64,000 bases of DNA from Thermoplasmatota archaeon (GCA_040751795.1 JBFMHR010000003.1:160001-224000), one strand, 5' to 3'; positions 1 to 64,000 are shown, numbered from the stretch's first letter. Notes: generated from the letters alone by a model not told the origin. Numbers and translations: made by a program.

Positions 1-2
1 GC

Positions 3-236
3 GAGGCCAGGGCCATCAAGGTGAAGGAGCAGTCCGACTTCAGGCTGTCCAGCCCGGCGTCGGGGGTGCGGAGGGCGGTCGTGCTAATGGAGACGCCCTC
101 GGAGGTGCAGGTGCTCGACCCGGACACCATGGCCCCCCTCGACCTGAGGAAGCCCCAGGGCTTCGTCCGGGGGCAGGAGCAGGCCCGCCTCGTCAAGACG
201 AGGCTCGGCGCGTACGTGCTCAGCGACAGTTGGTAA
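3..236 (+). CDS. Partial (5'-truncated) CDS, probably the C-terminus of an NMD3-family protein
   Basis: Open frame from the window edge; 'AVVLMETPSEVQVLDPDT' resembles the C-terminal OB-like part of archaeal NMD3. Confidence 0.45.
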   Translation, partial: EARAIKVKEQSDFRLSSPASGVRRAVVLMETPSEVQVLDPDTMAPLDLRKPQGFVRGQEQARLVKTRLGAYVLSDSW

Positions 237-261
237 TCGTACCTCGCCCGCCGGGTCCCAC

Positions 262-277
262 GAAAAGGCATTAATTC
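262..277 (+). promoter_or_regulatory. BRE/TATA-like promoter of the fumarate hydratase operon
   Basis: GAAAAGGC-ATTAATT about 35-45 nt upstream of ATG 311 in a very GC-rich context. Confidence 0.55.
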
Positions 278-310
278 TAACTCGGCCTACCCCGGACGGA
301 GGCCGCGACA

Positions 311-1183
311 ATGGTCGACGAGAAGGGTATTCAGGACGCTGTCGTCGAGCTGCTCCGCAGGACGGTCGTTAGGCTGCCCAAGGACGTCGAGGGCGCCATC
401 CGCAGGGCCTACGAGGCCGAGACGGACGAGGTCCCCAGGATGCAGCTCAAGGCGATCGTGGACAACATAGAGCTTGCCAAGAGGACCAACACCCCCATGT
501 GCCAGGACACGGGCGTGACGATATTCTACGTGAGCCTGCCCAGGGAGTGCAGGGCCGACGTGGAGAAGGGCATAGTCGACGGGGTCAGGCGCGCCACGAA
601 GGAGGTCCCGCTGAGGCCCAACGCCGTCCACCCGCTGACGAGGAAGAACCCGGGGGACAACGTGGGCGACCGGATGCCCTACATCAACTGGAAGGTCTGG
701 GACAAGGACCACATCGAGATCACGGTCATGACCAAGGGCGCGGGCTCCGAGAACATGAGCCAGCTCGCGATGCTCACCCCCAGCGCGGGGCTCAAGGGCA
801 TCAAGGAGTTCGTCCTGGGCACCGTGCTCAGGGCCGGGAGCAACCCCTGCCCGCCGACCATCATCGGCCTGGGCATAGGCGGCTCAGCCGACATATCCAT
901 GAAGCTGGCCAAGGAGGCCCTCCTGAGGCCCTTGGACGTCAGGAACAAGGACCCGGAGGTCGCCAAGCTGGAGACCGAGCTCCTCGAGGCGATGAACATG
1001 CTGGGCATAGGCCCGATGGGCCTCGGGGGCAAGACGACCATGCTCGGCCTCAACATAGAGTACGCCTACTGCCACACGGCCAGCCTGCCCGTCGCGATCA
1101 ACGTGCAGTGCTGGGCGGGGAGGAGGGGCACCGTCAGGATACACAGGGACGGGAAGCTCGAGTTCCCGACCCACGAGGGGTGA
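311..1183 (+). CDS. Class I fumarate hydratase / tartrate dehydratase alpha subunit
   Basis: Motifs PMCQDTG, KGAGSEN, GIGPMGLGG, HTASLPVA..QCW. Confidence 0.92.
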   Translation: MVDEKGIQDAVVELLRRTVVRLPKDVEGAIRRAYEAETDEVPRMQLKAIVDNIELAKRTNTPMCQDTGVTIFYVSLPRECRADVEKGIVDGVRRATKEVPLRPNAVHPLTRKNPGDNVGDRMPYINWKVWDKDHIEITVMTKGAGSENMSQLAMLTPSAGLKGIKEFVLGTVLRAGSNPCPPTIIGLGIGGSADISMKLAKEALLRPLDVRNKDPEVAKLETELLEAMNMLGIGPMGLGGKTTMLGLNIEYAYCHTASLPVAINVQCWAGRRGTVRIHRDGKLEFPTHEG

Positions 1184-1788
1184 TGACGATGGCCAAGAGG
1201 TTGAAGACACCGTTGTCGGAGGCCGACGCGAGGGCCCTGAAGGTCGGGGAGACCGTGTTCCTGGACGGGACCGTCTACACGGGCAGGGACGAGGTCCACA
1301 TACACGCCCTCGAGTACGCGGAGAAGGGGAAGAAGGTCCCGGTCGAATTCAAGGGCGCGGCCCTCTTCCACTGCGGGCCCATAATGAGGAAGGTGGGGGA
1401 GCAGTGGGAGGTCGTGGCGGCCGGCCCGACGACCTCGTCGAGGATGAACTCCCTCGAGCCGCAGTTCATAGAGAAGTTCAGGCCCGGCGCGATCATAGGC
1501 AAGGGCGGGATGTCCCAGCCGACCGTCGACGCCATGGAGAAGTTCGGGTGCGTCTACCTGGCCATAACCGGGGGCGCGGCCGTCCTCGCGGCCAAGGGGA
1601 TCAGGAAGGTCCACGGGGTCGAGTGGTACGAGCTCGGCATGCCCGAGGCGATTTGGATAATGGAGGCAGACAACTTCGGGCCGCTGACGGTCGCCATCGA
1701 CGCGCACGGCAACAGCCTGTTCGCGGACGTGGGGGCCAAGGTCAAGGAGAACGAGGCCAAGGTCCGCCAGAGGCTGGGCATCAAGTGA
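1183..1788 (+). CDS. Class I fumarate hydratase beta subunit (start 1183 or 1189)
   Basis: TGATG stop/start coupling; motifs YTGRD, HCGP, AGPTTSSRM, GKGGM, ELGMPEA, DAHGNSL. Confidence 0.92.
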   Translation: MTMAKRLKTPLSEADARALKVGETVFLDGTVYTGRDEVHIHALEYAEKGKKVPVEFKGAALFHCGPIMRKVGEQWEVVAAGPTTSSRMNSLEPQFIEKFRPGAIIGKGGMSQPTVDAMEKFGCVYLAITGGAAVLAAKGIRKVHGVEWYELGMPEAIWIMEADNFGPLTVAIDAHGNSLFADVGAKVKENEAKVRQRLGIK

Positions 1789-1798
1789 GGGGCCGCCC

Positions 1799-3397
1799 TC
1801 ACCTCTTCCTCTTTTCCTTCCTCCTGTCCCGCTCGCCGGGCCCCTCCTCGTCCTCCTGGGCCTCGTCCTGGTCGTACACCGCGGGCGCCTTGTCGGGCGC
1901 CTCGAAGGTCCTGATCCGGAGCATCACGGCCAGCGCGAGGATTATAATGGTGAGGAAGAGCGCGAGGATCATCATGGAGTGCGCCAGGTCGAAGCCGAAG
2001 ATGAAGCCCCCGAAGCTCTCGGGCACCGGCTCCATGACGACCTGGTCCAGGACGGCGCCCTCGGCGGGCACCGCTATCGGGCTCAGTTCGACGGGCTGGT
2101 ACCCGTCGAGGACGAACCTGACGGTGTAGTTGCCCTGGGTGAGCCCCGTCACCACGAACTGCCCGTCTATGTTGGTTATGGTGTTCCTCTGGGTCGCCAG
2201 GCCGACCACGGCGACGACGACCCCGGAGAGGGGCAGGTCGTCCCTGCCGGACAGGACCAGCCCGGATATGGACGGGCCAGGTACGATGGTCATGTTGATG
2301 TTGACCTGCACCTCGCTGCCCCTCGGGACCACCACCCCGACCACCGTCACCGGGGTGTACCCCTCGAGGGAGGCGGTGAGGCTGTAGGTGCCCGCGGTGA
2401 TGTTCTTGATCTCGTAGTAGCCCTCTATCGACGTGTTTGTCGACAGGTCCGTGCCGATGACCGTGATGAGGACCGACGGCACCAGGAAGGTCCCCGACCT
2501 CACGATGCCGTACAGCTTGGTCGGCTTCTCGACGAGGAGGAAGTCCACGCCCGAGGTCTCCGAGCCGTTCTGGACGACCACGCCGGGCACGGACGCCGGC
2601 TCGAAGCCGGTGAGCGACGCCGTCACGTTGTAAGTCCCCGACGGGACGTTGGGGATCCGGTACTCCCCGACGGAGTTGGAATAGGCCGTCATGGTGAGGG
2701 TGCCGACGGTCACGGAGACGGACACGAGGTAGAGGGGCTCCTCGGTGGCCGCGTGCCTCACCGTGCCGGATATGGCCCCGGTCTGGGCGACCAGGTCGAA
2801 GAAGAGCACCTCGAAGTAGTCCGCATCCAGGACGACGTTCTGGGGCTGGGGCGTGTCGTATCCGGGCGCCGAGGCGGTGACGACGAAGAGGACGCCCGCC
2901 GGGACGCCGTTGACGGTGCACACGCCCTCGGCGTCGGTCGTGTTGTGCCCGAGGGTGAGCACGGAGACGTTGGCCCCTGCCACCGGTCCGGACGCGTCGC
3001 TCACGACGCAGTAGATGATGCCGCCCGTTATCTCGAGGGCGACCTCCGTGGTGTTCCACGGGGAGACGACGACCTCGACGACCTCGGAGGGCCTGTACCC
3101 CGACTTCTCCGCCGTCACGTTGTACCGCGTCCAGTTGGCGTCGGTCGGCAGGCCGTCCAGCAGGACGTACCCTGTGGCGTTCGTGTGCTCGGAGATGCCC
3201 ATGCCCACGACCGAGACGTCCGCATCGGCGATGGGTCGGCCGACGTCGTCGGTCACGAGCACCAGGACCGCACCCGTGTCCTCCGTCTGCGCAGCGGCCC
3301 ATCCCGCGGGGTTCAGCAAGGCAGCTGCGGGCCCGAGCAGGGCCGTCAGGACGGTCAGCGCGGCCAACCAGGTCGAGAACATGCGAATCCTGGCCAT
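1799..3397 (-). CDS. Membrane-anchored surface protein with about 5 carboxypeptidase-regulatory-like beta-sandwich repeats
   Basis: Signal peptide; repeated T(N/D)xxGxY...GxYxVTAS.xGY modules; C-terminal TM helix and charged tail. Confidence 0.8.
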   Translation of the reverse strand: MARIRMFSTWLAALTVLTALLGPAAALLNPAGWAAAQTEDTGAVLVLVTDDVGRPIADADVSVVGMGISEHTNATGYVLLDGLPTDANWTRYNVTAEKSGYRPSEVVEVVVSPWNTTEVALEITGGIIYCVVSDASGPVAGANVSVLTLGHNTTDAEGVCTVNGVPAGVLFVVTASAPGYDTPQPQNVVLDADYFEVLFFDLVAQTGAISGTVRHAATEEPLYLVSVSVTVGTLTMTAYSNSVGEYRIPNVPSGTYNVTASLTGFEPASVPGVVVQNGSETSGVDFLLVEKPTKLYGIVRSGTFLVPSVLITVIGTDLSTNTSIEGYYEIKNITAGTYSLTASLEGYTPVTVVGVVVPRGSEVQVNINMTIVPGPSISGLVLSGRDDLPLSGVVVAVVGLATQRNTITNIDGQFVVTGLTQGNYTVRFVLDGYQPVELSPIAVPAEGAVLDQVVMEPVPESFGGFIFGFDLAHSMMILALFLTIIILALAVMLRIRTFEAPDKAPAVYDQDEAQEDEEGPGERDRRKEKRKR

Positions 3398-3533
3398 GTC
3401 AACTTCTCAGTCGGCAACAATCACCTCGTCTCGATAAATACGTTTGCCGTCCGGGGACTTCTTCCGCCTCCCCAGCTGGCAACGTATTAATACGGACACC
3501 TGATAACGAAGACGAATCGACGGACTGACTGAC

Positions 3534-6500
3534 ATGGTAGAGAGGGTATCTGACGGGATGGGCACCGAAGGGGTGCTGGGGCTCATGCACCCCCTCGTGG
3601 CCAAGTGGTTCAGGGCCAAGTTCGGCGGGGTCACCGAGGCCCAGGCCGTGGCGGTGCCCGTGATACACGCCCGCGAGAGCGTCCTCGTCTCCTCCCCGAC
3701 CGGCTCGGGGAAGACCCTCACCGCCTTCATGTCCATCATCAACGAGCTGGCCCTCCTGGACCAGAGGGGGGAGCTCGAGGACAGGATATACGCCGTCTAC
3801 GTCTCCCCGCTGAAGGCCCTCGCCAACGACATCAACGAGAACCTCCTCCGCCCGCTCGAGGAGATCTCCGCCGAGTTCGAGCGGGCGGGCTCCAGGCCAC
3901 CGGGCATAAGGGTGGCGGTGAGGACGGGGGACACCCTGCCCGCCGAGAGGCAGAGGCAGCTCCGCTCCCCCCCGCACATATTCATCACCACGCCCGAGTC
4001 CCTCTCGCTCGTCCTGAGCACCCCCGCGTTCAGCAAGAAGTTCGGGAAGGTGGAGTACGTGGTCGTGGACGAGGTCCACGAGGTCTGCGACTCCAAGCGC
4101 GGGGTGGCCCTCTCGGTGGCGCTCGAGCGCCTCCGGGGAATGTGCGGGAGGGACTTCGTCAGGATCGGCCTCTCCGCCACCGTCGCCCCGCTGGAGGAGG
4201 TCGCGGAGTTCCTGGCCGGGCTCGAGGGCGGGAGGCCGCGTCCGGTGAAGGTCGTCGAGATCTTCGGGCAGCGCGACCTCGACCTCAGGGTCCTCTGCCC
4301 CGCCGACGACATGACCGCCCTGTCGTTCGAGGTGGTCAACTCCAAGATGTACGACCATCTCAAGGAGATGGTCGACGGGCACCGGACGACCCTGGTGTTC
4401 ACCAACACCAGGAGCGGGACCGAGAGCGTCGTCTACAAGCTGCGGGAGCGGGGCCTGGAGGCCGTCGGCGCCCACCACGGCAGCCTGAGCAGGGACACGA
4501 GGCTGGAGGTGGAGGACCAGCTCAGGGGCGGGGCGTTGAGCGCCGTCGTCTCGTCGACGTCGCTCGAGCTCGGGATCGACATCGGCCACATCGACCTGGT
4601 CGTGCAGATCGGCTCCCCGAAGTCGGTCGCGAAGGGGCTCCAGCGCATAGGCCGCGCGGGGCACCAGTACGGGGGCACATCGAAGGGCCGGATACTGGTG
4701 TTCGAGAACGACGACCTGGTCGAGTGCGCGGTCCTCTGCAGGGCGGCCCACAGGAAGGCCATAGACAGGGTAACGATCCCCAGGGACTCCCTGGACGTCC
4801 TGGCGCAGGCGGTCGTGGGCATGTCGATCGAGCGCCAGTGGACCGTGGACCAGGCGTTCGAGCTCGTCACGCGGTCCTTCTGCTACAGGGACCTCCGGCG
4901 CGACCAGCTCCTGAGCGTCCTGAGGTACCTCGGCGGGAAGGACGAGTTCGAGGGCATCTACTCCAAGATATGGTACGACGAGGGGACCGGGACGTTCGGG
5001 AGGAGGCGCGGGTCCCGGATGATCTACTACCTCAACCAGGGCACGATACCAGAGGAGGCCGACTACAAGGTCTACTCGGAGAGGGGCGCCCCCCTGGGCT
5101 CCCTGTCCGAGAAGTTCGTGGAGCGCCTCTCGGCGGGCGACATATTCGTCCTCGGAGGGAGGAGCTACGAGTTCCTGAGGACGAAGGGGACCAAGGCCTT
5201 CGTCAAGGGCGCCAGCGGGCGCAGGCCGACGGTGCCCTCGTGGACCGGCGAGATGCTCCCGAGGAGCTTCGACCTCTCCGTGATGGTCGGCCGGTTCAGG
5301 AGGGAGATGGACGAGCGCCTCGGCCCCGTCCCGGAGGCCGAGATAGCGTCATGGCTCATGGAGGAGTTCAGCGTCGACGAGGGCTCGGCCAACACGATCA
5401 TCAGCTACTTCAAGGAGCAGAAGGCCGCGGCCACGATACCCACCGACGAGCGCCTGGTCATCGAGGGGTACGTCGACGCCTCGGGGGAGAGGCACGCGGT
5501 GTTCCACTTCCCCTTCGGGAGGAGGGTCAACGACGCCCTGAGCAGGGCCTACGCGCACGCTCTGTCGGGCAAGCTCAGGTGCAGCGTCAACGTGAGCGTC
5601 ACCGACGACTGCTTCATGCTCTCCGCGCCGAAGAGGTTCGAGCTCGGGGGGCTCGAGGGGCTCGTCCGCTCCGGGGACCTCGAGGGGATGCTCAGGTCCG
5701 CGGTCAAGGACTCGGAACTCTTCCACCAGCGGTTCAGGCACACCGCCACCAGGAGCTTCATGGTCCTCAGGAACTACAAGGGGCGGGAGCTCTCGGTCGC
5801 CAGGCAGCAGCTGAGGTCCAGGCGCCTCCTGGACGCGCTCCACGAGCTCTCCGACTTCCCGGTGATGGCCGAGACATACTCGGAGATACTGACGGACGTC
5901 ATGGACCTGGACAACGCACGGGCGGTGCTCCGGTCGATCGAGTCCGGCGACAGGCGGGTCGAGCACCTGCCGTTCTCGGGGGTGCCCTCCCCCATGGCCC
6001 ACAACGTCATACTCGTCGGCGTGTCGGACATCGTGCTGATGGAGGACCGGAGCATGCTGCTCCGGGAGATGCACAGGAAGGTGCTCGCGCGGGTGCTCGG
6101 CGAGGACGCGCTCTCGGAGTACCAGTTCGACCCGGACGAGGTGGCCGAGCACTTCAGGCGCAAATTCCCGACGGTCTCGTCCAAGCAGGACATCCTCCGG
6201 CTCCTCGGCGAGGCGGGGCCCATGAACCTGTTCAGGGAGAAGGGGGAGAACGTCTACGCCCACACCGACCGGCCGTTCGAGGAGGTCAGGGGATGGGCCT
6301 CCGAGCTCCTCCGCGAGGGGAAGGTCAGGTCGGTGTGGGTCGGGGAGGACGTCTACGCGGCCGCGGACATGTGGCCGACGTACCTGTGCCTCCATTCGAG
6401 GGCGCACCGGAGCTCGCCGCTCGAGAGGGCGGCGCTCGCCCTCCTGTCCAAGGGGGCGATGGACCAGGACGAGCTCGCGCGCTCCCTCTCCGTCAAGAGG

Positions 6501-8915
6501 GAGGACGCGAGGGAGGCGCTGAGACGGCTCGAGATCGCCAACATGGTCCACAGGTCGTCGGTGAAGGGGGAGAGGTTCTCCTACTCGGCCTCCCCGGAGG
6601 CCAGGCTCGACAGGGGCGAGTGCGCGAGGGCCGCGATCGTGAGGCACCTCGCCTTCCACGCCCCCCTCACCGTCGAGGAGCTGTCCTACGAGGTCGGCCT
6701 GCCCGAGCAGGAGGTCTCCGAGGCCCTGGGCCGGCTGGTCTCCGACGAGGCCGTCGTGTCCGGGCGGTTCGTGGTGGGGGAGCAGCAGCAGTACATCCTG
6801 GCGAAGGACTACATCAGGCTCAAGGCGGGGGACCGTCCGGCGCTCGACAGGGAGCAGGTCCGGTCGTACCTCGAGAGGAAGTCCTTCTCCGCGAGGCCGT
6901 CGGTCCGCGGGTACTTCGAGGCCGTCGGCGAGGCGGGGATGGCCTACGACGTCTTCCACCGCGTGAGCGGGTTCTCGATGGACGAGTTCAACGCGCTGAG
7001 GGCCAGCGGCGCGCTCCTCCTGGGCCGGTTCGCCAGGGGCCGCCTCCGGTACGTCCTCGCCGAGGACGCCCCGTACTACATCGGGGCCTTCCGGAGGGAG
7101 AGGCTCAACAGGTTCGAGGCGAGCATCCTGTCCGCCCTCAGGAGGATGGGGACAGGCACGTACCAGGAGGTCTCCGAGGCGGTCCGGTTCCCGCCTGACG
7201 CGATGCGGGAGCACTGGGACTCGCTGGACAGGAAGGGGCACGTCCTGAGGCTCCACGACGGGAGCGAGGCGTGGACCTCCCGGAACCTCTACGCCCCCTG
7301 CGACGTGGAGCCGGTGGAACAGGGCGCCCTGGAGCACGTCCTCGTGAGGTACCTCCGCGGCTCGGCGCCGGTCACGCTCTCGCAGGCGTCGTCGTACCTG
7401 GACGTCGGGCCGGACGTCGCGAAGAGACTCCTCGCTGCGGTCGGGGCGAGGCCGGCCTCGGTCGGCCTCGAGAGGACGGAGATGTACCTCCTCCCCGAGG
7501 ACATCGCCGGCGTCGAGGCCCCCTCCGGGCCGGACGACCAGGTCCGCATCCTGTCCCTCTACGACCCCTTCCTCAGCGACAAGTGGGCGGCGGTCACGGC
7601 CCGCTACGGCGAGGGCTGGATGTTCCCCGTCGTGCACAGGGGCCAGGTCGTGGGCACGGTCGAGAAGTGGCTCATGGCGGGGGCGGTCGAGGTGAGGGAC
7701 ATCGTCCTGGAGGACCGGGCCATGCTCGGCCCGCTGCTCGACGCCCTGGACCGCGCCATGGTGTTCTACGCGTCGCAGAACGCCGACGTCCTCAGGGTCA
7801 GGCGCGCCCTCGGGACCGACGCCGTCTCCCTCGACGGCGCCGACCTGGAGGCCTTCCTGTCGCGCGGCTACGTGGCCTCCAACGGGATGCTGGTCAAGGG
7901 GCCCGTCGTCCCCGAGTGCTTCGACAGGCCGGAGATCCTCGACACGGTGTTCTCCCTCCAGCACTTCGCCGAGGGGGACAGGCTCAGGGACATGGACGAG
8001 GTCCTCGACATGCTCGGCGGCCTCCGGCACGACGGCGAGGCGCTGGCCCGCGTGGAACGCTTCGAGCCGATAGAGAGGATGAGGAGGCGCGGCCACCTGG
8101 TCAGGGGGCACCTCGCGCCCGACAGGTCCGGCTTCTGCCGGCAGGAGGACGCGGCGGTCTACAGGGCCGCCAGGGCAGGGCCGAGGACCCCGGAGGAGAG
8201 GCTGATTCTGAGGGTCATCAAGGACCAGCAGCCCGTGACGAGGGGCAGGCTGCTGACGGTGTCGCCCCTCGGCCCGGAGGAGACCCTCAAGGCCGCGAAG
8301 TCCCTCTACCTCCGGTCGGAGGTGTTCCTCGACGCCTCCAACGCGTACCTGGGCGCGAAGCGCACCCGCATGGCCAGGCACGCCGCGTGGGACAGGGTGG
8401 TCCGGAGGATGTTCGGCGCCTTCGGGGTCATGACCGCGGAGACGCTGGCGTTCATGCTCAGCGGGGACCTCGTCATCCGGGAGGTGAGGGCGAGCCTCAG
8501 GCGACTGGAGTCGGAGGGCTTCCTGGTCAGGGGGCACCTCCTCCGCGGGTCCAACTCGGTCTACTGGGCGTCCAGGGAGGCGTACGGGAGGCTGGGCCGC
8601 GCCTCCGCCGCGGCGGACGTGGTCCTCTACCCCTGGGACAGCCTGACGACCTTCCTGAGGGCGGCGTACAGGGACGTCCTCCCGGAGACCGGGCGGTGCG
8701 CCGTGTTCTCCGGCTCCAGGCTGGTCGGCTCCTTCGAGGGCCACCTGAGGAAGGGCGGGCTCCACATCTCGGACGTCGTCGGCGAGGCGGGGTGCAGGGG
8801 GATAATCGAGGACCACGCCAGGCGGATGGGCCTGGCCCTCTCGGAGGACGGCGGGGGCTCGGTCTCGGAGTGGGAGATCATGGAGTTCTACCGGAAGACG
8901 CACCCCGGCGAGTGA
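3534..8915 (+). CDS. lhr: Long Lhr-family SF2 helicase (1793 aa) with extended winged-helix/AlkZ-like C-terminus
   Basis: SPTGSGKT, YVSPLKAL, TTPESL, DEVH, GLSAT, HHGSLS, SLELGIDIG, QRIGRAGH; about 900-aa extension after the core. Confidence 0.88.
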   Translation: MVERVSDGMGTEGVLGLMHPLVAKWFRAKFGGVTEAQAVAVPVIHARESVLVSSPTGSGKTLTAFMSIINELALLDQRGELEDRIYAVYVSPLKALANDINENLLRPLEEISAEFERAGSRPPGIRVAVRTGDTLPAERQRQLRSPPHIFITTPESLSLVLSTPAFSKKFGKVEYVVVDEVHEVCDSKRGVALSVALERLRGMCGRDFVRIGLSATVAPLEEVAEFLAGLEGGRPRPVKVVEIFGQRDLDLRVLCPADDMTALSFEVVNSKMYDHLKEMVDGHRTTLVFTNTRSGTESVVYKLRERGLEAVGAHHGSLSRDTRLEVEDQLRGGALSAVVSSTSLELGIDIGHIDLVVQIGSPKSVAKGLQRIGRAGHQYGGTSKGRILVFENDDLVECAVLCRAAHRKAIDRVTIPRDSLDVLAQAVVGMSIERQWTVDQAFELVTRSFCYRDLRRDQLLSVLRYLGGKDEFEGIYSKIWYDEGTGTFGRRRGSRMIYYLNQGTIPEEADYKVYSERGAPLGSLSEKFVERLSAGDIFVLGGRSYEFLRTKGTKAFVKGASGRRPTVPSWTGEMLPRSFDLSVMVGRFRREMDERLGPVPEAEIASWLMEEFSVDEGSANTIISYFKEQKAAATIPTDERLVIEGYVDASGERHAVFHFPFGRRVNDALSRAYAHALSGKLRCSVNVSVTDDCFMLSAPKRFELGGLEGLVRSGDLEGMLRSAVKDSELFHQRFRHTATRSFMVLRNYKGRELSVARQQLRSRRLLDALHELSDFPVMAETYSEILTDVMDLDNARAVLRSIESGDRRVEHLPFSGVPSPMAHNVILVGVSDIVLMEDRSMLLREMHRKVLARVLGEDALSEYQFDPDEVAEHFRRKFPTVSSKQDILRLLGEAGPMNLFREKGENVYAHTDRPFEEVRGWASELLREGKVRSVWVGEDVYAAADMWPTYLCLHSRAHRSSPLERAALALLSKGAMDQDELARSLSVKREDAREALRRLEIANMVHRSSVKGERFSYSASPEARLDRGECARAAIVRHLAFHAPLTVEELSYEVGLPEQEVSEALGRLVSDEAVVSGRFVVGEQQQYILAKDYIRLKAGDRPALDREQVRSYLERKSFSARPSVRGYFEAVGEAGMAYDVFHRVSGFSMDEFNALRASGALLLGRFARGRLRYVLAEDAPYYIGAFRRERLNRFEASILSALRRMGTGTYQEVSEAVRFPPDAMREHWDSLDRKGHVLRLHDGSEAWTSRNLYAPCDVEPVEQGALEHVLVRYLRGSAPVTLSQASSYLDVGPDVAKRLLAAVGARPASVGLERTEMYLLPEDIAGVEAPSGPDDQVRILSLYDPFLSDKWAAVTARYGEGWMFPVVHRGQVVGTVEKWLMAGAVEVRDIVLEDRAMLGPLLDALDRAMVFYASQNADVLRVRRALGTDAVSLDGADLEAFLSRGYVASNGMLVKGPVVPECFDRPEILDTVFSLQHFAEGDRLRDMDEVLDMLGGLRHDGEALARVERFEPIERMRRRGHLVRGHLAPDRSGFCRQEDAAVYRAARAGPRTPEERLILRVIKDQQPVTRGRLLTVSPLGPEETLKAAKSLYLRSEVFLDASNAYLGAKRTRMARHAAWDRVVRRMFGAFGVMTAETLAFMLSGDLVIREVRASLRRLESEGFLVRGHLLRGSNSVYWASREAYGRLGRASAAADVVLYPWDSLTTFLRAAYRDVLPETGRCAVFSGSRLVGSFEGHLRKGGLHISDVVGEAGCRGIIEDHARRMGLALSEDGGGSVSEWEIMEFYRKTHPGE

Positions 8916-9753
8916 ACGCGCAGCCGCCGCTCCTGGACAGGGTCCTCTCGTTGTAGTATAGGTACTCCTGCGCGTACCCGGCGTAGCCCCCGAACCGCCC
9001 CGTGGCGAACTCGCGGAGCCTGGCGTACGACCCCTTGACGCCGTAGAGCCGCAGGAGCGCACGCTGCATCCAGACGTCTATGGGGAACGCGCCGAGCCTC
9101 CCGAACCCGAAGAGGGAGACGCAGTCCGCGACCTTCTCCCCCACACCTGGCAGCTCCAGGAGGGCGTCCCTCAGCTCCTCGTCCGTCATCGCGCGCATGT
9201 CCGCGAGCCGCCCCTCGTCCACCTCCTGGCAGATCCCTGCCAGGTACTCCGCGCGGTACCCGAGTCCGCAGCGCCTCAGCTCGGCGACGGGCGCCTCCCT
9301 CATCCGCCCGATCGACGGGAAGGCGTGGACCCCGTCCGCTATCGGGTCGCCGTACCGCGAGGCCAGGTTCTCGATCATCCGCGAGATCCTGGGGACGTTC
9401 GCATAGGTGGCCAGGGCGTAGCTCGCGAGGCACTCCCACTCGTCCATCTTCACGATCCTGAGCCCGGCCACGGCCCCCGCTCCCCTTGCCATGACAGGGT
9501 CCCTCGACAGCACGGACTGAACCTCGGCTATGTCGTCCGCACCCCTCAGGTAGGTCGAGACCATCGCCCGCAGGTCCTTCCGCTTCGGGTCCCCGTCCGC
9601 GTGCAGCCAATGGCCGCTGGTCCGGAGGGTGACCAGGCAGCCGCCTATCGGGCCGCGCCAAGTCCCATCCGCGCCCCTCCTCCACCGGAAGGTCTGGCCG
9701 CAGCCCAGGGTCTGGTCCAGGTCGATCCGCGGTATCTTCAGTCTGGCGCTCAT
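8878..9753 (-). CDS. 8-oxoguanine DNA glycosylase (OGG1/AlkA-like HhH-GPD)
   Basis: LDQTLGCGQTFRW N-terminus; GLGYRA; LPGVGEKVADC; FPIDVW; AGYAQEYL. Confidence 0.88.
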   Translation of the reverse strand: MSARLKIPRIDLDQTLGCGQTFRWRRGADGTWRGPIGGCLVTLRTSGHWLHADGDPKRKDLRAMVSTYLRGADDIAEVQSVLSRDPVMARGAGAVAGLRIVKMDEWECLASYALATYANVPRISRMIENLASRYGDPIADGVHAFPSIGRMREAPVAELRRCGLGYRAEYLAGICQEVDEGRLADMRAMTDEELRDALLELPGVGEKVADCVSLFGFGRLGAFPIDVWMQRALLRLYGVKGSYARLREFATGRFGGYAGYAQEYLYYNERTLSRSGGCAFTRRGASSGRTP

Positions 9754-9769
9754 GCCTAGATGCTTCCCG

Positions 9770-10252
9770 TCATCTCTTGTAGCCGAACTTCCTCAGCATC
9801 GCCTTCCGGTCGGCGGCGTCCTCGGCACCCTCGACGCCCTTCGGTCTCTCGCCGTCTATGACGCCGACGATGCCCCTGCCCCTCTCGTTGTTGGCGACGA
9901 CCACGTCCAGCGGGTTGGCGGTGGCGCAGAACACGCAGCACACCTCCTGCACCGCCTTGACCCTGTCGAGTATGTTTATGGGGTAGGCGTCCTTGAGCAC
10001 GATCACGAAGGTGTGCCCCGCCCCGATCCTGGCGGCGTTGTCCTGGGCCGCCTTCTTCATCGCCTCGTCGTTGCCGTCGGTCCTGATAAGGCAGGGGCCG
10101 GAGGCCTCGCAGAAGGCGACTCCGAACTTGGCCTGCGGGACGGTCCCGACCACGGCCTCGTAGATGTCCTCGACGGTCTTGATGAAATGGCTCTGGCCGA
10201 TGACCACGTTGGCTCCCTCAGGGATTTCCACCCTGACCGATGATATCTCCAT
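9770..10252 (-). CDS. Adenosine-specific kinase / DUF355 family protein
   Basis: NVVIGQSHFIKTVED, FGVAFCEASG, GAGHTF, AYPIN, ATANP, GVIDG. Confidence 0.85.
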   Translation of the reverse strand: MEISSVRVEIPEGANVVIGQSHFIKTVEDIYEAVVGTVPQAKFGVAFCEASGPCLIRTDGNDEAMKKAAQDNAARIGAGHTFVIVLKDAYPINILDRVKAVQEVCCVFCATANPLDVVVANNERGRGIVGVIDGERPKGVEGAEDAADRKAMLRKFGYKR

Positions 10253-10426
10253 TCCGCGCCCCTGCCACAGCATCGCCTAACACCGGCAAATACGTTTCTC
10301 CGCCCTCTGGCTGGTCGGCGGTCCGGGGCGACCCCCGTCGTTATCATCGCCATCAATCAAAACGGTTAACTATTTATCCAGGCATATCGTAAACTGCGAG
10401 GAACACCTGAAGGAGGCCCTGCGAAA

Positions 10427-12190
10427 TTGCCACGTTCTAGCGGGGACAAGCTCTGCCCCATCTGCGATTCTCCACTGCAGCCCGGCTCGAGGAAGTGCGG
10501 CTTCTGCGGCACCGACCTCGCCATATTCGATGTGGACACGGGACCGGCCGAGCCAGCCCCGCCCGCGCCCACGCCCGCGCCCGCGAGACCATCGATGGAG
10601 TCCAGGGTGAGGGAGGTCCTCTCGACGCCCCCGAGGCCGTCGCCCCAGCCTGCGCCCCAGCCTGCGCAGCAGGCTGCGGCACAGCCCGCGCCGGCGCCAG
10701 CCCCTGCACAGGCCCTGCCCAGGCCGTCGCCGCCGCCAGTGGCCGCCCCGGCACCCCCGCCCGCGGCGGAGAAGAAGGCCGAGCCCGCTCCTGAGCCGGA
10801 GCCCCTGAGGGCCGAGGAGGAGGCCCACGAGTACTTCGCGTGCCCGGAGTGCGGCGCCAAGGTCGAGGCGCACTCGAGCACCTGCCCAGGGTGCGGCGTC
10901 ATGTTCGCCGAAGAGGGCGCAGAGATGTTCCAGTGCCCCGCATGCAACTCGCTGGTCAACATAGACTCCAAGAGCTGCCCCGGCTGCGGCGCCGTGTTCG
11001 TCGAGGCCGAGGAGGGACCGGCCGCTGAGCCGGAGGCGGCCAGGCCCAAGCCCGAGATCGAGGAGCCCATATCGGAGGTGGCTCCGAGGAGGGACGAGCC
11101 AGCCCCGGTCGCGGCCACCGGGCAGGAACCGGCCCGGGCCGAGGCCGTCGGGCCCGCCGCGGAGCCGGCGCCGGCCGCCGAGCCCGAGGTGCGGAAGGGC
11201 CGCATGGGGCTCGGATGGCTGAAGAAGCGGAAGAAGGAGGAGGAGCCGAAGCCCACTGAGGCGGAGCCCGACGAGGAACCGTCCCCGAAGCCGGAGCCGC
11301 CGAGGAGGTTGCTGCGTCAGCACGAGCCGGCCCCGGCCCCGACCCCGGCCCCGGAACCCGAGCCCGAGCCGCGCTACGAGCCACCGCCGATGGCGAGGCC
11401 CAGGCCCGAGCCGCCGCGGGGCGAGGCCAAGGACAAGGGCAAGGAGCTCGCGCGCATGGTCGCCGAGATGAAGCCCATACTCACGCTCGCCAACGAGAAG
11501 GACATCGACATAGCGGACAGCAAGAAGCTCATCGACGACGCGGCCGAGGCGGGGAGGGACCGGCAGCTCGAGAAGGCCCTGGAGCTGGTCAACAGGTCCA
11601 GGACGATCCTCATGGGCAAGATCGACGGCCACCTGGGGACGGTGCTCTCCCAGCTGAAGGAGGAGACCGCGGTGGCCAGGTCGCTCGGGGGAGACGTGTC
11701 GAGGGCGCGCACCTACCTGGTCGAGATAGAGAGGGCGAAGGCCGCGGGCGACGCCGAGGCCGCGTACGTGTACGCCGACAAGGTGTCGAACGAGCTGCTC
11801 CCCATTACCGGGAGGTACAAGGAGGCCCTCTCCAGGACAGCGGCCCTCAAGTCCCTCGTCACGGACTGCGAGACGCTGATACTCGACACCAAGGAGGCCA
11901 GGACGGCCCTGGTCGAGGCGAACAAGGCCTTCGAGACCAACGACTTCGAGAGGGTGGAGATGCTCGTCAAGCAGGCGACGGACAGGCTCTACAGGGCCAT
12001 CCCCGACAGGATCAACGAGGAGATGCACGCCGCCAAGGGCCAGCTCATCGAGGCGAAGATGAGGAACATCAACACCACCCCCATGATCACGATCCTCAAG
12101 TCCGTCAGGACGCTCATGAAGGCCGGCGACTACCAGCAGGCCCTCAGGGAGATGAAGGAGTTCAAGGAGCAGATGCGGAAGGTCATGTGA
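10427..12190 (+). CDS. Zinc-ribbon protein with Pro/Ala/Glu-rich linkers and a helical C-terminal domain
   Basis: Three CxxC-x10-CxxC ribbons; low-complexity linkers; amphipathic helical repeats; TTG start after GGAGG. Confidence 0.75.
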   Translation: MPRSSGDKLCPICDSPLQPGSRKCGFCGTDLAIFDVDTGPAEPAPPAPTPAPARPSMESRVREVLSTPPRPSPQPAPQPAQQAAAQPAPAPAPAQALPRPSPPPVAAPAPPPAAEKKAEPAPEPEPLRAEEEAHEYFACPECGAKVEAHSSTCPGCGVMFAEEGAEMFQCPACNSLVNIDSKSCPGCGAVFVEAEEGPAAEPEAARPKPEIEEPISEVAPRRDEPAPVAATGQEPARAEAVGPAAEPAPAAEPEVRKGRMGLGWLKKRKKEEEPKPTEAEPDEEPSPKPEPPRRLLRQHEPAPAPTPAPEPEPEPRYEPPPMARPRPEPPRGEAKDKGKELARMVAEMKPILTLANEKDIDIADSKKLIDDAAEAGRDRQLEKALELVNRSRTILMGKIDGHLGTVLSQLKEETAVARSLGGDVSRARTYLVEIERAKAAGDAEAAYVYADKVSNELLPITGRYKEALSRTAALKSLVTDCETLILDTKEARTALVEANKAFETNDFERVEMLVKQATDRLYRAIPDRINEEMHAAKGQLIEAKMRNINTTPMITILKSVRTLMKAGDYQQALREMKEFKEQMRKVM

Positions 12191-14321
12191 GGTTCAGTAC
12201 CTCCATCTCCCGCTCCAGTATCGAGGTCTCCTGCTCCTTCATCGTCTGGGGCGACAGGGACACGGCGAAGACGCACTCCGACTCCGAGACCTCGTCGACC
12301 AGGCTCCTCAGGAACCTCAGGACGGCGTCGAAGTTCGTGTTGCTCGTGAGGTACTGTATCCCGTCGAGGACGATCATCCCGTTCCCCTCCCCCGCCATGA
12401 ACTCCTGGATCTTGTGGATGATCATCTCGAGCGACGGCGGGACGGTGGCCTCGACGGAGCTCTGCTTGTCCGTGAGCCACAGGATCTGAGGGACCTCCTT
12501 GAACTCGTCCTTGATCCTGCTAGGGTTCATGCGCGTTATCACGAGCCCGCGGTACCCCTCGGCCATCATCCTCGCGAGGAGGACGTTGCTGTACATGGGC
12601 TTCTCCTCCTCTATGAGGTAGCAGTGGCCGGGGAGGACCTTGACCTCCCTCATGATCTCCTTCCTCGTCTCCTGGACCGGCGCGAGGGGCTTCAGTATGT
12701 CCGAGACGAGGTTCAGGTCGACGTCCATCTTCATGATGCTCGAGAACGCGATGATCTTGTTGAGTGTGCTCTCCAGCTCCCTGACGTTCTGGGTCACCCT
12801 CTCCGCGATGTACTCGATGATCTCGTCGCTCAGCTTGAGCTTCTTCTCCTCGGCCTTCATCCCGAGGATCTTGACCCGGGTCTCCATGTCCGGCGGCTGT
12901 ATGTCCACCGTGAGCCCCTTCTGAATGCGCGCGTTCAGCCTGTCGTTGAAGCCCGGTATCTGCGTCGGCAGGCGGTCGCTCGCGAACACGACCTGCCTCC
13001 CCGACTCGATCATGCGGTCTATGGCGTGGACCATCTCCCCCTGGGCGCGCTCGCTCGCCGCCAGGAACTGCATGTCGTCGACCAGGAGGAGCTCCACCCT
13101 GTTCAGCGCCTCCCTGACCGGCTTGAGCCCGTCCGGGGTCCCGCACTGCTCTACCGCGTCGACGAACTTGTCCGAGGGCACGTAGAGCAGGTCGAGCTTC
13201 GGGTTCTTCTTGAGCATGTGGCACCCGATCGCCGATAGGAGGTGCGTCTTGCCCAGGCCGGACCCGCCGAATATCAGCAGGGGGTTGTAGGCCTTGCCGG
13301 GCCTCTCGGCCACGGCGACGGCGGTCGCGGCCGCGAACTTGGAGCCGGGCCCGATCACGAACCCGTCGAACCGGAGCTCGGCCATGAGGGGTTTGGAGAA
13401 GCCCGGGGCCTCCGCCGCCCCGGCCGGGCACCTCGGGCAGGCGCCGGCCTCGTCCAGGTCGGCCCCGCACCTGGGGCACTTCGCGGCCTCCTTGGCGGCC
13501 TCCGCCCCCTCCGGGGCGGTCTGGTACTTGAGTATGAGGTCGTAGACGTCCGCCGCCTTCTCCTCCTGCCTCTTCTTCTCGAGCTCCTGCTTGATGGACT
13601 CCTCCTCGTCCCGCCTCTTCTGTATCTTGCGCCTGATCTTCTCCTGGAGGAACTCGATGTCCGACTCTATCTCCGCTATCCTGGTCCTGTCGTCCAGCTT
13701 GGTCCTTATCTCGGCGATCTCCGCCTCGAGCCCCATCACCGGGAAGTTGTTGAGGATGGCCTCGAACTGCTTCAGCCTCGAGGCGTCGTACTCGAACGCG
13801 GCGAGCTCCTTGGCCGCGGCCTGGGGTCCCGCCCTCGCGGCCTGCTCAAGCGTGTCGACCTTGAACCCCTTCCTGCGCCACTCCTCGATCCTCTCCCCGG
13901 TCGGGTCGCCCTCGGCCTCCTCCGGCTCCTCCGCGGGGGCCTTCTGCACGGGCGCGCCCGCGATGTACGAGTCGGGGAACCTCCTCTCGAACTCGGTCTT
14001 GGGGACGCGGCTGTGCAGCTCGATGCCCGACGCCTTGTCCTGCGAGTCCTCTAGAATGAACCGCAGGGACTTCTCGCCGGTGTAGATCCTCCTCAGCTCC
14101 CTCGGCTTGGACTTCTCGAACTCGTAGATGGCCATCATCGGCGTGCCCTGCTCGACGACGATGTAGCCGGTGGAGGTCATGAAGGGCTTCTCTAATGTCA
14201 CCTTCAGGTAGCCGGTGAAGCTGTACTGCTTCAGGTCTGCCAGGATTCCCTTGAGGGAGTCCGGCCCTCCCTTGGCAGTGCGGACCACGATGCCCTCTGG
14301 GATGCGGAGGTCTGTGACCAT
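12183..14321 (-). CDS. Multidomain protein: DUF2226-like N-domain, coiled coil, zinc ribbon, DnaA-type AAA+ (domain III), DUF835
   Basis: F..FVIG...AVAERPGKAYNPLLIFGGSGLGKTHLL, LLVDDMQFL, SDRLP, GLTVDIQPPDMETR, NVRELE; C-terminal GLVITRMNP/WLT/LDGIQYL/LERE is DUF835-like; start at M42 of the listed ORF because the extension overlaps the tRNA and its promoter. Confidence 0.82.
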   Translation of the reverse strand: MVTDLRIPEGIVVRTAKGGPDSLKGILADLKQYSFTGYLKVTLEKPFMTSTGYIVVEQGTPMMAIYEFEKSKPRELRRIYTGEKSLRFILEDSQDKASGIELHSRVPKTEFERRFPDSYIAGAPVQKAPAEEPEEAEGDPTGERIEEWRRKGFKVDTLEQAARAGPQAAAKELAAFEYDASRLKQFEAILNNFPVMGLEAEIAEIRTKLDDRTRIAEIESDIEFLQEKIRRKIQKRRDEEESIKQELEKKRQEEKAADVYDLILKYQTAPEGAEAAKEAAKCPRCGADLDEAGACPRCPAGAAEAPGFSKPLMAELRFDGFVIGPGSKFAAATAVAVAERPGKAYNPLLIFGGSGLGKTHLLSAIGCHMLKKNPKLDLLYVPSDKFVDAVEQCGTPDGLKPVREALNRVELLLVDDMQFLAASERAQGEMVHAIDRMIESGRQVVFASDRLPTQIPGFNDRLNARIQKGLTVDIQPPDMETRVKILGMKAEEKKLKLSDEIIEYIAERVTQNVRELESTLNKIIAFSSIMKMDVDLNLVSDILKPLAPVQETRKEIMREVKVLPGHCYLIEEEKPMYSNVLLARMMAEGYRGLVITRMNPSRIKDEFKEVPQILWLTDKQSSVEATVPPSLEMIIHKIQEFMAGEGNGMIVLDGIQYLTSNTNFDAVLRFLRSLVDEVSESECVFAVSLSPQTMKEQETSILEREMEVLNLT

Positions 14322-14439
14322 AAATGGGTCGGTCTTGTTAATACGGTCGAAGCCTAAAAACCCTTGTCCCTCGCGCTGGAGCCTGGACCCCCGGCGGAAA
14401 GGCTTAACTAGAGAGACCATCTTCCCAACCTGCCTTGGC

Positions 14440-14543
14440 GCCACTGTAGCTCAGCGGTTGCGCGTGCGCCCTCGCACGCGCCGCTAGAGAGCGGCGGTTT
14501 CGTAAACCGCAGGCCGGGGGTTCGAGACCCTCCAGTGGCTCCA
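14440..14543 (+). tRNA. tRNA-Thr(CGT) with a 29-nt intron in the D-loop (14459-14487); encoded CCA
   Basis: GCCACTG/CAGTGGC acceptor; GCGGT-TTCGTAA-ACCGC anticodon arm; GTTCGAGA T-loop; strict BHB GCTC-AGCG-GTT...CGCT-AGA-GAGC. Confidence 0.93.
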
Positions 14544-14595
14544 CACCCTTCTCCAGCAGCTCCCCACGTGGCCGAGCGGAGGGCCCCCCGACGGC

Positions 14596-18170
<3,575 letters not shown>

Positions 18171-18180
18171 GTGATCGGCC

Positions 18181-20778
<2,598 letters not shown>

Positions 20779-20853
20779 CGCCAGCCCCTCCGCCGCACCG
20801 GTCTCACTCCTGATAACGACCAACAAACCTTTATTAGCGCACAGCCCTTTGAA

Positions 20854-21606
20854 ATGCGTCGCCGTCGACCCCCCGTCGAGGAGGCAGTTGACTTGTTTAA
20901 GGACTCGATTCCAGGGCTGGACAAGGTCTTCAAGAACGACATCGAGCGTCCGAAGGTCATACTCGTCACCGGCCCGCCGGGCTCCATGAAGACGAGCTTC
21001 TGCTACTCCCTCATGTCCAACTACCTCAGGGACAAGAACGAGTTCGGCCTCTATGCGACCCTCGAGGAGACGGCCGAGAGCCACATGCACAACATGGAGA
21101 GCATGGGGGTGAAGCTGTCCGCGAAGATGCAGATCTCGGACATGACCGACCTCAGGGAGATCGACCAGATCGACGAGGTCATAGGGGAGAGCGCCCAGAC
21201 CGACTACGTCCTGTTCATAGAGAAGATGATCCAGAGGTTCAGGCGCACCCACGGCGACAAGTTCTCGGTCCTGGTCATAGACTCCCTGGGGGCGCTCTAC
21301 TCCCTGATGTCCGAGTCGGCCGAGATGAGGAAGAAGATGTTCTACTTCTTCAAGATGCTCAGGGACAACAACCTCGTCACTTTCATCATAATGGAGCGCT
21401 CCCTCACCGGGGAGTCGCAGCTCCTGGGGAACGAGGGGTTCCTCGCGGACGGCATCGTGATGCTCGGCCTCGACAGGCAGAGGGGGAAGCTGGTCAGGTA
21501 CCTCCAGGTCGAGAAGATGAGGGCCGCAGAGCACAGCATGGAGAAGCACGCGATAGAGGTGACCAAGAGCGGGATGACGGTCCTGGGCCCGCTCCTGACG
21601 ACATGA
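20854..21606 (+). CDS. RAD55/KaiC-family ATPase (single domain; true start may be TTG near 20893)
   Basis: SIPGLDK, variant Walker A GPPGSMKTS, YATLEE, LVIDSL, FLADGIV, VEKMR. Confidence 0.85.
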   Translation: MRRRRPPVEEAVDLFKDSIPGLDKVFKNDIERPKVILVTGPPGSMKTSFCYSLMSNYLRDKNEFGLYATLEETAESHMHNMESMGVKLSAKMQISDMTDLREIDQIDEVIGESAQTDYVLFIEKMIQRFRRTHGDKFSVLVIDSLGALYSLMSESAEMRKKMFYFFKMLRDNNLVTFIIMERSLTGESQLLGNEGFLADGIVMLGLDRQRGKLVRYLQVEKMRAAEHSMEKHAIEVTKSGMTVLGPLLTT

Positions 21607-21735
21607 CGCGCGGGGCTGTGCCGATATGAACAGTATTAGTACGGCCGGCGCGTTATGTGGTCCGTCGGGAGAGTCCCCCAGCCCGGGCGGCCGCCCGCGT
21701 CGCGGAATCAGGTTCGACTTCAGATGTGATGGACG

Positions 21736-22722
21736 ATGACCGAAGACCAGACTATCTCCCAGATAATCGAGGACGCGATCAAGCGACTGAAGGCCCAGGA
21801 GGCGGAGGTCCTGAAGAAGGGCCGCGAGCTCCAGGCCGAGAAGGACGAGCTCCAGAAGCAGAAGGCCGAGGTCGCCTCCCAGGAGGAGCGCCTGAGGGAG
21901 AAGGAGGACGGGCTCAGGCAGAGGGAGTCGGCCGCGGACCGGAAGGAGGCCGACGTCAAGGCCAGGGAGGAGGCCGCGCAGGCCAGGGCCGACAAGATCT
22001 CCGCCAGGGAGGCCGAGGTCGTCAAGATGGACGAGAGGGCCAGGGCCGCCAGCGTGTCCGCGGAGGCGCGCGAGGAGGAGGCCCAGAGGTCCCTGGAGGA
22101 GTGCACGAGGCTCCAGGCCGAGGCCACCGAGAAGAGGAGGGCGCTCCTGGACCGCGAGGAGCTGATGAAGAGGTCCGAGGACGAGGTCCAGAAGCTCATG
22201 GAGCAGGTCGTCTCCAGGCGGGACGCCGTCATAGCGAGGGAGCGCGCGCTGGCCGAGGAGGAGGAGGCCCTGAGGAAGGACCGGGAGAAGCTCTCCGAGG
22301 ACGCGAAGTCGCTCCTGCAGAGGCAGACCGCGTCCCTGGCGGCCCCCGCGTCCAAACCGGAGGCGGCCGAGGAGGCCCGCGTCATGGGTGAGGACGAGAT
22401 GCCCTGCCCCAAGTGCTACACCGTCATCAGCAGGGACGCCGTCATGTGCTACTCCTGCGGGGTCAGGCTCCGGGAGGAGCCAGAGGCCGCGGAGGAGGCG
22501 CCCCAGGCCCAGCCGGCGGCCGAGGCGGTCGAGGAGGACGAGGTCCCCTGCCCCAGCTGCAAGACCATGGTCAGCAAGGACGCCATCATGTGCTACGCCT
22601 GCGGGGCCGACCTGAGGGCGGCCGCCGCGCAGCCCGCGGAGGAGGCCCCGAAGGAGGCCTCCCCCGAGCCCAAGAAGCCGCAGGTCTTCGTCAAGAAGAT
22701 CGTGAAGAGGAAGACGGTCTAG
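21736..22722 (+). CDS. Coiled-coil protein with two tandem zinc ribbons and a basic C-terminal tail
   Basis: E/K/R/A heptad region; EDEMPCPKC..CYSCG and EDEVPCPSC..CYACG; ends VFVKKIVKRKTV. Confidence 0.75.
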   Translation: MTEDQTISQIIEDAIKRLKAQEAEVLKKGRELQAEKDELQKQKAEVASQEERLREKEDGLRQRESAADRKEADVKAREEAAQARADKISAREAEVVKMDERARAASVSAEAREEEAQRSLEECTRLQAEATEKRRALLDREELMKRSEDEVQKLMEQVVSRRDAVIARERALAEEEEALRKDREKLSEDAKSLLQRQTASLAAPASKPEAAEEARVMGEDEMPCPKCYTVISRDAVMCYSCGVRLREEPEAAEEAPQAQPAAEAVEEDEVPCPSCKTMVSKDAIMCYACGADLRAAAAQPAEEAPKEASPEPKKPQVFVKKIVKRKTV

Positions 22723-22832
22723 CCAGACGTGCGGCAAAACCTTCTTCGGCATGAGAACTCGGCAAATACCTTTTTATACAGCTGAACTGCTTACTTTGCC
22801 TAACGATACCCAGCTTCTGGGTGGGTGAACTT

Positions 22833-25800
22833 ATGGAACACAGAGCTGGCCCTATTCTGGCCAACAGATCTCTGAGCGCGTTGATCGTCGTGTCATTTGT
22901 GCTGTCAGCCTTCGCAGGACTGTATATCGCGGCCTCCCCCTCCCCGTCGGCGGCGCAGGCACCGATCGGCGACCTCATCGTCACGAGCGGTACCTACATA
23001 ATCGAGAACATCGAGCAGCCAGTCGACGGCGACGTGGTGGTCTCCGGCGGAGAGCTGATCGTGAGGAACGGGGCCTTGATGGTCATAAGCAACGTCGGGG
23101 CCCCCAGGACCGTCACGGTGTCCGGCACGGGCACCCTGACGCTGGAGCACGGAGTGCTCACCTCCTACCTGGACCAGATAGACCCGTGGCCGTACCTCAC
23201 CCTCGACATAGACGGCGGCGGCACAGTCCGCGCCAGCTCACAGTCCATACTCCAGTTCCCCGGCTACATAACGGTCCAAGGCGGCGGCGCGCTCATCCTG
23301 GAGGACAGCTCGATCGAGCCCCTCTCCGCTGATGACCTCGCCGCATACGTCAGCGGCTCCGTCCTCATCACGGCCGACTCCGCGGACGACGGCCCGGCCA
23401 TAAGCGTGAGCGACGCCACCCTCGAGCTGTACGACTCGTCGATCACCTCCCTGCCCGAGTTCCCGTCGGACGGGGTCGTGGCCAGCAACCTGACCCTGAC
23501 GGGCGACTCGTCGCTCCTGGCGGTCAACAGCTACATCGACGTCGACTTCGGCCCGGCAGCCGACATCGACGACTGGTACGTCCACAACATGTTGGTCCTT
23601 GAGGACTCGTCCAGCGCCAACCTATATGGATCATACTTTGAGCCATATGTTGGATCGCTTTCGCAGAGAGCCCCTTCAGTTTCCGCGAATGGTGAGAGTT
23701 ACTTCGCCCTGCCCGCTACGAAGGCCGCTGAGGATAACACCGGACAGCCAATCGCCGACCTACTGGCAAGCGATGAAGGAGCAATCTACCATGTAGACCC
23801 GGGCGAGAGACTGTCAATTGAGACATTCTCCGCCGGAGCATCATCCGCAATTGATGGGGCAACTCTCTATGTGCGATATTCAGTCGGAAGCACATATGAT
23901 GGGGAGGAGTCCTTCGAATGGAGACTCGAAGGCGGGACCTACGCCTCGACGGGAATCACCCCATTGGCCTCCGAGACTACATATGTGGAAAAGAGTTTCG
24001 ATCTCTTCGCCGCCGGAGTCGCGACAACCGACGAAATCGCTGCTATGGATATCACATTCCTGAATGGCGGATCCAGCGGGAGTGTCGGCGTTGACAGCAT
24101 GTCGATTGTGATTACCATAGGTCCAGAAGCCTATGTGTACAGATGGATCAACATAACTGTCGGAGATGAGTATGGTGTGCCGATACCCGATTGTGAGATT
24201 TCCGCGATTTTCACAGGGTCCACATCATTTGGAGGACAGCCATCGTTCTACTTTGGGACGGACGGAATCTCATCCACCCCCCCGGAAGAAGTGCTTGATT
24301 ACATGGGTGTTGACGGAGCATCCTTCGGGATTACTGGCCCGATGGGCATTGCCCAGATCCCCCTCCTGACGGACCTCATTTCAGGTGGAGAATATCCGAA
24401 CTCTCTCTATGTAGGCACATTCGAGCTTACGGGCACCGTTGAGCAAGATTCGATTATCTACTCCTCAACTGAAGCCTTTTCCTTCCCCGCCTACCCTGCG
24501 ATGTCAGCGGCAGACCAGCAATTCGAGGTTACAGTTGATGTTGAAGGGATATCTGCCGAGAGTCCTGACTCCTCAAGGTGGCTAGTCGTTCCTCCAGACA
24601 TCCTGATTGAGGACATGGAGTACTACCACGCCGGCGATGTCATCGTCGCGTCCGACGGGACATTGACCCTGCGCAATGCGGTGTTCCGCCTGGTGCAGAC
24701 CTACGCCAATGAGCACACGATATACGTCGACGGGACTGCGAACTTCGTAATCGAGGACTCCGAACTGGTCAGCGCTCTGCCTATCGACATAATCGTGAAG
24801 GGCCAGGGCACCCTAGAGGTCGTGGATTCCACACTCACCGGAGTGAACATCTACGCGACGGAGGAAGCGGTCGTCAAGCTGAACGGCGCGTCGTTCAATG
24901 GCCTGCTCACGACCTCGTGGGACTCGGAAGCCTACATAATGATATACGATTCGTACCTGGTCCAGTCGCCAGAGCTGTCCGGCTCGACGGTGTGTGAGAT
25001 CACGAACACCAGCGCGCCGTCGATAGTCGTGATGGATGACGCGATGGCCTTCCTCTACAGGTGGATCCACATAACCGTGTTCGACGGAGGCGACTATCCG
25101 CTAGAGGGGGCCGACGTCTACGCGCGGTTCTATGTCAACGAGACCTTCTGGACCTCCTCGAAGACCGACCCGTCCGGTGTGGCCAGGCTGAAGTCGTTGA
25201 GCACCATCCTGACATCGTCGGGCTCGACCTACATCGGCCAATACAGGGTGAACGCATCCTACTGGAGCGACGGCGTCGAACATGTCTCGGACAGCGAGGT
25301 GAGCGTGAGCGTGATGCCCTACACGCAGCCCCTGACCGAGAATGCGACATTCGAGGTGCTGCTCATATCGTCCGTCCTGTTGCCGGACCTCTCCGTCATA
25401 TCCGATGAGATACTCACGGACCCGGAAGACGTCGTGTTGAACGGCGAGTGCACCATATATGCGCGTGTCTGGAACTACGGCGAGACGGCGGCCATCAACA
25501 CCACGGTCGATTTCCTCGTGGGTGAATCGCTGGCTGTCGCGGAGCTCATAGGCACTGACATAGTCGACACGATAGCGGCGGGCAGCTTCAGGGACGCATC
25601 CATCACCTGGGTGCCTGACGTCACTGGCCTGCACACCATATGGGTCGTCGTGAACGGCGCTCCTGACTTCGACGAGAGGACATTCAACAACAACAACGCC
25701 TCCGTCGTCGTCGACGTCCTGGAATACGCGGACCTCTTCATGTATCCCCTCAGCTTCTACATCTATGGGACCACCACCCCGATCGACAGCGCAGCCGGCG

Positions 25801-27548
25801 GGGAGACCGTGACGATCTCCGGATACCTCTACAACGTGGGCGAGGCCCCGGTCACCGGGATATCCGTGCACCTGGCCGTGGTCTACGACAGCACACTAGA
25901 CAGCGACGACATGACCATCACAGAGACGCTCGAGATGAACGACCGCTACCTCGTGTCCTTCGACTACACGCTCGAGGTCCTCGATGCGGACACAGAGATC
26001 GAGTTCACCATATCCGTGAACCCTGCCAGGTCCATCCTAGAGACGTCCTATCTGAACAACAACCAGTCGGGAGTGATGACGATCCTCGATGTGCGAGCCG
26101 ACTTCTCGGTCGACGTGGCCGATGTGTACATCGAGTACGGCGCTGAGGACGACGTGGAGCCGATCTTCGGCAACACGGTCACCATCGTGGCCCTCGTCTA
26201 CAACGAAGGCGGGACCGACCCAGGCGAGATCAACATCTCGTTCGGGATCGAGGGCACGCCCCTGCCGTTCGCGATCGTGAGCGACAGCTTCGCGCCAGGT
26301 CAGTCCCACGAGGTGCGCGCGGAGTACCTCATAAGCCTGACTGACGGGGACGTGTACCAGGTCTACGTCAATGTGGACTGCAACGAGTCATACTGGGAGA
26401 AGAACGAGACCAACAACTACGCCGCGATCGACTTCGAAGTGATTCAGCTGGAGGTCGACATCACGGTCAACGCGGCCTCGGCGGAGTACGAGGCCGACGA
26501 CACGATGGTCGTCACGGCATCCGTCGTCTACGCTGGCACTCAGACGCCGGTGAAGAGCCTGCGCGGCGTGCAGGTCGAGTTGGTGCCCCCGGATGACGAT
26601 GAGGCGATAGTGTGGTCCGAGGCCAAGTACACCAACTCGCAGGGCATGGTCTCGTTCGACCTGAGGGTGCCGGCCACGGCCGAGAGCGGGACCTACACGG
26701 TGATCTGCAGCATCGAAGGCCTGGCTGACACCGGCTCCGCGACGGTCGAGATAATCGGCACCGTCTCGGGCGGCGGCATCCCGCTCCTGGTCTGGATCGT
26801 GGTGATAGCGGCCATAGCCGCGGTCGTCATAGGCTTCACCGCGTACACCTACATCTACGGCCTCGGCAAGCTCGTCGAGTGCGGCGAGTGCGGCGAGTTC
26901 ATACCCGCGGCGAGCAAGAGGTGCCCGAAGTGTGGCGTGGAGTTCGAGGCCGGGACGATGAAGTGCTCCGAGTGCGGGGCATGGGTGCCGGCCGAGTCCA
27001 CAGAGTGCCCGAACTGCGGCGTCAAGTTCGTCGGAGAGGAGCTCGGGGAGGAGGACTATCTCGAGAAGATGAGGAAGGAGTACGACGAGATGGTCTCGAA
27101 GTACCGCGAGCTCGCGAAGGCGGAGCTGGGCAAGAAGTTCAGCGACAAGGCGTTCGAGCAGTGGTGGATGGCCCAGCCGGCGTACATCAGCTTCGACGAC
27201 TGGCTCGCGAAGGAGGAGGAGAAGCGGAAGGAGACCCCCGTCGCCTGCCCGGTCTGCGGGACGCTGAACCCGAAGGAGGCCACGGTCTGCAACAAGTGCG
27301 GTACGGTCTTCGCGGCTGCGGCAGTCACCGCGCAGAAGCGCCCGCCGCAGAGCCCGCCGAGCGGCGGGCAGGAGCCCGCCCAGGCGGCCCCCGCGGCGCA
27401 GCCCCCGGCGGAGCCGGCCCAGCAGCCGGCCGCGCCGAGGATGGTCATCCGCAGGCCGATCGACCGCAAGGTCGTCCCCAAGAAGATCATCAAGACCCCG
27501 CTGGGCGGCCAGGGCGAGGGCGACACGCAGAACGGCGAGAACCAGTAG
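22833..27548 (+). CDS. Giant membrane-anchored surface protein (beta-helix modules, 3 CARDB-like Ig domains, TM helix, cytoplasmic zinc ribbons)
   Basis: Signal peptide; acidic beta-rich body; xDL/F...VxN.G...E...NN CARDB motifs; TM 'IPLLVWIVVIAAIAAVVIGF'; three CxxC..CxxC ribbons after the TM. Confidence 0.82.
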   Translation: MEHRAGPILANRSLSALIVVSFVLSAFAGLYIAASPSPSAAQAPIGDLIVTSGTYIIENIEQPVDGDVVVSGGELIVRNGALMVISNVGAPRTVTVSGTGTLTLEHGVLTSYLDQIDPWPYLTLDIDGGGTVRASSQSILQFPGYITVQGGGALILEDSSIEPLSADDLAAYVSGSVLITADSADDGPAISVSDATLELYDSSITSLPEFPSDGVVASNLTLTGDSSLLAVNSYIDVDFGPAADIDDWYVHNMLVLEDSSSANLYGSYFEPYVGSLSQRAPSVSANGESYFALPATKAAEDNTGQPIADLLASDEGAIYHVDPGERLSIETFSAGASSAIDGATLYVRYSVGSTYDGEESFEWRLEGGTYASTGITPLASETTYVEKSFDLFAAGVATTDEIAAMDITFLNGGSSGSVGVDSMSIVITIGPEAYVYRWINITVGDEYGVPIPDCEISAIFTGSTSFGGQPSFYFGTDGISSTPPEEVLDYMGVDGASFGITGPMGIAQIPLLTDLISGGEYPNSLYVGTFELTGTVEQDSIIYSSTEAFSFPAYPAMSAADQQFEVTVDVEGISAESPDSSRWLVVPPDILIEDMEYYHAGDVIVASDGTLTLRNAVFRLVQTYANEHTIYVDGTANFVIEDSELVSALPIDIIVKGQGTLEVVDSTLTGVNIYATEEAVVKLNGASFNGLLTTSWDSEAYIMIYDSYLVQSPELSGSTVCEITNTSAPSIVVMDDAMAFLYRWIHITVFDGGDYPLEGADVYARFYVNETFWTSSKTDPSGVARLKSLSTILTSSGSTYIGQYRVNASYWSDGVEHVSDSEVSVSVMPYTQPLTENATFEVLLISSVLLPDLSVISDEILTDPEDVVLNGECTIYARVWNYGETAAINTTVDFLVGESLAVAELIGTDIVDTIAAGSFRDASITWVPDVTGLHTIWVVVNGAPDFDERTFNNNNASVVVDVLEYADLFMYPLSFYIYGTTTPIDSAAGGETVTISGYLYNVGEAPVTGISVHLAVVYDSTLDSDDMTITETLEMNDRYLVSFDYTLEVLDADTEIEFTISVNPARSILETSYLNNNQSGVMTILDVRADFSVDVADVYIEYGAEDDVEPIFGNTVTIVALVYNEGGTDPGEINISFGIEGTPLPFAIVSDSFAPGQSHEVRAEYLISLTDGDVYQVYVNVDCNESYWEKNETNNYAAIDFEVIQLEVDITVNAASAEYEADDTMVVTASVVYAGTQTPVKSLRGVQVELVPPDDDEAIVWSEAKYTNSQGMVSFDLRVPATAESGTYTVICSIEGLADTGSATVEIIGTVSGGGIPLLVWIVVIAAIAAVVIGFTAYTYIYGLGKLVECGECGEFIPAASKRCPKCGVEFEAGTMKCSECGAWVPAESTECPNCGVKFVGEELGEEDYLEKMRKEYDEMVSKYRELAKAELGKKFSDKAFEQWWMAQPAYISFDDWLAKEEEKRKETPVACPVCGTLNPKEATVCNKCGTVFAAAAVTAQKRPPQSPPSGGQEPAQAAPAAQPPAEPAQQPAAPRMVIRRPIDRKVVPKKIIKTPLGGQGEGDTQNGENQ

Positions 27549-27671
27549 GCTCTCCGCCCCAAACCTCCCAAACCTCTTCCACCGTTTCTCGGTCCTTCTT
27601 CTCCATCCTTCCTGGAGGGCGACCACCGCGGAATTATACGCGCGACCGCCATTCCTTCCCAGGGTAGAAGG

Positions 27672-28475
27672 ATGAAGGAGAACGAAGCGATCAGGACGAT
27701 GCTAGAGCACAGGTCGGTGAGGAGGTATTCGAGGCGCCGCCCCTCGGCCGAGTCGGTCGAGACCGTTGTGCGGGCGGGCCAGCAGGCGCCGTTCGCCTCC
27801 CAGATGTACAGCGTCGTACTGTCCAGGGACAGGACCAGGAACCCGTTCAGGGCACCGCTCCTCTTCACCGTGTGCATCGACTCGCACAAGTTCGAGCTGA
27901 TAATGGCGAAGAGGGGCTGGAGGATGGCGACCAACGACCTCACCCTCCTCTTCTTCGGGATAGAGGACGCCCTCCTGATGGCGGAGAACATGGTCGTGGC
28001 GGCGAGGAGCCTGGGGATGGGCAGCTGCTTCCTCGGGTTCGCGATGTACGACGCGGACAGGATCGCCCGAAGGCTGGGCCTGCCCCAGAGGGTGTTCCCG
28101 ATAGTCCAGCTGGCCATGGGGTATCCGGCGGAGGCCCCTCCGCCGAGACCGCGCTATCCCCTGGACTTCACGCTCTTCGAGGGCCGGTACCCGGAACTGG
28201 ACGACGAGGCGGTGTCGGCGGCTATGAAGGCCATGGACGACGGGTATCTGGCGCAGGATTACTACAGGGTCAACCGGGCGAAGATACCCCTCGAGGGGGG
28301 CAGGGAGGAGACCTACGACCTGAGCGACTACAGCTGGACGGAGCACATCTGCAGGAAGTGGGGGCAGTGGCACCCCAGCCCGGACGGGCTCCTGAGGCAG
28401 CTGGAGCTGAGGGGGTTCCACATATGCGGGGCCTCGGCCCCCGCCCCGAAGCGGCGGGGGCGCCGTCAAGGGTAG
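27672..28475 (+). CDS. Nitroreductase family flavoprotein
   Basis: HRSVRRY, AGQQAP, DALLMAENMVVAARSLGMGSCFLG, LAMGYP. Confidence 0.85.
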   Translation: MKENEAIRTMLEHRSVRRYSRRRPSAESVETVVRAGQQAPFASQMYSVVLSRDRTRNPFRAPLLFTVCIDSHKFELIMAKRGWRMATNDLTLLFFGIEDALLMAENMVVAARSLGMGSCFLGFAMYDADRIARRLGLPQRVFPIVQLAMGYPAEAPPPRPRYPLDFTLFEGRYPELDDEAVSAAMKAMDDGYLAQDYYRVNRAKIPLEGGREETYDLSDYSWTEHICRKWGQWHPSPDGLLRQLELRGFHICGASAPAPKRRGRRQG

Positions 28476-28494
28476 CGCGGCGTGCCGTCCACAC

Positions 28495-30210
28495 TCAGGC
28501 CGGTGCAGGGGCGCCCTCGGCCAGCTTCGCCCTGACCTCCTTCATGACCTTGTCGGGGTCCTTGTAGTAGGCGGAGATGATCGTGGCGACGCGCCTGTGG
28601 TTGTCCATCCCGACCTTCTTCATGTACTCGAGTATGTCCACGCGCCTCTTGATCTCCCTCTCCATCTCCCTGGGGGACCAGTTCCTGGCCATCCTGACCT
28701 TCTCGTAGATGTAGCTGTGGCCGCTGTAGTTGAAGGTGTCGTCCGCGGGGTTCCAGGTGTAGACCGAGTTGGTGATCAGCTCGTTCGTCTCCGGGTCTAT
28801 GCCCACGACCTCCGTGAGGGACTTGACCCGCCTGGTCATCTTGGTGCCCACCTTCACCTGCGCCTGCATGAGCACGAGGTTCAGCGCGGTGATGAGCGCC
28901 CTGGGCAGGTTGATGGGGTCGTTCTCCATCCTGTGCACCATCGCCTGGACGTCCTCCGCGTGGAACGTGGAGTAGCAGGTCTTGCCGGTCGCCATCGCCT
29001 GGAAGACGACGTACGCCTCCTTACCCCTGACCTCACCGACCATCAGGTACTGGGGCCTCTGCCTCATGGCCGCGGTGAGGAGGTCGAACATGTCTATCTC
29101 GCCGGACGCCCTCCCGGTGACGGCGCTCTTGCCGCCGAACCCCTCCCTGGTCAGGCCGGGGATCCAGTTCTCGTGGGGCAGGTTGAGCTCCCTGGTGTCC
29201 TCTATCGAGACGATCTTCATCTGGGGAGGTATGAACAGAAGGACGGCGTTCAGGGTGGTGGTCTTCCCGCTCGCCGTGCCGCCGCACACGAGCATCGACT
29301 GGCCGTGCTCGATGCTTATCCAGAGGTAGGCCATCATCTCGGTGCTCATGGTCTTGAACTTGAGGAGGTCCAGCGGCGTGAAGGGGTTCTCCTTGAACCG
29401 CCTGATGGTGAACGAGGAGCCCTTCTTGGTGACGTGCTTGCCGAGGGTGGCCTGCAGCCTCGAGCCGTCGGGGATGGTGGCGTCGAGGAGCGGGCTGGCG
29501 ACGGATATGTGCTTGCCGCACTTCTGGGCCAGCCAGACGACGAACCCGTCGAGCTCCTGCTCCTTCTCGAACTTGAGGTTGGACCTTATGGAGCCGTACT
29601 TCCTGTGGTAGATGTACAGCGGGACGGCGACCCCGTCGCACGAGCAGTCCTCGACGCTCGGGTCGGTCATCATTACGTCTATGACGCCGTAGCCCAGGAA
29701 GTCCCTGAGGACGTAGTACACCACCTTCTCCTTGGATATGGGGTGGAGCGTGATGCCGAGCTTGACCATGAGCTCGTCGACGATCCTCCTCAGGTACTTC
29801 TCCTTCTCGGACTTCTCGGCCTCGGTCATCCTCTCGACCGAGCCGACCAGCGTCTCCTTGAGGAGCTCCAGCACGTCCGACTCGTCATCGGACAGCTTCG
29901 GCTCTATGACCTCGTACGTGTACTCGTTGGCGCGGTTGTCGTACCTTATCCGCACATAGGAGTAGTTCTGCTTGACCGGGGTCATCTCGACCTCGTCGAC
30001 GTTCGACTCGGTTATCTTGGGGACCTCGGTGATCTGGCTGAAGTCCACCTTCGCCTCGCTCTTCGAGACGGTGATGAGGGTGGGCCTCGGCTTGAGCTTC
30101 ATGAGGACGCCGTAGTACGCAGCGCGTATGCCGCCGCTCTTCGGCTTCTCCTCTGGGACGGTCTGCTCTGCACTCTCTTCGGTCTTGGCGCGCTCGGTCT
30201 CGGTCATCTC
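28495..30210 (-). CDS. Type IV pilus/archaellum-family assembly ATPase (VirB11/FlaI-like), copy 2
   Basis: VEDCSCDG, SFTIRRF, GGTASGKTT, SIEDTRE, RQRPQYLMVGEVRG, STFHA. Confidence 0.92.
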   Translation of the reverse strand, partial: EMTETERAKTEESAEQTVPEEKPKSGGIRAAYYGVLMKLKPRPTLITVSKSEAKVDFSQITEVPKITESNVDEVEMTPVKQNYSYVRIRYDNRANEYTYEVIEPKLSDDESDVLELLKETLVGSVERMTEAEKSEKEKYLRRIVDELMVKLGITLHPISKEKVVYYVLRDFLGYGVIDVMMTDPSVEDCSCDGVAVPLYIYHRKYGSIRSNLKFEKEQELDGFVVWLAQKCGKHISVASPLLDATIPDGSRLQATLGKHVTKKGSSFTIRRFKENPFTPLDLLKFKTMSTEMMAYLWISIEHGQSMLVCGGTASGKTTTLNAVLLFIPPQMKIVSIEDTRELNLPHENWIPGLTREGFGGKSAVTGRASGEIDMFDLLTAAMRQRPQYLMVGEVRGKEAYVVFQAMATGKTCYSTFHAEDVQAMVHRMENDPINLPRALITALNLVLMQAQVKVGTKMTRRVKSLTEVVGIDPETNELITNSVYTWNPADDTFNYSGHSYIYEKVRMARNWSPREMEREIKRRVDILEYMKKVGMDNHRRVATIISAYYKDPDKVMKEVRAKLAEGAPAPA

Positions 30211-30212
30211 AA

Positions 30213-31148
30213 TCACGCAAACAGTACCCTAAGCATCACGAACCCGGCCAGCAGCATGATGAAGCTGTGCCTCATCCCTATCGGCAGGCTGCCCTTCTGT
30301 ATCACGCCCGCGAGCAGCCCGTCGCCCACGGCGTGCACGACCACCGCGAGCAGGAACACGAACCCGACGTCCTCGATCACGCTTATCTTGATGTTGACGC
30401 CGGGTATCTCCGCGATGCCCATCTCCTGGGCCGCCTCGCTGACCGTCGTCCCCGCCTCCTCCATCTTCGGCAGGAACTGGAGGTTGAGGATCAGGATGGT
30501 CGCGATGAACACGAAGAAGGAGATGTACACGACCATGACGTAGGTGGACATGGTCAGGTTCCTCTCCTCCTGGGTCAGGATCGCCTCCTTGGCGTCGTGG
30601 GAGACCATCGTCAGCACGTCGGCGACGTTGCCGCCCGCGTCGTTGGCCTTCCTTATGATCGAGGCCATCCTCACGACCAGGGGGGTCTTGACCCTCTCCG
30701 AGAAGAGCCGTATGGCCTCGGAGGCGGGGACTCCCCACTCTATCTGGGCGGACATCTTCTTGATCTCCGGCGTGAGCCTCCCGTACCTCCCGGTGGATGC
30801 CACCACTATCGAGTCGGCCAGGGTCATGCCGAACCTGCCCGCCTCGGCGACGTCCCTGAGGAAGTCGGGGAGCCTCGTCTCTATCTCCTTGACGTTCCTC
30901 TCCTTCGTGGACACGTAGAACCCGTACGGCCCGAGGAGGGCCAGCAGGGCGAAGATGACGTAGTCGATCGGGTCGAAGGGGAGCGCCAGGCTGCCCATGG
31001 AGTCGATGAGGGCCATGAAGCCGAACACGCCCACGAGCGCCATGGACACGATCAGTATGGTCCTCGTCTTGTCGGCCTTCTCAGTGGCGAGTATCTCCTT
31101 GACCGCCCTCTTCTGCTCGGCCTGGGAGAGCTTCTTGACAGCCGCCAT
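30213..31148 (-). CDS. Type II secretion system F / TadC-like membrane platform protein
   Basis: LPDFLRD, YGRLTPE..WG, GGNV..VL; several TM helices; start MAAVKK. Confidence 0.85.
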   Translation of the reverse strand: MAAVKKLSQAEQKRAVKEILATEKADKTRTILIVSMALVGVFGFMALIDSMGSLALPFDPIDYVIFALLALLGPYGFYVSTKERNVKEIETRLPDFLRDVAEAGRFGMTLADSIVVASTGRYGRLTPEIKKMSAQIEWGVPASEAIRLFSERVKTPLVVRMASIIRKANDAGGNVADVLTMVSHDAKEAILTQEERNLTMSTYVMVVYISFFVFIATILILNLQFLPKMEEAGTTVSEAAQEMGIAEIPGVNIKISVIEDVGFVFLLAVVVHAVGDGLLAGVIQKGSLPIGMRHSFIMLLAGFVMLRVLFA

Positions 31149-32182
31149 CACATAGCACTCTCCTTGGACATGTTCCAGATGACGAAGATGAAGCCGAACT
31201 GGGATATGGGTATCATCAGGCCGACCACCATGTAGAGCAGGAGCACCATCATGTCGGAGTCGCCGCCCCCGACGATGGCCATGATCGCCATGATGAGCAC
31301 GAGGAACAGGGGGAACGCCACCACGACGGTGACGAACGACTCCGCCAGCATGCCCAGCGTCTCCATCTGGGACTTCATCGCGAGCTTGTTCTCCTTCTGG
31401 TACTCCTCCGCCTTGAGCAGGAAGTAGGGCTTCAGCTGCCCGCCGGATGTGGATGTGGTGATGACGCCCTGCAGGAACTCCTGGAACTTGGAGGACGGGG
31501 ACCTCTTGGCGGCCTTCTTGATCGCCGTGAGGATGTCGGAGCCGAGCAGCTCGGTGTCCCTGGTGATCCACGCGGCCTCGGAGGCTATCTCGCCGTAGAC
31601 CTTCTGCCTGGAGAGCTCCTTGAATATGACGTCGATGTTGACGTCTGCCGACGCCATGGCCGAGATGAAGCTCATCGCCGCGGCGATCCTCTTGTCTATG
31701 TCCCTGCCCCTGGATTTCGCCTTCGAGGCGGGGGAGCCGGACATTATGACGTAGGCCATCATGGGCAGCACGATGACCGCGGCCAGCGAGATCAGCACCC
31801 TCATCATCAGCCCCACCCCGAGGAGGCCGAACAGGACGACCCCGACGCCGACCGCTATCGCGATCCCGATGGCGGCAGCGATGATGGTGCCCATGACCAC
31901 CGACGCGTAGTACTCCTCGGCCCTGATCTTCATGTGGGCCTTCATCAGGTTCTCCTCGAGGAGCTGGTTGTTGGCGGCCTTCTCGGTGGCGTACCTGCCC
32001 ATGACCCGCCAGGAGAAGTCCTGGAAGGGCGTGAGCTTGACGTAGTCGGGTATCGCGCCCTTCGGCAGCCTGACCGCGTGGGGCCCGATGTCCTCCTTGT
32101 AGGCTCCCTTGGTCTTGATGTAGTCGCCCTTCTTGACCTCGACCCTCTTGAAGACGTCCGATACCTCAGGCAGGCGCAACAC
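31148..32182 (-). CDS. Type II secretion system F / TadB-TadC-like membrane platform protein
   Basis: L.KAHMKI..EEY, YGEIASE...LLG.DI..A, SPS..F..FL, SGG; TM helices. Confidence 0.85.
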   Translation of the reverse strand: MLRLPEVSDVFKRVEVKKGDYIKTKGAYKEDIGPHAVRLPKGAIPDYVKLTPFQDFSWRVMGRYATEKAANNQLLEENLMKAHMKIRAEEYYASVVMGTIIAAAIGIAIAVGVGVVLFGLLGVGLMMRVLISLAAVIVLPMMAYVIMSGSPASKAKSRGRDIDKRIAAAMSFISAMASADVNIDVIFKELSRQKVYGEIASEAAWITRDTELLGSDILTAIKKAAKRSPSSKFQEFLQGVITTSTSGGQLKPYFLLKAEEYQKENKLAMKSQMETLGMLAESFVTVVVAFPLFLVLIMAIMAIVGGGDSDMMVLLLYMVVGLMIPISQFGFIFVIWNMSKESAM

Positions 32183-33929
32183 CCCCTGTCGGCGCCCTGA
32201 CGGGGACCTGTGGCGGCGCGCTCAGGTGCAGCTCCTTCCTGGCCCGCTCCGCGGTGATCTTGGGGTCCTTGTAGTAGGCCCTGATGAGATCCCAGATCTC
32301 CCTGTGGTCGCTGAGGTCCTTGGCCACCATGTACTTGATTATGTCCACACGCCGCTCGAACTCCTGCAGGAGCTCCTCGTGCGTGAGGTTCTTCATCTCC
32401 ATGATCTTGTCGAACAGGAAGCTGTGGCCCTTGAAGATGAACTTGTCAGTCGCCTGGTCCCACTCGTACACCGTGTTGCTGATGAGCTCGTTCGTCTCGG
32501 GCTCGAAACCGACGATCTCGATCAGCTGCTTGATCCTCCTGACCATGTCCATCCCGACCCTCGCGTGGGTCTGGATGATGACGTTCCTGAGCGCGGTCAG
32601 CAGGATCCTCGGGCAGTTGATGGGCGGGTTCTCGAGCCTGTTCACCATGCCCTTGACCGAGTCGGCGTGCATGGTGGAGTAGGTCGTGTGGCCGGTGGCC
32701 ATCGCCTGGAACATCGTGTAGGTCTCCTTGCCCCTGACCTCTCCCACGATGATGTAGTTGGGCCTCTGCCTCAGCGCGGCCCTCACGAGGTCGTACATGT
32801 CGATCTCGCCCGCGGCCTTGCCGTCGGGCCCGCGTTCCCCGCTGCCGGTCCTGGTCGCGCCGGGGATCCAGTTCTCGTGGGGCAGGTTGATCTCCCTGGT
32901 GTCCTCCATCGTGACGACCTTGGCCCCGGGCGGGATGAAGAGGGCCATGGCGTTCAGCGTGGCCGTCTTGCCGCTCGCGGTGCCGCCCGCGATGATGGCC
33001 GACTCGCCATGCTCGACGCTGAGCCAGAGGTACGCGACGATCTCGGGCGAGGCCGTCCCGTACTTGATCAGCTCGACTGGCGTGAAGGGCTTCTCCTTGA
33101 ACCGCCTGATGGTGAACGACGCGCCCCTGGTGGTGACCTCCCTCGCGTACGTCGCCTGGACCCTGTGCCCCTCGGGGGTCGTGCCGTCCAGGATCGGGTT
33201 GGACACCGACAGCTGCTTCCCGCACCTCTGGCCGAGCGAAATGACGAACGAGTTCAGGTCGTCCTCGTCGTTGAAGATGATGCTGGTCTTGATGGACTCG
33301 AACTTGTTGTGGAACAGGAACAGCGGGATGCCCACGCCGTCGCATGAGACGTCCTCCACATGCGGGTCGCGCATGAGGGTGTCGATCGGCCCGTACCCGA
33401 CGAAGTCCCTGGAGATGTAGTACTTTATCTTGTCCTCGGAGATGGGCTCGAGCCTTATCCCCCTGGACCTGATGTAGCTGTCGACGCTCTTATCCAGGTA
33501 GCTCTCCTTGTCCATCACGTCGAGCTTCTCCCACTCGTAGTCGAGGGTCATCTCGAAGGTGTTCTTGATCCGGTTGAGCAGCTCCTGCTCGAAGTCGTTG
33601 AGCTTCGGCTCGATCACGGTCATGAGGTAGTCGCTCACGGACGTGTCGTAGGTCACCCTGATGTAGCTGAAGGGCTCGACGACGCTGTAGAACGCCATCT
33701 CCTGGATGTTGGTGTCGGTGATGGGCGGGACGTCGGTGTACGGCGAGCCCTTGCCGTTCTTCCACCTGCGCCTCCTGGCCTCCGCGCCCTTGGCCTGCTT
33801 CTTCTTCACGGGCTCGGACTTGAGCTTGCTGAGCGCGTTGATGTACCCGCGCCAGATCTTCGTCGACACCGGCTGCTTCGGGCCCCTCAGGGGCACGTCG
33901 TGCTTCACCTTCGTCTCTGCCTCGGCCAT
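32166..33929 (-). CDS. Type IV pilus/archaellum-family assembly ATPase (VirB11/FlaI-like), copy 1
   Basis: VEDVSCDG, SFTIRRF, GGTASGKT, EDTRE, LRQRPNYIIVGEVRG, STMHA; GGAGGCGGTGA RBS. Confidence 0.92.
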   Translation of the reverse strand: MAEAETKVKHDVPLRGPKQPVSTKIWRGYINALSKLKSEPVKKKQAKGAEARRRRWKNGKGSPYTDVPPITDTNIQEMAFYSVVEPFSYIRVTYDTSVSDYLMTVIEPKLNDFEQELLNRIKNTFEMTLDYEWEKLDVMDKESYLDKSVDSYIRSRGIRLEPISEDKIKYYISRDFVGYGPIDTLMRDPHVEDVSCDGVGIPLFLFHNKFESIKTSIIFNDEDDLNSFVISLGQRCGKQLSVSNPILDGTTPEGHRVQATYAREVTTRGASFTIRRFKEKPFTPVELIKYGTASPEIVAYLWLSVEHGESAIIAGGTASGKTATLNAMALFIPPGAKVVTMEDTREINLPHENWIPGATRTGSGERGPDGKAAGEIDMYDLVRAALRQRPNYIIVGEVRGKETYTMFQAMATGHTTYSTMHADSVKGMVNRLENPPINCPRILLTALRNVIIQTHARVGMDMVRRIKQLIEIVGFEPETNELISNTVYEWDQATDKFIFKGHSFLFDKIMEMKNLTHEELLQEFERRVDIIKYMVAKDLSDHREIWDLIRAYYKDPKITAERARKELHLSAPPQVPVRAPTGGVAPA

Positions 33930-33941
33930 CCTCACCGCCTC

Positions 33942-34925
33942 CTACAGGGACACCTCGCCGAGCGACATCTGGATGGTCGCATGGGTGTGGTCGAAGACGT
34001 TCACATCGTTGATCACGACGGTCACCAGGTAGCAGCCCACGGCCCTGCCGAGGTACGTGTACGTATCGTCGTACTGGGTGGACACCGAGTAGTCTGTCGT
34101 GTAGTCCAGGCCGGCCAGCGACGAGTTGAGGGCCCTGTTGAAGTAGGATGCCCAGGCCGTCCCGTGCATCGTGAATACCGTTATGGTGATGGATGAGCCG
34201 GACCCCGACTTGAGGGTGTTCGTGTCCGCGTACATCATCTCCGCGTTGATGCTCTTGGTCCCGGTTCCGCCGATGGTCTTGTTGGGGCCGAAGAGCGAGA
34301 CCTGGGTCAGCTTCACGACCCTGCTCCCGGACACGTCGCTCACGGAGAACTGCGGCCCCGAGATGATGAACTCCCCGTCGGACTGGTTCAGGATCACCGC
34401 CCCGGCCTCGTAGACCAGGTACTGCTCGACGTAGTACCTGTTGGGGGCGTAGAGGTGGACGTAGCCTCCCGCGTGGCCGCCCGTCGACGGGCTGAGGGTG
34501 AAGTCGTCGTCCACATACGTGACGTTGACGCATGGGAGGGCGGACGTGGTCTCGTGCTTGAATTCGAGGATGCCCGCCGTGGGCTCAGCGAATATGGGTA
34601 TCCCCGAGGCATGGAGGGTGATCGGCGCCACTATCGGGGCCGGGGCGAGCAGGCTGTTCGAGTAGTCTGCCACCAGCCCGTCAATGTCCGCCTTGAAGCC
34701 CAGCATCTGGGTGACGGCGGTCGCCATGTGGGTGCTCTCGTTGTCGCTCATCCAGACGGGGACGAACTGGTTGGTGAACATCCCCATGAACGTGAGGAAT
34801 ACGAGGAGGGACATTATCGTACCTATGGTCGCGGCGACGCCCTCGTCGTCCCACCTCGGTGACTTCTTGATGCGTTCAACCGCATAGAATTTACAATAGC
34901 GGACTCGCAGATGTGACAAATCCAT
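33942..34925 (-). CDS. Archaeal type IV pilin-like protein (class III signal peptide)
   Basis: KKSPRWDDEG|VAATIGTIMSLLVFLTF hydrophobic helix, VPVW...E..H; first gene of the pilus operon. Confidence 0.8.
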   Translation of the reverse strand: MDLSHLRVRYCKFYAVERIKKSPRWDDEGVAATIGTIMSLLVFLTFMGMFTNQFVPVWMSDNESTHMATAVTQMLGFKADIDGLVADYSNSLLAPAPIVAPITLHASGIPIFAEPTAGILEFKHETTSALPCVNVTYVDDDFTLSPSTGGHAGGYVHLYAPNRYYVEQYLVYEAGAVILNQSDGEFIISGPQFSVSDVSGSRVVKLTQVSLFGPNKTIGGTGTKSINAEMMYADTNTLKSGSGSSITITVFTMHGTAWASYFNRALNSSLAGLDYTTDYSVSTQYDDTYTYLGRAVGCYLVTVVINDVNVFDHTHATIQMSLGEVSL

Positions 34926-34940
34926 CCTACCACCGAAGGG

Positions 34941-35010
34941 GGTTGCTGAAGCAACCTAATCAGCACCTGGAATATATTTAAAGGTGTCGTTTTTGCTATC
35001 GTCTGGAATA
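34941..35010 (-). promoter_or_regulatory. Pilus operon promoter (minus-strand TTTAAATA) with a palindrome and direct repeats
   Basis: GGTTGCT-GA-AGCAACC at 34941-34956; CTGGAATA at 34967 and 35003; TATA at about 34975-34982. Confidence 0.5.
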
Positions 35011-35122
35011 CACCTTCCGAAAACACGCCAGGAACCGCCTTCCGCGCGCGTCCCGCGCCTCCTCCGGGGCCCCTCCCCGAGCCCTCGTCCGATGAGGCGC
35101 TCCCCGCCGCCCCTCCGACCAA

Positions 35123-35136
35123 GGAAGGTTTAATAC
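35123..35136 (+). promoter_or_regulatory. BRE/TATA promoter of tRNA-Phe
   Basis: GGAAGG-TTTAATA about 40 nt upstream of the tRNA. Confidence 0.65.
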
Positions 35137-35170
35137 CGAGGTACGCCTAACTGCCAATCCCCACCTGAAT

Positions 35171-35243
35171 GCCGTGGTAACTCAGTTGGGAGAGTGCAAG
35201 ACTGAAGATCTTGAAGTCGCTGGTTCAAGTCCGGCCCACGGCA
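35171..35243 (+). tRNA. tRNA-Phe(GAA)
   Basis: GCCGTGG/CCACGGC acceptor; CAAGA-CTGAAGA-TCTTG anticodon arm; GGTTCAAGTCC T-arm. Confidence 0.95.
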
Positions 35244-35330
35244 CTCGATTCCATACTGGCCGGTCCGCGCCGCGCCCGGGAATAGCTTCATGCCGGCGCA
35301 AGCGCTTCGAGGCCCGAGGAGGGACGTGCG

Positions 35331-35768
35331 ATGCCGATCAAGTCGTTCGAGCTCGTGTCGATGGACGCCAAGAGGTTCACCAAGCTGGGGGAGCGCCCCC
35401 CGCAGCTCAGGGTCGACCACAACACCTCGGTGACGAGCATCTCCGCCCAGTCGGAGAGGGACGCGCTGATCGACTTCACGTTCACGGTCAGCTACGTGGG
35501 GGTCGGCCTGATCAAGATCGACGGCCGCGTCGTCTGGGACGGCGAGGCCAAGGCGGTCGCCTCGCAGTGGGCCAACAAGAAGGAGCTCCCGCCAGAGGTG
35601 TTCAACCCGATCCTCGGCGCGATATTCGCCAACTGCATGCCCGCAGCCGTCGTGGTGGCCAAGGACCTCAGCCTCCCGCCGCCCCTCCCCCCGCCGCAGA
35701 TCGCGATGAAGCAGGGCGCGAAGCCGCCCAAGGCCAAGGACCACAAGTCCTCGATGGAAGTCGCGTGA
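35331..35768 (+). CDS. Conserved archaeal hypothetical protein, possibly SecB-like fold
   Basis: Genome-typical codon usage; four beta strands followed by a helix and LPPPLP, as in the SecB fold; RBS GAGGAGG. Confidence 0.55.
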   Translation: MPIKSFELVSMDAKRFTKLGERPPQLRVDHNTSVTSISAQSERDALIDFTFTVSYVGVGLIKIDGRVVWDGEAKAVASQWANKKELPPEVFNPILGAIFANCMPAAVVVAKDLSLPPPLPPPQIAMKQGAKPPKAKDHKSSMEVA

Positions 35769-35775
35769 GCCGCCG

Positions 35776-38154
35776 TCACCTGATGTGGTCCAGGGAGAAC
35801 GAGCCGATGTTGAGCCCGGACTTGGTGGCGGAGTACCTTATGAAGGCGCGGGACTGGACCTCGCATATGCCCTTGACCGCGAGGAACGTGTTCAGGTTCT
35901 CGACCTTCAGGTCGATCATGCCGTCCATGAGGGACCCGAGCATCTGGATCTCCTGCTCGCCGTGGACCCCCTTCTCGATGGTGAACATGGAGACGGCCCG
36001 GTCCCTCTTCCTCCTGCCGACGACCGGGCTCAGGAACCTGAACGCGGTGTTGGGGTCCAGGTAGGCTATGAGGGTCGATATGGACCTGAAGCCGAGCCTG
36101 TAGTACTCGTGCTTCGACTTGAACTCCTTGGCCGCGTTCTCGATAGCCTTCTGGATGGACTCGTAGTCGGTCGGGGCCTCGACGTAGTCGGTGTACGGGT
36201 CCTGGGACTCGTCCCCCATGCTCCTCGAGTAGGTGTCGATGTACCTGACGAGTCCGCGCTTCTCGTACTCCTCGTAACCGGAGAGCACGAACATCATCTC
36301 CTCGCGCATCTCCTTGGGCGACTTCTCGGTGATGACCCAGATCGCCGGTATGCCCTTCTTGAGGCCGTCGGCGATGAACGAGTTCACCAGCACCTCCTTG
36401 CCGGTGAAGGGCGGGCCGTAGATGAGCACGTTCGAGCCGAAGGGTATGCCGCCCAGGAGCAGGTCGTCCAGCCTCGCGGTCCCCGTCTTGACCTTCTCGA
36501 CCTTGAGCTCCATGAGGCGCTCCTGCTCGCGCTTCTCGATCTCCTCGCCGATGACCCCCTGCTCCCTCGCCCTCAGCTCCTCCTCCTTCATGGCGAGGTA
36601 CTTCTCCTTGTTCCTGATCTCCTCTTCCTTCTGGGTGACCTCGGCCTTGAGCTCCTCCAGCCTCTTCTTGAGGGTGATCTCGTCGCTGGAGCCGACCTCC
36701 ATCTTCTGGTGCGCGACCCTCTTCAGCTCCTCCTGCAGGAGCCTCTCCCTGTACATCAGGTCGTCCTCGCGCCGGTTCATCTCCTGCTCCTTGTAGGCGA
36801 GGGGCTCCTTCAGCTTGGTCATCTCGTCCTCCCTGATGCGGAGCTCCTCCTTCAGCCGCTCTATCTCCCGGTCGCGGATGCTCACGGAGCTCTCCAGGCC
36901 CTGGGCCTGCTCCAGCTTCTTGATGAGCTCCGGGTCCATGCCGGCCTTGCCGCTCTCGGCCATGGCCAGCCGCTCCTCCACGTGCTTGATGTCGAGCTCC
37001 GACTGGGACAGCTTGGCCTGGAGGGAGTGTATCTCGTCCATCATCTCCTTCTCCTTGGCCGCCGTGGCCTCGACCTGCTCGAGGGACGCGCCCGAGTCCC
37101 TGGGCACGGGGGTGTAGGAGAACAGCCCCTCCTTGAGGGCCTCCTCCTTCGCCCTGAGCTGGTGCTCGAGGGCGTCGACCTTGGCCTTCCTCTCGGTCAG
37201 CTCGATCTCCTGCCGCCTCAGCTCCTGGACGTCGGGCGGCGAGGCCGCGATGCTCTTCTCCGTCTTGTCCCTGAGGCCGGCGACGAGGGTCTCCAGCTCC
37301 ATCACCTTGAGCTCGAGGTTCTCCCTGATCGACATCTCGGTGGCGAGCTGGTCCGCCAGGTTGACGGCGTCCGCCCCGCTCGCCTGCTGCTTCTTGATGA
37401 ACTTGATGACCGCGATGCTCCCGCGTTTGACGTTCTCGAGCTCCTCCTCGAGCTGCCTCCTCTGGGCCTTCCCCGCCTCCACCTCGGCCCTCGCCTTCGC
37501 GAGCTCGTCCACGACCGCGGAGGGGTCGAACCCCTCCACCTGGAACTTGCCCAGGAGCGCCTTCAGCGACTCCCGCAGCTCCACGATCTCGGCCTGCTGC
37601 TCCAGGATCTCCTCGGGGTGCTCCAGGGCCCCTTCGCCCGTCTTCTTTATGGGCGACTCGGTGAGCCAGGAATCCAGCCCCTCCTCGTCCCCGGAGAGCC
37701 ACTTGGCGAGCGTCTCGTCGTGGGGCAGCTCGGGCTCGTCCGCGACTGCGGGTTTCGGTTCCTCGCCCTCCCGTCCGGACAGCCAGGAGGAGAGCCCTTC
37801 GTCCTCCCCGGAGAGCCAGCTCGCCAGGCCTTCGTCCTTGGGGGCGGCGACGGCGTGGGCGCTCTCGATGATCTTCGCAGCGAGCTTGTCGCCGATGCCC
37901 TTCACGTTCGCGAGGTCCTCCGGCGTCGCCTTCTGGAGGTCGTCAACGGAGCGGTAGCCCGCCTTGTACAGCTCGTGGGCCTTCGCGTCCCCGATGCCGG
38001 GGACGGACATGAGCGCCTCGACCCCCTCGCTCTCTGACGGCGCCGCCCCGGGCCCGAGCGGCTCGGAGCAGTTGGAGCACACCTGCGCGTCGGGGGGCGA
38101 AGCCTCCCCGCACTTGGGGCAAACGATGTCCTCCTTCTGTTCCTTCTTCGGCAT
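35776..38154 (-). CDS. Zinc ribbon + HhH + LxxWL repeats + coiled coil + degenerate RAD55/KaiC ATPase domain
   Basis: CPKCG..CSNC; VPGIG/VKGIG HhH pair; TGTARLDDLLLGGIP.GSNVLIYGPPFTGKEV; LMDGMID. Confidence 0.82.
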   Translation of the reverse strand: MPKKEQKEDIVCPKCGEASPPDAQVCSNCSEPLGPGAAPSESEGVEALMSVPGIGDAKAHELYKAGYRSVDDLQKATPEDLANVKGIGDKLAAKIIESAHAVAAPKDEGLASWLSGEDEGLSSWLSGREGEEPKPAVADEPELPHDETLAKWLSGDEEGLDSWLTESPIKKTGEGALEHPEEILEQQAEIVELRESLKALLGKFQVEGFDPSAVVDELAKARAEVEAGKAQRRQLEEELENVKRGSIAVIKFIKKQQASGADAVNLADQLATEMSIRENLELKVMELETLVAGLRDKTEKSIAASPPDVQELRRQEIELTERKAKVDALEHQLRAKEEALKEGLFSYTPVPRDSGASLEQVEATAAKEKEMMDEIHSLQAKLSQSELDIKHVEERLAMAESGKAGMDPELIKKLEQAQGLESSVSIRDREIERLKEELRIREDEMTKLKEPLAYKEQEMNRREDDLMYRERLLQEELKRVAHQKMEVGSSDEITLKKRLEELKAEVTQKEEEIRNKEKYLAMKEEELRAREQGVIGEEIEKREQERLMELKVEKVKTGTARLDDLLLGGIPFGSNVLIYGPPFTGKEVLVNSFIADGLKKGIPAIWVITEKSPKEMREEMMFVLSGYEEYEKRGLVRYIDTYSRSMGDESQDPYTDYVEAPTDYESIQKAIENAAKEFKSKHEYYRLGFRSISTLIAYLDPNTAFRFLSPVVGRRKRDRAVSMFTIEKGVHGEQEIQMLGSLMDGMIDLKVENLNTFLAVKGICEVQSRAFIRYSATKSGLNIGSFSLDHIR

Positions 38155-38425
38155 CCTGCCTCTCCTTCCGTCGTCACAAGGCCGTCAGTCGATAGGGGGG
38201 CGCCACCTCGGGTCGCACGCGCCAGACCTCTCCGCGGGGCCGGTCCAGCCGCGTCCTCTGAACGCATCTAAATAACCTGGCCGGCATATATATAGTTGCG
38301 TGACCGGGCATCGCCGCCAGTGTCCCGGGCCCGCGCGCGCGCCCCGCGGACGCCCGCCCCCCGCGGCCGCGGCGCCGTTTTTCGTCCAAAGCGCAATAAG
38401 CCCCCGCACCGATTCCCGGGCGCAG

Positions 38426-40831
38426 ATGCCCGAGGACGAGAAGAGGCCCAAGAAGGAGCGCATAGGGGTGTACGTGTGCCACTGCGGCACCAACATCGGC
38501 GGGACGGTCGACTGCAAGGCCGTGGCAGAGTACGCCCAGTCCCTGGAGGACGTCGTCGTCAGCAGGGACAACGTCTACACCTGCTCCGAGCCAGGCCAGA
38601 ACCAGATCGTCGAGGACATCAGGGACCTCGGCCTGACCAAGGTCGTCGTGGCCTCCTGCTCCCCCAAGATGCACGAGAAGACCTTCAGGAAGACGCTCCA
38701 GGACGCGGGCCTCAACCCCTACGTCCTCGAGATGGTCAACCTCAGGGAGCAGTGCTCATGGGTGCACAAGGACAAGGTCGAGGCGACCAAGAAGGCCAAG
38801 GACCTGGTCCGGGGCGGGGTCCGGAGGGCCGGGCTGCTGGAGGAGCTGGTCCCGGCGGAGGTCTCCATGTCCAGGGAGGCGCTCGTGGTCGGGGCGGGCA
38901 TCGCCGGCATATCCGCGGCGCTCCAGCTGGCCAACTCGGGGTACAGGGTGCACCTCGTCGAGAAGAGGACCTCGATCGGCGGGAGGATGGCCCAGCTCAG
39001 CAAGACCTTCCCCACGCTCGACTGCGCGCCGTGCATCCTCAGCCCGAGGATGGTCGAGGTCGCGTCCAACCCCAACGTGACTCTGTACACGCGTGCCGAG
39101 GTCGTCTCCGTCGAGGGGTCGCCAGGCAACTACAGGGCCAGGGTGAGGGTGGCGCCGCGCGGCGTCGACCCCAAGAAGTGCACCGGCTGCGCCAAGTGCG
39201 AGAAGGTCTGCCCGGTCAAGGTCCCCAACGAGTTCGAGGAGGGGCTGTACGAGCGGAAGGCGATCCACAAGCCGTTCCCGCAGGCGGTCCCGGCGTGCTA
39301 CGTCGTCGACTTCGAGAGCTGCAAGGAGTGCGGCGCCTGCGAGAAGGTCTGCACCGCCAAGGCGATCGACATGGACGAGGAGGAGAGGACGGTGGACCTC
39401 GAGGTCGGCGCGATCATAGTCGCCACCGGGTTCGACCTCTTCGACGTGAGGAGGCTCGGCGAGTACGACACCTCCCTCCCGGACGTCATCACCGCGACGC
39501 AGATGGAGCGCCTCATGATCAACGAGTGCGGGGCCGGCATGGTCCTGAAGAGGAAGGCGGACGGGAACAGGGTCAAGAAGGTCGCGTTCGTGCTCTGCGC
39601 CGGCTCGCGGACGAGGAAGGTCGGGGTGCCTTACTGCAGCAAGGTCTGCTGCAACTACGCCATCAAGCAGGCAGTGATACTCCGCAAGACCTTCCCCTAC
39701 ATGCAGGTGTACGTCTACTACATCGACGTGAGGTCCGCAGGGCGCGGCTTCGAGGAGTTCTACGTCCGCTCGATGGAGGAGTTCGGGGTGAGGTACATCC
39801 ACGGCAGGGTCTCGGACATCCAGAAGGGCGCCTCCGGGATCATGGTCCGGGCGGAGGACGTCACCCTCGGCGAGATCGTGGAGAACGAGTTCGACACGGT
39901 CGTGCTGTGCACGGCGATGGTCCCGTCCGCCGGGACGGAGGCCCTGGCCAAGGTGCTCAAGGTCCCCCTCGGCGAGGACGGCTTCGTGTCGGAGAAGCAC
40001 CCGAAGCTGGACCCGGTGTCATCGCACAGGAGCGGCGTGTTCGCCGCCGGGGCCGTCCTGGGGCCGAAGGACGTCCGGGACAGCGTCGTGGACGGGAGGA
40101 GCACCGCGGCCCACGTCATCGAGTTCCTCGGGTCCGGCAGGATGCTGCTCGACCCGGTGAAGGCCCAGATCGTCGACGCGTCCCGGTGCACAAGGTGCGG
40201 CGCCTGCGTTGAGGTATGCCCCGTCAGCGCCGTGACGCTGGACGACCTCCCGCAGGTCGACCAGATCGCATGCATCGGCTGCGGCGCTTGCGTGTCCGAA
40301 TGCCCGGTCAGCGTGTTCGAGCTGGCCCACTACACCGACAGGCAGGTGGCCGCCGCCGTCGAGGGGCTGCTCTCCGAGCCGTCCGAGGACGTGCGCGTCC
40401 TCGGGGTGTTCGGCGACGTCCTCGCGTACGTCGCGGCGGATACGGCCGGCACCGCGAGGATGGAGTACCCGCCGGCCATCAGGATCCTGAGGCTTCCGTC
40501 AGCGGCCAGGTTCGCGAGGAGGGAGATCCTGGGCGCCTTCGCCGCCGGCGCGGACGGCGTGATGCTCTCGGACGAGGAGGGCGGGGAGATGGCCCACGTG
40601 GTCGAGGAGCGGCTCAGGGCCCTCGGGCCTGAGCTGGACGCGCTCGGAATAGGCAAGGAGCGCGTGACCTTCGTCCCGATGCTCCTCCCGATCTACAAGG
40701 TCCTCCCGAAGTTCGTCGACACGTTCGAGAAGAAGGTCCGGCAGCTCGGGAAGCTGAGCGAAGGGGCGAGGAAGGGGGCGCGAGAGGCCGCGGCGAGGCA
40801 GGCGGACCCGGTCTTCGGGAGGAAGGGGTGA
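38426..40831 (+). CDS. hdrA: Heterodisulfide reductase subunit A with a fused MvhD-like C-terminal domain
   Basis: GVYVCHCGTNI, NLREQCSWVH, GAGIAG, KTFPTLDCAPCIL, inserted ferredoxin, CAGSR..YCSKVCC, C-terminal 2x[4Fe-4S], AADTAGTARMEYP..GADGV. Confidence 0.92.
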   Translation: MPEDEKRPKKERIGVYVCHCGTNIGGTVDCKAVAEYAQSLEDVVVSRDNVYTCSEPGQNQIVEDIRDLGLTKVVVASCSPKMHEKTFRKTLQDAGLNPYVLEMVNLREQCSWVHKDKVEATKKAKDLVRGGVRRAGLLEELVPAEVSMSREALVVGAGIAGISAALQLANSGYRVHLVEKRTSIGGRMAQLSKTFPTLDCAPCILSPRMVEVASNPNVTLYTRAEVVSVEGSPGNYRARVRVAPRGVDPKKCTGCAKCEKVCPVKVPNEFEEGLYERKAIHKPFPQAVPACYVVDFESCKECGACEKVCTAKAIDMDEEERTVDLEVGAIIVATGFDLFDVRRLGEYDTSLPDVITATQMERLMINECGAGMVLKRKADGNRVKKVAFVLCAGSRTRKVGVPYCSKVCCNYAIKQAVILRKTFPYMQVYVYYIDVRSAGRGFEEFYVRSMEEFGVRYIHGRVSDIQKGASGIMVRAEDVTLGEIVENEFDTVVLCTAMVPSAGTEALAKVLKVPLGEDGFVSEKHPKLDPVSSHRSGVFAAGAVLGPKDVRDSVVDGRSTAAHVIEFLGSGRMLLDPVKAQIVDASRCTRCGACVEVCPVSAVTLDDLPQVDQIACIGCGACVSECPVSVFELAHYTDRQVAAAVEGLLSEPSEDVRVLGVFGDVLAYVAADTAGTARMEYPPAIRILRLPSAARFARREILGAFAAGADGVMLSDEEGGEMAHVVEERLRALGPELDALGIGKERVTFVPMLLPIYKVLPKFVDTFEKKVRQLGKLSEGARKGAREAAARQADPVFGRKG

Positions 40832-40973
40832 GCCGCGCGCTGCAGCGCGCCGGCGCCCGCGTGCCTTCGCGCACGCGTGGCCGGCCGTCCAGCCACCTCC
40901 TGTAAACATATTTATATCGAGATTTTCCATAGGAACCATGTCCTGCGCCAGGCCGAGGGCGGGGGTGTCCGGC

Positions 40974-41141
40974 ATGCAGAAGAAGATCCTCGTGAAGATC
41001 AAGAAGGACGGCTCGGAGCTGAGCCTCCGCGAGGTGCTGGACAAGATCAAGGAGCTCCAGGACCAGAACCCCGACGAGGACGTGTTCTTCGACGGGGACG
41101 AGTACGCCATATGCGCGAGGCCGCGGAAGGCCGCGCCCTGA
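40974..41141 (+). CDS. Small conserved hypothetical protein (55 aa)
   Basis: Typical codon usage; GGGGGTG RBS; upstream TATA (TTTATAT near 40912). Confidence 0.65.
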   Translation: MQKKILVKIKKDGSELSLREVLDKIKELQDQNPDEDVFFDGDEYAICARPRKAAP

Positions 41142-41201
41142 CCGCCGCCGGTTCCCATGTTCTAATATCCGCCAAGCGATAGGGTACCGGACGGCCGTCC
41201 C

Positions 41202-41732
41202 ATGCCAGGCAGGGTGACAATCGGATTATACAACTCCTACGACCCGGTCAAGTTCCGCGAGGCCCACAGGCGCGTCCTCGCGAGGGTCGGGCCGCTCGCC
41301 CTGGCGTTCGACTGCAACCTGGCCACGTTCGGGTTCCCCTACGACAAGGAGCTCTCCACGCCGGTCGAGATAGCCAAGTGGGTCTCCACGACCACGACCA
41401 TCGGGGAGGGCGGGGAGTACCTGATCGAGCTGTCGGAGAAGGGGAGGTTCTCGGCGTTCGACTACCCGAAGAAGGGGTTCCCTCCCCAGCTGGGCGAGGC
41501 GGTGGTGACGACGAGGAAGCCCGTCAAGGGGAGGTCCGTGTCGCGGGAGCAGGTCAGGTCGACGCTGGGGTCCGGGAGGTCCGTCCTCCTGGTTTTCGGC
41601 CTCGGCCCCCACGGCCTCCCGAAGGAGGTCTTCGAGCTCTCGAGGATGCACATGGACGTGACGGGGAGGGGCATGTCCCTCGAGACGTGCACGGCCCTCG
41701 GCGCGGTGGTCGGCTCGCTGCTCGGGAAGTGA
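41202..41732 (+). CDS. DUF531 family protein (SPOUT-like methyltransferase)
   Basis: TIGLYNSYD, EAHRR, TTIGEGG, GFPPQLG, FGLGPHGLP, SLETCTALG. Confidence 0.8.
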   Translation: MPGRVTIGLYNSYDPVKFREAHRRVLARVGPLALAFDCNLATFGFPYDKELSTPVEIAKWVSTTTTIGEGGEYLIELSEKGRFSAFDYPKKGFPPQLGEAVVTTRKPVKGRSVSREQVRSTLGSGRSVLLVFGLGPHGLPKEVFELSRMHMDVTGRGMSLETCTALGAVVGSLLGK

Positions 41733-42755
41733 TCAGTACGCCGTGTACGCGAGCCCCAGCTCGGGCACCCTGACGCCCTTGCCCTTGTCCACGCGGCCCA
41801 CGACCTTGGCGCCCTTGCCGGCGGCCTTCCTGACCGCGTCCGCCTCGGAATCGGGGACCACGAGGCAGTAGCCCATGCCCATGTTGAACGTCTGGTACAT
41901 CTCCTGGTCGGGGACGCCGCCGAGCCTCTGGATGACTCCGAACACGGGGTTCGGCCTGACGGGGTCGTCGAGCTCGAACCCGACGCCCTTCTTGAGCCTG
42001 ATGAGGTTCCTCAGCCCCCCGCCTGTGATGTTGGCCATGCCGTGGACCTCGTGCCCGTCGAGGATGCGCAGGACCTTCCTAACGTAGATGGTCGTGGGCT
42101 CGAGCAGCTCGAGCCCGAGGGGCCTCGCGAGCCCGCCGACCCTCTTCCTGTAGCCGACGCCCGCCCCCTCGACCACCTTCCTCGCGAGGGTGAGGCCGTT
42201 GGAGTGGACCCCCGAGCTGGGCAGCGCGACAATGGCGTCGCCTGGCCTGATCCTCTGGCCCGTGACGATCCTGTCCTTGTCCACCACCCCGAGGCACGTG
42301 CCGGCGAGGTCGAAGCCCTTGACGAGCTCCGGGAGGACGGCTATCTCCCCCCCGATTATCGTCATGTTGGAGAGCCTCGCGCCGGCCTCGAGGCCCTTGC
42401 CGACCTCGGAGGTCTTCCTCTCGTCGGGGACGTCTATGGCGATGTAGTCCACGAACGCGACGGGCTCCGCCCCGACGCATATCGTGTCGTTGACGTTCAT
42501 GGCGATGCAGTCTATGCCCACGGTGTCCCACTTCCTCATCTCGTCGGCCACGAGCAGCTTCGTGCCGACGCCGTCCGTGCAAAGGGACAGGGCGACGTCG
42601 CCCAGGTCGATGAGGCCGGTGAAGTGCCCTGGTAGGTCGAGCGGCCTCCCGAACCCCTTCCTCTTGAACCTGAGGTGCTCGACCAGGGCCGAGATGCTCC
42701 GGGACTTCCTGTCGATGTCCACTCCCGCCTTGGCGTAGGTCATTCCCTTGGGCAT
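41733..42755 (-). CDS. purM: Phosphoribosylformylglycinamidine cyclo-ligase
   Basis: YAKAGVD, TDGVGTK, GIDCIAMNVND, SSGVHSNG, ITGGG, TFNMGMG. Confidence 0.95.
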   Translation of the reverse strand: MPKGMTYAKAGVDIDRKSRSISALVEHLRFKRKGFGRPLDLPGHFTGLIDLGDVALSLCTDGVGTKLLVADEMRKWDTVGIDCIAMNVNDTICVGAEPVAFVDYIAIDVPDERKTSEVGKGLEAGARLSNMTIIGGEIAVLPELVKGFDLAGTCLGVVDKDRIVTGQRIRPGDAIVALPSSGVHSNGLTLARKVVEGAGVGYRKRVGGLARPLGLELLEPTTIYVRKVLRILDGHEVHGMANITGGGLRNLIRLKKGVGFELDDPVRPNPVFGVIQRLGGVPDQEMYQTFNMGMGYCLVVPDSEADAVRKAAGKGAKVVGRVDKGKGVRVPELGLAYTAY

Positions 42756-42846
42756 TCCGTACCAGCCTCTGACCGGGCGATTGCGTATTGTGCCTATACC
42801 TTTTTCCTAGTGCTAGATAACGATAAATCCGCCCTGCGGGTATCCC

Positions 42847-43464
42847 ATGCCCGTGACAAAGGCCTGGAGGGCCGAGCGCAGGAAGGACTTCTACTACCGC
42901 AAGGCCAAGAAGGAGCACTACAGGAGCAGGGCCTCCTACAAGCTCAAGCAGCTCGACTTCCGCTTCGCGCTGATAGAGCCCGGGAACACTGTCGTGGACC
43001 TGGGCGCATCCCCCGGGGGGTGGTCCCAGGTCGCCGTCGAGCTGGCGGGCCCAGGTGCGAAGGTCATCGCGGTCGACATCGACCGCTTCGCCCCGATAGA
43101 GGGCGTGACGTTCCTCAGGGGGGACATAAGGGAGGAGTCGGTTGTGAAGAGGATCCTCGAGCTCGTCCCGGAGGGGGCGGACGTCGTCCTCTCGGACATG
43201 TCCCCGAACATCAGCGGGAACTACTCCTACGACCACGCCCGCTCGGTCGAGCTCTGCGAGCACGCCCTGGCCGTCGCGGTGAGGGTCCTGAAGCCGGGCG
43301 GCGACTTCGTCGCCAAGATGTTCTCCGGCGACATGAGCAGGCCCTTCAACGACAGGGTGAGGCGCCTGTTCGAGGAGTTCCACACCAACCACCCGAAGGC
43401 GTCCAGGACGTCAAGCTCGGAGGTCTACGTCCTCGGCCTCGGGTTCCGGCCCCCGCGCCGCTAG
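42847..43464 (+). CDS. rlmE: 23S rRNA 2'-O-methyltransferase (FtsJ/RrmJ)
   Basis: YRSRASYKL, DLGASPGGWSQ, VLSDMSP, FVAK, SRTSSSEVY. Confidence 0.93.
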   Translation: MPVTKAWRAERRKDFYYRKAKKEHYRSRASYKLKQLDFRFALIEPGNTVVDLGASPGGWSQVAVELAGPGAKVIAVDIDRFAPIEGVTFLRGDIREESVVKRILELVPEGADVVLSDMSPNISGNYSYDHARSVELCEHALAVAVRVLKPGGDFVAKMFSGDMSRPFNDRVRRLFEEFHTNHPKASRTSSSEVYVLGLGFRPPRR

Positions 43465-46205
43465 TCCCAGAACCGCTTCGTGCGCGCGTAGGTTATCTCC
43501 GCAGCGAGTATGTCCCTGAGGAACTCGTCCTCCTCGAGGTGGTACCTCGCGAGGATCCTCGCGGCGGTGTCAGCGCCCACGCCCCTTCCGACCATTGCCA
43601 TGGCCGCCTTCCTGCCGTGCGCCATGACCAGGTTGGCGTTCTTGTAGATCCTCTTCAGCGCCCTCCTCCCCTCCTCGTCGGAGGCCCCCCTCTTGAGGAC
43701 GTCGAAGTCCTTCTTGGCGTAGGGCTGGATGGCGGCGACCAGGACCCCGCCGCACTTCGAGCACCTCACCCTCTCCGGGAGCGAGCCCACGGTCGTCCTC
43801 CTCTGGCTCCTGCAGTTCATGCACACGGTGACGACGTCTTCGGACAGCAGTCTCTCCTTCAGGGCGAGGAGGACGGTCTTGTCCGCCCTCTGCGGCTGGA
43901 CCAGCTCCCGGCGGTCGCCTATCGCCTCGGTCCCCATCGGCGACAGCTTCCCGGCCACGAGCTCGATGGTCCCGTCCTGGATGCGCCTCAGGACGGTCGC
44001 CGTCCCCTCGACGTCCATGTTCTCCCAGAGGGTCTTCGACACCGCCTCCTCGAATATGGGGGAGTGCTCGAAGACGTCGATGAGCTTCGACACGTTCAGC
44101 ATCTTGTAGTCCGCGTCCTTCCGGACGGCGCCGAACTTCTTCGCCACGTGGACGAACTGCCAGCGCAGGTCGGACGAGTTGCGGACAATGAGCCTCATCA
44201 GCTGGTGGAGTCCGGCGGTGTCGGTCTCCTTGATCGTCCTGAGGACGTCGTCCACCCTCAGGCCCCGCGGCACCTCGAGCACGATCGAGTAGGGCTCGGT
44301 GTGGACCCCTATGCTCTCGCCGAACCTTGCGGCCAGCAGTGTGGTGACGAGCTTCGCGAGGGTCTCGTTCACCCTCGTCCCGAAGCAGCAGTTGACGACT
44401 ATGACGCCCTCGCCCTGCTCGACCGTCACCAGCTTGTCCGTCGGGACCGGGAGCCCCTTCTGGGCCGCGACCCACTCCTCGACCTCCCTCCTGGTGTCCG
44501 GGTCCGCGGGGTACACGTCCATCGGGAGCAGCCGGCGCATCGCCCCGACCTCCTGGGCGACCTCGTACGGGACGGGGATCTCCTCGCCTATCCACGAGGG
44601 GGTGGCGCCGATCTCCCTGACCTGCTCCACCATCACCTCGTCCTCCCCCACCTCTATGACGCGCCAGGTCCTGCCGCGGGCGACGAACGTGGCGTAGGGC
44701 TCCGCGTACGAGGCGACGAAGCTCTCGTCCAGCGTTCCGATGACCCTCCTCGACGACACCTCGCGTATCCTGTAGGTCCTCTCGTCGGGGATCATGGATA
44801 TGTTGTCGAAGAAGTGCCTCATGCCGTTCGTCTTCTTCCTGAAGGCGTCCTCGTCGTTCCACAGTATGTGCAGCTCTGCGAGGAGCCTCAGGACCTCGTC
44901 GAAGTCGGCGCGGAGGAGGTTCCTGAAGGGGTAGGCCCTCCTGATGACCGAGTACGCCCAGTCCTTCCCGACCTTCGGCTCAGTGAGGGTCATGGCGACA
45001 AGCTGGTTCGCGAGCACCCCGAGCGGGTTCTCCCGTATCCGGTACCGCTCCAGCTCCTCGAGCATCGCCCTCCGGGCGATGACGAGGCTCTCAGCCGTCT
45101 CGGAGGGGGTCGTGGTGATGACGGTGCCGGTCGACGTCTCGTAGTGCCTGTGCCCGGCCCTCCCCACGCGTTGTATCAGCCGCGTGACCTGCCTGGGGGA
45201 GTTGAACTGTATTGTGAAGTCGGCCGAGCCCACGTCGATGCCGAGCTCGAGCGACGAGGTGCATATCAGCGCCTTGAGCCTCTGCTCCTTGAAGTCGTCC
45301 TCCATCTGCACCCGTATGTCCTTCGACAGCGACCCGTGGTGCACGCCGACGCTGAACGCCTCGTCCCAGAGGTGGTACCTCACGCCGAGCGCCTCGGCGT
45401 AGTCCCTGGTGTTCACGAAGAAGAGGGTCGAGGCGTGCCCCTCGACCAGCTCCCGGCACCTCCTCATCGCCGCGACGTGCTTCTCGTCGGTCTGCAGGCG
45501 GGTTGCCAGGGCCTTGTCGCCGTCCGCCATCCGCGGGCTCTCCACCGAGATCGCCATCTCCTTAGCCGCGGAGACCTTGAGGTCCGTGACCCTCCTCCCC
45601 GCGCCGCCCAGGAAGCCGGAGACCTCGTCGACGGAGCCCACGGTAGCCGAGAGCCCTATCCTCTGGAACTCCCCTGCGATGCCGCAGAGCCGCTCCAGGC
45701 CGACCGCGAGCTGCGCCCCGCGCTCGTCCTCCGCGAGCTCGTGCACCTCGTCCACGACCACGTGCCTGACGTTGGCCAGGTGCCTGCGGAGGTTCCTCCC
45801 GGTGAAGAGGACCTGGAGCGTCTCGGGAGTGGTGATCATGACGTCGGGAGGGGACTTCGACTGCGCCGTCCTCTCCGACTGGGGGGTGTCGCCGTGCCTG
45901 ACCGCGACCTCGACGCCGACCGAGGCCCCCATCTCCTTGAGCCTCTTGAGGAGGTCCCGGTTCAGCGCCCTGAGCGGGGTGACGTAGAGGCATTTGATGC
46001 CCGGCCCGCTCTCCTTGGCCAGGAGCGTCAGGATCGGGAGCATCGCTGCCTCCGTCTTGCCGATGCCTGTCGGCGCCACGAGGAGGAGGTGGTCGCCCGA
46101 CAGGACCGCAGGTATGGCCTTCCTCTGAGGCTCGGTGGGCTCGGTGATGCCCTGTCCTGCGAGGAATGAGTTGAGCCTGGGGTCCAAGAGCTCGAATACG
46201 TTCAT
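43461..46205 (-). CDS. lhr: Lhr-family SF2 helicase (second paralog, 914 aa, C-terminal Zn finger)
   Basis: APTGIGKTEA, TPLRALNRD, DEVHE, HHGSLS, QRVGRAGH; CMNC..CSKCG; EITYARTKRFWD. Confidence 0.88.
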   Translation of the reverse strand: MNVFELLDPRLNSFLAGQGITEPTEPQRKAIPAVLSGDHLLLVAPTGIGKTEAAMLPILTLLAKESGPGIKCLYVTPLRALNRDLLKRLKEMGASVGVEVAVRHGDTPQSERTAQSKSPPDVMITTPETLQVLFTGRNLRRHLANVRHVVVDEVHELAEDERGAQLAVGLERLCGIAGEFQRIGLSATVGSVDEVSGFLGGAGRRVTDLKVSAAKEMAISVESPRMADGDKALATRLQTDEKHVAAMRRCRELVEGHASTLFFVNTRDYAEALGVRYHLWDEAFSVGVHHGSLSKDIRVQMEDDFKEQRLKALICTSSLELGIDVGSADFTIQFNSPRQVTRLIQRVGRAGHRHYETSTGTVITTTPSETAESLVIARRAMLEELERYRIRENPLGVLANQLVAMTLTEPKVGKDWAYSVIRRAYPFRNLLRADFDEVLRLLAELHILWNDEDAFRKKTNGMRHFFDNISMIPDERTYRIREVSSRRVIGTLDESFVASYAEPYATFVARGRTWRVIEVGEDEVMVEQVREIGATPSWIGEEIPVPYEVAQEVGAMRRLLPMDVYPADPDTRREVEEWVAAQKGLPVPTDKLVTVEQGEGVIVVNCCFGTRVNETLAKLVTTLLAARFGESIGVHTEPYSIVLEVPRGLRVDDVLRTIKETDTAGLHQLMRLIVRNSSDLRWQFVHVAKKFGAVRKDADYKMLNVSKLIDVFEHSPIFEEAVSKTLWENMDVEGTATVLRRIQDGTIELVAGKLSPMGTEAIGDRRELVQPQRADKTVLLALKERLLSEDVVTVCMNCRSQRRTTVGSLPERVRCSKCGGVLVAAIQPYAKKDFDVLKRGASDEEGRRALKRIYKNANLVMAHGRKAAMAMVGRGVGADTAARILARYHLEEDEFLRDILAAEITYARTKRFWD

Positions 46206-46430
46206 CTGCAGACGGTCACCTGCGGCCGTCGGGATTAAACCTTCTCGGCGATCCCTCCCCTGTCCGTCGCCTCCGCGCAGGGGGAGGCCCCGACCTTAGG
46301 TCAGTAGGCCGCAAAATGAGGGCAATACGGGGCGGAAGCGATTTATAGCGGGAGCCGGTTCGAAACCCTGACGGCGGGCAATGTACGGAATCATACTGCG
46401 CCGTCGGTAAACCATTCGGGGGAATAGGAA

Positions 46431-47816
46431 GTGAAGAAGGCATTAGGTGCGTTTTTCGCATCGGCAATAGTGATGGCACTGGCGTTCAGCGCGGTAGTCG
46501 TCAGTGCAGGAAATGGGAGCACCTGGCTCAGGGAGACGGAGGTGCCGGAGGAGACCCCGGTCGCCGACGACCTTGGGCTGGACGACTGGACCATCATGGT
46601 CTACATCGCCGGGGACAACAACCTCGAGATCAACGCCCTGGACGACCTCGATGAGATGGAGCTCGTGGGCTCATCCGACACTGTCAACATCATCGTCCTC
46701 ATGGACACCCTGACGCTCGTCGAAGGCACCCACTGGTACGTGATCGAGGCCGCGGCGGACGAGATCGACCACATCGACCTCGAGGCCGGCGTGAACGACT
46801 GCGACTGCGAGGCGGTCGCGGGCGCCTGCCCCGACGGGGACCTGAACATGGGCGACGGCGAGACGCTGAAGGACTTCATCGTGAAGTCGGCCGCCTACGC
46901 CCCGGCCGAGCAGTACATGCTCGTCCTCTGGGACCACGGCGGCGGCTGGTACGGCGTCTGCTGGGACGACAGCTCCGTCAGGGAGGAGGACGGCAGGATC
47001 GACAGGCTGACGGTCGACGAGTTCGGCAACGCCATAAGGGCGGCCGAGGAGGAGGCCGGCATATGGTTCACCGTGATCGGGTTCGACGCCTGCCTCATGT
47101 CGATGCTGGAGATCGCCTACGAGATACGCGACCTGGCCGACTACATGATCTCGTCCGTGACGGGCATACCCGTCGCCGGATGGCCGTACGACCTCTCGTT
47201 CGACGAGCTCATCGCCGACTCCAGCCTGGACGCGCTCACGCTCTCCGATGAGATCATCGAGGGCTACATCGAGTACTACTCCCTGTGCGCGGGCGAGGGC
47301 CTCGGCGGATGGATGGGCGTGACGCTGAACCTCATCGACCTGTCGGTCATCGGCGACCTCGCCATGGCCATGGACGCCCTGTCGTACGACCTGCAGGAGG
47401 CCTTCGAGTCCGGCGAGGTGAGCAGGGGGGCCCTGCTCTCCATCGCGAGCTCGCTGACCCCGGCGCTCGAGATGTACGGGCAGTCGTTCGCGTTCTCGGA
47501 CATCGGCGTGCTCGCCGAGGGCCTCGCGAACTTCGAGGCGTTCGAGGAGAGCGCGACAGCGGTTTCCGAGCTGATGCCGGCCGCGGTCCCGATGGTCGAA
47601 TGGGTCAGCCAGACGACCGGCGGCGCGTTCAACACGACCGGCCTCACGGTGTACTTCCCGGCCGCGTACTACTACACCTACATGGACTACGCGTACGAGA
47701 CCGAGGAGGAGGCGGCGGAGAACGACGAGCTCATCTACTTCGGGCTCGACTTCGCCACCGACACGAACTGGGACGAGTTCGTCCTGTACACCTGCCCGGC
47801 GGTCGTAGAGGAATAG
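46431..47816 (+). CDS. Secreted clostripain-related cysteine peptidase (C11)
   Basis: Signal peptide; WTIMVYIAGDNNL; NMGD; WDHGGGW (His); FDACLM (Cys). Confidence 0.88.
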   Translation: MKKALGAFFASAIVMALAFSAVVVSAGNGSTWLRETEVPEETPVADDLGLDDWTIMVYIAGDNNLEINALDDLDEMELVGSSDTVNIIVLMDTLTLVEGTHWYVIEAAADEIDHIDLEAGVNDCDCEAVAGACPDGDLNMGDGETLKDFIVKSAAYAPAEQYMLVLWDHGGGWYGVCWDDSSVREEDGRIDRLTVDEFGNAIRAAEEEAGIWFTVIGFDACLMSMLEIAYEIRDLADYMISSVTGIPVAGWPYDLSFDELIADSSLDALTLSDEIIEGYIEYYSLCAGEGLGGWMGVTLNLIDLSVIGDLAMAMDALSYDLQEAFESGEVSRGALLSIASSLTPALEMYGQSFAFSDIGVLAEGLANFEAFEESATAVSELMPAAVPMVEWVSQTTGGAFNTTGLTVYFPAAYYYTYMDYAYETEEEAAENDELIYFGLDFATDTNWDEFVLYTCPAVVEE

Positions 47817-47833
47817 GCCTGCAAAACACAACA

Positions 47834-47866
47834 CCGGGGCCGGGCCGCGCGCGCGGCCCGCCCTGG
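47834..47866 (+). terminator. GC-rich hairpin downstream of the C11 peptidase
   Basis: GGGCCGCG-CG-CGCGGCCC core inverted repeat followed by a T-rich tract. Confidence 0.4.
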
Positions 47867-47896
47867 TCAGTTTTATCCAATCTGTTTTTATCGTGA

Positions 47897-49201
<1,305 letters not shown>

Positions 49202-49465
49202 CCTCCGCCCAGGGCCAGGTCCTCAGCGAGAGGGCCCATCCACGGGAGCGTCTGAGGCCAGCGCGCGCGTTCGGCGTCATTCAACCATTTGAACAGGGTA
49301 AGATGGGGCATTTGACCATAAATCGAGGGATATATCTCGGCAATCAACCATTCTAATGTCCGATTTGCGGCACAATGATGATTATGGTTGTCCGCGGTTC
49401 GCCGTTCGCAGACCGGCGGCAGGACAGGCGCGTCGCGCAGCTCGCCGCCGGGGCGGAAGGTGAGC

Positions 49466-50755
49466 ATGATGTCCCCGAAGGGAGTTGCACGGAACAGCGG
49501 CCTGCGAGACCAGACCGACAGGAACCAGAACGGCCTCAACAACCCGCCCGTTGCAAAGCCCAGGCTCGGGCGCATCAAGCTGGTCGACACGACCTGCAGG
49601 GACGGGGAGCAGATGCCGGGGATCTCCTTCACCTGCGACGAGAAGGTCGGCATCGCCCTCGGGCTCGAGGGGCTCGGGGTGGAGCAGATCGAGACCTTCG
49701 CCACGTACAACGACAGCGACAGGAGGTGCGCGGAAATCCTCAGCGCCCGCCTGGGCAGCGCCTCGCTGATGGGGTGGAACAGGATGGTCAAGGCCGACGT
49801 CGACGACTCCGTCTCGCACGGGGTGGACGCCGTGTCGGTCTCGACCGACACCTCCGACATAGCGCTCGCGAGCAAGCTCAGGATCACGAGGGCGCAGCAG
49901 ATCGATGCGCTGGTGGACTGCGTCGAGCACGCCAAGGCGCACGGCGTCTACGTGTGCTTCAACGCGGGCGACGCCACGAGGACGGACCCCGACTACCTCG
50001 TCGAGTTCGCGAGGGCCGGGCTCGAGGCGGGCGGGGACAGGTTCAGGATCTGCGACACGGTCGGGGTCCTCACCCCCGCAGGTGCATCGTCCCTCGTCTC
50101 CAAGGTCATGTCCAGCGTCGACATCGACGTCGAGTTCCACGCCCACAACGACTTCGGGCTGGCGGTGGCCAACGCCCTCGCCGCGTGCGAGGCAGCCGCC
50201 GCGTTCCCCGAGAGGACGCTGTGGCTATCCACCACGGTGAACGGGCTGGGGGAGCGCGCCGGCAACGTGCCGCTCGAGGTCCTGGTGATGAACCTCCGGG
50301 CCCACTACGGGGTGGAGACTTACAGCGCGGAGCGCATCATGCCGCTCTGCAGGCGCGTCGAGAAGGCCTCGGGGCTGGGGATACCGCCCAACCACCCCGT
50401 CGTCGGCGGGAACATGTTCACGCACAAGTCCGGCATACACGTGGACGGCGTCCTGAAGGAGCCGGCGCTCTACGAGGCCTTCGACCCTGGGCCGCTCGGC
50501 CTGTCCAGGAGGATAGCGATAGGGAAGCACTCGGGGAAGGCCTCCATCAGGCACAAGCTCGACCAGATGGGCCTCTCGGTCCCGCCCGGGGCGGTGGAGG
50601 CGATCCGCTGCGAGGTGAGCGCTTCTGGGGAGAGGGTGAAGAGGGACCTCACCGACGATGAGTTCGCGCGGATATGCTCGAAGTACGCGGGCGGCTCGTC
50701 CCCCAACGAGAAGAGGGTCGCGGCGATCGACGCCAACATCCCGTGGGGGAAGTGA
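49466..50755 (+). CDS. DRE-TIM metallolyase (homocitrate synthase-like; candidate Re-citrate synthase)
   Basis: DTTCRDGEQ, CDTVG, HAHNDFGLA, NGLGERAGN, HKSGIHVDG, GKHSG; no LeuA regulatory domain; GGTGA RBS. Confidence 0.85.
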   Translation: MMSPKGVARNSGLRDQTDRNQNGLNNPPVAKPRLGRIKLVDTTCRDGEQMPGISFTCDEKVGIALGLEGLGVEQIETFATYNDSDRRCAEILSARLGSASLMGWNRMVKADVDDSVSHGVDAVSVSTDTSDIALASKLRITRAQQIDALVDCVEHAKAHGVYVCFNAGDATRTDPDYLVEFARAGLEAGGDRFRICDTVGVLTPAGASSLVSKVMSSVDIDVEFHAHNDFGLAVANALAACEAAAAFPERTLWLSTTVNGLGERAGNVPLEVLVMNLRAHYGVETYSAERIMPLCRRVEKASGLGIPPNHPVVGGNMFTHKSGIHVDGVLKEPALYEAFDPGPLGLSRRIAIGKHSGKASIRHKLDQMGLSVPPGAVEAIRCEVSASGERVKRDLTDDEFARICSKYAGGSSPNEKRVAAIDANIPWGK

Positions 50756-50769
50756 GGAGGGGGACCGGC

Positions 50770-52023
50770 ATGGGCAAGACGATCGCGGAGAAGGTGCTGA
50801 GCGACCGCTCGGGCTCCGACTGCTGGGCGGGGGACATGACCGTCGCGTCCGTGGACTTCTGCATGGCCCAGGACGGGACGTCCACGATGATGATGCGGGA
50901 GCTGGAGTCCCTCGGGTTCGAGGCGCCCCGCACCCGCCGCGGCATGGCCATGGTGATAGACCACAGCTCGCCCAGCCCTTCGGCCAACATATCCAGGATC
51001 CACGGCCGCATCAGGGCGTTCGCCCGGTCCCACGGCATCCCGCTCTGCGACATAGGCGGGGGCGTGTGCCACCAGGTGGTCCCGGAGAGCGGGAAGGTCC
51101 TCCCCGGCGACCTGGTCGTCGGGGCGGACTCGCACACGTGCACATACGGGGCCCTGAACGCCTGCTCGACGGGGCTCGGCTCCGCCGACGTCGCCGCGGC
51201 CGCGTTCACCGGGAGGCTGTGGTTCAGGGTGCCAGAGTCGTACCGGGTCGAGCTCTCGGGGCGGCTCCCTGCGCGCGTAAGCACGAAGGACCTGGCCCTG
51301 GACCTGATAGGCCAGGTCGGCGCCGACGGCGCAACCTACAAGTCCATTGAGTACTCAGGCGACGGGCTCGCATCGCTGCCGATGGACGGCAGGATGACAG
51401 TCGCCAACATGGCAGTGGAGATGGGGGCGAAGTTCTCCCCGTTCCCGTTCGATTCGTACACGCGCGAATGGTACGCGTCCAGGGGGGTCGACCCCGGGCC
51501 GGGGGTGTCCGGGGACCCCGATGCCGATTACGAGCGGGGGCTCGACGTCGACCTGGCCAGCATCGTGCCGAAGGTCGCCGCCCCTCACCAGGTGGACAAC
51601 GTGCGCGATGTCTCGGAGCTGGCGGGCACGCCCGTGCAGCAGGTCTTCGTCGGGACATGCACCAACGGCCGGCTTGACGACCTAAGGTCCGTCGTCTCCG
51701 TGATGAGGGGGCGCCGGGTGATGGACGGCGTCCGCATGATCGTCGCGCCGGCCTCCAGGGAGGTCATGCTCAGAGCGACGGATGAAGGGGTGATGTCGCA
51801 GCTGGTCAGGTCGGGGGCGGTGGTCATGCCTCCAGGGTGCGGGCCCTGCGTCGGGACTCACGCGGGCGTGCCGGCTGACGGAGAGAACGTGGTGTCGACG
51901 GCGAACCGGAACTTCAGGGGCAGGATGGGCAACAACCAGGACGTGAACATATTCCTGGTCTCCCCTGAGACCGCTGCGGCGACGGCTGTCACGGGCGAGA
52001 TCACGGACCCGAGGGAGGTGTGA
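50770..52023 (+). CDS. LeuC/HacA-family (homo)aconitase large subunit
   Basis: MGKTIAEK, QDGT, DH, GVCHQ, GADSHTCT, GTCTNGR, PGCGPC, STANRNF.GRMG. Confidence 0.9.
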   Translation: MGKTIAEKVLSDRSGSDCWAGDMTVASVDFCMAQDGTSTMMMRELESLGFEAPRTRRGMAMVIDHSSPSPSANISRIHGRIRAFARSHGIPLCDIGGGVCHQVVPESGKVLPGDLVVGADSHTCTYGALNACSTGLGSADVAAAAFTGRLWFRVPESYRVELSGRLPARVSTKDLALDLIGQVGADGATYKSIEYSGDGLASLPMDGRMTVANMAVEMGAKFSPFPFDSYTREWYASRGVDPGPGVSGDPDADYERGLDVDLASIVPKVAAPHQVDNVRDVSELAGTPVQQVFVGTCTNGRLDDLRSVVSVMRGRRVMDGVRMIVAPASREVMLRATDEGVMSQLVRSGAVVMPPGCGPCVGTHAGVPADGENVVSTANRNFRGRMGNNQDVNIFLVSPETAAATAVTGEITDPREV

Positions 52024-52026
52024 GGC

Positions 52027-52539
52027 ATGGGTGACATACTCAAAGGGACCGCGCACAGGTTCGAGCCGAACGACGACATCAACACCGACTACATCATATC
52101 GGGCCGCTACAAGTTCAAGATCGACGACATGGACGACCTCGCCAGGCACGTCATGGAGGACATCGACCCGACATTCGCCTCGAGGGTGGCGCCGGGCGAC
52201 TTCATAGTCGCGGGGCGCAACTTCGGATGCGGCTCCAGCAGGGAGCAGGCCCCCAGGGCGCTGAAGGCCGCGGGGGTGTCGGCGGTGCTGGCGAAGTCCT
52301 ACGCGCGCATCTTCTACAGGAGCTCGTTCAACGTCGGCCTGCCCCTGGTGCAGTGCGACACCGACTGGGTGCTCCAGGGGGACGGGCTGACCGTCGACCT
52401 CGCCACGGGCGAGGTCTCCTGCCCGGCACGCGGGACGGGCGCGAAGGCGTCCGCTGTCCCCCGGCTCATGCAGGCGCTGCTCGACGACGGGGGCCTGGTC
52501 CCCCACTTGAGGAAACACGGGGGATTCTCCCTCGAGTGA
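52027..52539 (+). CDS. LeuD/HacB-family small subunit
   Basis: [27 protein letters not shown]. Confidence 0.9.
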
Positions 52540-52551
52540 GGAAGTGGGGCC

Positions 52552-53718
52552 ATGCCAATCGAGACCAGCGCATCGGATGTCCCCTTCATACCTGGGGACG
52601 GGATCGGACCGGAGATAATGGAGGCCGCACGGATGGTGCTGGACGCGGCCGTCTCCATCTCCACCGGCGGGCGCAGGTCGATCCGGTGGGTCGAGCTGCA
52701 GGCCGGCGAGAGCTCGTACGCGTCATCGGGCGAGTGGCTGCCAGCGGCAACGCTCTCCTCCATACGCAGGGCGGGCGTCGCCATGAAGGGCCCGCTGGCC
52801 ACACCGGTGGGCGGGGGGATAAGGAGCCTGAACGTGGCCCTCCGGCAGGCCCTGGACCTGTACGCGTCCGTGAGGCCGGTGCGGCACATCACGGGCGTCC
52901 CATCGCCTGTGAGGCACCCCGAGTCCGTCGACCTGGTGATATTCAGGGAGAACACCGAGGACGTCTACGCGGGGATCGAATGGGGCAGGGGTACGGAGGG
53001 AGCCAGGAAGGTCCGCGAGTTCCTCAGGGACTCGCTGGGGATCGACGTCCCGGAAGACTCCGGTCTCGGCCTCAAGCCCATCTCGGAGCGCGCCACCAAG
53101 AGGCTGGTGAGGGCGGCGATCTCGTACGCCGCCGGCAGCGGGAGGGGGGTGGTCACCCTGGTCCACAAGGGGAACATCATGAAGTCCACCGAGGGGGCGT
53201 TCAGGGACTGGGGGTACGAGGTCGCGCGGGACGAGTTCCCGGGGACCGCCGTGTTCAGCGCGGCCGCGGCCCAAGTCGGCAAGGTCCTCGTCAACGACAG
53301 GATCGCCGACAACATGTTCCAGCAGGTCCTCACGAGGCCTTCGGAGTACTCAGTCCTCGCGACCCCAAACCTCAACGGGGACTACCTCGCCGACGCGTGC
53401 GCCGCCCAGGTCGGCGGCCTCGGGTTCGCGCCGGGCGCGAACATCGGCGACGCGGCGGCCGTGTTCGAGCCGGTCCACGGGACGGCGCCCAAGTACGCCG
53501 GAAAGGACGTCGCCAACCCCTGCGCGCTGGTGCTCTCCGGGGCCCTCATGCTCGAGCGCCTGGACATGGAGGACGCGGCCAGGTCGGTCCTCAGGGCGCT
53601 CGAGGGGACCCTCGCCGACGGCGTCGCCACGGAGGACGTGGCCAGGGCGAAGGCCGGGGTCAGGGCCGTCGGGACGCGGAGGTTCTCGGAGGAGGTCGTG
53701 TCCAGGATGACGGGGTGA
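52552..53718 (+). CDS. icd: NADP-dependent isocitrate dehydrogenase (E. coli-type dimeric)
   Basis: GDGIGPEI, KGPLATPVGGGIRSLNVALRQ, FRENTEDVYAGIEW, VHKGNIMK, NLNGDY, HGTAPKYAG. Confidence 0.9.
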   Translation: MPIETSASDVPFIPGDGIGPEIMEAARMVLDAAVSISTGGRRSIRWVELQAGESSYASSGEWLPAATLSSIRRAGVAMKGPLATPVGGGIRSLNVALRQALDLYASVRPVRHITGVPSPVRHPESVDLVIFRENTEDVYAGIEWGRGTEGARKVREFLRDSLGIDVPEDSGLGLKPISERATKRLVRAAISYAAGSGRGVVTLVHKGNIMKSTEGAFRDWGYEVARDEFPGTAVFSAAAAQVGKVLVNDRIADNMFQQVLTRPSEYSVLATPNLNGDYLADACAAQVGGLGFAPGANIGDAAAVFEPVHGTAPKYAGKDVANPCALVLSGALMLERLDMEDAARSVLRALEGTLADGVATEDVARAKAGVRAVGTRRFSEEVVSRMTG

Positions 53719-55014
53719 TCACCGTTCGGCGAGGCGCTTCCTCAAGTCCCTCCTCTGCCTCCGGTCTATCCCCTTCTCCGTGGCGAAGCTGAACACGGTC
53801 GTGAGGACCGTGGTCCCGAGTATGACGACCAGGGTCGTGTTGAGGAAGAGCAGGCTGAGCTCGTCCGACCACACGTCCGTGTAGGTGGCGAGCATGACCG
53901 GGGGCAGGGTGGCGAGCACCGCGGCGGCCAGCCCCCGCGGCATGCTGGCGAAGACGGTCTCCGCGTCCTCTATGTTGAGGTCGCCGAGCTTCCACGCCGA
54001 CAGGGACGCGACCCACCTGACGAGGACTATCATGCTTATGGTGAGCAGGCCCGCCACGAGGTGGATCTCGGTGAAGGTCCCCAGCCTGAAGAACAGGCCC
54101 AGGTACACGAAGAAGAAAGTCCTGACGAAGAAGGTTATCTCGGAATGGAACTGCTGTATCTGCAGGTTCGTCGCGTTGGAGAGCGAGAGCGACGAGAGAC
54201 GCCTCTTGACGACCTGCCTGTTCCCTATTGCGAGGCCGAAGGCCAGCGCCGCGATCGCGCCGGAGCTGTTGAGCGGAGGCAGCTCGACGGCCCCGGCGAC
54301 GATCACCAAGGCCCCGAAGGTCGTCATGTAGCAGAGCGGCTGGTTGCGCATCCTCTCCAGGACGAAGAGCCACCCGACGCCCCCGAGGAGGCCGACCACC
54401 CCGCCTATCAGGAACTTGCTGGCGAGGTCCGTCGTCACCGATAGGACCTCGAGTTCCCCGGTCATGACCACGGTGAGCATCGATAGTGCAACGACAATGA
54501 CGAGGACGTCGGTGACTATGCTCTCGGTTATCAGCATGGCCTTCGTCTGAGGACGTATCCGCATCTTGCTCACTATCGGGATCACGATTGCGCCGCTGGT
54601 CCCCCCCACTATCGCCCCCAGGGTGAGGCTCAGGAGGAGGTCTATCCCCATTATCAGGTGCAGCACGAAACCCACCGTGATGAAAGTGCCCAGGAACGCG
54701 CCCACCGACATGAACGCGGAGAGGCGCATGGAGTCGAGGACCGAGTGGATGTCGAGGCTCAGGCCCGCGTCGAAGAGTATCACGACCAGCGCGATGGCCA
54801 GGAAGAACCCCTTGAACTCGTCTATGGCATCCAGGACGTCGGAGGAGATCAGGTCGAACCTGTTGCCCGTCACATCCGGCCCGAAGACGATCCCGAGGGT
54901 GATGAGGATGAGGACGTCGGGCACTCGGAAGCGCTGGAAGACCACGCTCCCGGCGAATCCCAGGAAGATGACGCACCCGATTAGGAGGAACACCTTGTAT
55001 GTCTCAATGTCCAT
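53719..55014 (-). CDS. Cation:proton antiporter (CPA1, NhaP-like)
   Basis: About 12 TM; ILFDAGL, GTSGAIVIP, ESIVTD, FFVRTFFFVYLG, PRGLAAAVLA. Confidence 0.88.
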   Translation of the reverse strand: MDIETYKVFLLIGCVIFLGFAGSVVFQRFRVPDVLILITLGIVFGPDVTGNRFDLISSDVLDAIDEFKGFFLAIALVVILFDAGLSLDIHSVLDSMRLSAFMSVGAFLGTFITVGFVLHLIMGIDLLLSLTLGAIVGGTSGAIVIPIVSKMRIRPQTKAMLITESIVTDVLVIVVALSMLTVVMTGELEVLSVTTDLASKFLIGGVVGLLGGVGWLFVLERMRNQPLCYMTTFGALVIVAGAVELPPLNSSGAIAALAFGLAIGNRQVVKRRLSSLSLSNATNLQIQQFHSEITFFVRTFFFVYLGLFFRLGTFTEIHLVAGLLTISMIVLVRWVASLSAWKLGDLNIEDAETVFASMPRGLAAAVLATLPPVMLATYTDVWSDELSLLFLNTTLVVILGTTVLTTVFSFATEKGIDRRQRRDLRKRLAER

Positions 55015-55158
55015 GGCTCGCGCACCACGCCCCCGACCGCACGAATCTCGGGCCTGCGCGCAGTGGGTTCGGCGATTCGCATGGGACTGCGCACTAATAT
55101 CATTTTGTCAGTCCCTGCTTCGGGAACCGTGAAATAATCATCCGCACATTCACACCCG

Positions 55159-56124
55159 ATGACCATCGATGGGATCGTGTCTCCGCCGCCCGAGGACGGC
55201 GTTCAGGAGCTCGATGTCTTGATAATAGGCGCCGGCCCCGCCGGCCTGGCCGCCGGGATATACGCCCGCAGGGCCGGGCTCGGCTGCCTCGTCCTCGAGA
55301 AGGGCGTGCCGGGGGGCCAGGTCCTGACGAGCCCGATGATCGAGAACTACCCCGGGTTCCCCGAGATCCCCGGGATGAAGCTCATGGACCAGATGGCCGA
55401 GCACGCGCGGAGGTACGTCGACATCCGCGAGGGGGAGGAGGTCGTCAGGGTCAAGGGCGGCGAGAGGTTCGACGTGACCACGACCTCCGGCCGCTACTCC
55501 GCGCGCGCGCTCATACTCACCACTGGTTCGACGCACAGGAAGCTGGGCGTCAAGGGCGAGGAGGGCATGACCGGCCGGGGCGTGAGCTACTGCGCCACAT
55601 GCGACGGGTTCTTCTACAAGAAGCGCGAGGCGATAGTGGTCGGAGGCGGCAACACCGCACTTACCGACGCACTCTACCTGCACTCGATAGAGTGCAGGGT
55701 CTCGATCGTCCACAGACGCGATTCCTTCAGGGCGGACAGGCACCTCCAGGAGAGCGTGGCCGAGAGGAAGATACCAGTGCTGCTGGACACGGTCGTCGAG
55801 GAGATCGTCGGCGGAGAGAGCGTGACCGCGGTCAAGCTCAGGAACGTGAAGACGGGCGCGGTCGCAACGAGGCCGGTCGACGGCGTGTTCGTTGCGGTGG
55901 GGGAGATCCCCAGCAACCAGCTCGCCGTGGAGCTCGGCCTGGAGATCGACGAGGGCGGGTTCGTGGTGGTGGACAAGACCTTCAGGACGAACGTGCCGTA
56001 CGTCTACGCGGCGGGGGACCTATCGGGCGGGATACGGCAGATCGTGGCGGCCGTCCACGGTGGAGCCGCGGCGGCGCTGGCGTGCTTCGAGGACCTGACC
56101 AACCCGTACTACAGGCGGTCCTGA
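55159..56124 (+). CDS. trxB: Thioredoxin reductase
   Basis: IIGAGPAG, ENYPGF, GRGVSYCATCDG, GGGNTA, HRR, AAGD. Confidence 0.92.
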   Translation: MTIDGIVSPPPEDGVQELDVLIIGAGPAGLAAGIYARRAGLGCLVLEKGVPGGQVLTSPMIENYPGFPEIPGMKLMDQMAEHARRYVDIREGEEVVRVKGGERFDVTTTSGRYSARALILTTGSTHRKLGVKGEEGMTGRGVSYCATCDGFFYKKREAIVVGGGNTALTDALYLHSIECRVSIVHRRDSFRADRHLQESVAERKIPVLLDTVVEEIVGGESVTAVKLRNVKTGAVATRPVDGVFVAVGEIPSNQLAVELGLEIDEGGFVVVDKTFRTNVPYVYAAGDLSGGIRQIVAAVHGGAAAALACFEDLTNPYYRRS

Positions 56125-56125
56125 G

Positions 56126-57931
56126 TCACCTCTGGATGTTCTCGTCCAGGAACCCAGCGGTCCTGGTGAAGAGGTCGACCAGGTTCCTCCTCTTCCTCGG
56201 CCAGTGCCCCTCGTCCGGGTACTCGTGGTACGCGACCGTCCTGCCCATGCCCCTGAGCTTCTCGACGACGGCCCTCGACTCCGTAGGCGGGCAGCGGACA
56301 TCCCTCGCCGACGCGGTCATCATCAACGGGGCCTGGATCCGGTCGAGGTAGTAGGCGGGCGACCTCTCGCGCATGAAGTCCCTGTCCCTCACCGGGTCAC
56401 CCATCTTCTTCATATCGTAGGCCTTCAGGAAGCCCCGCTCCGTCGCCATCTCCGTCTCCCAGTCGAAGAACCCGACGATCGAGACCCCGGCCGCCCACAC
56501 CTCGGGGGCCTTGGTCATCGCGAGGAGGCAGAGGTATCCGCCGTAGCTTACCCCCCAGATGCCCACCCTGTCGTCGTCCACCATCCCCTCGTCAACGAGG
56601 TAGCTCCCGGCGAAGACCGTGTCCATGAGGTCGCCGCCTCCGAGGTCCCTGTCATGGAGGTGCAGGAACTCCCTGCCGTAGCCGGTCGATCCGCGGTAGT
56701 TCGGGAGGATCACGTGGAAGCCCATCATGGCCAGGATCTGGATTATCTGGTCCCACGAGTCGATGCTCTGCATCTCCGGGCCCCCGTGGGGCATCACGAC
56801 CCCGGCCCTCCTCCCCTTGCGTCTCGGTTCGAAGAGTAGCGCCGGGACGCGCCTGCCGTCGAACGACCTGTACCTGACGACCTTCGGCCGGACAAGCCAC
56901 CCGCGGGGCAGCTCCTTCCTCTGGAAGGAGGTGACCTTCTCGGGCCTCGAGGTGCGCGCGACGAAGACCTCCTCCGGCCTGACGGAGGAGCCGTTGACCA
57001 TGACCAGGCCGCTGCCGTCGGGCAGCCAGCGGGCCGATCTCGTGAACCCTTCCCTCGGGGAGACGACCTTCGTGGCCCTCCCCTCCTTGACCTTCAGCAG
57101 GACGCAGGGGTCCTCGATCTCGAGGTAGGCCAGCTTCCGCCCGTCGGGGGACCACTGGGGCGAGTGCTTCTCGTTCTTCGACCTCACGAGCCACCTGGAC
57201 CTCCCCGTGGCCATGTCGAGCGCGCCGACGTCGGACGCGTCGTTCTCGTTGGAGGTGAACAGGAGCCGGCGGCCGTCCGGGGACCAGGGGGATGCGGCTC
57301 CCCCCCAGCCGACCTCGATCCCGTACTCCACGCCCCTCTTGTGGAGGACGCGCCTGGCCTTCCCCTTCGCCACGTCCGCGACCGAGATGTAGTCCTCGTC
57401 CCCGATCCCCGTCCCGTAGGCGATCCTGGAGCCGTCCGGCGACCAGTCCAGTGTCCGGACGGGCAGCTCCTCGCGCGAGAGCTTCCTGACGCGCCTCCCG
57501 CCGATGTCGGAGACGAACAAGTTCTCGATGTCCCCGTCCCTGTTCGATATGAACGCGACCGTCTGGCCGTCCGGGGAGAAGCGTGGGCCCTGGTTGTCTG
57601 CCGCATCCTTCGTGACCCTCCTCGGCCTCCCGCCCTCCGCCGACACCACGAATATGTCGTGGTCCTCGTTGCCCTCGAAGTCGGCGTGGTACGCCACCTT
57701 GGTGCCGCAGGGCGAGTACTCCGGCGACATCAGCGACTGGCCGCCCGTCAGCAGGCCATTGGTCCTCCCGGAGCGGAGGTCCAGGGTGGCGAGCTCCCAG
57801 TTGTCGCCCGTGTTGATCGAGCAGACGGCCTTCGTGCCGTCGGGGTGGATGTCGTACTCCTGGATCTCGGTCGCCTCGAACAGTCTTTCGACGCCCGCCT
57901 TCCCGGCGTCGGTCTTCCTCTTCCCGGTCAC
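56126..57931 (-). CDS. S9 family peptidase (acylaminoacyl/dipeptidyl peptidase) with beta-propeller
   Basis: WSPDG repeats; HGGP; NYRGSTGYG; GVSYGG; D-VRC; DEGH; GTG start. Confidence 0.92.
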   Translation of the reverse strand: MTGKRKTDAGKAGVERLFEATEIQEYDIHPDGTKAVCSINTGDNWELATLDLRSGRTNGLLTGGQSLMSPEYSPCGTKVAYHADFEGNEDHDIFVVSAEGGRPRRVTKDAADNQGPRFSPDGQTVAFISNRDGDIENLFVSDIGGRRVRKLSREELPVRTLDWSPDGSRIAYGTGIGDEDYISVADVAKGKARRVLHKRGVEYGIEVGWGGAASPWSPDGRRLLFTSNENDASDVGALDMATGRSRWLVRSKNEKHSPQWSPDGRKLAYLEIEDPCVLLKVKEGRATKVVSPREGFTRSARWLPDGSGLVMVNGSSVRPEEVFVARTSRPEKVTSFQRKELPRGWLVRPKVVRYRSFDGRRVPALLFEPRRKGRRAGVVMPHGGPEMQSIDSWDQIIQILAMMGFHVILPNYRGSTGYGREFLHLHDRDLGGGDLMDTVFAGSYLVDEGMVDDDRVGIWGVSYGGYLCLLAMTKAPEVWAAGVSIVGFFDWETEMATERGFLKAYDMKKMGDPVRDRDFMRERSPAYYLDRIQAPLMMTASARDVRCPPTESRAVVEKLRGMGRTVAYHEYPDEGHWPRKRRNLVDLFTRTAGFLDENIQR

Positions 57932-57983
57932 CTGGTTCCCCTCTCGCCGAGAACGCCTCCCGGGGCAAAACACTTTTCCAGGG

Positions 57984-58772
57984 TCAGAGCCGCATCTGGA
58001 GCAGGTGTATGTCCGCCCCGTGCATCTCCTCTCGCACCAGGAGCCCGCGGTCCTCGAACCCGAACCGCCCGAACCAGGCGGCGGGGCCGTTCGGGAACAC
58101 GCCGTCGGTCGAGGCTGCTACGGAGACGGTGTCGAAGCCGAGAGGGCCGAGCTCGGAGAGGAGCCTCTCCGTCGGATGGGCCTTGTAGTCGTGCGCCTCG
58201 TCGGATGCGTAGACGCATGTCAGGAACGCGTCCTTCGGCCCCTTCTCCGGTATCGGGTAGGGCACGAGCCTGGACGGCAGGAACTCAGCGCCCCCGACGC
58301 ACCTCCCCTCCGCCATGTGGAGGTAGCCCAGGTGCGGCAGCCCTGAGTCCCCGATCATCTGCGCGACCCACTCAGCCTTGCCCCTGCAGAGCCCCGGGTC
58401 CGGGCTCCCGGCGCAGGTGTGGCACGTCGACAGGGCCGAATCGGGCGTGAGGGGCACGAGGTCCCCCCTCACCACGTCGCCGCCCTGCCTGACCGCGAAG
58501 GGCACTGGCCCGGTGTCCTCGTCGTCCAGCAGGGCGACCACCCTCTCGGACGAGAACGGGCCGTGTAGCCTGTGCCTGTCGTTGACGATGAGCATCTGCG
58601 GGGAGAACACCCTGTACTGCGCGCAGAGGGCGTCGTCGCCGGTGACATCATGGAGGTGGAGCGTGACGGACTCCCTCCAGGCGACGGTCTTGACCCTGGC
58701 CAGCAGGTACCCGTTGTGCGGGCACTGGTTGCCGAAGTAGAAGAACCTGAGGCTCCTGGGCACTTGGTCCAC
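57984..58772 (-). CDS. YoaP-like protein (thioredoxin-like QCP module + GNAT-like domain)
   Basis: YFGNQCPHN; KAEW; GGAEFLP; FLTCVY; GP..WF...GF. Confidence 0.5.
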   Translation of the reverse strand: MDQVPRSLRFFYFGNQCPHNGYLLARVKTVAWRESVTLHLHDVTGDDALCAQYRVFSPQMLIVNDRHRLHGPFSSERVVALLDDEDTGPVPFAVRQGGDVVRGDLVPLTPDSALSTCHTCAGSPDPGLCRGKAEWVAQMIGDSGLPHLGYLHMAEGRCVGGAEFLPSRLVPYPIPEKGPKDAFLTCVYASDEAHDYKAHPTERLLSELGPLGFDTVSVAASTDGVFPNGPAAWFGRFGFEDRGLLVREEMHGADIHLLQMRL

Positions 58773-58902
58773 GTCCTTGCGCCGCGACTATCGCAGGTGC
58801 GGCATACATGTCTTTCGGCTGCTGTGTCCGGGCACGTCCGGGAATGGCACAACCATTAACACCGCCGCCCGCGATGCGACGTGGCCAAGGGAGGTGAGGA
58901 GT

Positions 58903-59022
58903 CTGGTAAAGGGCAAGATGGGCAAGAAGTACCACTGCGACATATGCGGCCAGGAGGTCACCGTCACCAAGGAGGGCGTCGGTGTCCTCGTCTGCTGCAA
59001 CAAGCCGATGAGGGAACTCTGA
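58903..59022 (+). CDS. Stand-alone desulforedoxin-like FeCys4 miniprotein (start CTG 58903 or ATG 58918)
   Basis: KYHCDICGQEV.V.KEG.G.LVCCNKPM; strong GGAGGTGA RBS at 58890. Confidence 0.82.
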   Translation: MVKGKMGKKYHCDICGQEVTVTKEGVGVLVCCNKPMREL

Positions 59023-59043
59023 CGGGGCTGGAGAACCGTGGAG

Positions 59044-59138
59044 TGGGCCCGATCGGATTTGAACCGATGACCAACTGGTCACTCAGGGACAGGTGTCCCT
59101 TATGAGCCAATCGCTCCGCCGGACTAAGCTACGGGCCC
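59044..59138 (-). tRNA. tRNA-Ile2(CAT) with a canonical 37/38 intron (21 nt, 59080-59100)
   Basis: GGGCCCG acceptor typical of archaeal Ile tRNAs; CAT anticodon; BHB CTCA-TAA...TGAG-TGA; GGTTCAAATCC. Confidence 0.88.
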
Positions 59139-59213
59139 GTGCGGTCCCTCCTAAACGTCCGGCGTCTTATTATGATTTCTGGTCCGGAGCTCACACGCTG
59201 CAAGCCGCGCCAG

Positions 59214-59771
59214 TCAGTACTTGTACTTCCTCGCATCGACCTTCTCGACCTGCACGCCCAGGCCAAGGGTGACCCTGTTCAGGAAGTTGAAGTAGCTCGC
59301 GACGAGGTTCGCCCTGAGTATCTCCTGGTCGCTCAGCCCGGCGTCCCTGAGGTCCTTGATGTCGTCCTCGGTGACCTCCCTCGGGGCGAGGGTGAGCTTC
59401 GCGGCGTATGCGAGGAGCGCCTTCGTCCTCGGCGCCTCGTTCCTGCTGACGAACTCCGCGAGCATCTTGGTGAGCGCCTCGGGGTCCTCCTCGACCTTCT
59501 CGAGGGCCTCTGCGTGGTGGATCGTGCCGTAGGGGGACTTGTTCGCGGCCGAGACCATGACTGCTATCATCTCCCTCTCCTCCCTGGAGAGGGGGCCCTG
59601 GCCGAGCATGAGCTCGAGGTAGAGGTCGACCTGGTGGGCGAGCGCCTCAGGCTCCATGCCCTCGGCCACGAACACGTTGGCTATGTGCCCCCTCTTCTCG
59701 AGGATGCTTTCGTAGACCTGCTTCGTCCTCCCGTTGGCCTTCTTTGGGTCGACGGTCCTTATCCAAGTCAT
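59214..59771 (-). CDS. AhpD/carboxymuconolactone decarboxylase-like 'peroxidase-related' protein lacking cysteines
   Basis: MTWI start, LSREEREMIAVMVSAAN, YAAKLT, LRDAGLSDQEI, YFNFLNR..GLG. Confidence 0.8.
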   Translation of the reverse strand: MTWIRTVDPKKANGRTKQVYESILEKRGHIANVFVAEGMEPEALAHQVDLYLELMLGQGPLSREEREMIAVMVSAANKSPYGTIHHAEALEKVEEDPEALTKMLAEFVSRNEAPRTKALLAYAAKLTLAPREVTEDDIKDLRDAGLSDQEILRANLVASYFNFLNRVTLGLGVQVEKVDARKYKY

Positions 59772-59922
59772 CGTCTCGCGCTCCTGTCGCACTCCTCTGA
59801 TGAGCGGGCTTCGGTACGGACGACTGCCTCCTATAAGCCTTGCCATCCTGCATCTGGCCTGGTACCGCCGCCGACCAGCCCATCCCCTGGATATATATCC
59901 AGGGCACCGCCATACGAGCGCC

Positions 59923-60897
59923 GTGACGGAGAAGGGGAAGGCCGCGTGGTTCCTCGCCCTCCTGTCGCCTCTCACGGCGGAGGTCCTGTCGGGCTCCTCG
60001 CCCCCCCTCGAGTTCTTCGCGGGCATGGGCTTCCTCTTCCTGATTCCGATGTACGGCGGCGGCGCGCTCCTCGTCCGCGAGCTCTCGCTGAGGTGGGACA
60101 AGGGGTGGGCGACCGTCCTCCTGCTCGGCGCCGCCTACGGCATCGTCGAGGAGGGGATCGCGGTCAAGAGCTTCTTCGACCCCAACTGGGTGGACCTGGG
60201 CGACCTGGGCGCATACGGCAGGTTCCTGGAGGTCAACTGGGTGTGGACGGTGTGGCTCACGATCTTCCACACCGTCGTGAGCATCACCGTACCGATCCTC
60301 ATCCTGGAGCTCTGGTACCCCCGGACGAAGCGCCAGCCTCTGCTCACCCAGAGGCAGTTCACGCTGGTCGGCCTCCTCTACGTCGCCGACATCGCCGTCT
60401 GCGCCGTGATGTTCGTGTCGCTGCAGGAATACGTCCCGCCGCCCGTGCAGTACGCGGCCTGCTTCGCCGCCGTGTACCTTCTCTGCGTCGCGGCGAGGCG
60501 CGCCCCCAAGGACCTCGTCAGCGCCCGCCACAGGTCGCCCTCCTGGTCGCCTTGGAGGTTCCTCACGGCCGGGTTCGCGTTCATGCTCCTGTCCATGGTG
60601 TTCGGGATGGGCGCCCCCGAGTCGCTCCCGCCGGCCGTGACGATAACGGTCCTGCTGCTCATCTGCGGCGCGACCCTCCTGCTCCTGCAGCACAGGGTGG
60701 GCGCGGTCGGCAACTCCGCCCACAAGGCATACTTCGCCGCGGGCCTCCTCCTGATACTGATCATCGTCGCCCCGTTCCACGAGCTGGCCGGCATGATGGG
60801 CATGTCGGCCGTGGCCGTCGCGTTCGCTGTGTTCCTCATCCTGCTGATGCGGAGGGCGAGGGCGGCCGACCTGGCAGCCCGTGCGCACGAATCTTGA
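59923..60897 (+). CDS. Multi-pass membrane protein of unknown function
   Basis: About 9 TM helices; LSP..AE.L.GS, YG..EEG...KSFF motif; GTG start downstream of a TATA. Confidence 0.7.
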   Translation: MTEKGKAAWFLALLSPLTAEVLSGSSPPLEFFAGMGFLFLIPMYGGGALLVRELSLRWDKGWATVLLLGAAYGIVEEGIAVKSFFDPNWVDLGDLGAYGRFLEVNWVWTVWLTIFHTVVSITVPILILELWYPRTKRQPLLTQRQFTLVGLLYVADIAVCAVMFVSLQEYVPPPVQYAACFAAVYLLCVAARRAPKDLVSARHRSPSWSPWRFLTAGFAFMLLSMVFGMGAPESLPPAVTITVLLLICGATLLLLQHRVGAVGNSAHKAYFAAGLLLILIIVAPFHELAGMMGMSAVAVAFAVFLILLMRRARAADLAARAHES

Positions 60898-60905
60898 ACG
60901 GAGAA

Positions 60906-60981
60906 TGGCGCCGTCGAGCGGGTTCGAACCGCTGACCTTCCGCTTAACAGGCGGACGCTCTACCGACTGAGCTACGACGGC
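60906..60981 (-). tRNA. tRNA-Asn(GTT), encoded CCA
   Basis: GCCGTCG/CGACGGC acceptor; TCCGC-CTGTTAA-GCGGA; GGTTCGAACCC. Confidence 0.95.
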
Positions 60982-61079
60982 ATGCTGTGTGTCGCGCAGT
61001 TAACCTGACCGGTTAGATAAGCCTTTTGTCATGCTGCGCGGCGTGCCAGGTCCGGAGACGATGGGTCGGGGGCCGATGC

Positions 61080-61397
61080 CTACTCGATCGACTCCCGCAG
61101 CTCATTGACCGTGGAGCTCATGGTCTCGAGGATCTCCTTCAGGTGGTCCAGGAAGTCCTGGATCTTGTCCGTGGTCACGGCCCCGTCAGGGGATGGCTCT
61201 ATGAGCCCCTCCTGCTCGAGTATCCTGAGGGAGTAGCGCACCTTGTGCTGGGGGTAGTCCAGCATCTCGGCGAGGCGGATGATCCCTATGGGCTCGTTGT
61301 CCATGATCGCCTTGAGCATGGCCACGTGCCTCTGGAGTAGGTCAATCTCGGCTTCGATCTTGCTCGTGAGGACCGACTTGCCCGTCCTTCCCTTCAT
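61080..61397 (-). CDS. Conserved archaeal winged-helix protein
   Basis: RH..L......PIGI..LA......HKVRYSLR.LE..GLI.PS..GA pattern. Confidence 0.8.
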   Translation of the reverse strand: MKGRTGKSVLTSKIEAEIDLLQRHVAMLKAIMDNEPIGIIRLAEMLDYPQHKVRYSLRILEQEGLIEPSPDGAVTTDKIQDFLDHLKEILETMSSTVNELRESIE

Positions 61398-61541
61398 CGT
61401 GATTCCTTCCTGGGCAATCAGACACCGATTGTCGTGCTACATGATAGCATTTGAATGCCTTAAACCAGGCAGTTTGAACAACATCGGTTGTAGCTCGCTT
61501 GAAATCCTTGATATAACCACGAAGGGATAACTCAGGCCGCA

Positions 61542-62273
61542 ATGGCCGCTATCGAGGCACGCGAAGTGACGATGGATTTCGGCGGGATGAAGGCCCTCGA
61601 CCGCGTCAGCCTGGAGGTGGGGAAGGGCGACGTCTTCGGCTTCTTCGGCCCCAACGGCGCGGGCAAGACCACCCTGATCAGGATACTCACGGGCCAGCTC
61701 GAGCCGACCTCCGGCACGGTGAGCGTCCTCGGGGTCGACGTGGTCAAGGACCCCATCAGGGTCAAGGAGCTCGTCGGGATCGTCCCCGAGGTCGAGAGCC
61801 CCCCGACCTACCTGACCGCCTACGAGTACATGTACTTCGTCGGGAAGGTGCGGAAGCTGGACGGCCTCGAGGAGCGGATCGACAAGTGGCTCGCCTACTT
61901 CGACCTCGAGACCAAGAAGGGAACGATCTGCAAGGACATGTCCAAGGGCATGCGCCAGAAGCTGATGCTCGCGTCCGCGTTCATGCACGAGCCAGAGCTC
62001 CTGTTCCTGGACGAGCCGTTCATCAACCTCGACCCGATCTACCAGAAGCTCCTCAGGGAGTACATCGAGGAGTACGTGGCCAAGGGGGGCACGGTGTTCC
62101 TCTGCTCGCACATTCTGGAGATCGCCGAGCGCCTCTGCAACAGGCTCGCCATCGTCAACCTGGGCAAGGTGGCGCTGCAGGGGACCAAGGCCGACCTCGT
62201 CAAGGGGGACGAGGACCTCGAGCACGTGTTCATGCGCGCGATCGGAGGCGGTCTGATACGAAGACCCTCCTGA
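61542..62273 (+). CDS. ABC transporter ATP-binding protein (ABC-2 type)
   Basis: GPNGAGKTT, MSKGMRQK, FLDEP, CSH. Confidence 0.92.
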   Translation: MAAIEAREVTMDFGGMKALDRVSLEVGKGDVFGFFGPNGAGKTTLIRILTGQLEPTSGTVSVLGVDVVKDPIRVKELVGIVPEVESPPTYLTAYEYMYFVGKVRKLDGLEERIDKWLAYFDLETKKGTICKDMSKGMRQKLMLASAFMHEPELLFLDEPFINLDPIYQKLLREYIEEYVAKGGTVFLCSHILEIAERLCNRLAIVNLGKVALQGTKADLVKGDEDLEHVFMRAIGGGLIRRPS

Positions 62274-62278
62274 GGCTG

Positions 62279-63724
62279 ATGCTCAAGGAGGAGTTCAGGA
62301 GCCACGCCTCCTACTCCGGGCAGGAGCGCTTCCTGACCTTCCCCGTCTTCGTGTTCGTCATAGCGACGATCGTCGCCCTGACCCTCGACAAGACCCTGGA
62401 GACGGTGTCGCTCAGGCAGATGATGGAGTTCTCCCACCTGTCGGCGTTCATCTACGGCCTCAGCGTGGGCACGTTCGGGCTCATGGGCAGGCAGTACCTG
62501 GAGAGGCGCTACGGCAGGAGCAACTACCTCGTGGCCATGCCGTACATCCTCCCCCTGTCCTTCAAGACCACTTTCCTCGGGATCTACCTCAGGGACGCGC
62601 TGTTCTACCTGATACTGCTGCTCGTCCCGGCGACCGGGGGCCTCCTCGCGGCCGCCCCGGTCATGGGCTACTCCTACGTCAGCATCGGGCTCTTCTTCAG
62701 CGCGATACTCCTGACCTTCATGGTCGGCCTCTCCATGAGCTTCCTCGCCTCGGTCATGTACATCAGGGACAAGAGGTGGTTCGGCGCGTTCACGGCTGCC
62801 ATAGCGGCGCTCTTCGTGCTCCACGGCGCCTTCGGCCTGGTGCCACTGGAGGCCGTGCTGCCCCCGCTGGGGATGCAGATGAACGTGCGCCCGTTCGCCC
62901 TCGACGGCCCCGCCGCCCTCGCGTTCGCCGCGGCCTCCGTCGCCGAGGTCGCCGCGATGACCCTCTTGGCCTACTCGCTGGTCGAGGTGAGGATCAGCAT
63001 CACGTCGCAGTCGTACCCTGACCTCCTCCCGAGGTACCACGCCCGGATGGACTGGCTGAAGGGCATGGCCCGCACCCTCGTCGCGAAGGAGTTCGTCGAC
63101 CTGAAGAGGAGCGGGACCGTGGCCAAGATGTCCTTCTCCTTCGTCCTGCCCCTCCTGTTCCTCTCCTTCACGACCTGGTTCGTGAACTACGGCCTCGCCA
63201 TCCCGGTCGGGTTCAACACCGTCTTCTACGCGTCCATGGTGGGCTTCGTGGGGGTGATGATGTACAGCTGGCTGAACAACATAGACCTCGCCGAGTACTA
63301 CTCCCTCATCCCGGTCACCGTCCCCCAGCTCATCAAGGTCAGGGTCACGGTCTTCCTGGTCCTCACCCTCGGCATATCGGCGTTCTTCGTGGTCGGCATC
63401 TCGGTGCTCAACGACGAGGTCAGGTACCTGTGGCTCGCGCTCCTGGTGATGTTCGTCACATCCCTCTACATGGTCCTGGTGCTCGCCTACCTCACCGGCC
63501 TGAGGACCAACACGTTCCTCTTCGACACGAGCGTGCTGGCCAAGTTCAGCGTCATGTCCTTCCTGCCGGACGTGTGCCTCGTGATACTCTCCTTCACCCT
63601 GAAGACCGAGTGGACCTTCGCCCTCCTGGGCCTCGCCCTGGTCCTCTCCTCCATGTTCGTCACATCGATGATACTCTACAGGGGGATCGAGTCCAAGTGG
63701 GGCAGGTCGTCCTTCACTGAGTAG
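62279..63724 (+). CDS. ABC transporter permease-like multi-pass membrane protein (start uncertain)
   Basis: More than 10 TM helices directly after the ABC ATPase; internal twofold pattern (KEEFR / KEFVD). Confidence 0.75.
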   Translation: MLKEEFRSHASYSGQERFLTFPVFVFVIATIVALTLDKTLETVSLRQMMEFSHLSAFIYGLSVGTFGLMGRQYLERRYGRSNYLVAMPYILPLSFKTTFLGIYLRDALFYLILLLVPATGGLLAAAPVMGYSYVSIGLFFSAILLTFMVGLSMSFLASVMYIRDKRWFGAFTAAIAALFVLHGAFGLVPLEAVLPPLGMQMNVRPFALDGPAALAFAAASVAEVAAMTLLAYSLVEVRISITSQSYPDLLPRYHARMDWLKGMARTLVAKEFVDLKRSGTVAKMSFSFVLPLLFLSFTTWFVNYGLAIPVGFNTVFYASMVGFVGVMMYSWLNNIDLAEYYSLIPVTVPQLIKVRVTVFLVLTLGISAFFVVGISVLNDEVRYLWLALLVMFVTSLYMVLVLAYLTGLRTNTFLFDTSVLAKFSVMSFLPDVCLVILSFTLKTEWTFALLGLALVLSSMFVTSMILYRGIESKWGRSSFTE

Positions 63725-63777
63725 CGAAGCATTATCTCCGCCCTGGGCGGTTCCCTTGGCCGGAGGGCTTCTACACC

Positions 63778-64000
63778 ATGGATCGGGCCGTCATGTTCAG
63801 GAGGTTCCTGCACTGCCTGATGGCCCTCGCCCCGGCCTACTACTTCCTGCCGGTCGACGTGCCCGTGCTGGAGGTGCGGAGGTGGGTCCTCCTCGTGGTC
63901 TTCATCACGGCGGTGGTCCTCGTCGAGGTGGTCCGCCTGCTCATGGGGTGGGACTTCTTCGGGCTGAGGCCGCACGAGAGGAACCAGATCGCCTCGTTCG
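63778..64000 (+). CDS. Partial (3'-truncated) membrane protein, SEC59/DGK1/phytol-kinase-like
   Basis: MDRAVMFRRFLH...E..RL....FFGLRPHERNQIAS matches the R..H / R..E motifs of this family. Confidence 0.55.
   Translation, partial: MDRAVMFRRFLHCLMALAPAYYFLPVDVPVLEVRRWVLLVVFITAVVLVEVVRLLMGWDFFGLRPHERNQIASF

What the first reader, a model, noticed from the sequence alone, without database searches (positions are those of the whole stretch)
12183..14321. Bacterial DnaA AAA+ domain in an archaeon, lacking its DNA-binding domain and fused to archaeal modules
Seen: about 12690-13380 encodes a near-complete DnaA domain III: RFDGFVIG, AYNPLLIFGGSGLGKTHLL (Walker A), LLVDDMQFL (Walker B), SDRLP, RLNAR..GLTVDIQPPDMETR and NVRELE (sensor II Arg). 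Domain IV (the DnaA-box HTH) is absent and replaced by a DUF835-like domain. The N-terminus has a DUF2226-like domain (FTGYLKV..GYIVVE.G), a coiled coil and a zinc ribbon. Known: archaea initiate replication with Orc1/Cdc6, and DUF835 is regarded as an inactive KaiC/RecA-like domain associated with archaeal signalling. Inference: a DnaA ATPase repurposed as a nucleotide-switched oligomerising hub, or an ssDNA-binding origin/cell-cycle factor connected to the KaiC network.
Basis: partly seen in the sequence, partly recalled or inferred. Interest (0 to 1): 0.9.

Follow-up and report, generated by a model that had tools for sequence, protein, structure and literature searches.

The report
Archaeal DnaA-core ATPase fused to DUF835
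An uncultured Thermoplasmata archaeon carries a conserved gene built around the intact ATP engine of the bacterial replication starter DnaA, without its DNA-reading parts, and its fixed gene neighbours suggest an ATP-controlled assembly switch, not a replication initiator.

Summary
Window 12183-14321 (-) encodes a 712-aa protein: a DUF2226-like N-domain, a coiled coil, a 4-Cys zinc ribbon, a complete DnaA domain III (Pfam Bac_DnaA 9e-48; 43% identical to B. subtilis DnaA, TM 0.94) and a C-terminal DUF835. There is no DnaA domain I or IV. It is not chimeric. It lies deep in a 354-kb archaeal contig, is single-copy in 24 of 24 other genomes of its family, and keeps its synteny across the class.

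New here:
- ATP-site and arginine-finger residues are invariant (121/121). The four residues by which DnaA holds single-stranded DNA are all replaced in this family, yet kept in more distant orthologues.
- The gene stays linked to a zinc-ribbon protein (16 of 18 loci), a KaiC-like ATPase and a second zinc-ribbon protein, even where gyrB-gyrA is not between them.
- In 7 of 7 extended loci a giant surface protein and type IV pilus genes follow.
- The genome has two Orc1/Cdc6 genes, one followed by a stand-alone DUF835 gene (26 of 30 loci).

Best reading: an ATP-gated self-assembling scaffold or regulator, not an initiator. I found no paper on it. This scan reported the same family before in at least 6 other genomes.

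The parts
12183..14321 (-). Whole gene: 712-aa DnaA-core/DUF835 fusion protein (stop codon 12183-12185)
   Evidence: Translation. 1252 homologues at E<=1e-3 among 8000 scored; the 120 listed are 66-96% identical at 97-100% coverage. Single copy in 35 of 41 relatives.
13968..14321 (-). N-terminal alpha/beta domain (residues 1-118), DUF2226-like
   Evidence: AF2 of this domain alone gives pLDDT 91.4. DUF2226 is matched by 7 of 11 orthologues, best E 4.4e-5, but the window copy scores only E 0.047. Atlas: a DUF2226 cluster at 0.88 and PatA_N at 0.83. No solved fold relative: 0 Foldseek PDB hits at E<=1e-3.
13521..13907 (-). Helical region and long coiled coil (residues 139-267), after an acidic low-confidence linker
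   Evidence: Model helices 140-150, 156-191, 199-208 and 212-267. Conserved in 40 homologues.
13428..13478 (-). Four-cysteine zinc ribbon (C282, C285, C295, C298)
   Evidence: All four Cys are invariant in alignment A1. Weak DZR/Zn_ribbon Pfam hits.
12687..13388 (-). DnaA domain III (AAA+ core plus lid, residues 312-545) with intact Walker A/B, sensor I/II and arginine finger
   Evidence: Residue census: K358, T359, D415, D416, D449, R450, R465 and R514 are invariant in 121 of 121, and R461 in 120 of 121.
12186..12644 (-). C-terminal DUF835 domain (residues 560-712), no P-loop
   Evidence: Pfam DUF835 96 bits against a cut-off of 33.1. Alignment A4 of 12 copies has no conserved GK[ST]. This is one of 12 DUF835 domains in the genome.
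10427..12190 (+). Convergent neighbour 'ZnR': zinc ribbons, a Pro/Ala/Glu-rich linker and a C-terminal helical domain; its 3' end overlaps the gene by 8 bases. Inferred partner.
   Evidence: Pfam zinc ribbons. Adjacent to the orthologue in 16 of 18 loci from other genomes.
20854..21606 (+). Single-domain KaiC-like ATPase with intact Walker A/B. Inferred partner.
   Evidence: Pfam KaiC 7.3e-37. PDB KaiC and PH0186. 58-88% identical in 9 orthologues. Within the fetched stretch in 13 of 18 loci, including 3 where gyrBA is not between.
21736..22722 (+). 'ZnR2': coiled coil plus two zinc ribbons; travels with the KaiC-like gene
22755..38184 (.). Downstream supercluster: giant CARDB/zinc-ribbon surface protein (22755-27545 +), PilB-like ATPases (28498-30228 -, 32169-33941 -), PilC-like (30216-32165 -), DUF7289 (33945-34955 -), HhH+KaiC protein (35779-38184 -)
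   Evidence: Pfam. The same order is found in 6 of 6 extended loci of other genomes.

Best explanation
The gene encodes a DnaA-derived AAA+ ATPase that no longer reads DNA. Three things are shown. The ATP-binding and hydrolysis residues and the arginine finger that drives head-to-tail DnaA assembly are intact. DnaA domains I and IV are absent. In this family, the residues of the initiator-specific motif (ISM, a DnaA insertion) and of the alpha5-alpha6 loop that hold single-stranded DNA are replaced by polar or acidic, variable residues. The rest is inferred. ATP binding makes the protein self-assemble, helped by its coiled coil. The assembled form serves as a scaffold or switch. Its N-terminal DUF2226-like domain, its zinc ribbon and its C-terminal DUF835 hold partners. 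The most likely partners are the products of three genes that stay linked to it: a zinc-ribbon/helical protein, a KaiC-like ATPase and a second zinc-ribbon coiled-coil protein. In most lineages this four-gene module sits in a larger cluster with a giant surface protein and a type IV pilus machine, which it may regulate. It is not the replication initiator, because two Orc1/Cdc6 genes are present.
For: Anatomy.

Residue census. Walker A K and T, Walker B DD, sensor I, the arginine finger and sensor II are invariant in 121 of 121 family members. The R281 equivalent is R in 120 of 121. The positions of B. subtilis N187, I190, I193 and K222 read as follows: E82/D39; G32 E25 D22 S13 N11 K10 plus others; K35 Q24 G18 T12 plus others; S86 N28 D7. 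In 60 canonical bacterial DnaA the same positions read N52, I51/V8, I44/L11/V4 and K57/R3. The roles of these residues come from passages of PMC10721633.

Conservation. Single copy in 35 of 41 relatives and in 24 of 24 other genomes of the family.

Linkage. The ZnR gene is convergent and adjacent in 16 of 18 loci. The KaiC-like gene plus ZnR2 lie within the fetched stretch in 13 of 18 loci. They lie on the gyrBA side in 10 of these and directly beside ZnR, with no gyrBA between, in 3 (G428, G437, G433). The pair therefore survives rearrangement.

Supercluster. The full series with giant surface protein, PilB, PilC, PilB, DUF7289 and HhH-KaiC is present in the window and in 6 of 6 extended loci.

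DnaA core and DUF835 together. They also occur as adjacent separate genes in G150 (L093).

Literature. KaiC-family ATPases are predicted regulators in archaeal type IV pilus loci (PMC4858521 abstract and passages).

Canonical initiators. Orc1/Cdc6 at C23:131551-132633 (445.6 bits) and C23:63241-64323 (265.1 bits).
Against: No binding, ATPase activity or oligomer was measured. Linkage counts come from related genomes and are not independent. In the 2 rearranged genomes that I extended (G428, G433), no PilB, PilC or giant protein lies within about 30 kb, so the pilus link is weaker than the four-gene link. The one direct DnaA-core/PilB fusion (G021) is a single protein on one contig, and its DnaA part is 54-67% identical to bacterial DnaA, so it looks like a separate, later event. 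That fusion keeps the 'DNA-contact' residues, so keeping them need not mean DNA binding, and losing them is suggestive rather than proof. The gene also lies beside gyrB-gyrA in 12 of 18 loci and 40-47 kb from orc1 in 4 genomes, which a chromosome-related role would also explain.
Confidence: 0.5

Rival explanations
1. It is a replication or chromosome-cycle regulator, comparable to Hda. Hda is a truncated DnaA that controls the initiator and does not itself initiate. Here the protein would act on Orc1/Cdc6, brought together through DUF835-DUF835 contacts.
For: The second Orc1/Cdc6 paralogue is followed on the same strand by a stand-alone 182-aa DUF835 gene in the own genome and in 26 of 30 loci (the own locus and 29 from relatives). 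Two of the 4 misses are loci cut right after orc1. DUF835 is therefore paired with initiator-clade AAA+ ATPases twice in one genome. The gene lies next to thiC-gyrB-gyrA in 12 of 18 loci. It lies 40-47 kb from the main orc1 in G000, G417, G420 and G405. Hda likewise lacks domains I and IV (Hda_lid hit 5.9e-5).
Against: Hda models score far below DnaA models (99.4 against 281.9 bits). There are 12 DUF835 genes per genome, with varied N-terminal parts such as V4R and Prok-RING, so one adjacency to orc1 may be incidental. gyrBA adjacency is lost in 3 rearranged loci, and none of 15 loci with other DnaA-like architectures lies beside gyrB or gyrA. GC skew on the contig shows no origin signal.
Confidence: 0.2
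2. It is a dedicated regulator or assembly factor of the adjacent type IV pilus and giant adhesin system. This is a narrower form of the best explanation.
For: The supercluster is conserved in 7 of 7 extended loci counting the window. G021 has a DnaA-core/PilB fusion flanked by DUF7289 and PilC. One 1990-aa protein (P0122) combines the MshEN domain of pilus-type ATPases with two DnaA cores. KaiC ATPases are predicted type IV pilus regulators (PMC4858521).
Against: The pilus genes are 14 kb away, with thiC and gyrBA in between. They are not nearby in G428 and G433. Each of the two fusions is a single observation.
Confidence: 0.25
3. It still works like DnaA on DNA, as an ATP-dependent single-strand-binding or duplex-opening accessory factor at an origin.
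For: The fold and the ATP site are DnaA-like. R403, E424 and E429 (B. subtilis R202, E223, E228) are conserved. More distant orthologues of the same architecture keep I/V/L, L/M/I and K/R at the contact positions.
Against: Four of the contact positions are replaced in 121 of 121 family members. There is no domain IV to place the protein on DNA (phmmer with E. coli domain IV found none).
Confidence: 0.05
4. It is an evolutionary relic: a remnant of a bacterial dnaA...gyrB-gyrA origin segment that entered the lineage together with gyrase and was then rebuilt.
For: Adjacency to gyrB-gyrA in 12 of 18 loci across several families. That dnaA...gyrB-gyrA is a common bacterial order, and that archaeal gyrase is of bacterial origin, are recalled and come from no call.
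Against: The gene is divergent from gyrB, with thiC in between. The adjacency is absent in 3 rearranged loci and in 0 of 15 loci of other DnaA-like architectures. The tree gives no donor. The strict conservation argues for a current function whatever the origin.
Confidence: 0.1

Closest known systems
Bacterial chromosomal replication initiator DnaA, domain III (Pfam PF00308, NCBIfam TIGR00362; structures 8BTG/8BV3 B. subtilis, 2Z4R T. maritima, 1L8Q/2HCB/3R8F Aquifex)
   Same: Same fold (TM 0.94, 43% identity). Same Walker A/B, sensor I/II and arginine finger. The two-helix initiator-specific insertion and the lid are present.
   Different: No domain I, II or IV. Four DNA-contact residues are replaced in this family. 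New N-terminal modules and a C-terminal DUF835. Archaeal host with its own Orc1/Cdc6. Below the TIGR00362 cut-off.
Hda / HdaA (DnaA-related regulator lacking the DNA-binding domain)
   Same: A DnaA-type AAA+ core without domain IV. Weak Hda_lid and Hda model hits.
   Different: Much closer to DnaA than to Hda (281.9 against 99.4 bits; PDB 3e-62 against 6e-9). Three times longer, with other modules. No clamp-binding motif was tested.
DUF835 (PF05763), listed as an inactivated KaiC output domain in archaeal response regulators (PMC5847659, Table passage)
   Same: C-terminal position, no P-loop, and a clear Pfam match.
   Different: Here it is attached to a DnaA core and not to REC/PAS. Homology to the neighbouring KaiC-like ATPase was not detectable by hhalign.
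KaiC-family ATPases in archaeal type IV pilus loci (Makarova, Koonin, Albers 2016, PMC4858521)
   Same: A KaiC-like ATPase and pilus genes lie in one conserved cluster.
   Different: That paper's main text does not contain the word DnaA (0 occurrences). Its supplementary tables could not be read.

Membership tests
DnaA family, AAA+ domain III (PF00308) | Profile match above the curated cut-off | tested here: met
   162.9 bits against a cut-off of 23, covering profile 4-162 of 162.
DnaA family, AAA+ domain III (PF00308) | Walker A, Walker B, sensor I, box VII arginine finger, sensor II arginine | tested here: met
   K358, T359, D415, D416, D449, R450, R465 and R514 are invariant in 121 of 121, and each aligns to its E. 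coli counterpart (K178, T179, D235, D236, D269, R270, R285, R334).
DnaA family, AAA+ domain III (PF00308) | DnaA fold with the initiator-specific two-helix insertion | tested here: met
   Foldseek against 8bv3_A: TM 0.94, rmsd 1.8 A over 234 columns. Model helices 383-393 and 400-408.
Full-length initiator DnaA (TIGR00362 equivalog) | Score above the equivalog cut-off | tested here: not met
   281.9 bits against a cut-off of 343.9; only profile positions 52-346 of 437 are matched.
Full-length initiator DnaA (TIGR00362 equivalog) | Domain IV (DnaA-box helix-turn-helix, PF08299) | tested here: not met
   No hit at E<=1. phmmer with E. coli domain IV hits 60 canonical DnaA proteins (61 rows) but not this protein.
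Full-length initiator DnaA (TIGR00362 equivalog) | Domain I (PF11638) | tested here: not met
   No hit at E<=1. phmmer with E. coli domain I finds none in this protein.
Full-length initiator DnaA (TIGR00362 equivalog) | Residues that hold the DnaA-trio single strand (B. subtilis N187, I190, I193, K222) | tested here: not met
   D388, E391, G394 and S423 in the window protein. None of the 121 family members has K/R at the K222 position, and none of the six commonest residues printed for the I190 and I193 positions is hydrophobic.
Full-length initiator DnaA (TIGR00362 equivalog) | Initiates replication at an origin with DnaA boxes | not testable with these tools
   Needs biochemistry or genetics.
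Hda (TIGR03420) | Score above the equivalog cut-off | tested here: not met
   99.4 bits against a cut-off of 194.8.
DUF835 (PF05763) | Profile match above the cut-off | tested here: met
   96 bits against a cut-off of 33.1, residues 577-706.
DUF835 (PF05763) | KaiC/RecA-like domain without an active P-loop ('iKaiC') | tested here: inconclusive
   No conserved GK[ST] in 12 aligned copies. Weak P-loop family hits: AAA_22 5.9e-6, FlaH 0.056. hhalign against the neighbouring KaiC-like family gives probability 0.55%. The iKaiC label comes from PMC5847659.
DUF2226 (PF09987) | Profile match above the cut-off | tested here: inconclusive
   The window N-domain scores 13.6 bits against a cut-off of 22. 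7 of 11 orthologues match at E<=1, best 4.4e-5, and only the first ~65 of 252 profile positions are matched. The genome-wide family search found no match.
Orc1/Cdc6 (TIGR02928) | Profile match | tested here: not met
   The five own-genome matches lie elsewhere. This gene is not among them.

The most novel reading that the evidence does not exclude
DUF835 is a dedicated partner module of initiator-clade AAA+ ATPases. It is fused to a DnaA core here. It is encoded just after the second Orc1/Cdc6 in 26 of 30 loci (the own locus and 29 from relatives). It lies next to a split DnaA core in G150. On this reading the DnaA-DUF835 protein meets the Orc1/Cdc6-2 system through DUF835 contacts and uses its intact arginine finger and ATP switch to control archaeal replication initiation. 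That would be an archaeal counterpart of bacterial Hda/RIDA (Hda-driven inactivation of DnaA), wired to KaiC-type signalling.
Probability: 0.1. Interest if true: 0.85.

Novelty: new variant of a known kind. Interest (0 to 1): 0.62.

Why it matters
DnaA is regarded as the hallmark bacterial initiator and Orc1/Cdc6 as the archaeal one. Here the DnaA ATP engine is a conserved, single-copy, strongly constrained gene in an archaeal family. It was found in 45 of 401 sampled genomes of the phylum, in many architectures, and never with the DNA-reading domain among the architectures I examined. This shows that the DnaA assembly switch can be reused away from origin DNA. It offers a natural separation-of-function series: orthologues with and without the single-strand contacts. 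It also points to an unstudied four-gene module (zinc-ribbon proteins, a KaiC-like ATPase and the DnaA-DUF835 protein) in uncultured Thermoplasmatota. Databases label these proteins 'chromosomal replication initiator protein DnaA', which is misleading for genome interpretation.

Tried and rejected
Complex prediction. The DUF835 domain (548-712) against the neighbouring KaiC-like ATPase gave a best score of 0.24, under the mark of 0.32, so the controls were not run. The result is no support and no verdict either way.

Expression. No RNA holder is listed for the gene: one run with a 0.07 share of words, of uncertain kind.

GC skew. The cumulative range on contig C23 is only -0.06 to 0.40 over 5-kb windows, with no origin signal.

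Tree. I built a quick IQ-TREE of 114 rows, which I chose from about 180 available domains. I left out most of the 120 close homologues, 34 canonical DnaA representatives and 36 tandem proteins, and I did not include the own Orc1/Cdc6. The backbone is unresolved: 49 of 110 inner branches are open. The outgroups Hda and DnaC have branch lengths of 6 and 10. No donor and no count of acquisitions can be drawn from it. One starred branch (97) separates 18 class-level DUF835 orthologues, 6 long tandem rows and the outgroups from the other 88 rows. The AU test was not run.

Fold of the N-domain. There is no solved relative: 0 hits at E<=1e-3, best TM 0.39.

DUF835 against KaiC. hhalign found no similarity.

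DnaA-PilB fusion. I considered it as Rosetta-stone evidence and then down-weighted it, because it is a singleton cluster on one contig.

tRNA. ARAGORN found no tRNA at 14200-14700, but Rfam did.

Literature. No paper holds DUF835 together with DnaA. Searches found none that describes an archaeal DnaA-core protein. I checked passages. Makarova et al. 2017 (mBio, KaiC hubs) is not held, so what I say of it is recalled. Supplementary tables of PMC4858521 and PMC10721633 were not read and may list such loci or residues.

Full report
WHAT IS THERE. The reading frame on the minus strand of window 12183-14321 gives a 712-aa protein. The frame is open up to a GTG at 14444. Homologues, however, start at the ATG (MVTDLRIPEG), and a tRNA lies at 14440-14540 on the plus strand (Rfam 55.9 bits; ARAGORN missed it). 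Pfam finds Bac_DnaA (9.2e-48, residues 315-473, the whole profile) and DUF835 (2.2e-27, 577-706). It finds no DnaA domain I or IV at E<=1. NCBIfam DnaA (TIGR00362) scores 281.9 bits over profile positions 52-346 of 437. Hda scores 99.4, IstB 43.9 and DnaC 13.5. Against solved structures the best matches are all DnaA: B. subtilis 3.1e-62, T. maritima 2.1e-49, Aquifex 1.4e-34. Hda follows at 6.2e-9. An AlphaFold2 model from 40 homologues has mean pLDDT 82.1. Its ATPase domain superposes on B. subtilis DnaA domain III with TM 0.94, rmsd 1.8 A and 43% identity. The order of parts is:
- an alpha/beta N-domain (1-118)
- an acidic linker
- helices and a long coiled coil (139-267)
- a four-cysteine zinc ribbon (282-298, all four Cys invariant)
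- DnaA domain III with lid (312-545)
- DUF835 (560-712)

The N-domain alone folds with pLDDT 91.4 and has no solved relative. DUF2226 is matched weakly by the window copy (E 0.047) and by 7 of 11 orthologues (best 4.4e-5).

IS IT REAL AND ARCHAEAL. The window is positions 160001-224000 of a 353,596-bp contig in a 2.05-Mb genome that is 92.8% complete. The genome has two Orc1/Cdc6 genes (445.6 and 265.1 bits), archaeal pilus genes and only this one strong DnaA-type domain. The large protein database gave 1252 homologues at E<=1e-3 among 8000 scored. The 120 listed are 66-96% identical at 97-100% coverage and carry PF00308 plus PF05763. Where they are named, the names are 'DnaA/Hda family protein [Thermoplasmata archaeon]' or 'chromosomal replication initiator protein DnaA'. 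The ATPase domain is found once per genome in 35 of 41 relatives: 24 of 24 other genomes of the family, 3 of 3 of the sister family in the order, and 7 of 13 from other families of the class. Gene order around it is shared with 17 other genomes. The contig is therefore not chimeric at this gene.

WHICH AAA+ CLADE, AND HOW WIDE IS THE FAMILY. Read against 1.84 billion representative proteins, the 251-aa domain has 19,407 relatives at E<=1e-3 and 4,087 at E<=1e-30. I sorted the 150 listed representatives, plus the window protein, by local phmmer:
- 60 are canonical DnaA with domain IV
- 45 have two DnaA cores in tandem, one of them also with domain IV (one tandem protein is named from a Gemmatimonadota bacterium)
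- 10 carry DUF835
- 3 have the same N-domain followed by a long middle part and a C-terminal DnaA core
- 34 have a single core in other contexts

Bacterial DnaA (40-45% identity) ranks beside the archaeal paralogues (36-45%). In the phylum sample the domain occurs in 45 of 401 genomes. It is patchy: 23 of 24 in family f26, but 0 of 48, 0 of 26, 0 of 36 and 0 of 53 in f2, f5, f15 and f23. Some genomes have up to 6 copies. The architectures I scanned include HEAT repeats with DnaA core, DUF835 and a zinc ribbon; proteins of about 430 aa without DUF835; and proteins of 1200-1400 aa. None has domain IV. A quick tree of 114 chosen rows leaves the backbone unresolved, and Hda and DnaC sit on very long branches. 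I draw no donor from it.

THE DISCRIMINATING RESULT. I aligned 337 domains and read the functional columns. In the 121 members of the window's family, the Walker A K and T, Walker B DD, sensor I, the arginine finger (E. coli R285) and the sensor II arginine are invariant. The R281 equivalent is R in 120 of 121. The cryo-EM study of B. subtilis DnaA names the residues that hold the DnaA-trio strand: E183, N187, I190, I193, R202, K222/E223 and E228 (PMC10721633, passages). In 60 canonical DnaA these positions are N52/60, I51+V8/60, I44+L11+V4/60 and K57+R3/60. In the window's family they are E82/D39; G32 E25 D22 S13 N11 K10 and others; K35 Q24 G18 T12 and others; and S86 N28 D7. R202, E223 and E228 equivalents stay. 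Fourteen more distant proteins that also carry the N-domain and DUF835 mostly keep I/V/L, L/M/I and K/R. The order-level relative P0147 is intermediate. The ancestral protein therefore probably had the DnaA-type strand-holding surface, and this family lost it while keeping the ATP switch. One caveat: the DnaA-PilB fusion described below also keeps these residues, and the paper notes that ISM residues also serve protein-protein contacts. The 121 proteins are close kin, so the count shows constraint within one family, not 121 independent events.

NEIGHBOURS. The window genes in order are:
- Lhr-like helicase
- OGG glycosylase
- adenosine-specific kinase
- ZnR (10427-12190, +; zinc ribbons, Pro/Ala/Glu linker, helical C-domain; convergent, overlapping by 8 bases)
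- the gene itself
- tRNA
- thiC
- gyrB
- gyrA
- a single-domain KaiC-like ATPase with intact Walker motifs (20854-21606)
- ZnR2 (coiled coil plus two zinc ribbons)
- a giant CARDB/zinc-ribbon protein
- PilB, PilC, PilB
- DUF7289
- an HhH+KaiC protein

Among 18 loci from other genomes that hold the orthologue, ZnR is adjacent in 16. The KaiC-like gene is within the fetched stretch in 13; at least 3 of the other 5 are cut by contig ends. gyrB is present in 12. Two arrangements exist. In the first, KaiC-like plus ZnR2 lie beyond gyrA. In the second, seen in G428, G437 and G433, ZnR2, KaiC-like, ZnR and the gene lie directly together without gyrBA. The four genes thus stay together through a rearrangement, which is better evidence of a functional tie than conserved order alone. 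The longer series with giant protein and pilus genes is complete in 6 of 6 extended loci of the first arrangement. It is absent within about 30 kb in the 2 extended loci of the second. The ZnR C-domain is found in all 35 relatives that have the gene, and strongly in 2 of the 6 that lack it. KaiC-family ATPases have been proposed as regulators in archaeal type IV pilus loci (PMC4858521, abstract and passages). That text never mentions DnaA.

OTHER LINKS OF THE TWO DOMAINS. In G150 a 477-aa DnaA-core protein is followed by a separate DUF835 gene (L093). This is a split form of the fusion. In the own genome the second Orc1/Cdc6 is followed, 84 bases downstream on the same strand, by a 182-aa stand-alone DUF835. 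The pair is present in 26 of 30 loci (the own locus and 29 from relatives), and 2 of the 4 misses are truncated loci. The genome has 12 DUF835 domains, always C-terminal where I looked, behind varied N-terminal parts such as V4R and Prok-RING. It has 12 KaiC-type matches. In G021 one 806-aa protein joins a DnaA core to a PilB ATPase (Bac_DnaA 234 bits, T2SSE 124 bits) between DUF7289 and PilC. It is a singleton, and its core is 54-67% identical to bacterial, mostly Bacillota, DnaA. It therefore looks like a separate and more recent capture. P0122 joins an MshEN domain to two DnaA cores.

HOW IT MOST LIKELY WORKS. Shown: an intact DnaA-type ATP site and arginine finger; no DNA-reading domains; loss of four strand-holding residues; strict conservation; and stable linkage to ZnR, a KaiC-like ATPase and ZnR2. 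Inferred: ATP-driven head-to-tail assembly, as in DnaA filaments, reused as a scaffold or timer. The N-domain, zinc ribbon and DUF835 would hold partners. The output would go to the KaiC-type ATPase network and, in most lineages, to the neighbouring surface-protein and pilus system. I put this at about 0.5. A chromosome-related regulator of the Hda kind, suggested by the orc1-2/DUF835 pair and the gyrase neighbourhood, stays open at about 0.2. A DNA-melting role is unlikely for this family (0.05). The idea of a relic of a bacterial origin segment brought in with gyrase has little support. The gene is divergent from gyrB, thiC lies between, and none of 15 loci with other DnaA-like architectures lies beside gyrase.

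NOVELTY. I found no paper on an archaeal DnaA-core protein. One likely source, Makarova et al. 2017, is not held, and supplements were closed. Databases already annotate the family, misleadingly, as DnaA. This scan has reported the family in at least 6 other genomes with similar verdicts. One of those notes (e1-5579743) gave me the lead to the pilus supercluster, which I then confirmed here.
- the residue census showing loss of strand contacts in this family only
- the rearrangement-resistant four-gene module
- the orc1-2/DUF835 pair
- the split form of the fusion
- the singleton status of the PilB fusion

I class it as a new variant of a known kind, with interest 0.62.

Noticed in passing
G000:C23:63217-64383 and the next gene (L055 1477-2646 and 2730-3278): The second Orc1/Cdc6 paralogue is followed 84 bases downstream, on the same strand, by a stand-alone 182-aa DUF835 gene. 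The pair is present in 26 of 30 loci (the own locus and 29 from relatives); 2 of the 4 misses are truncated loci.
   Followed up: partly
L091 9532-11994 (G021; protein P0157): A single 806-aa protein joins a DnaA domain III to a PilB-type pilus ATPase, between DUF7289 and PilC genes. It is a singleton cluster, and its DnaA part is 54-67% identical to bacterial DnaA, so it looks like a recent separate capture.
   Followed up: partly
Proteins P0123-P0149 and others: About 45 of the 150 best representatives are proteins of roughly 480-900 aa with two DnaA cores in tandem (two are about 1900 aa), all but one without domain IV. One is named from a Gemmatimonadota bacterium. P0122 (1990 aa) adds an MshEN domain. 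This appears to be an unstudied bacterial DnaA-core family.
   Followed up: no
window 14440-14540 (+): A tRNA of 101 nt, so it carries an intron. Rfam finds it at 55.9 bits, but ARAGORN does not report it. Other notes of this scan describe a non-canonical D-loop intron here.
   Followed up: partly
window 22755-38184: A giant CARDB/zinc-ribbon protein, two PilB-like ATPases, a PilC-like protein, DUF7289 and an 802-aa HhH+KaiC protein form a cluster. It is conserved in the same order in 6 of 6 extended loci of other genomes.
   Followed up: partly
L093 8947-10377 and 10462-11391 (G150): A 477-aa DnaA-core protein is immediately followed by a separate DUF835 gene, a split form of the fusion. A further DUF835 gene lies 4 kb upstream.
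   Followed up: no
window 11417-12187 (ZnR C-terminal domain): The helical C-domain of ZnR has paralogues in each relative. They include proteins of about 300 aa and proteins of about 1500 aa that hold several copies. This is a repeat family with no Pfam match.
   Followed up: no
G000:C23:112037-113178: Another DUF835 protein (464-aa frame) lies directly beside a 224-aa KaiC-type ATPase gene in the same genome.
   Followed up: no
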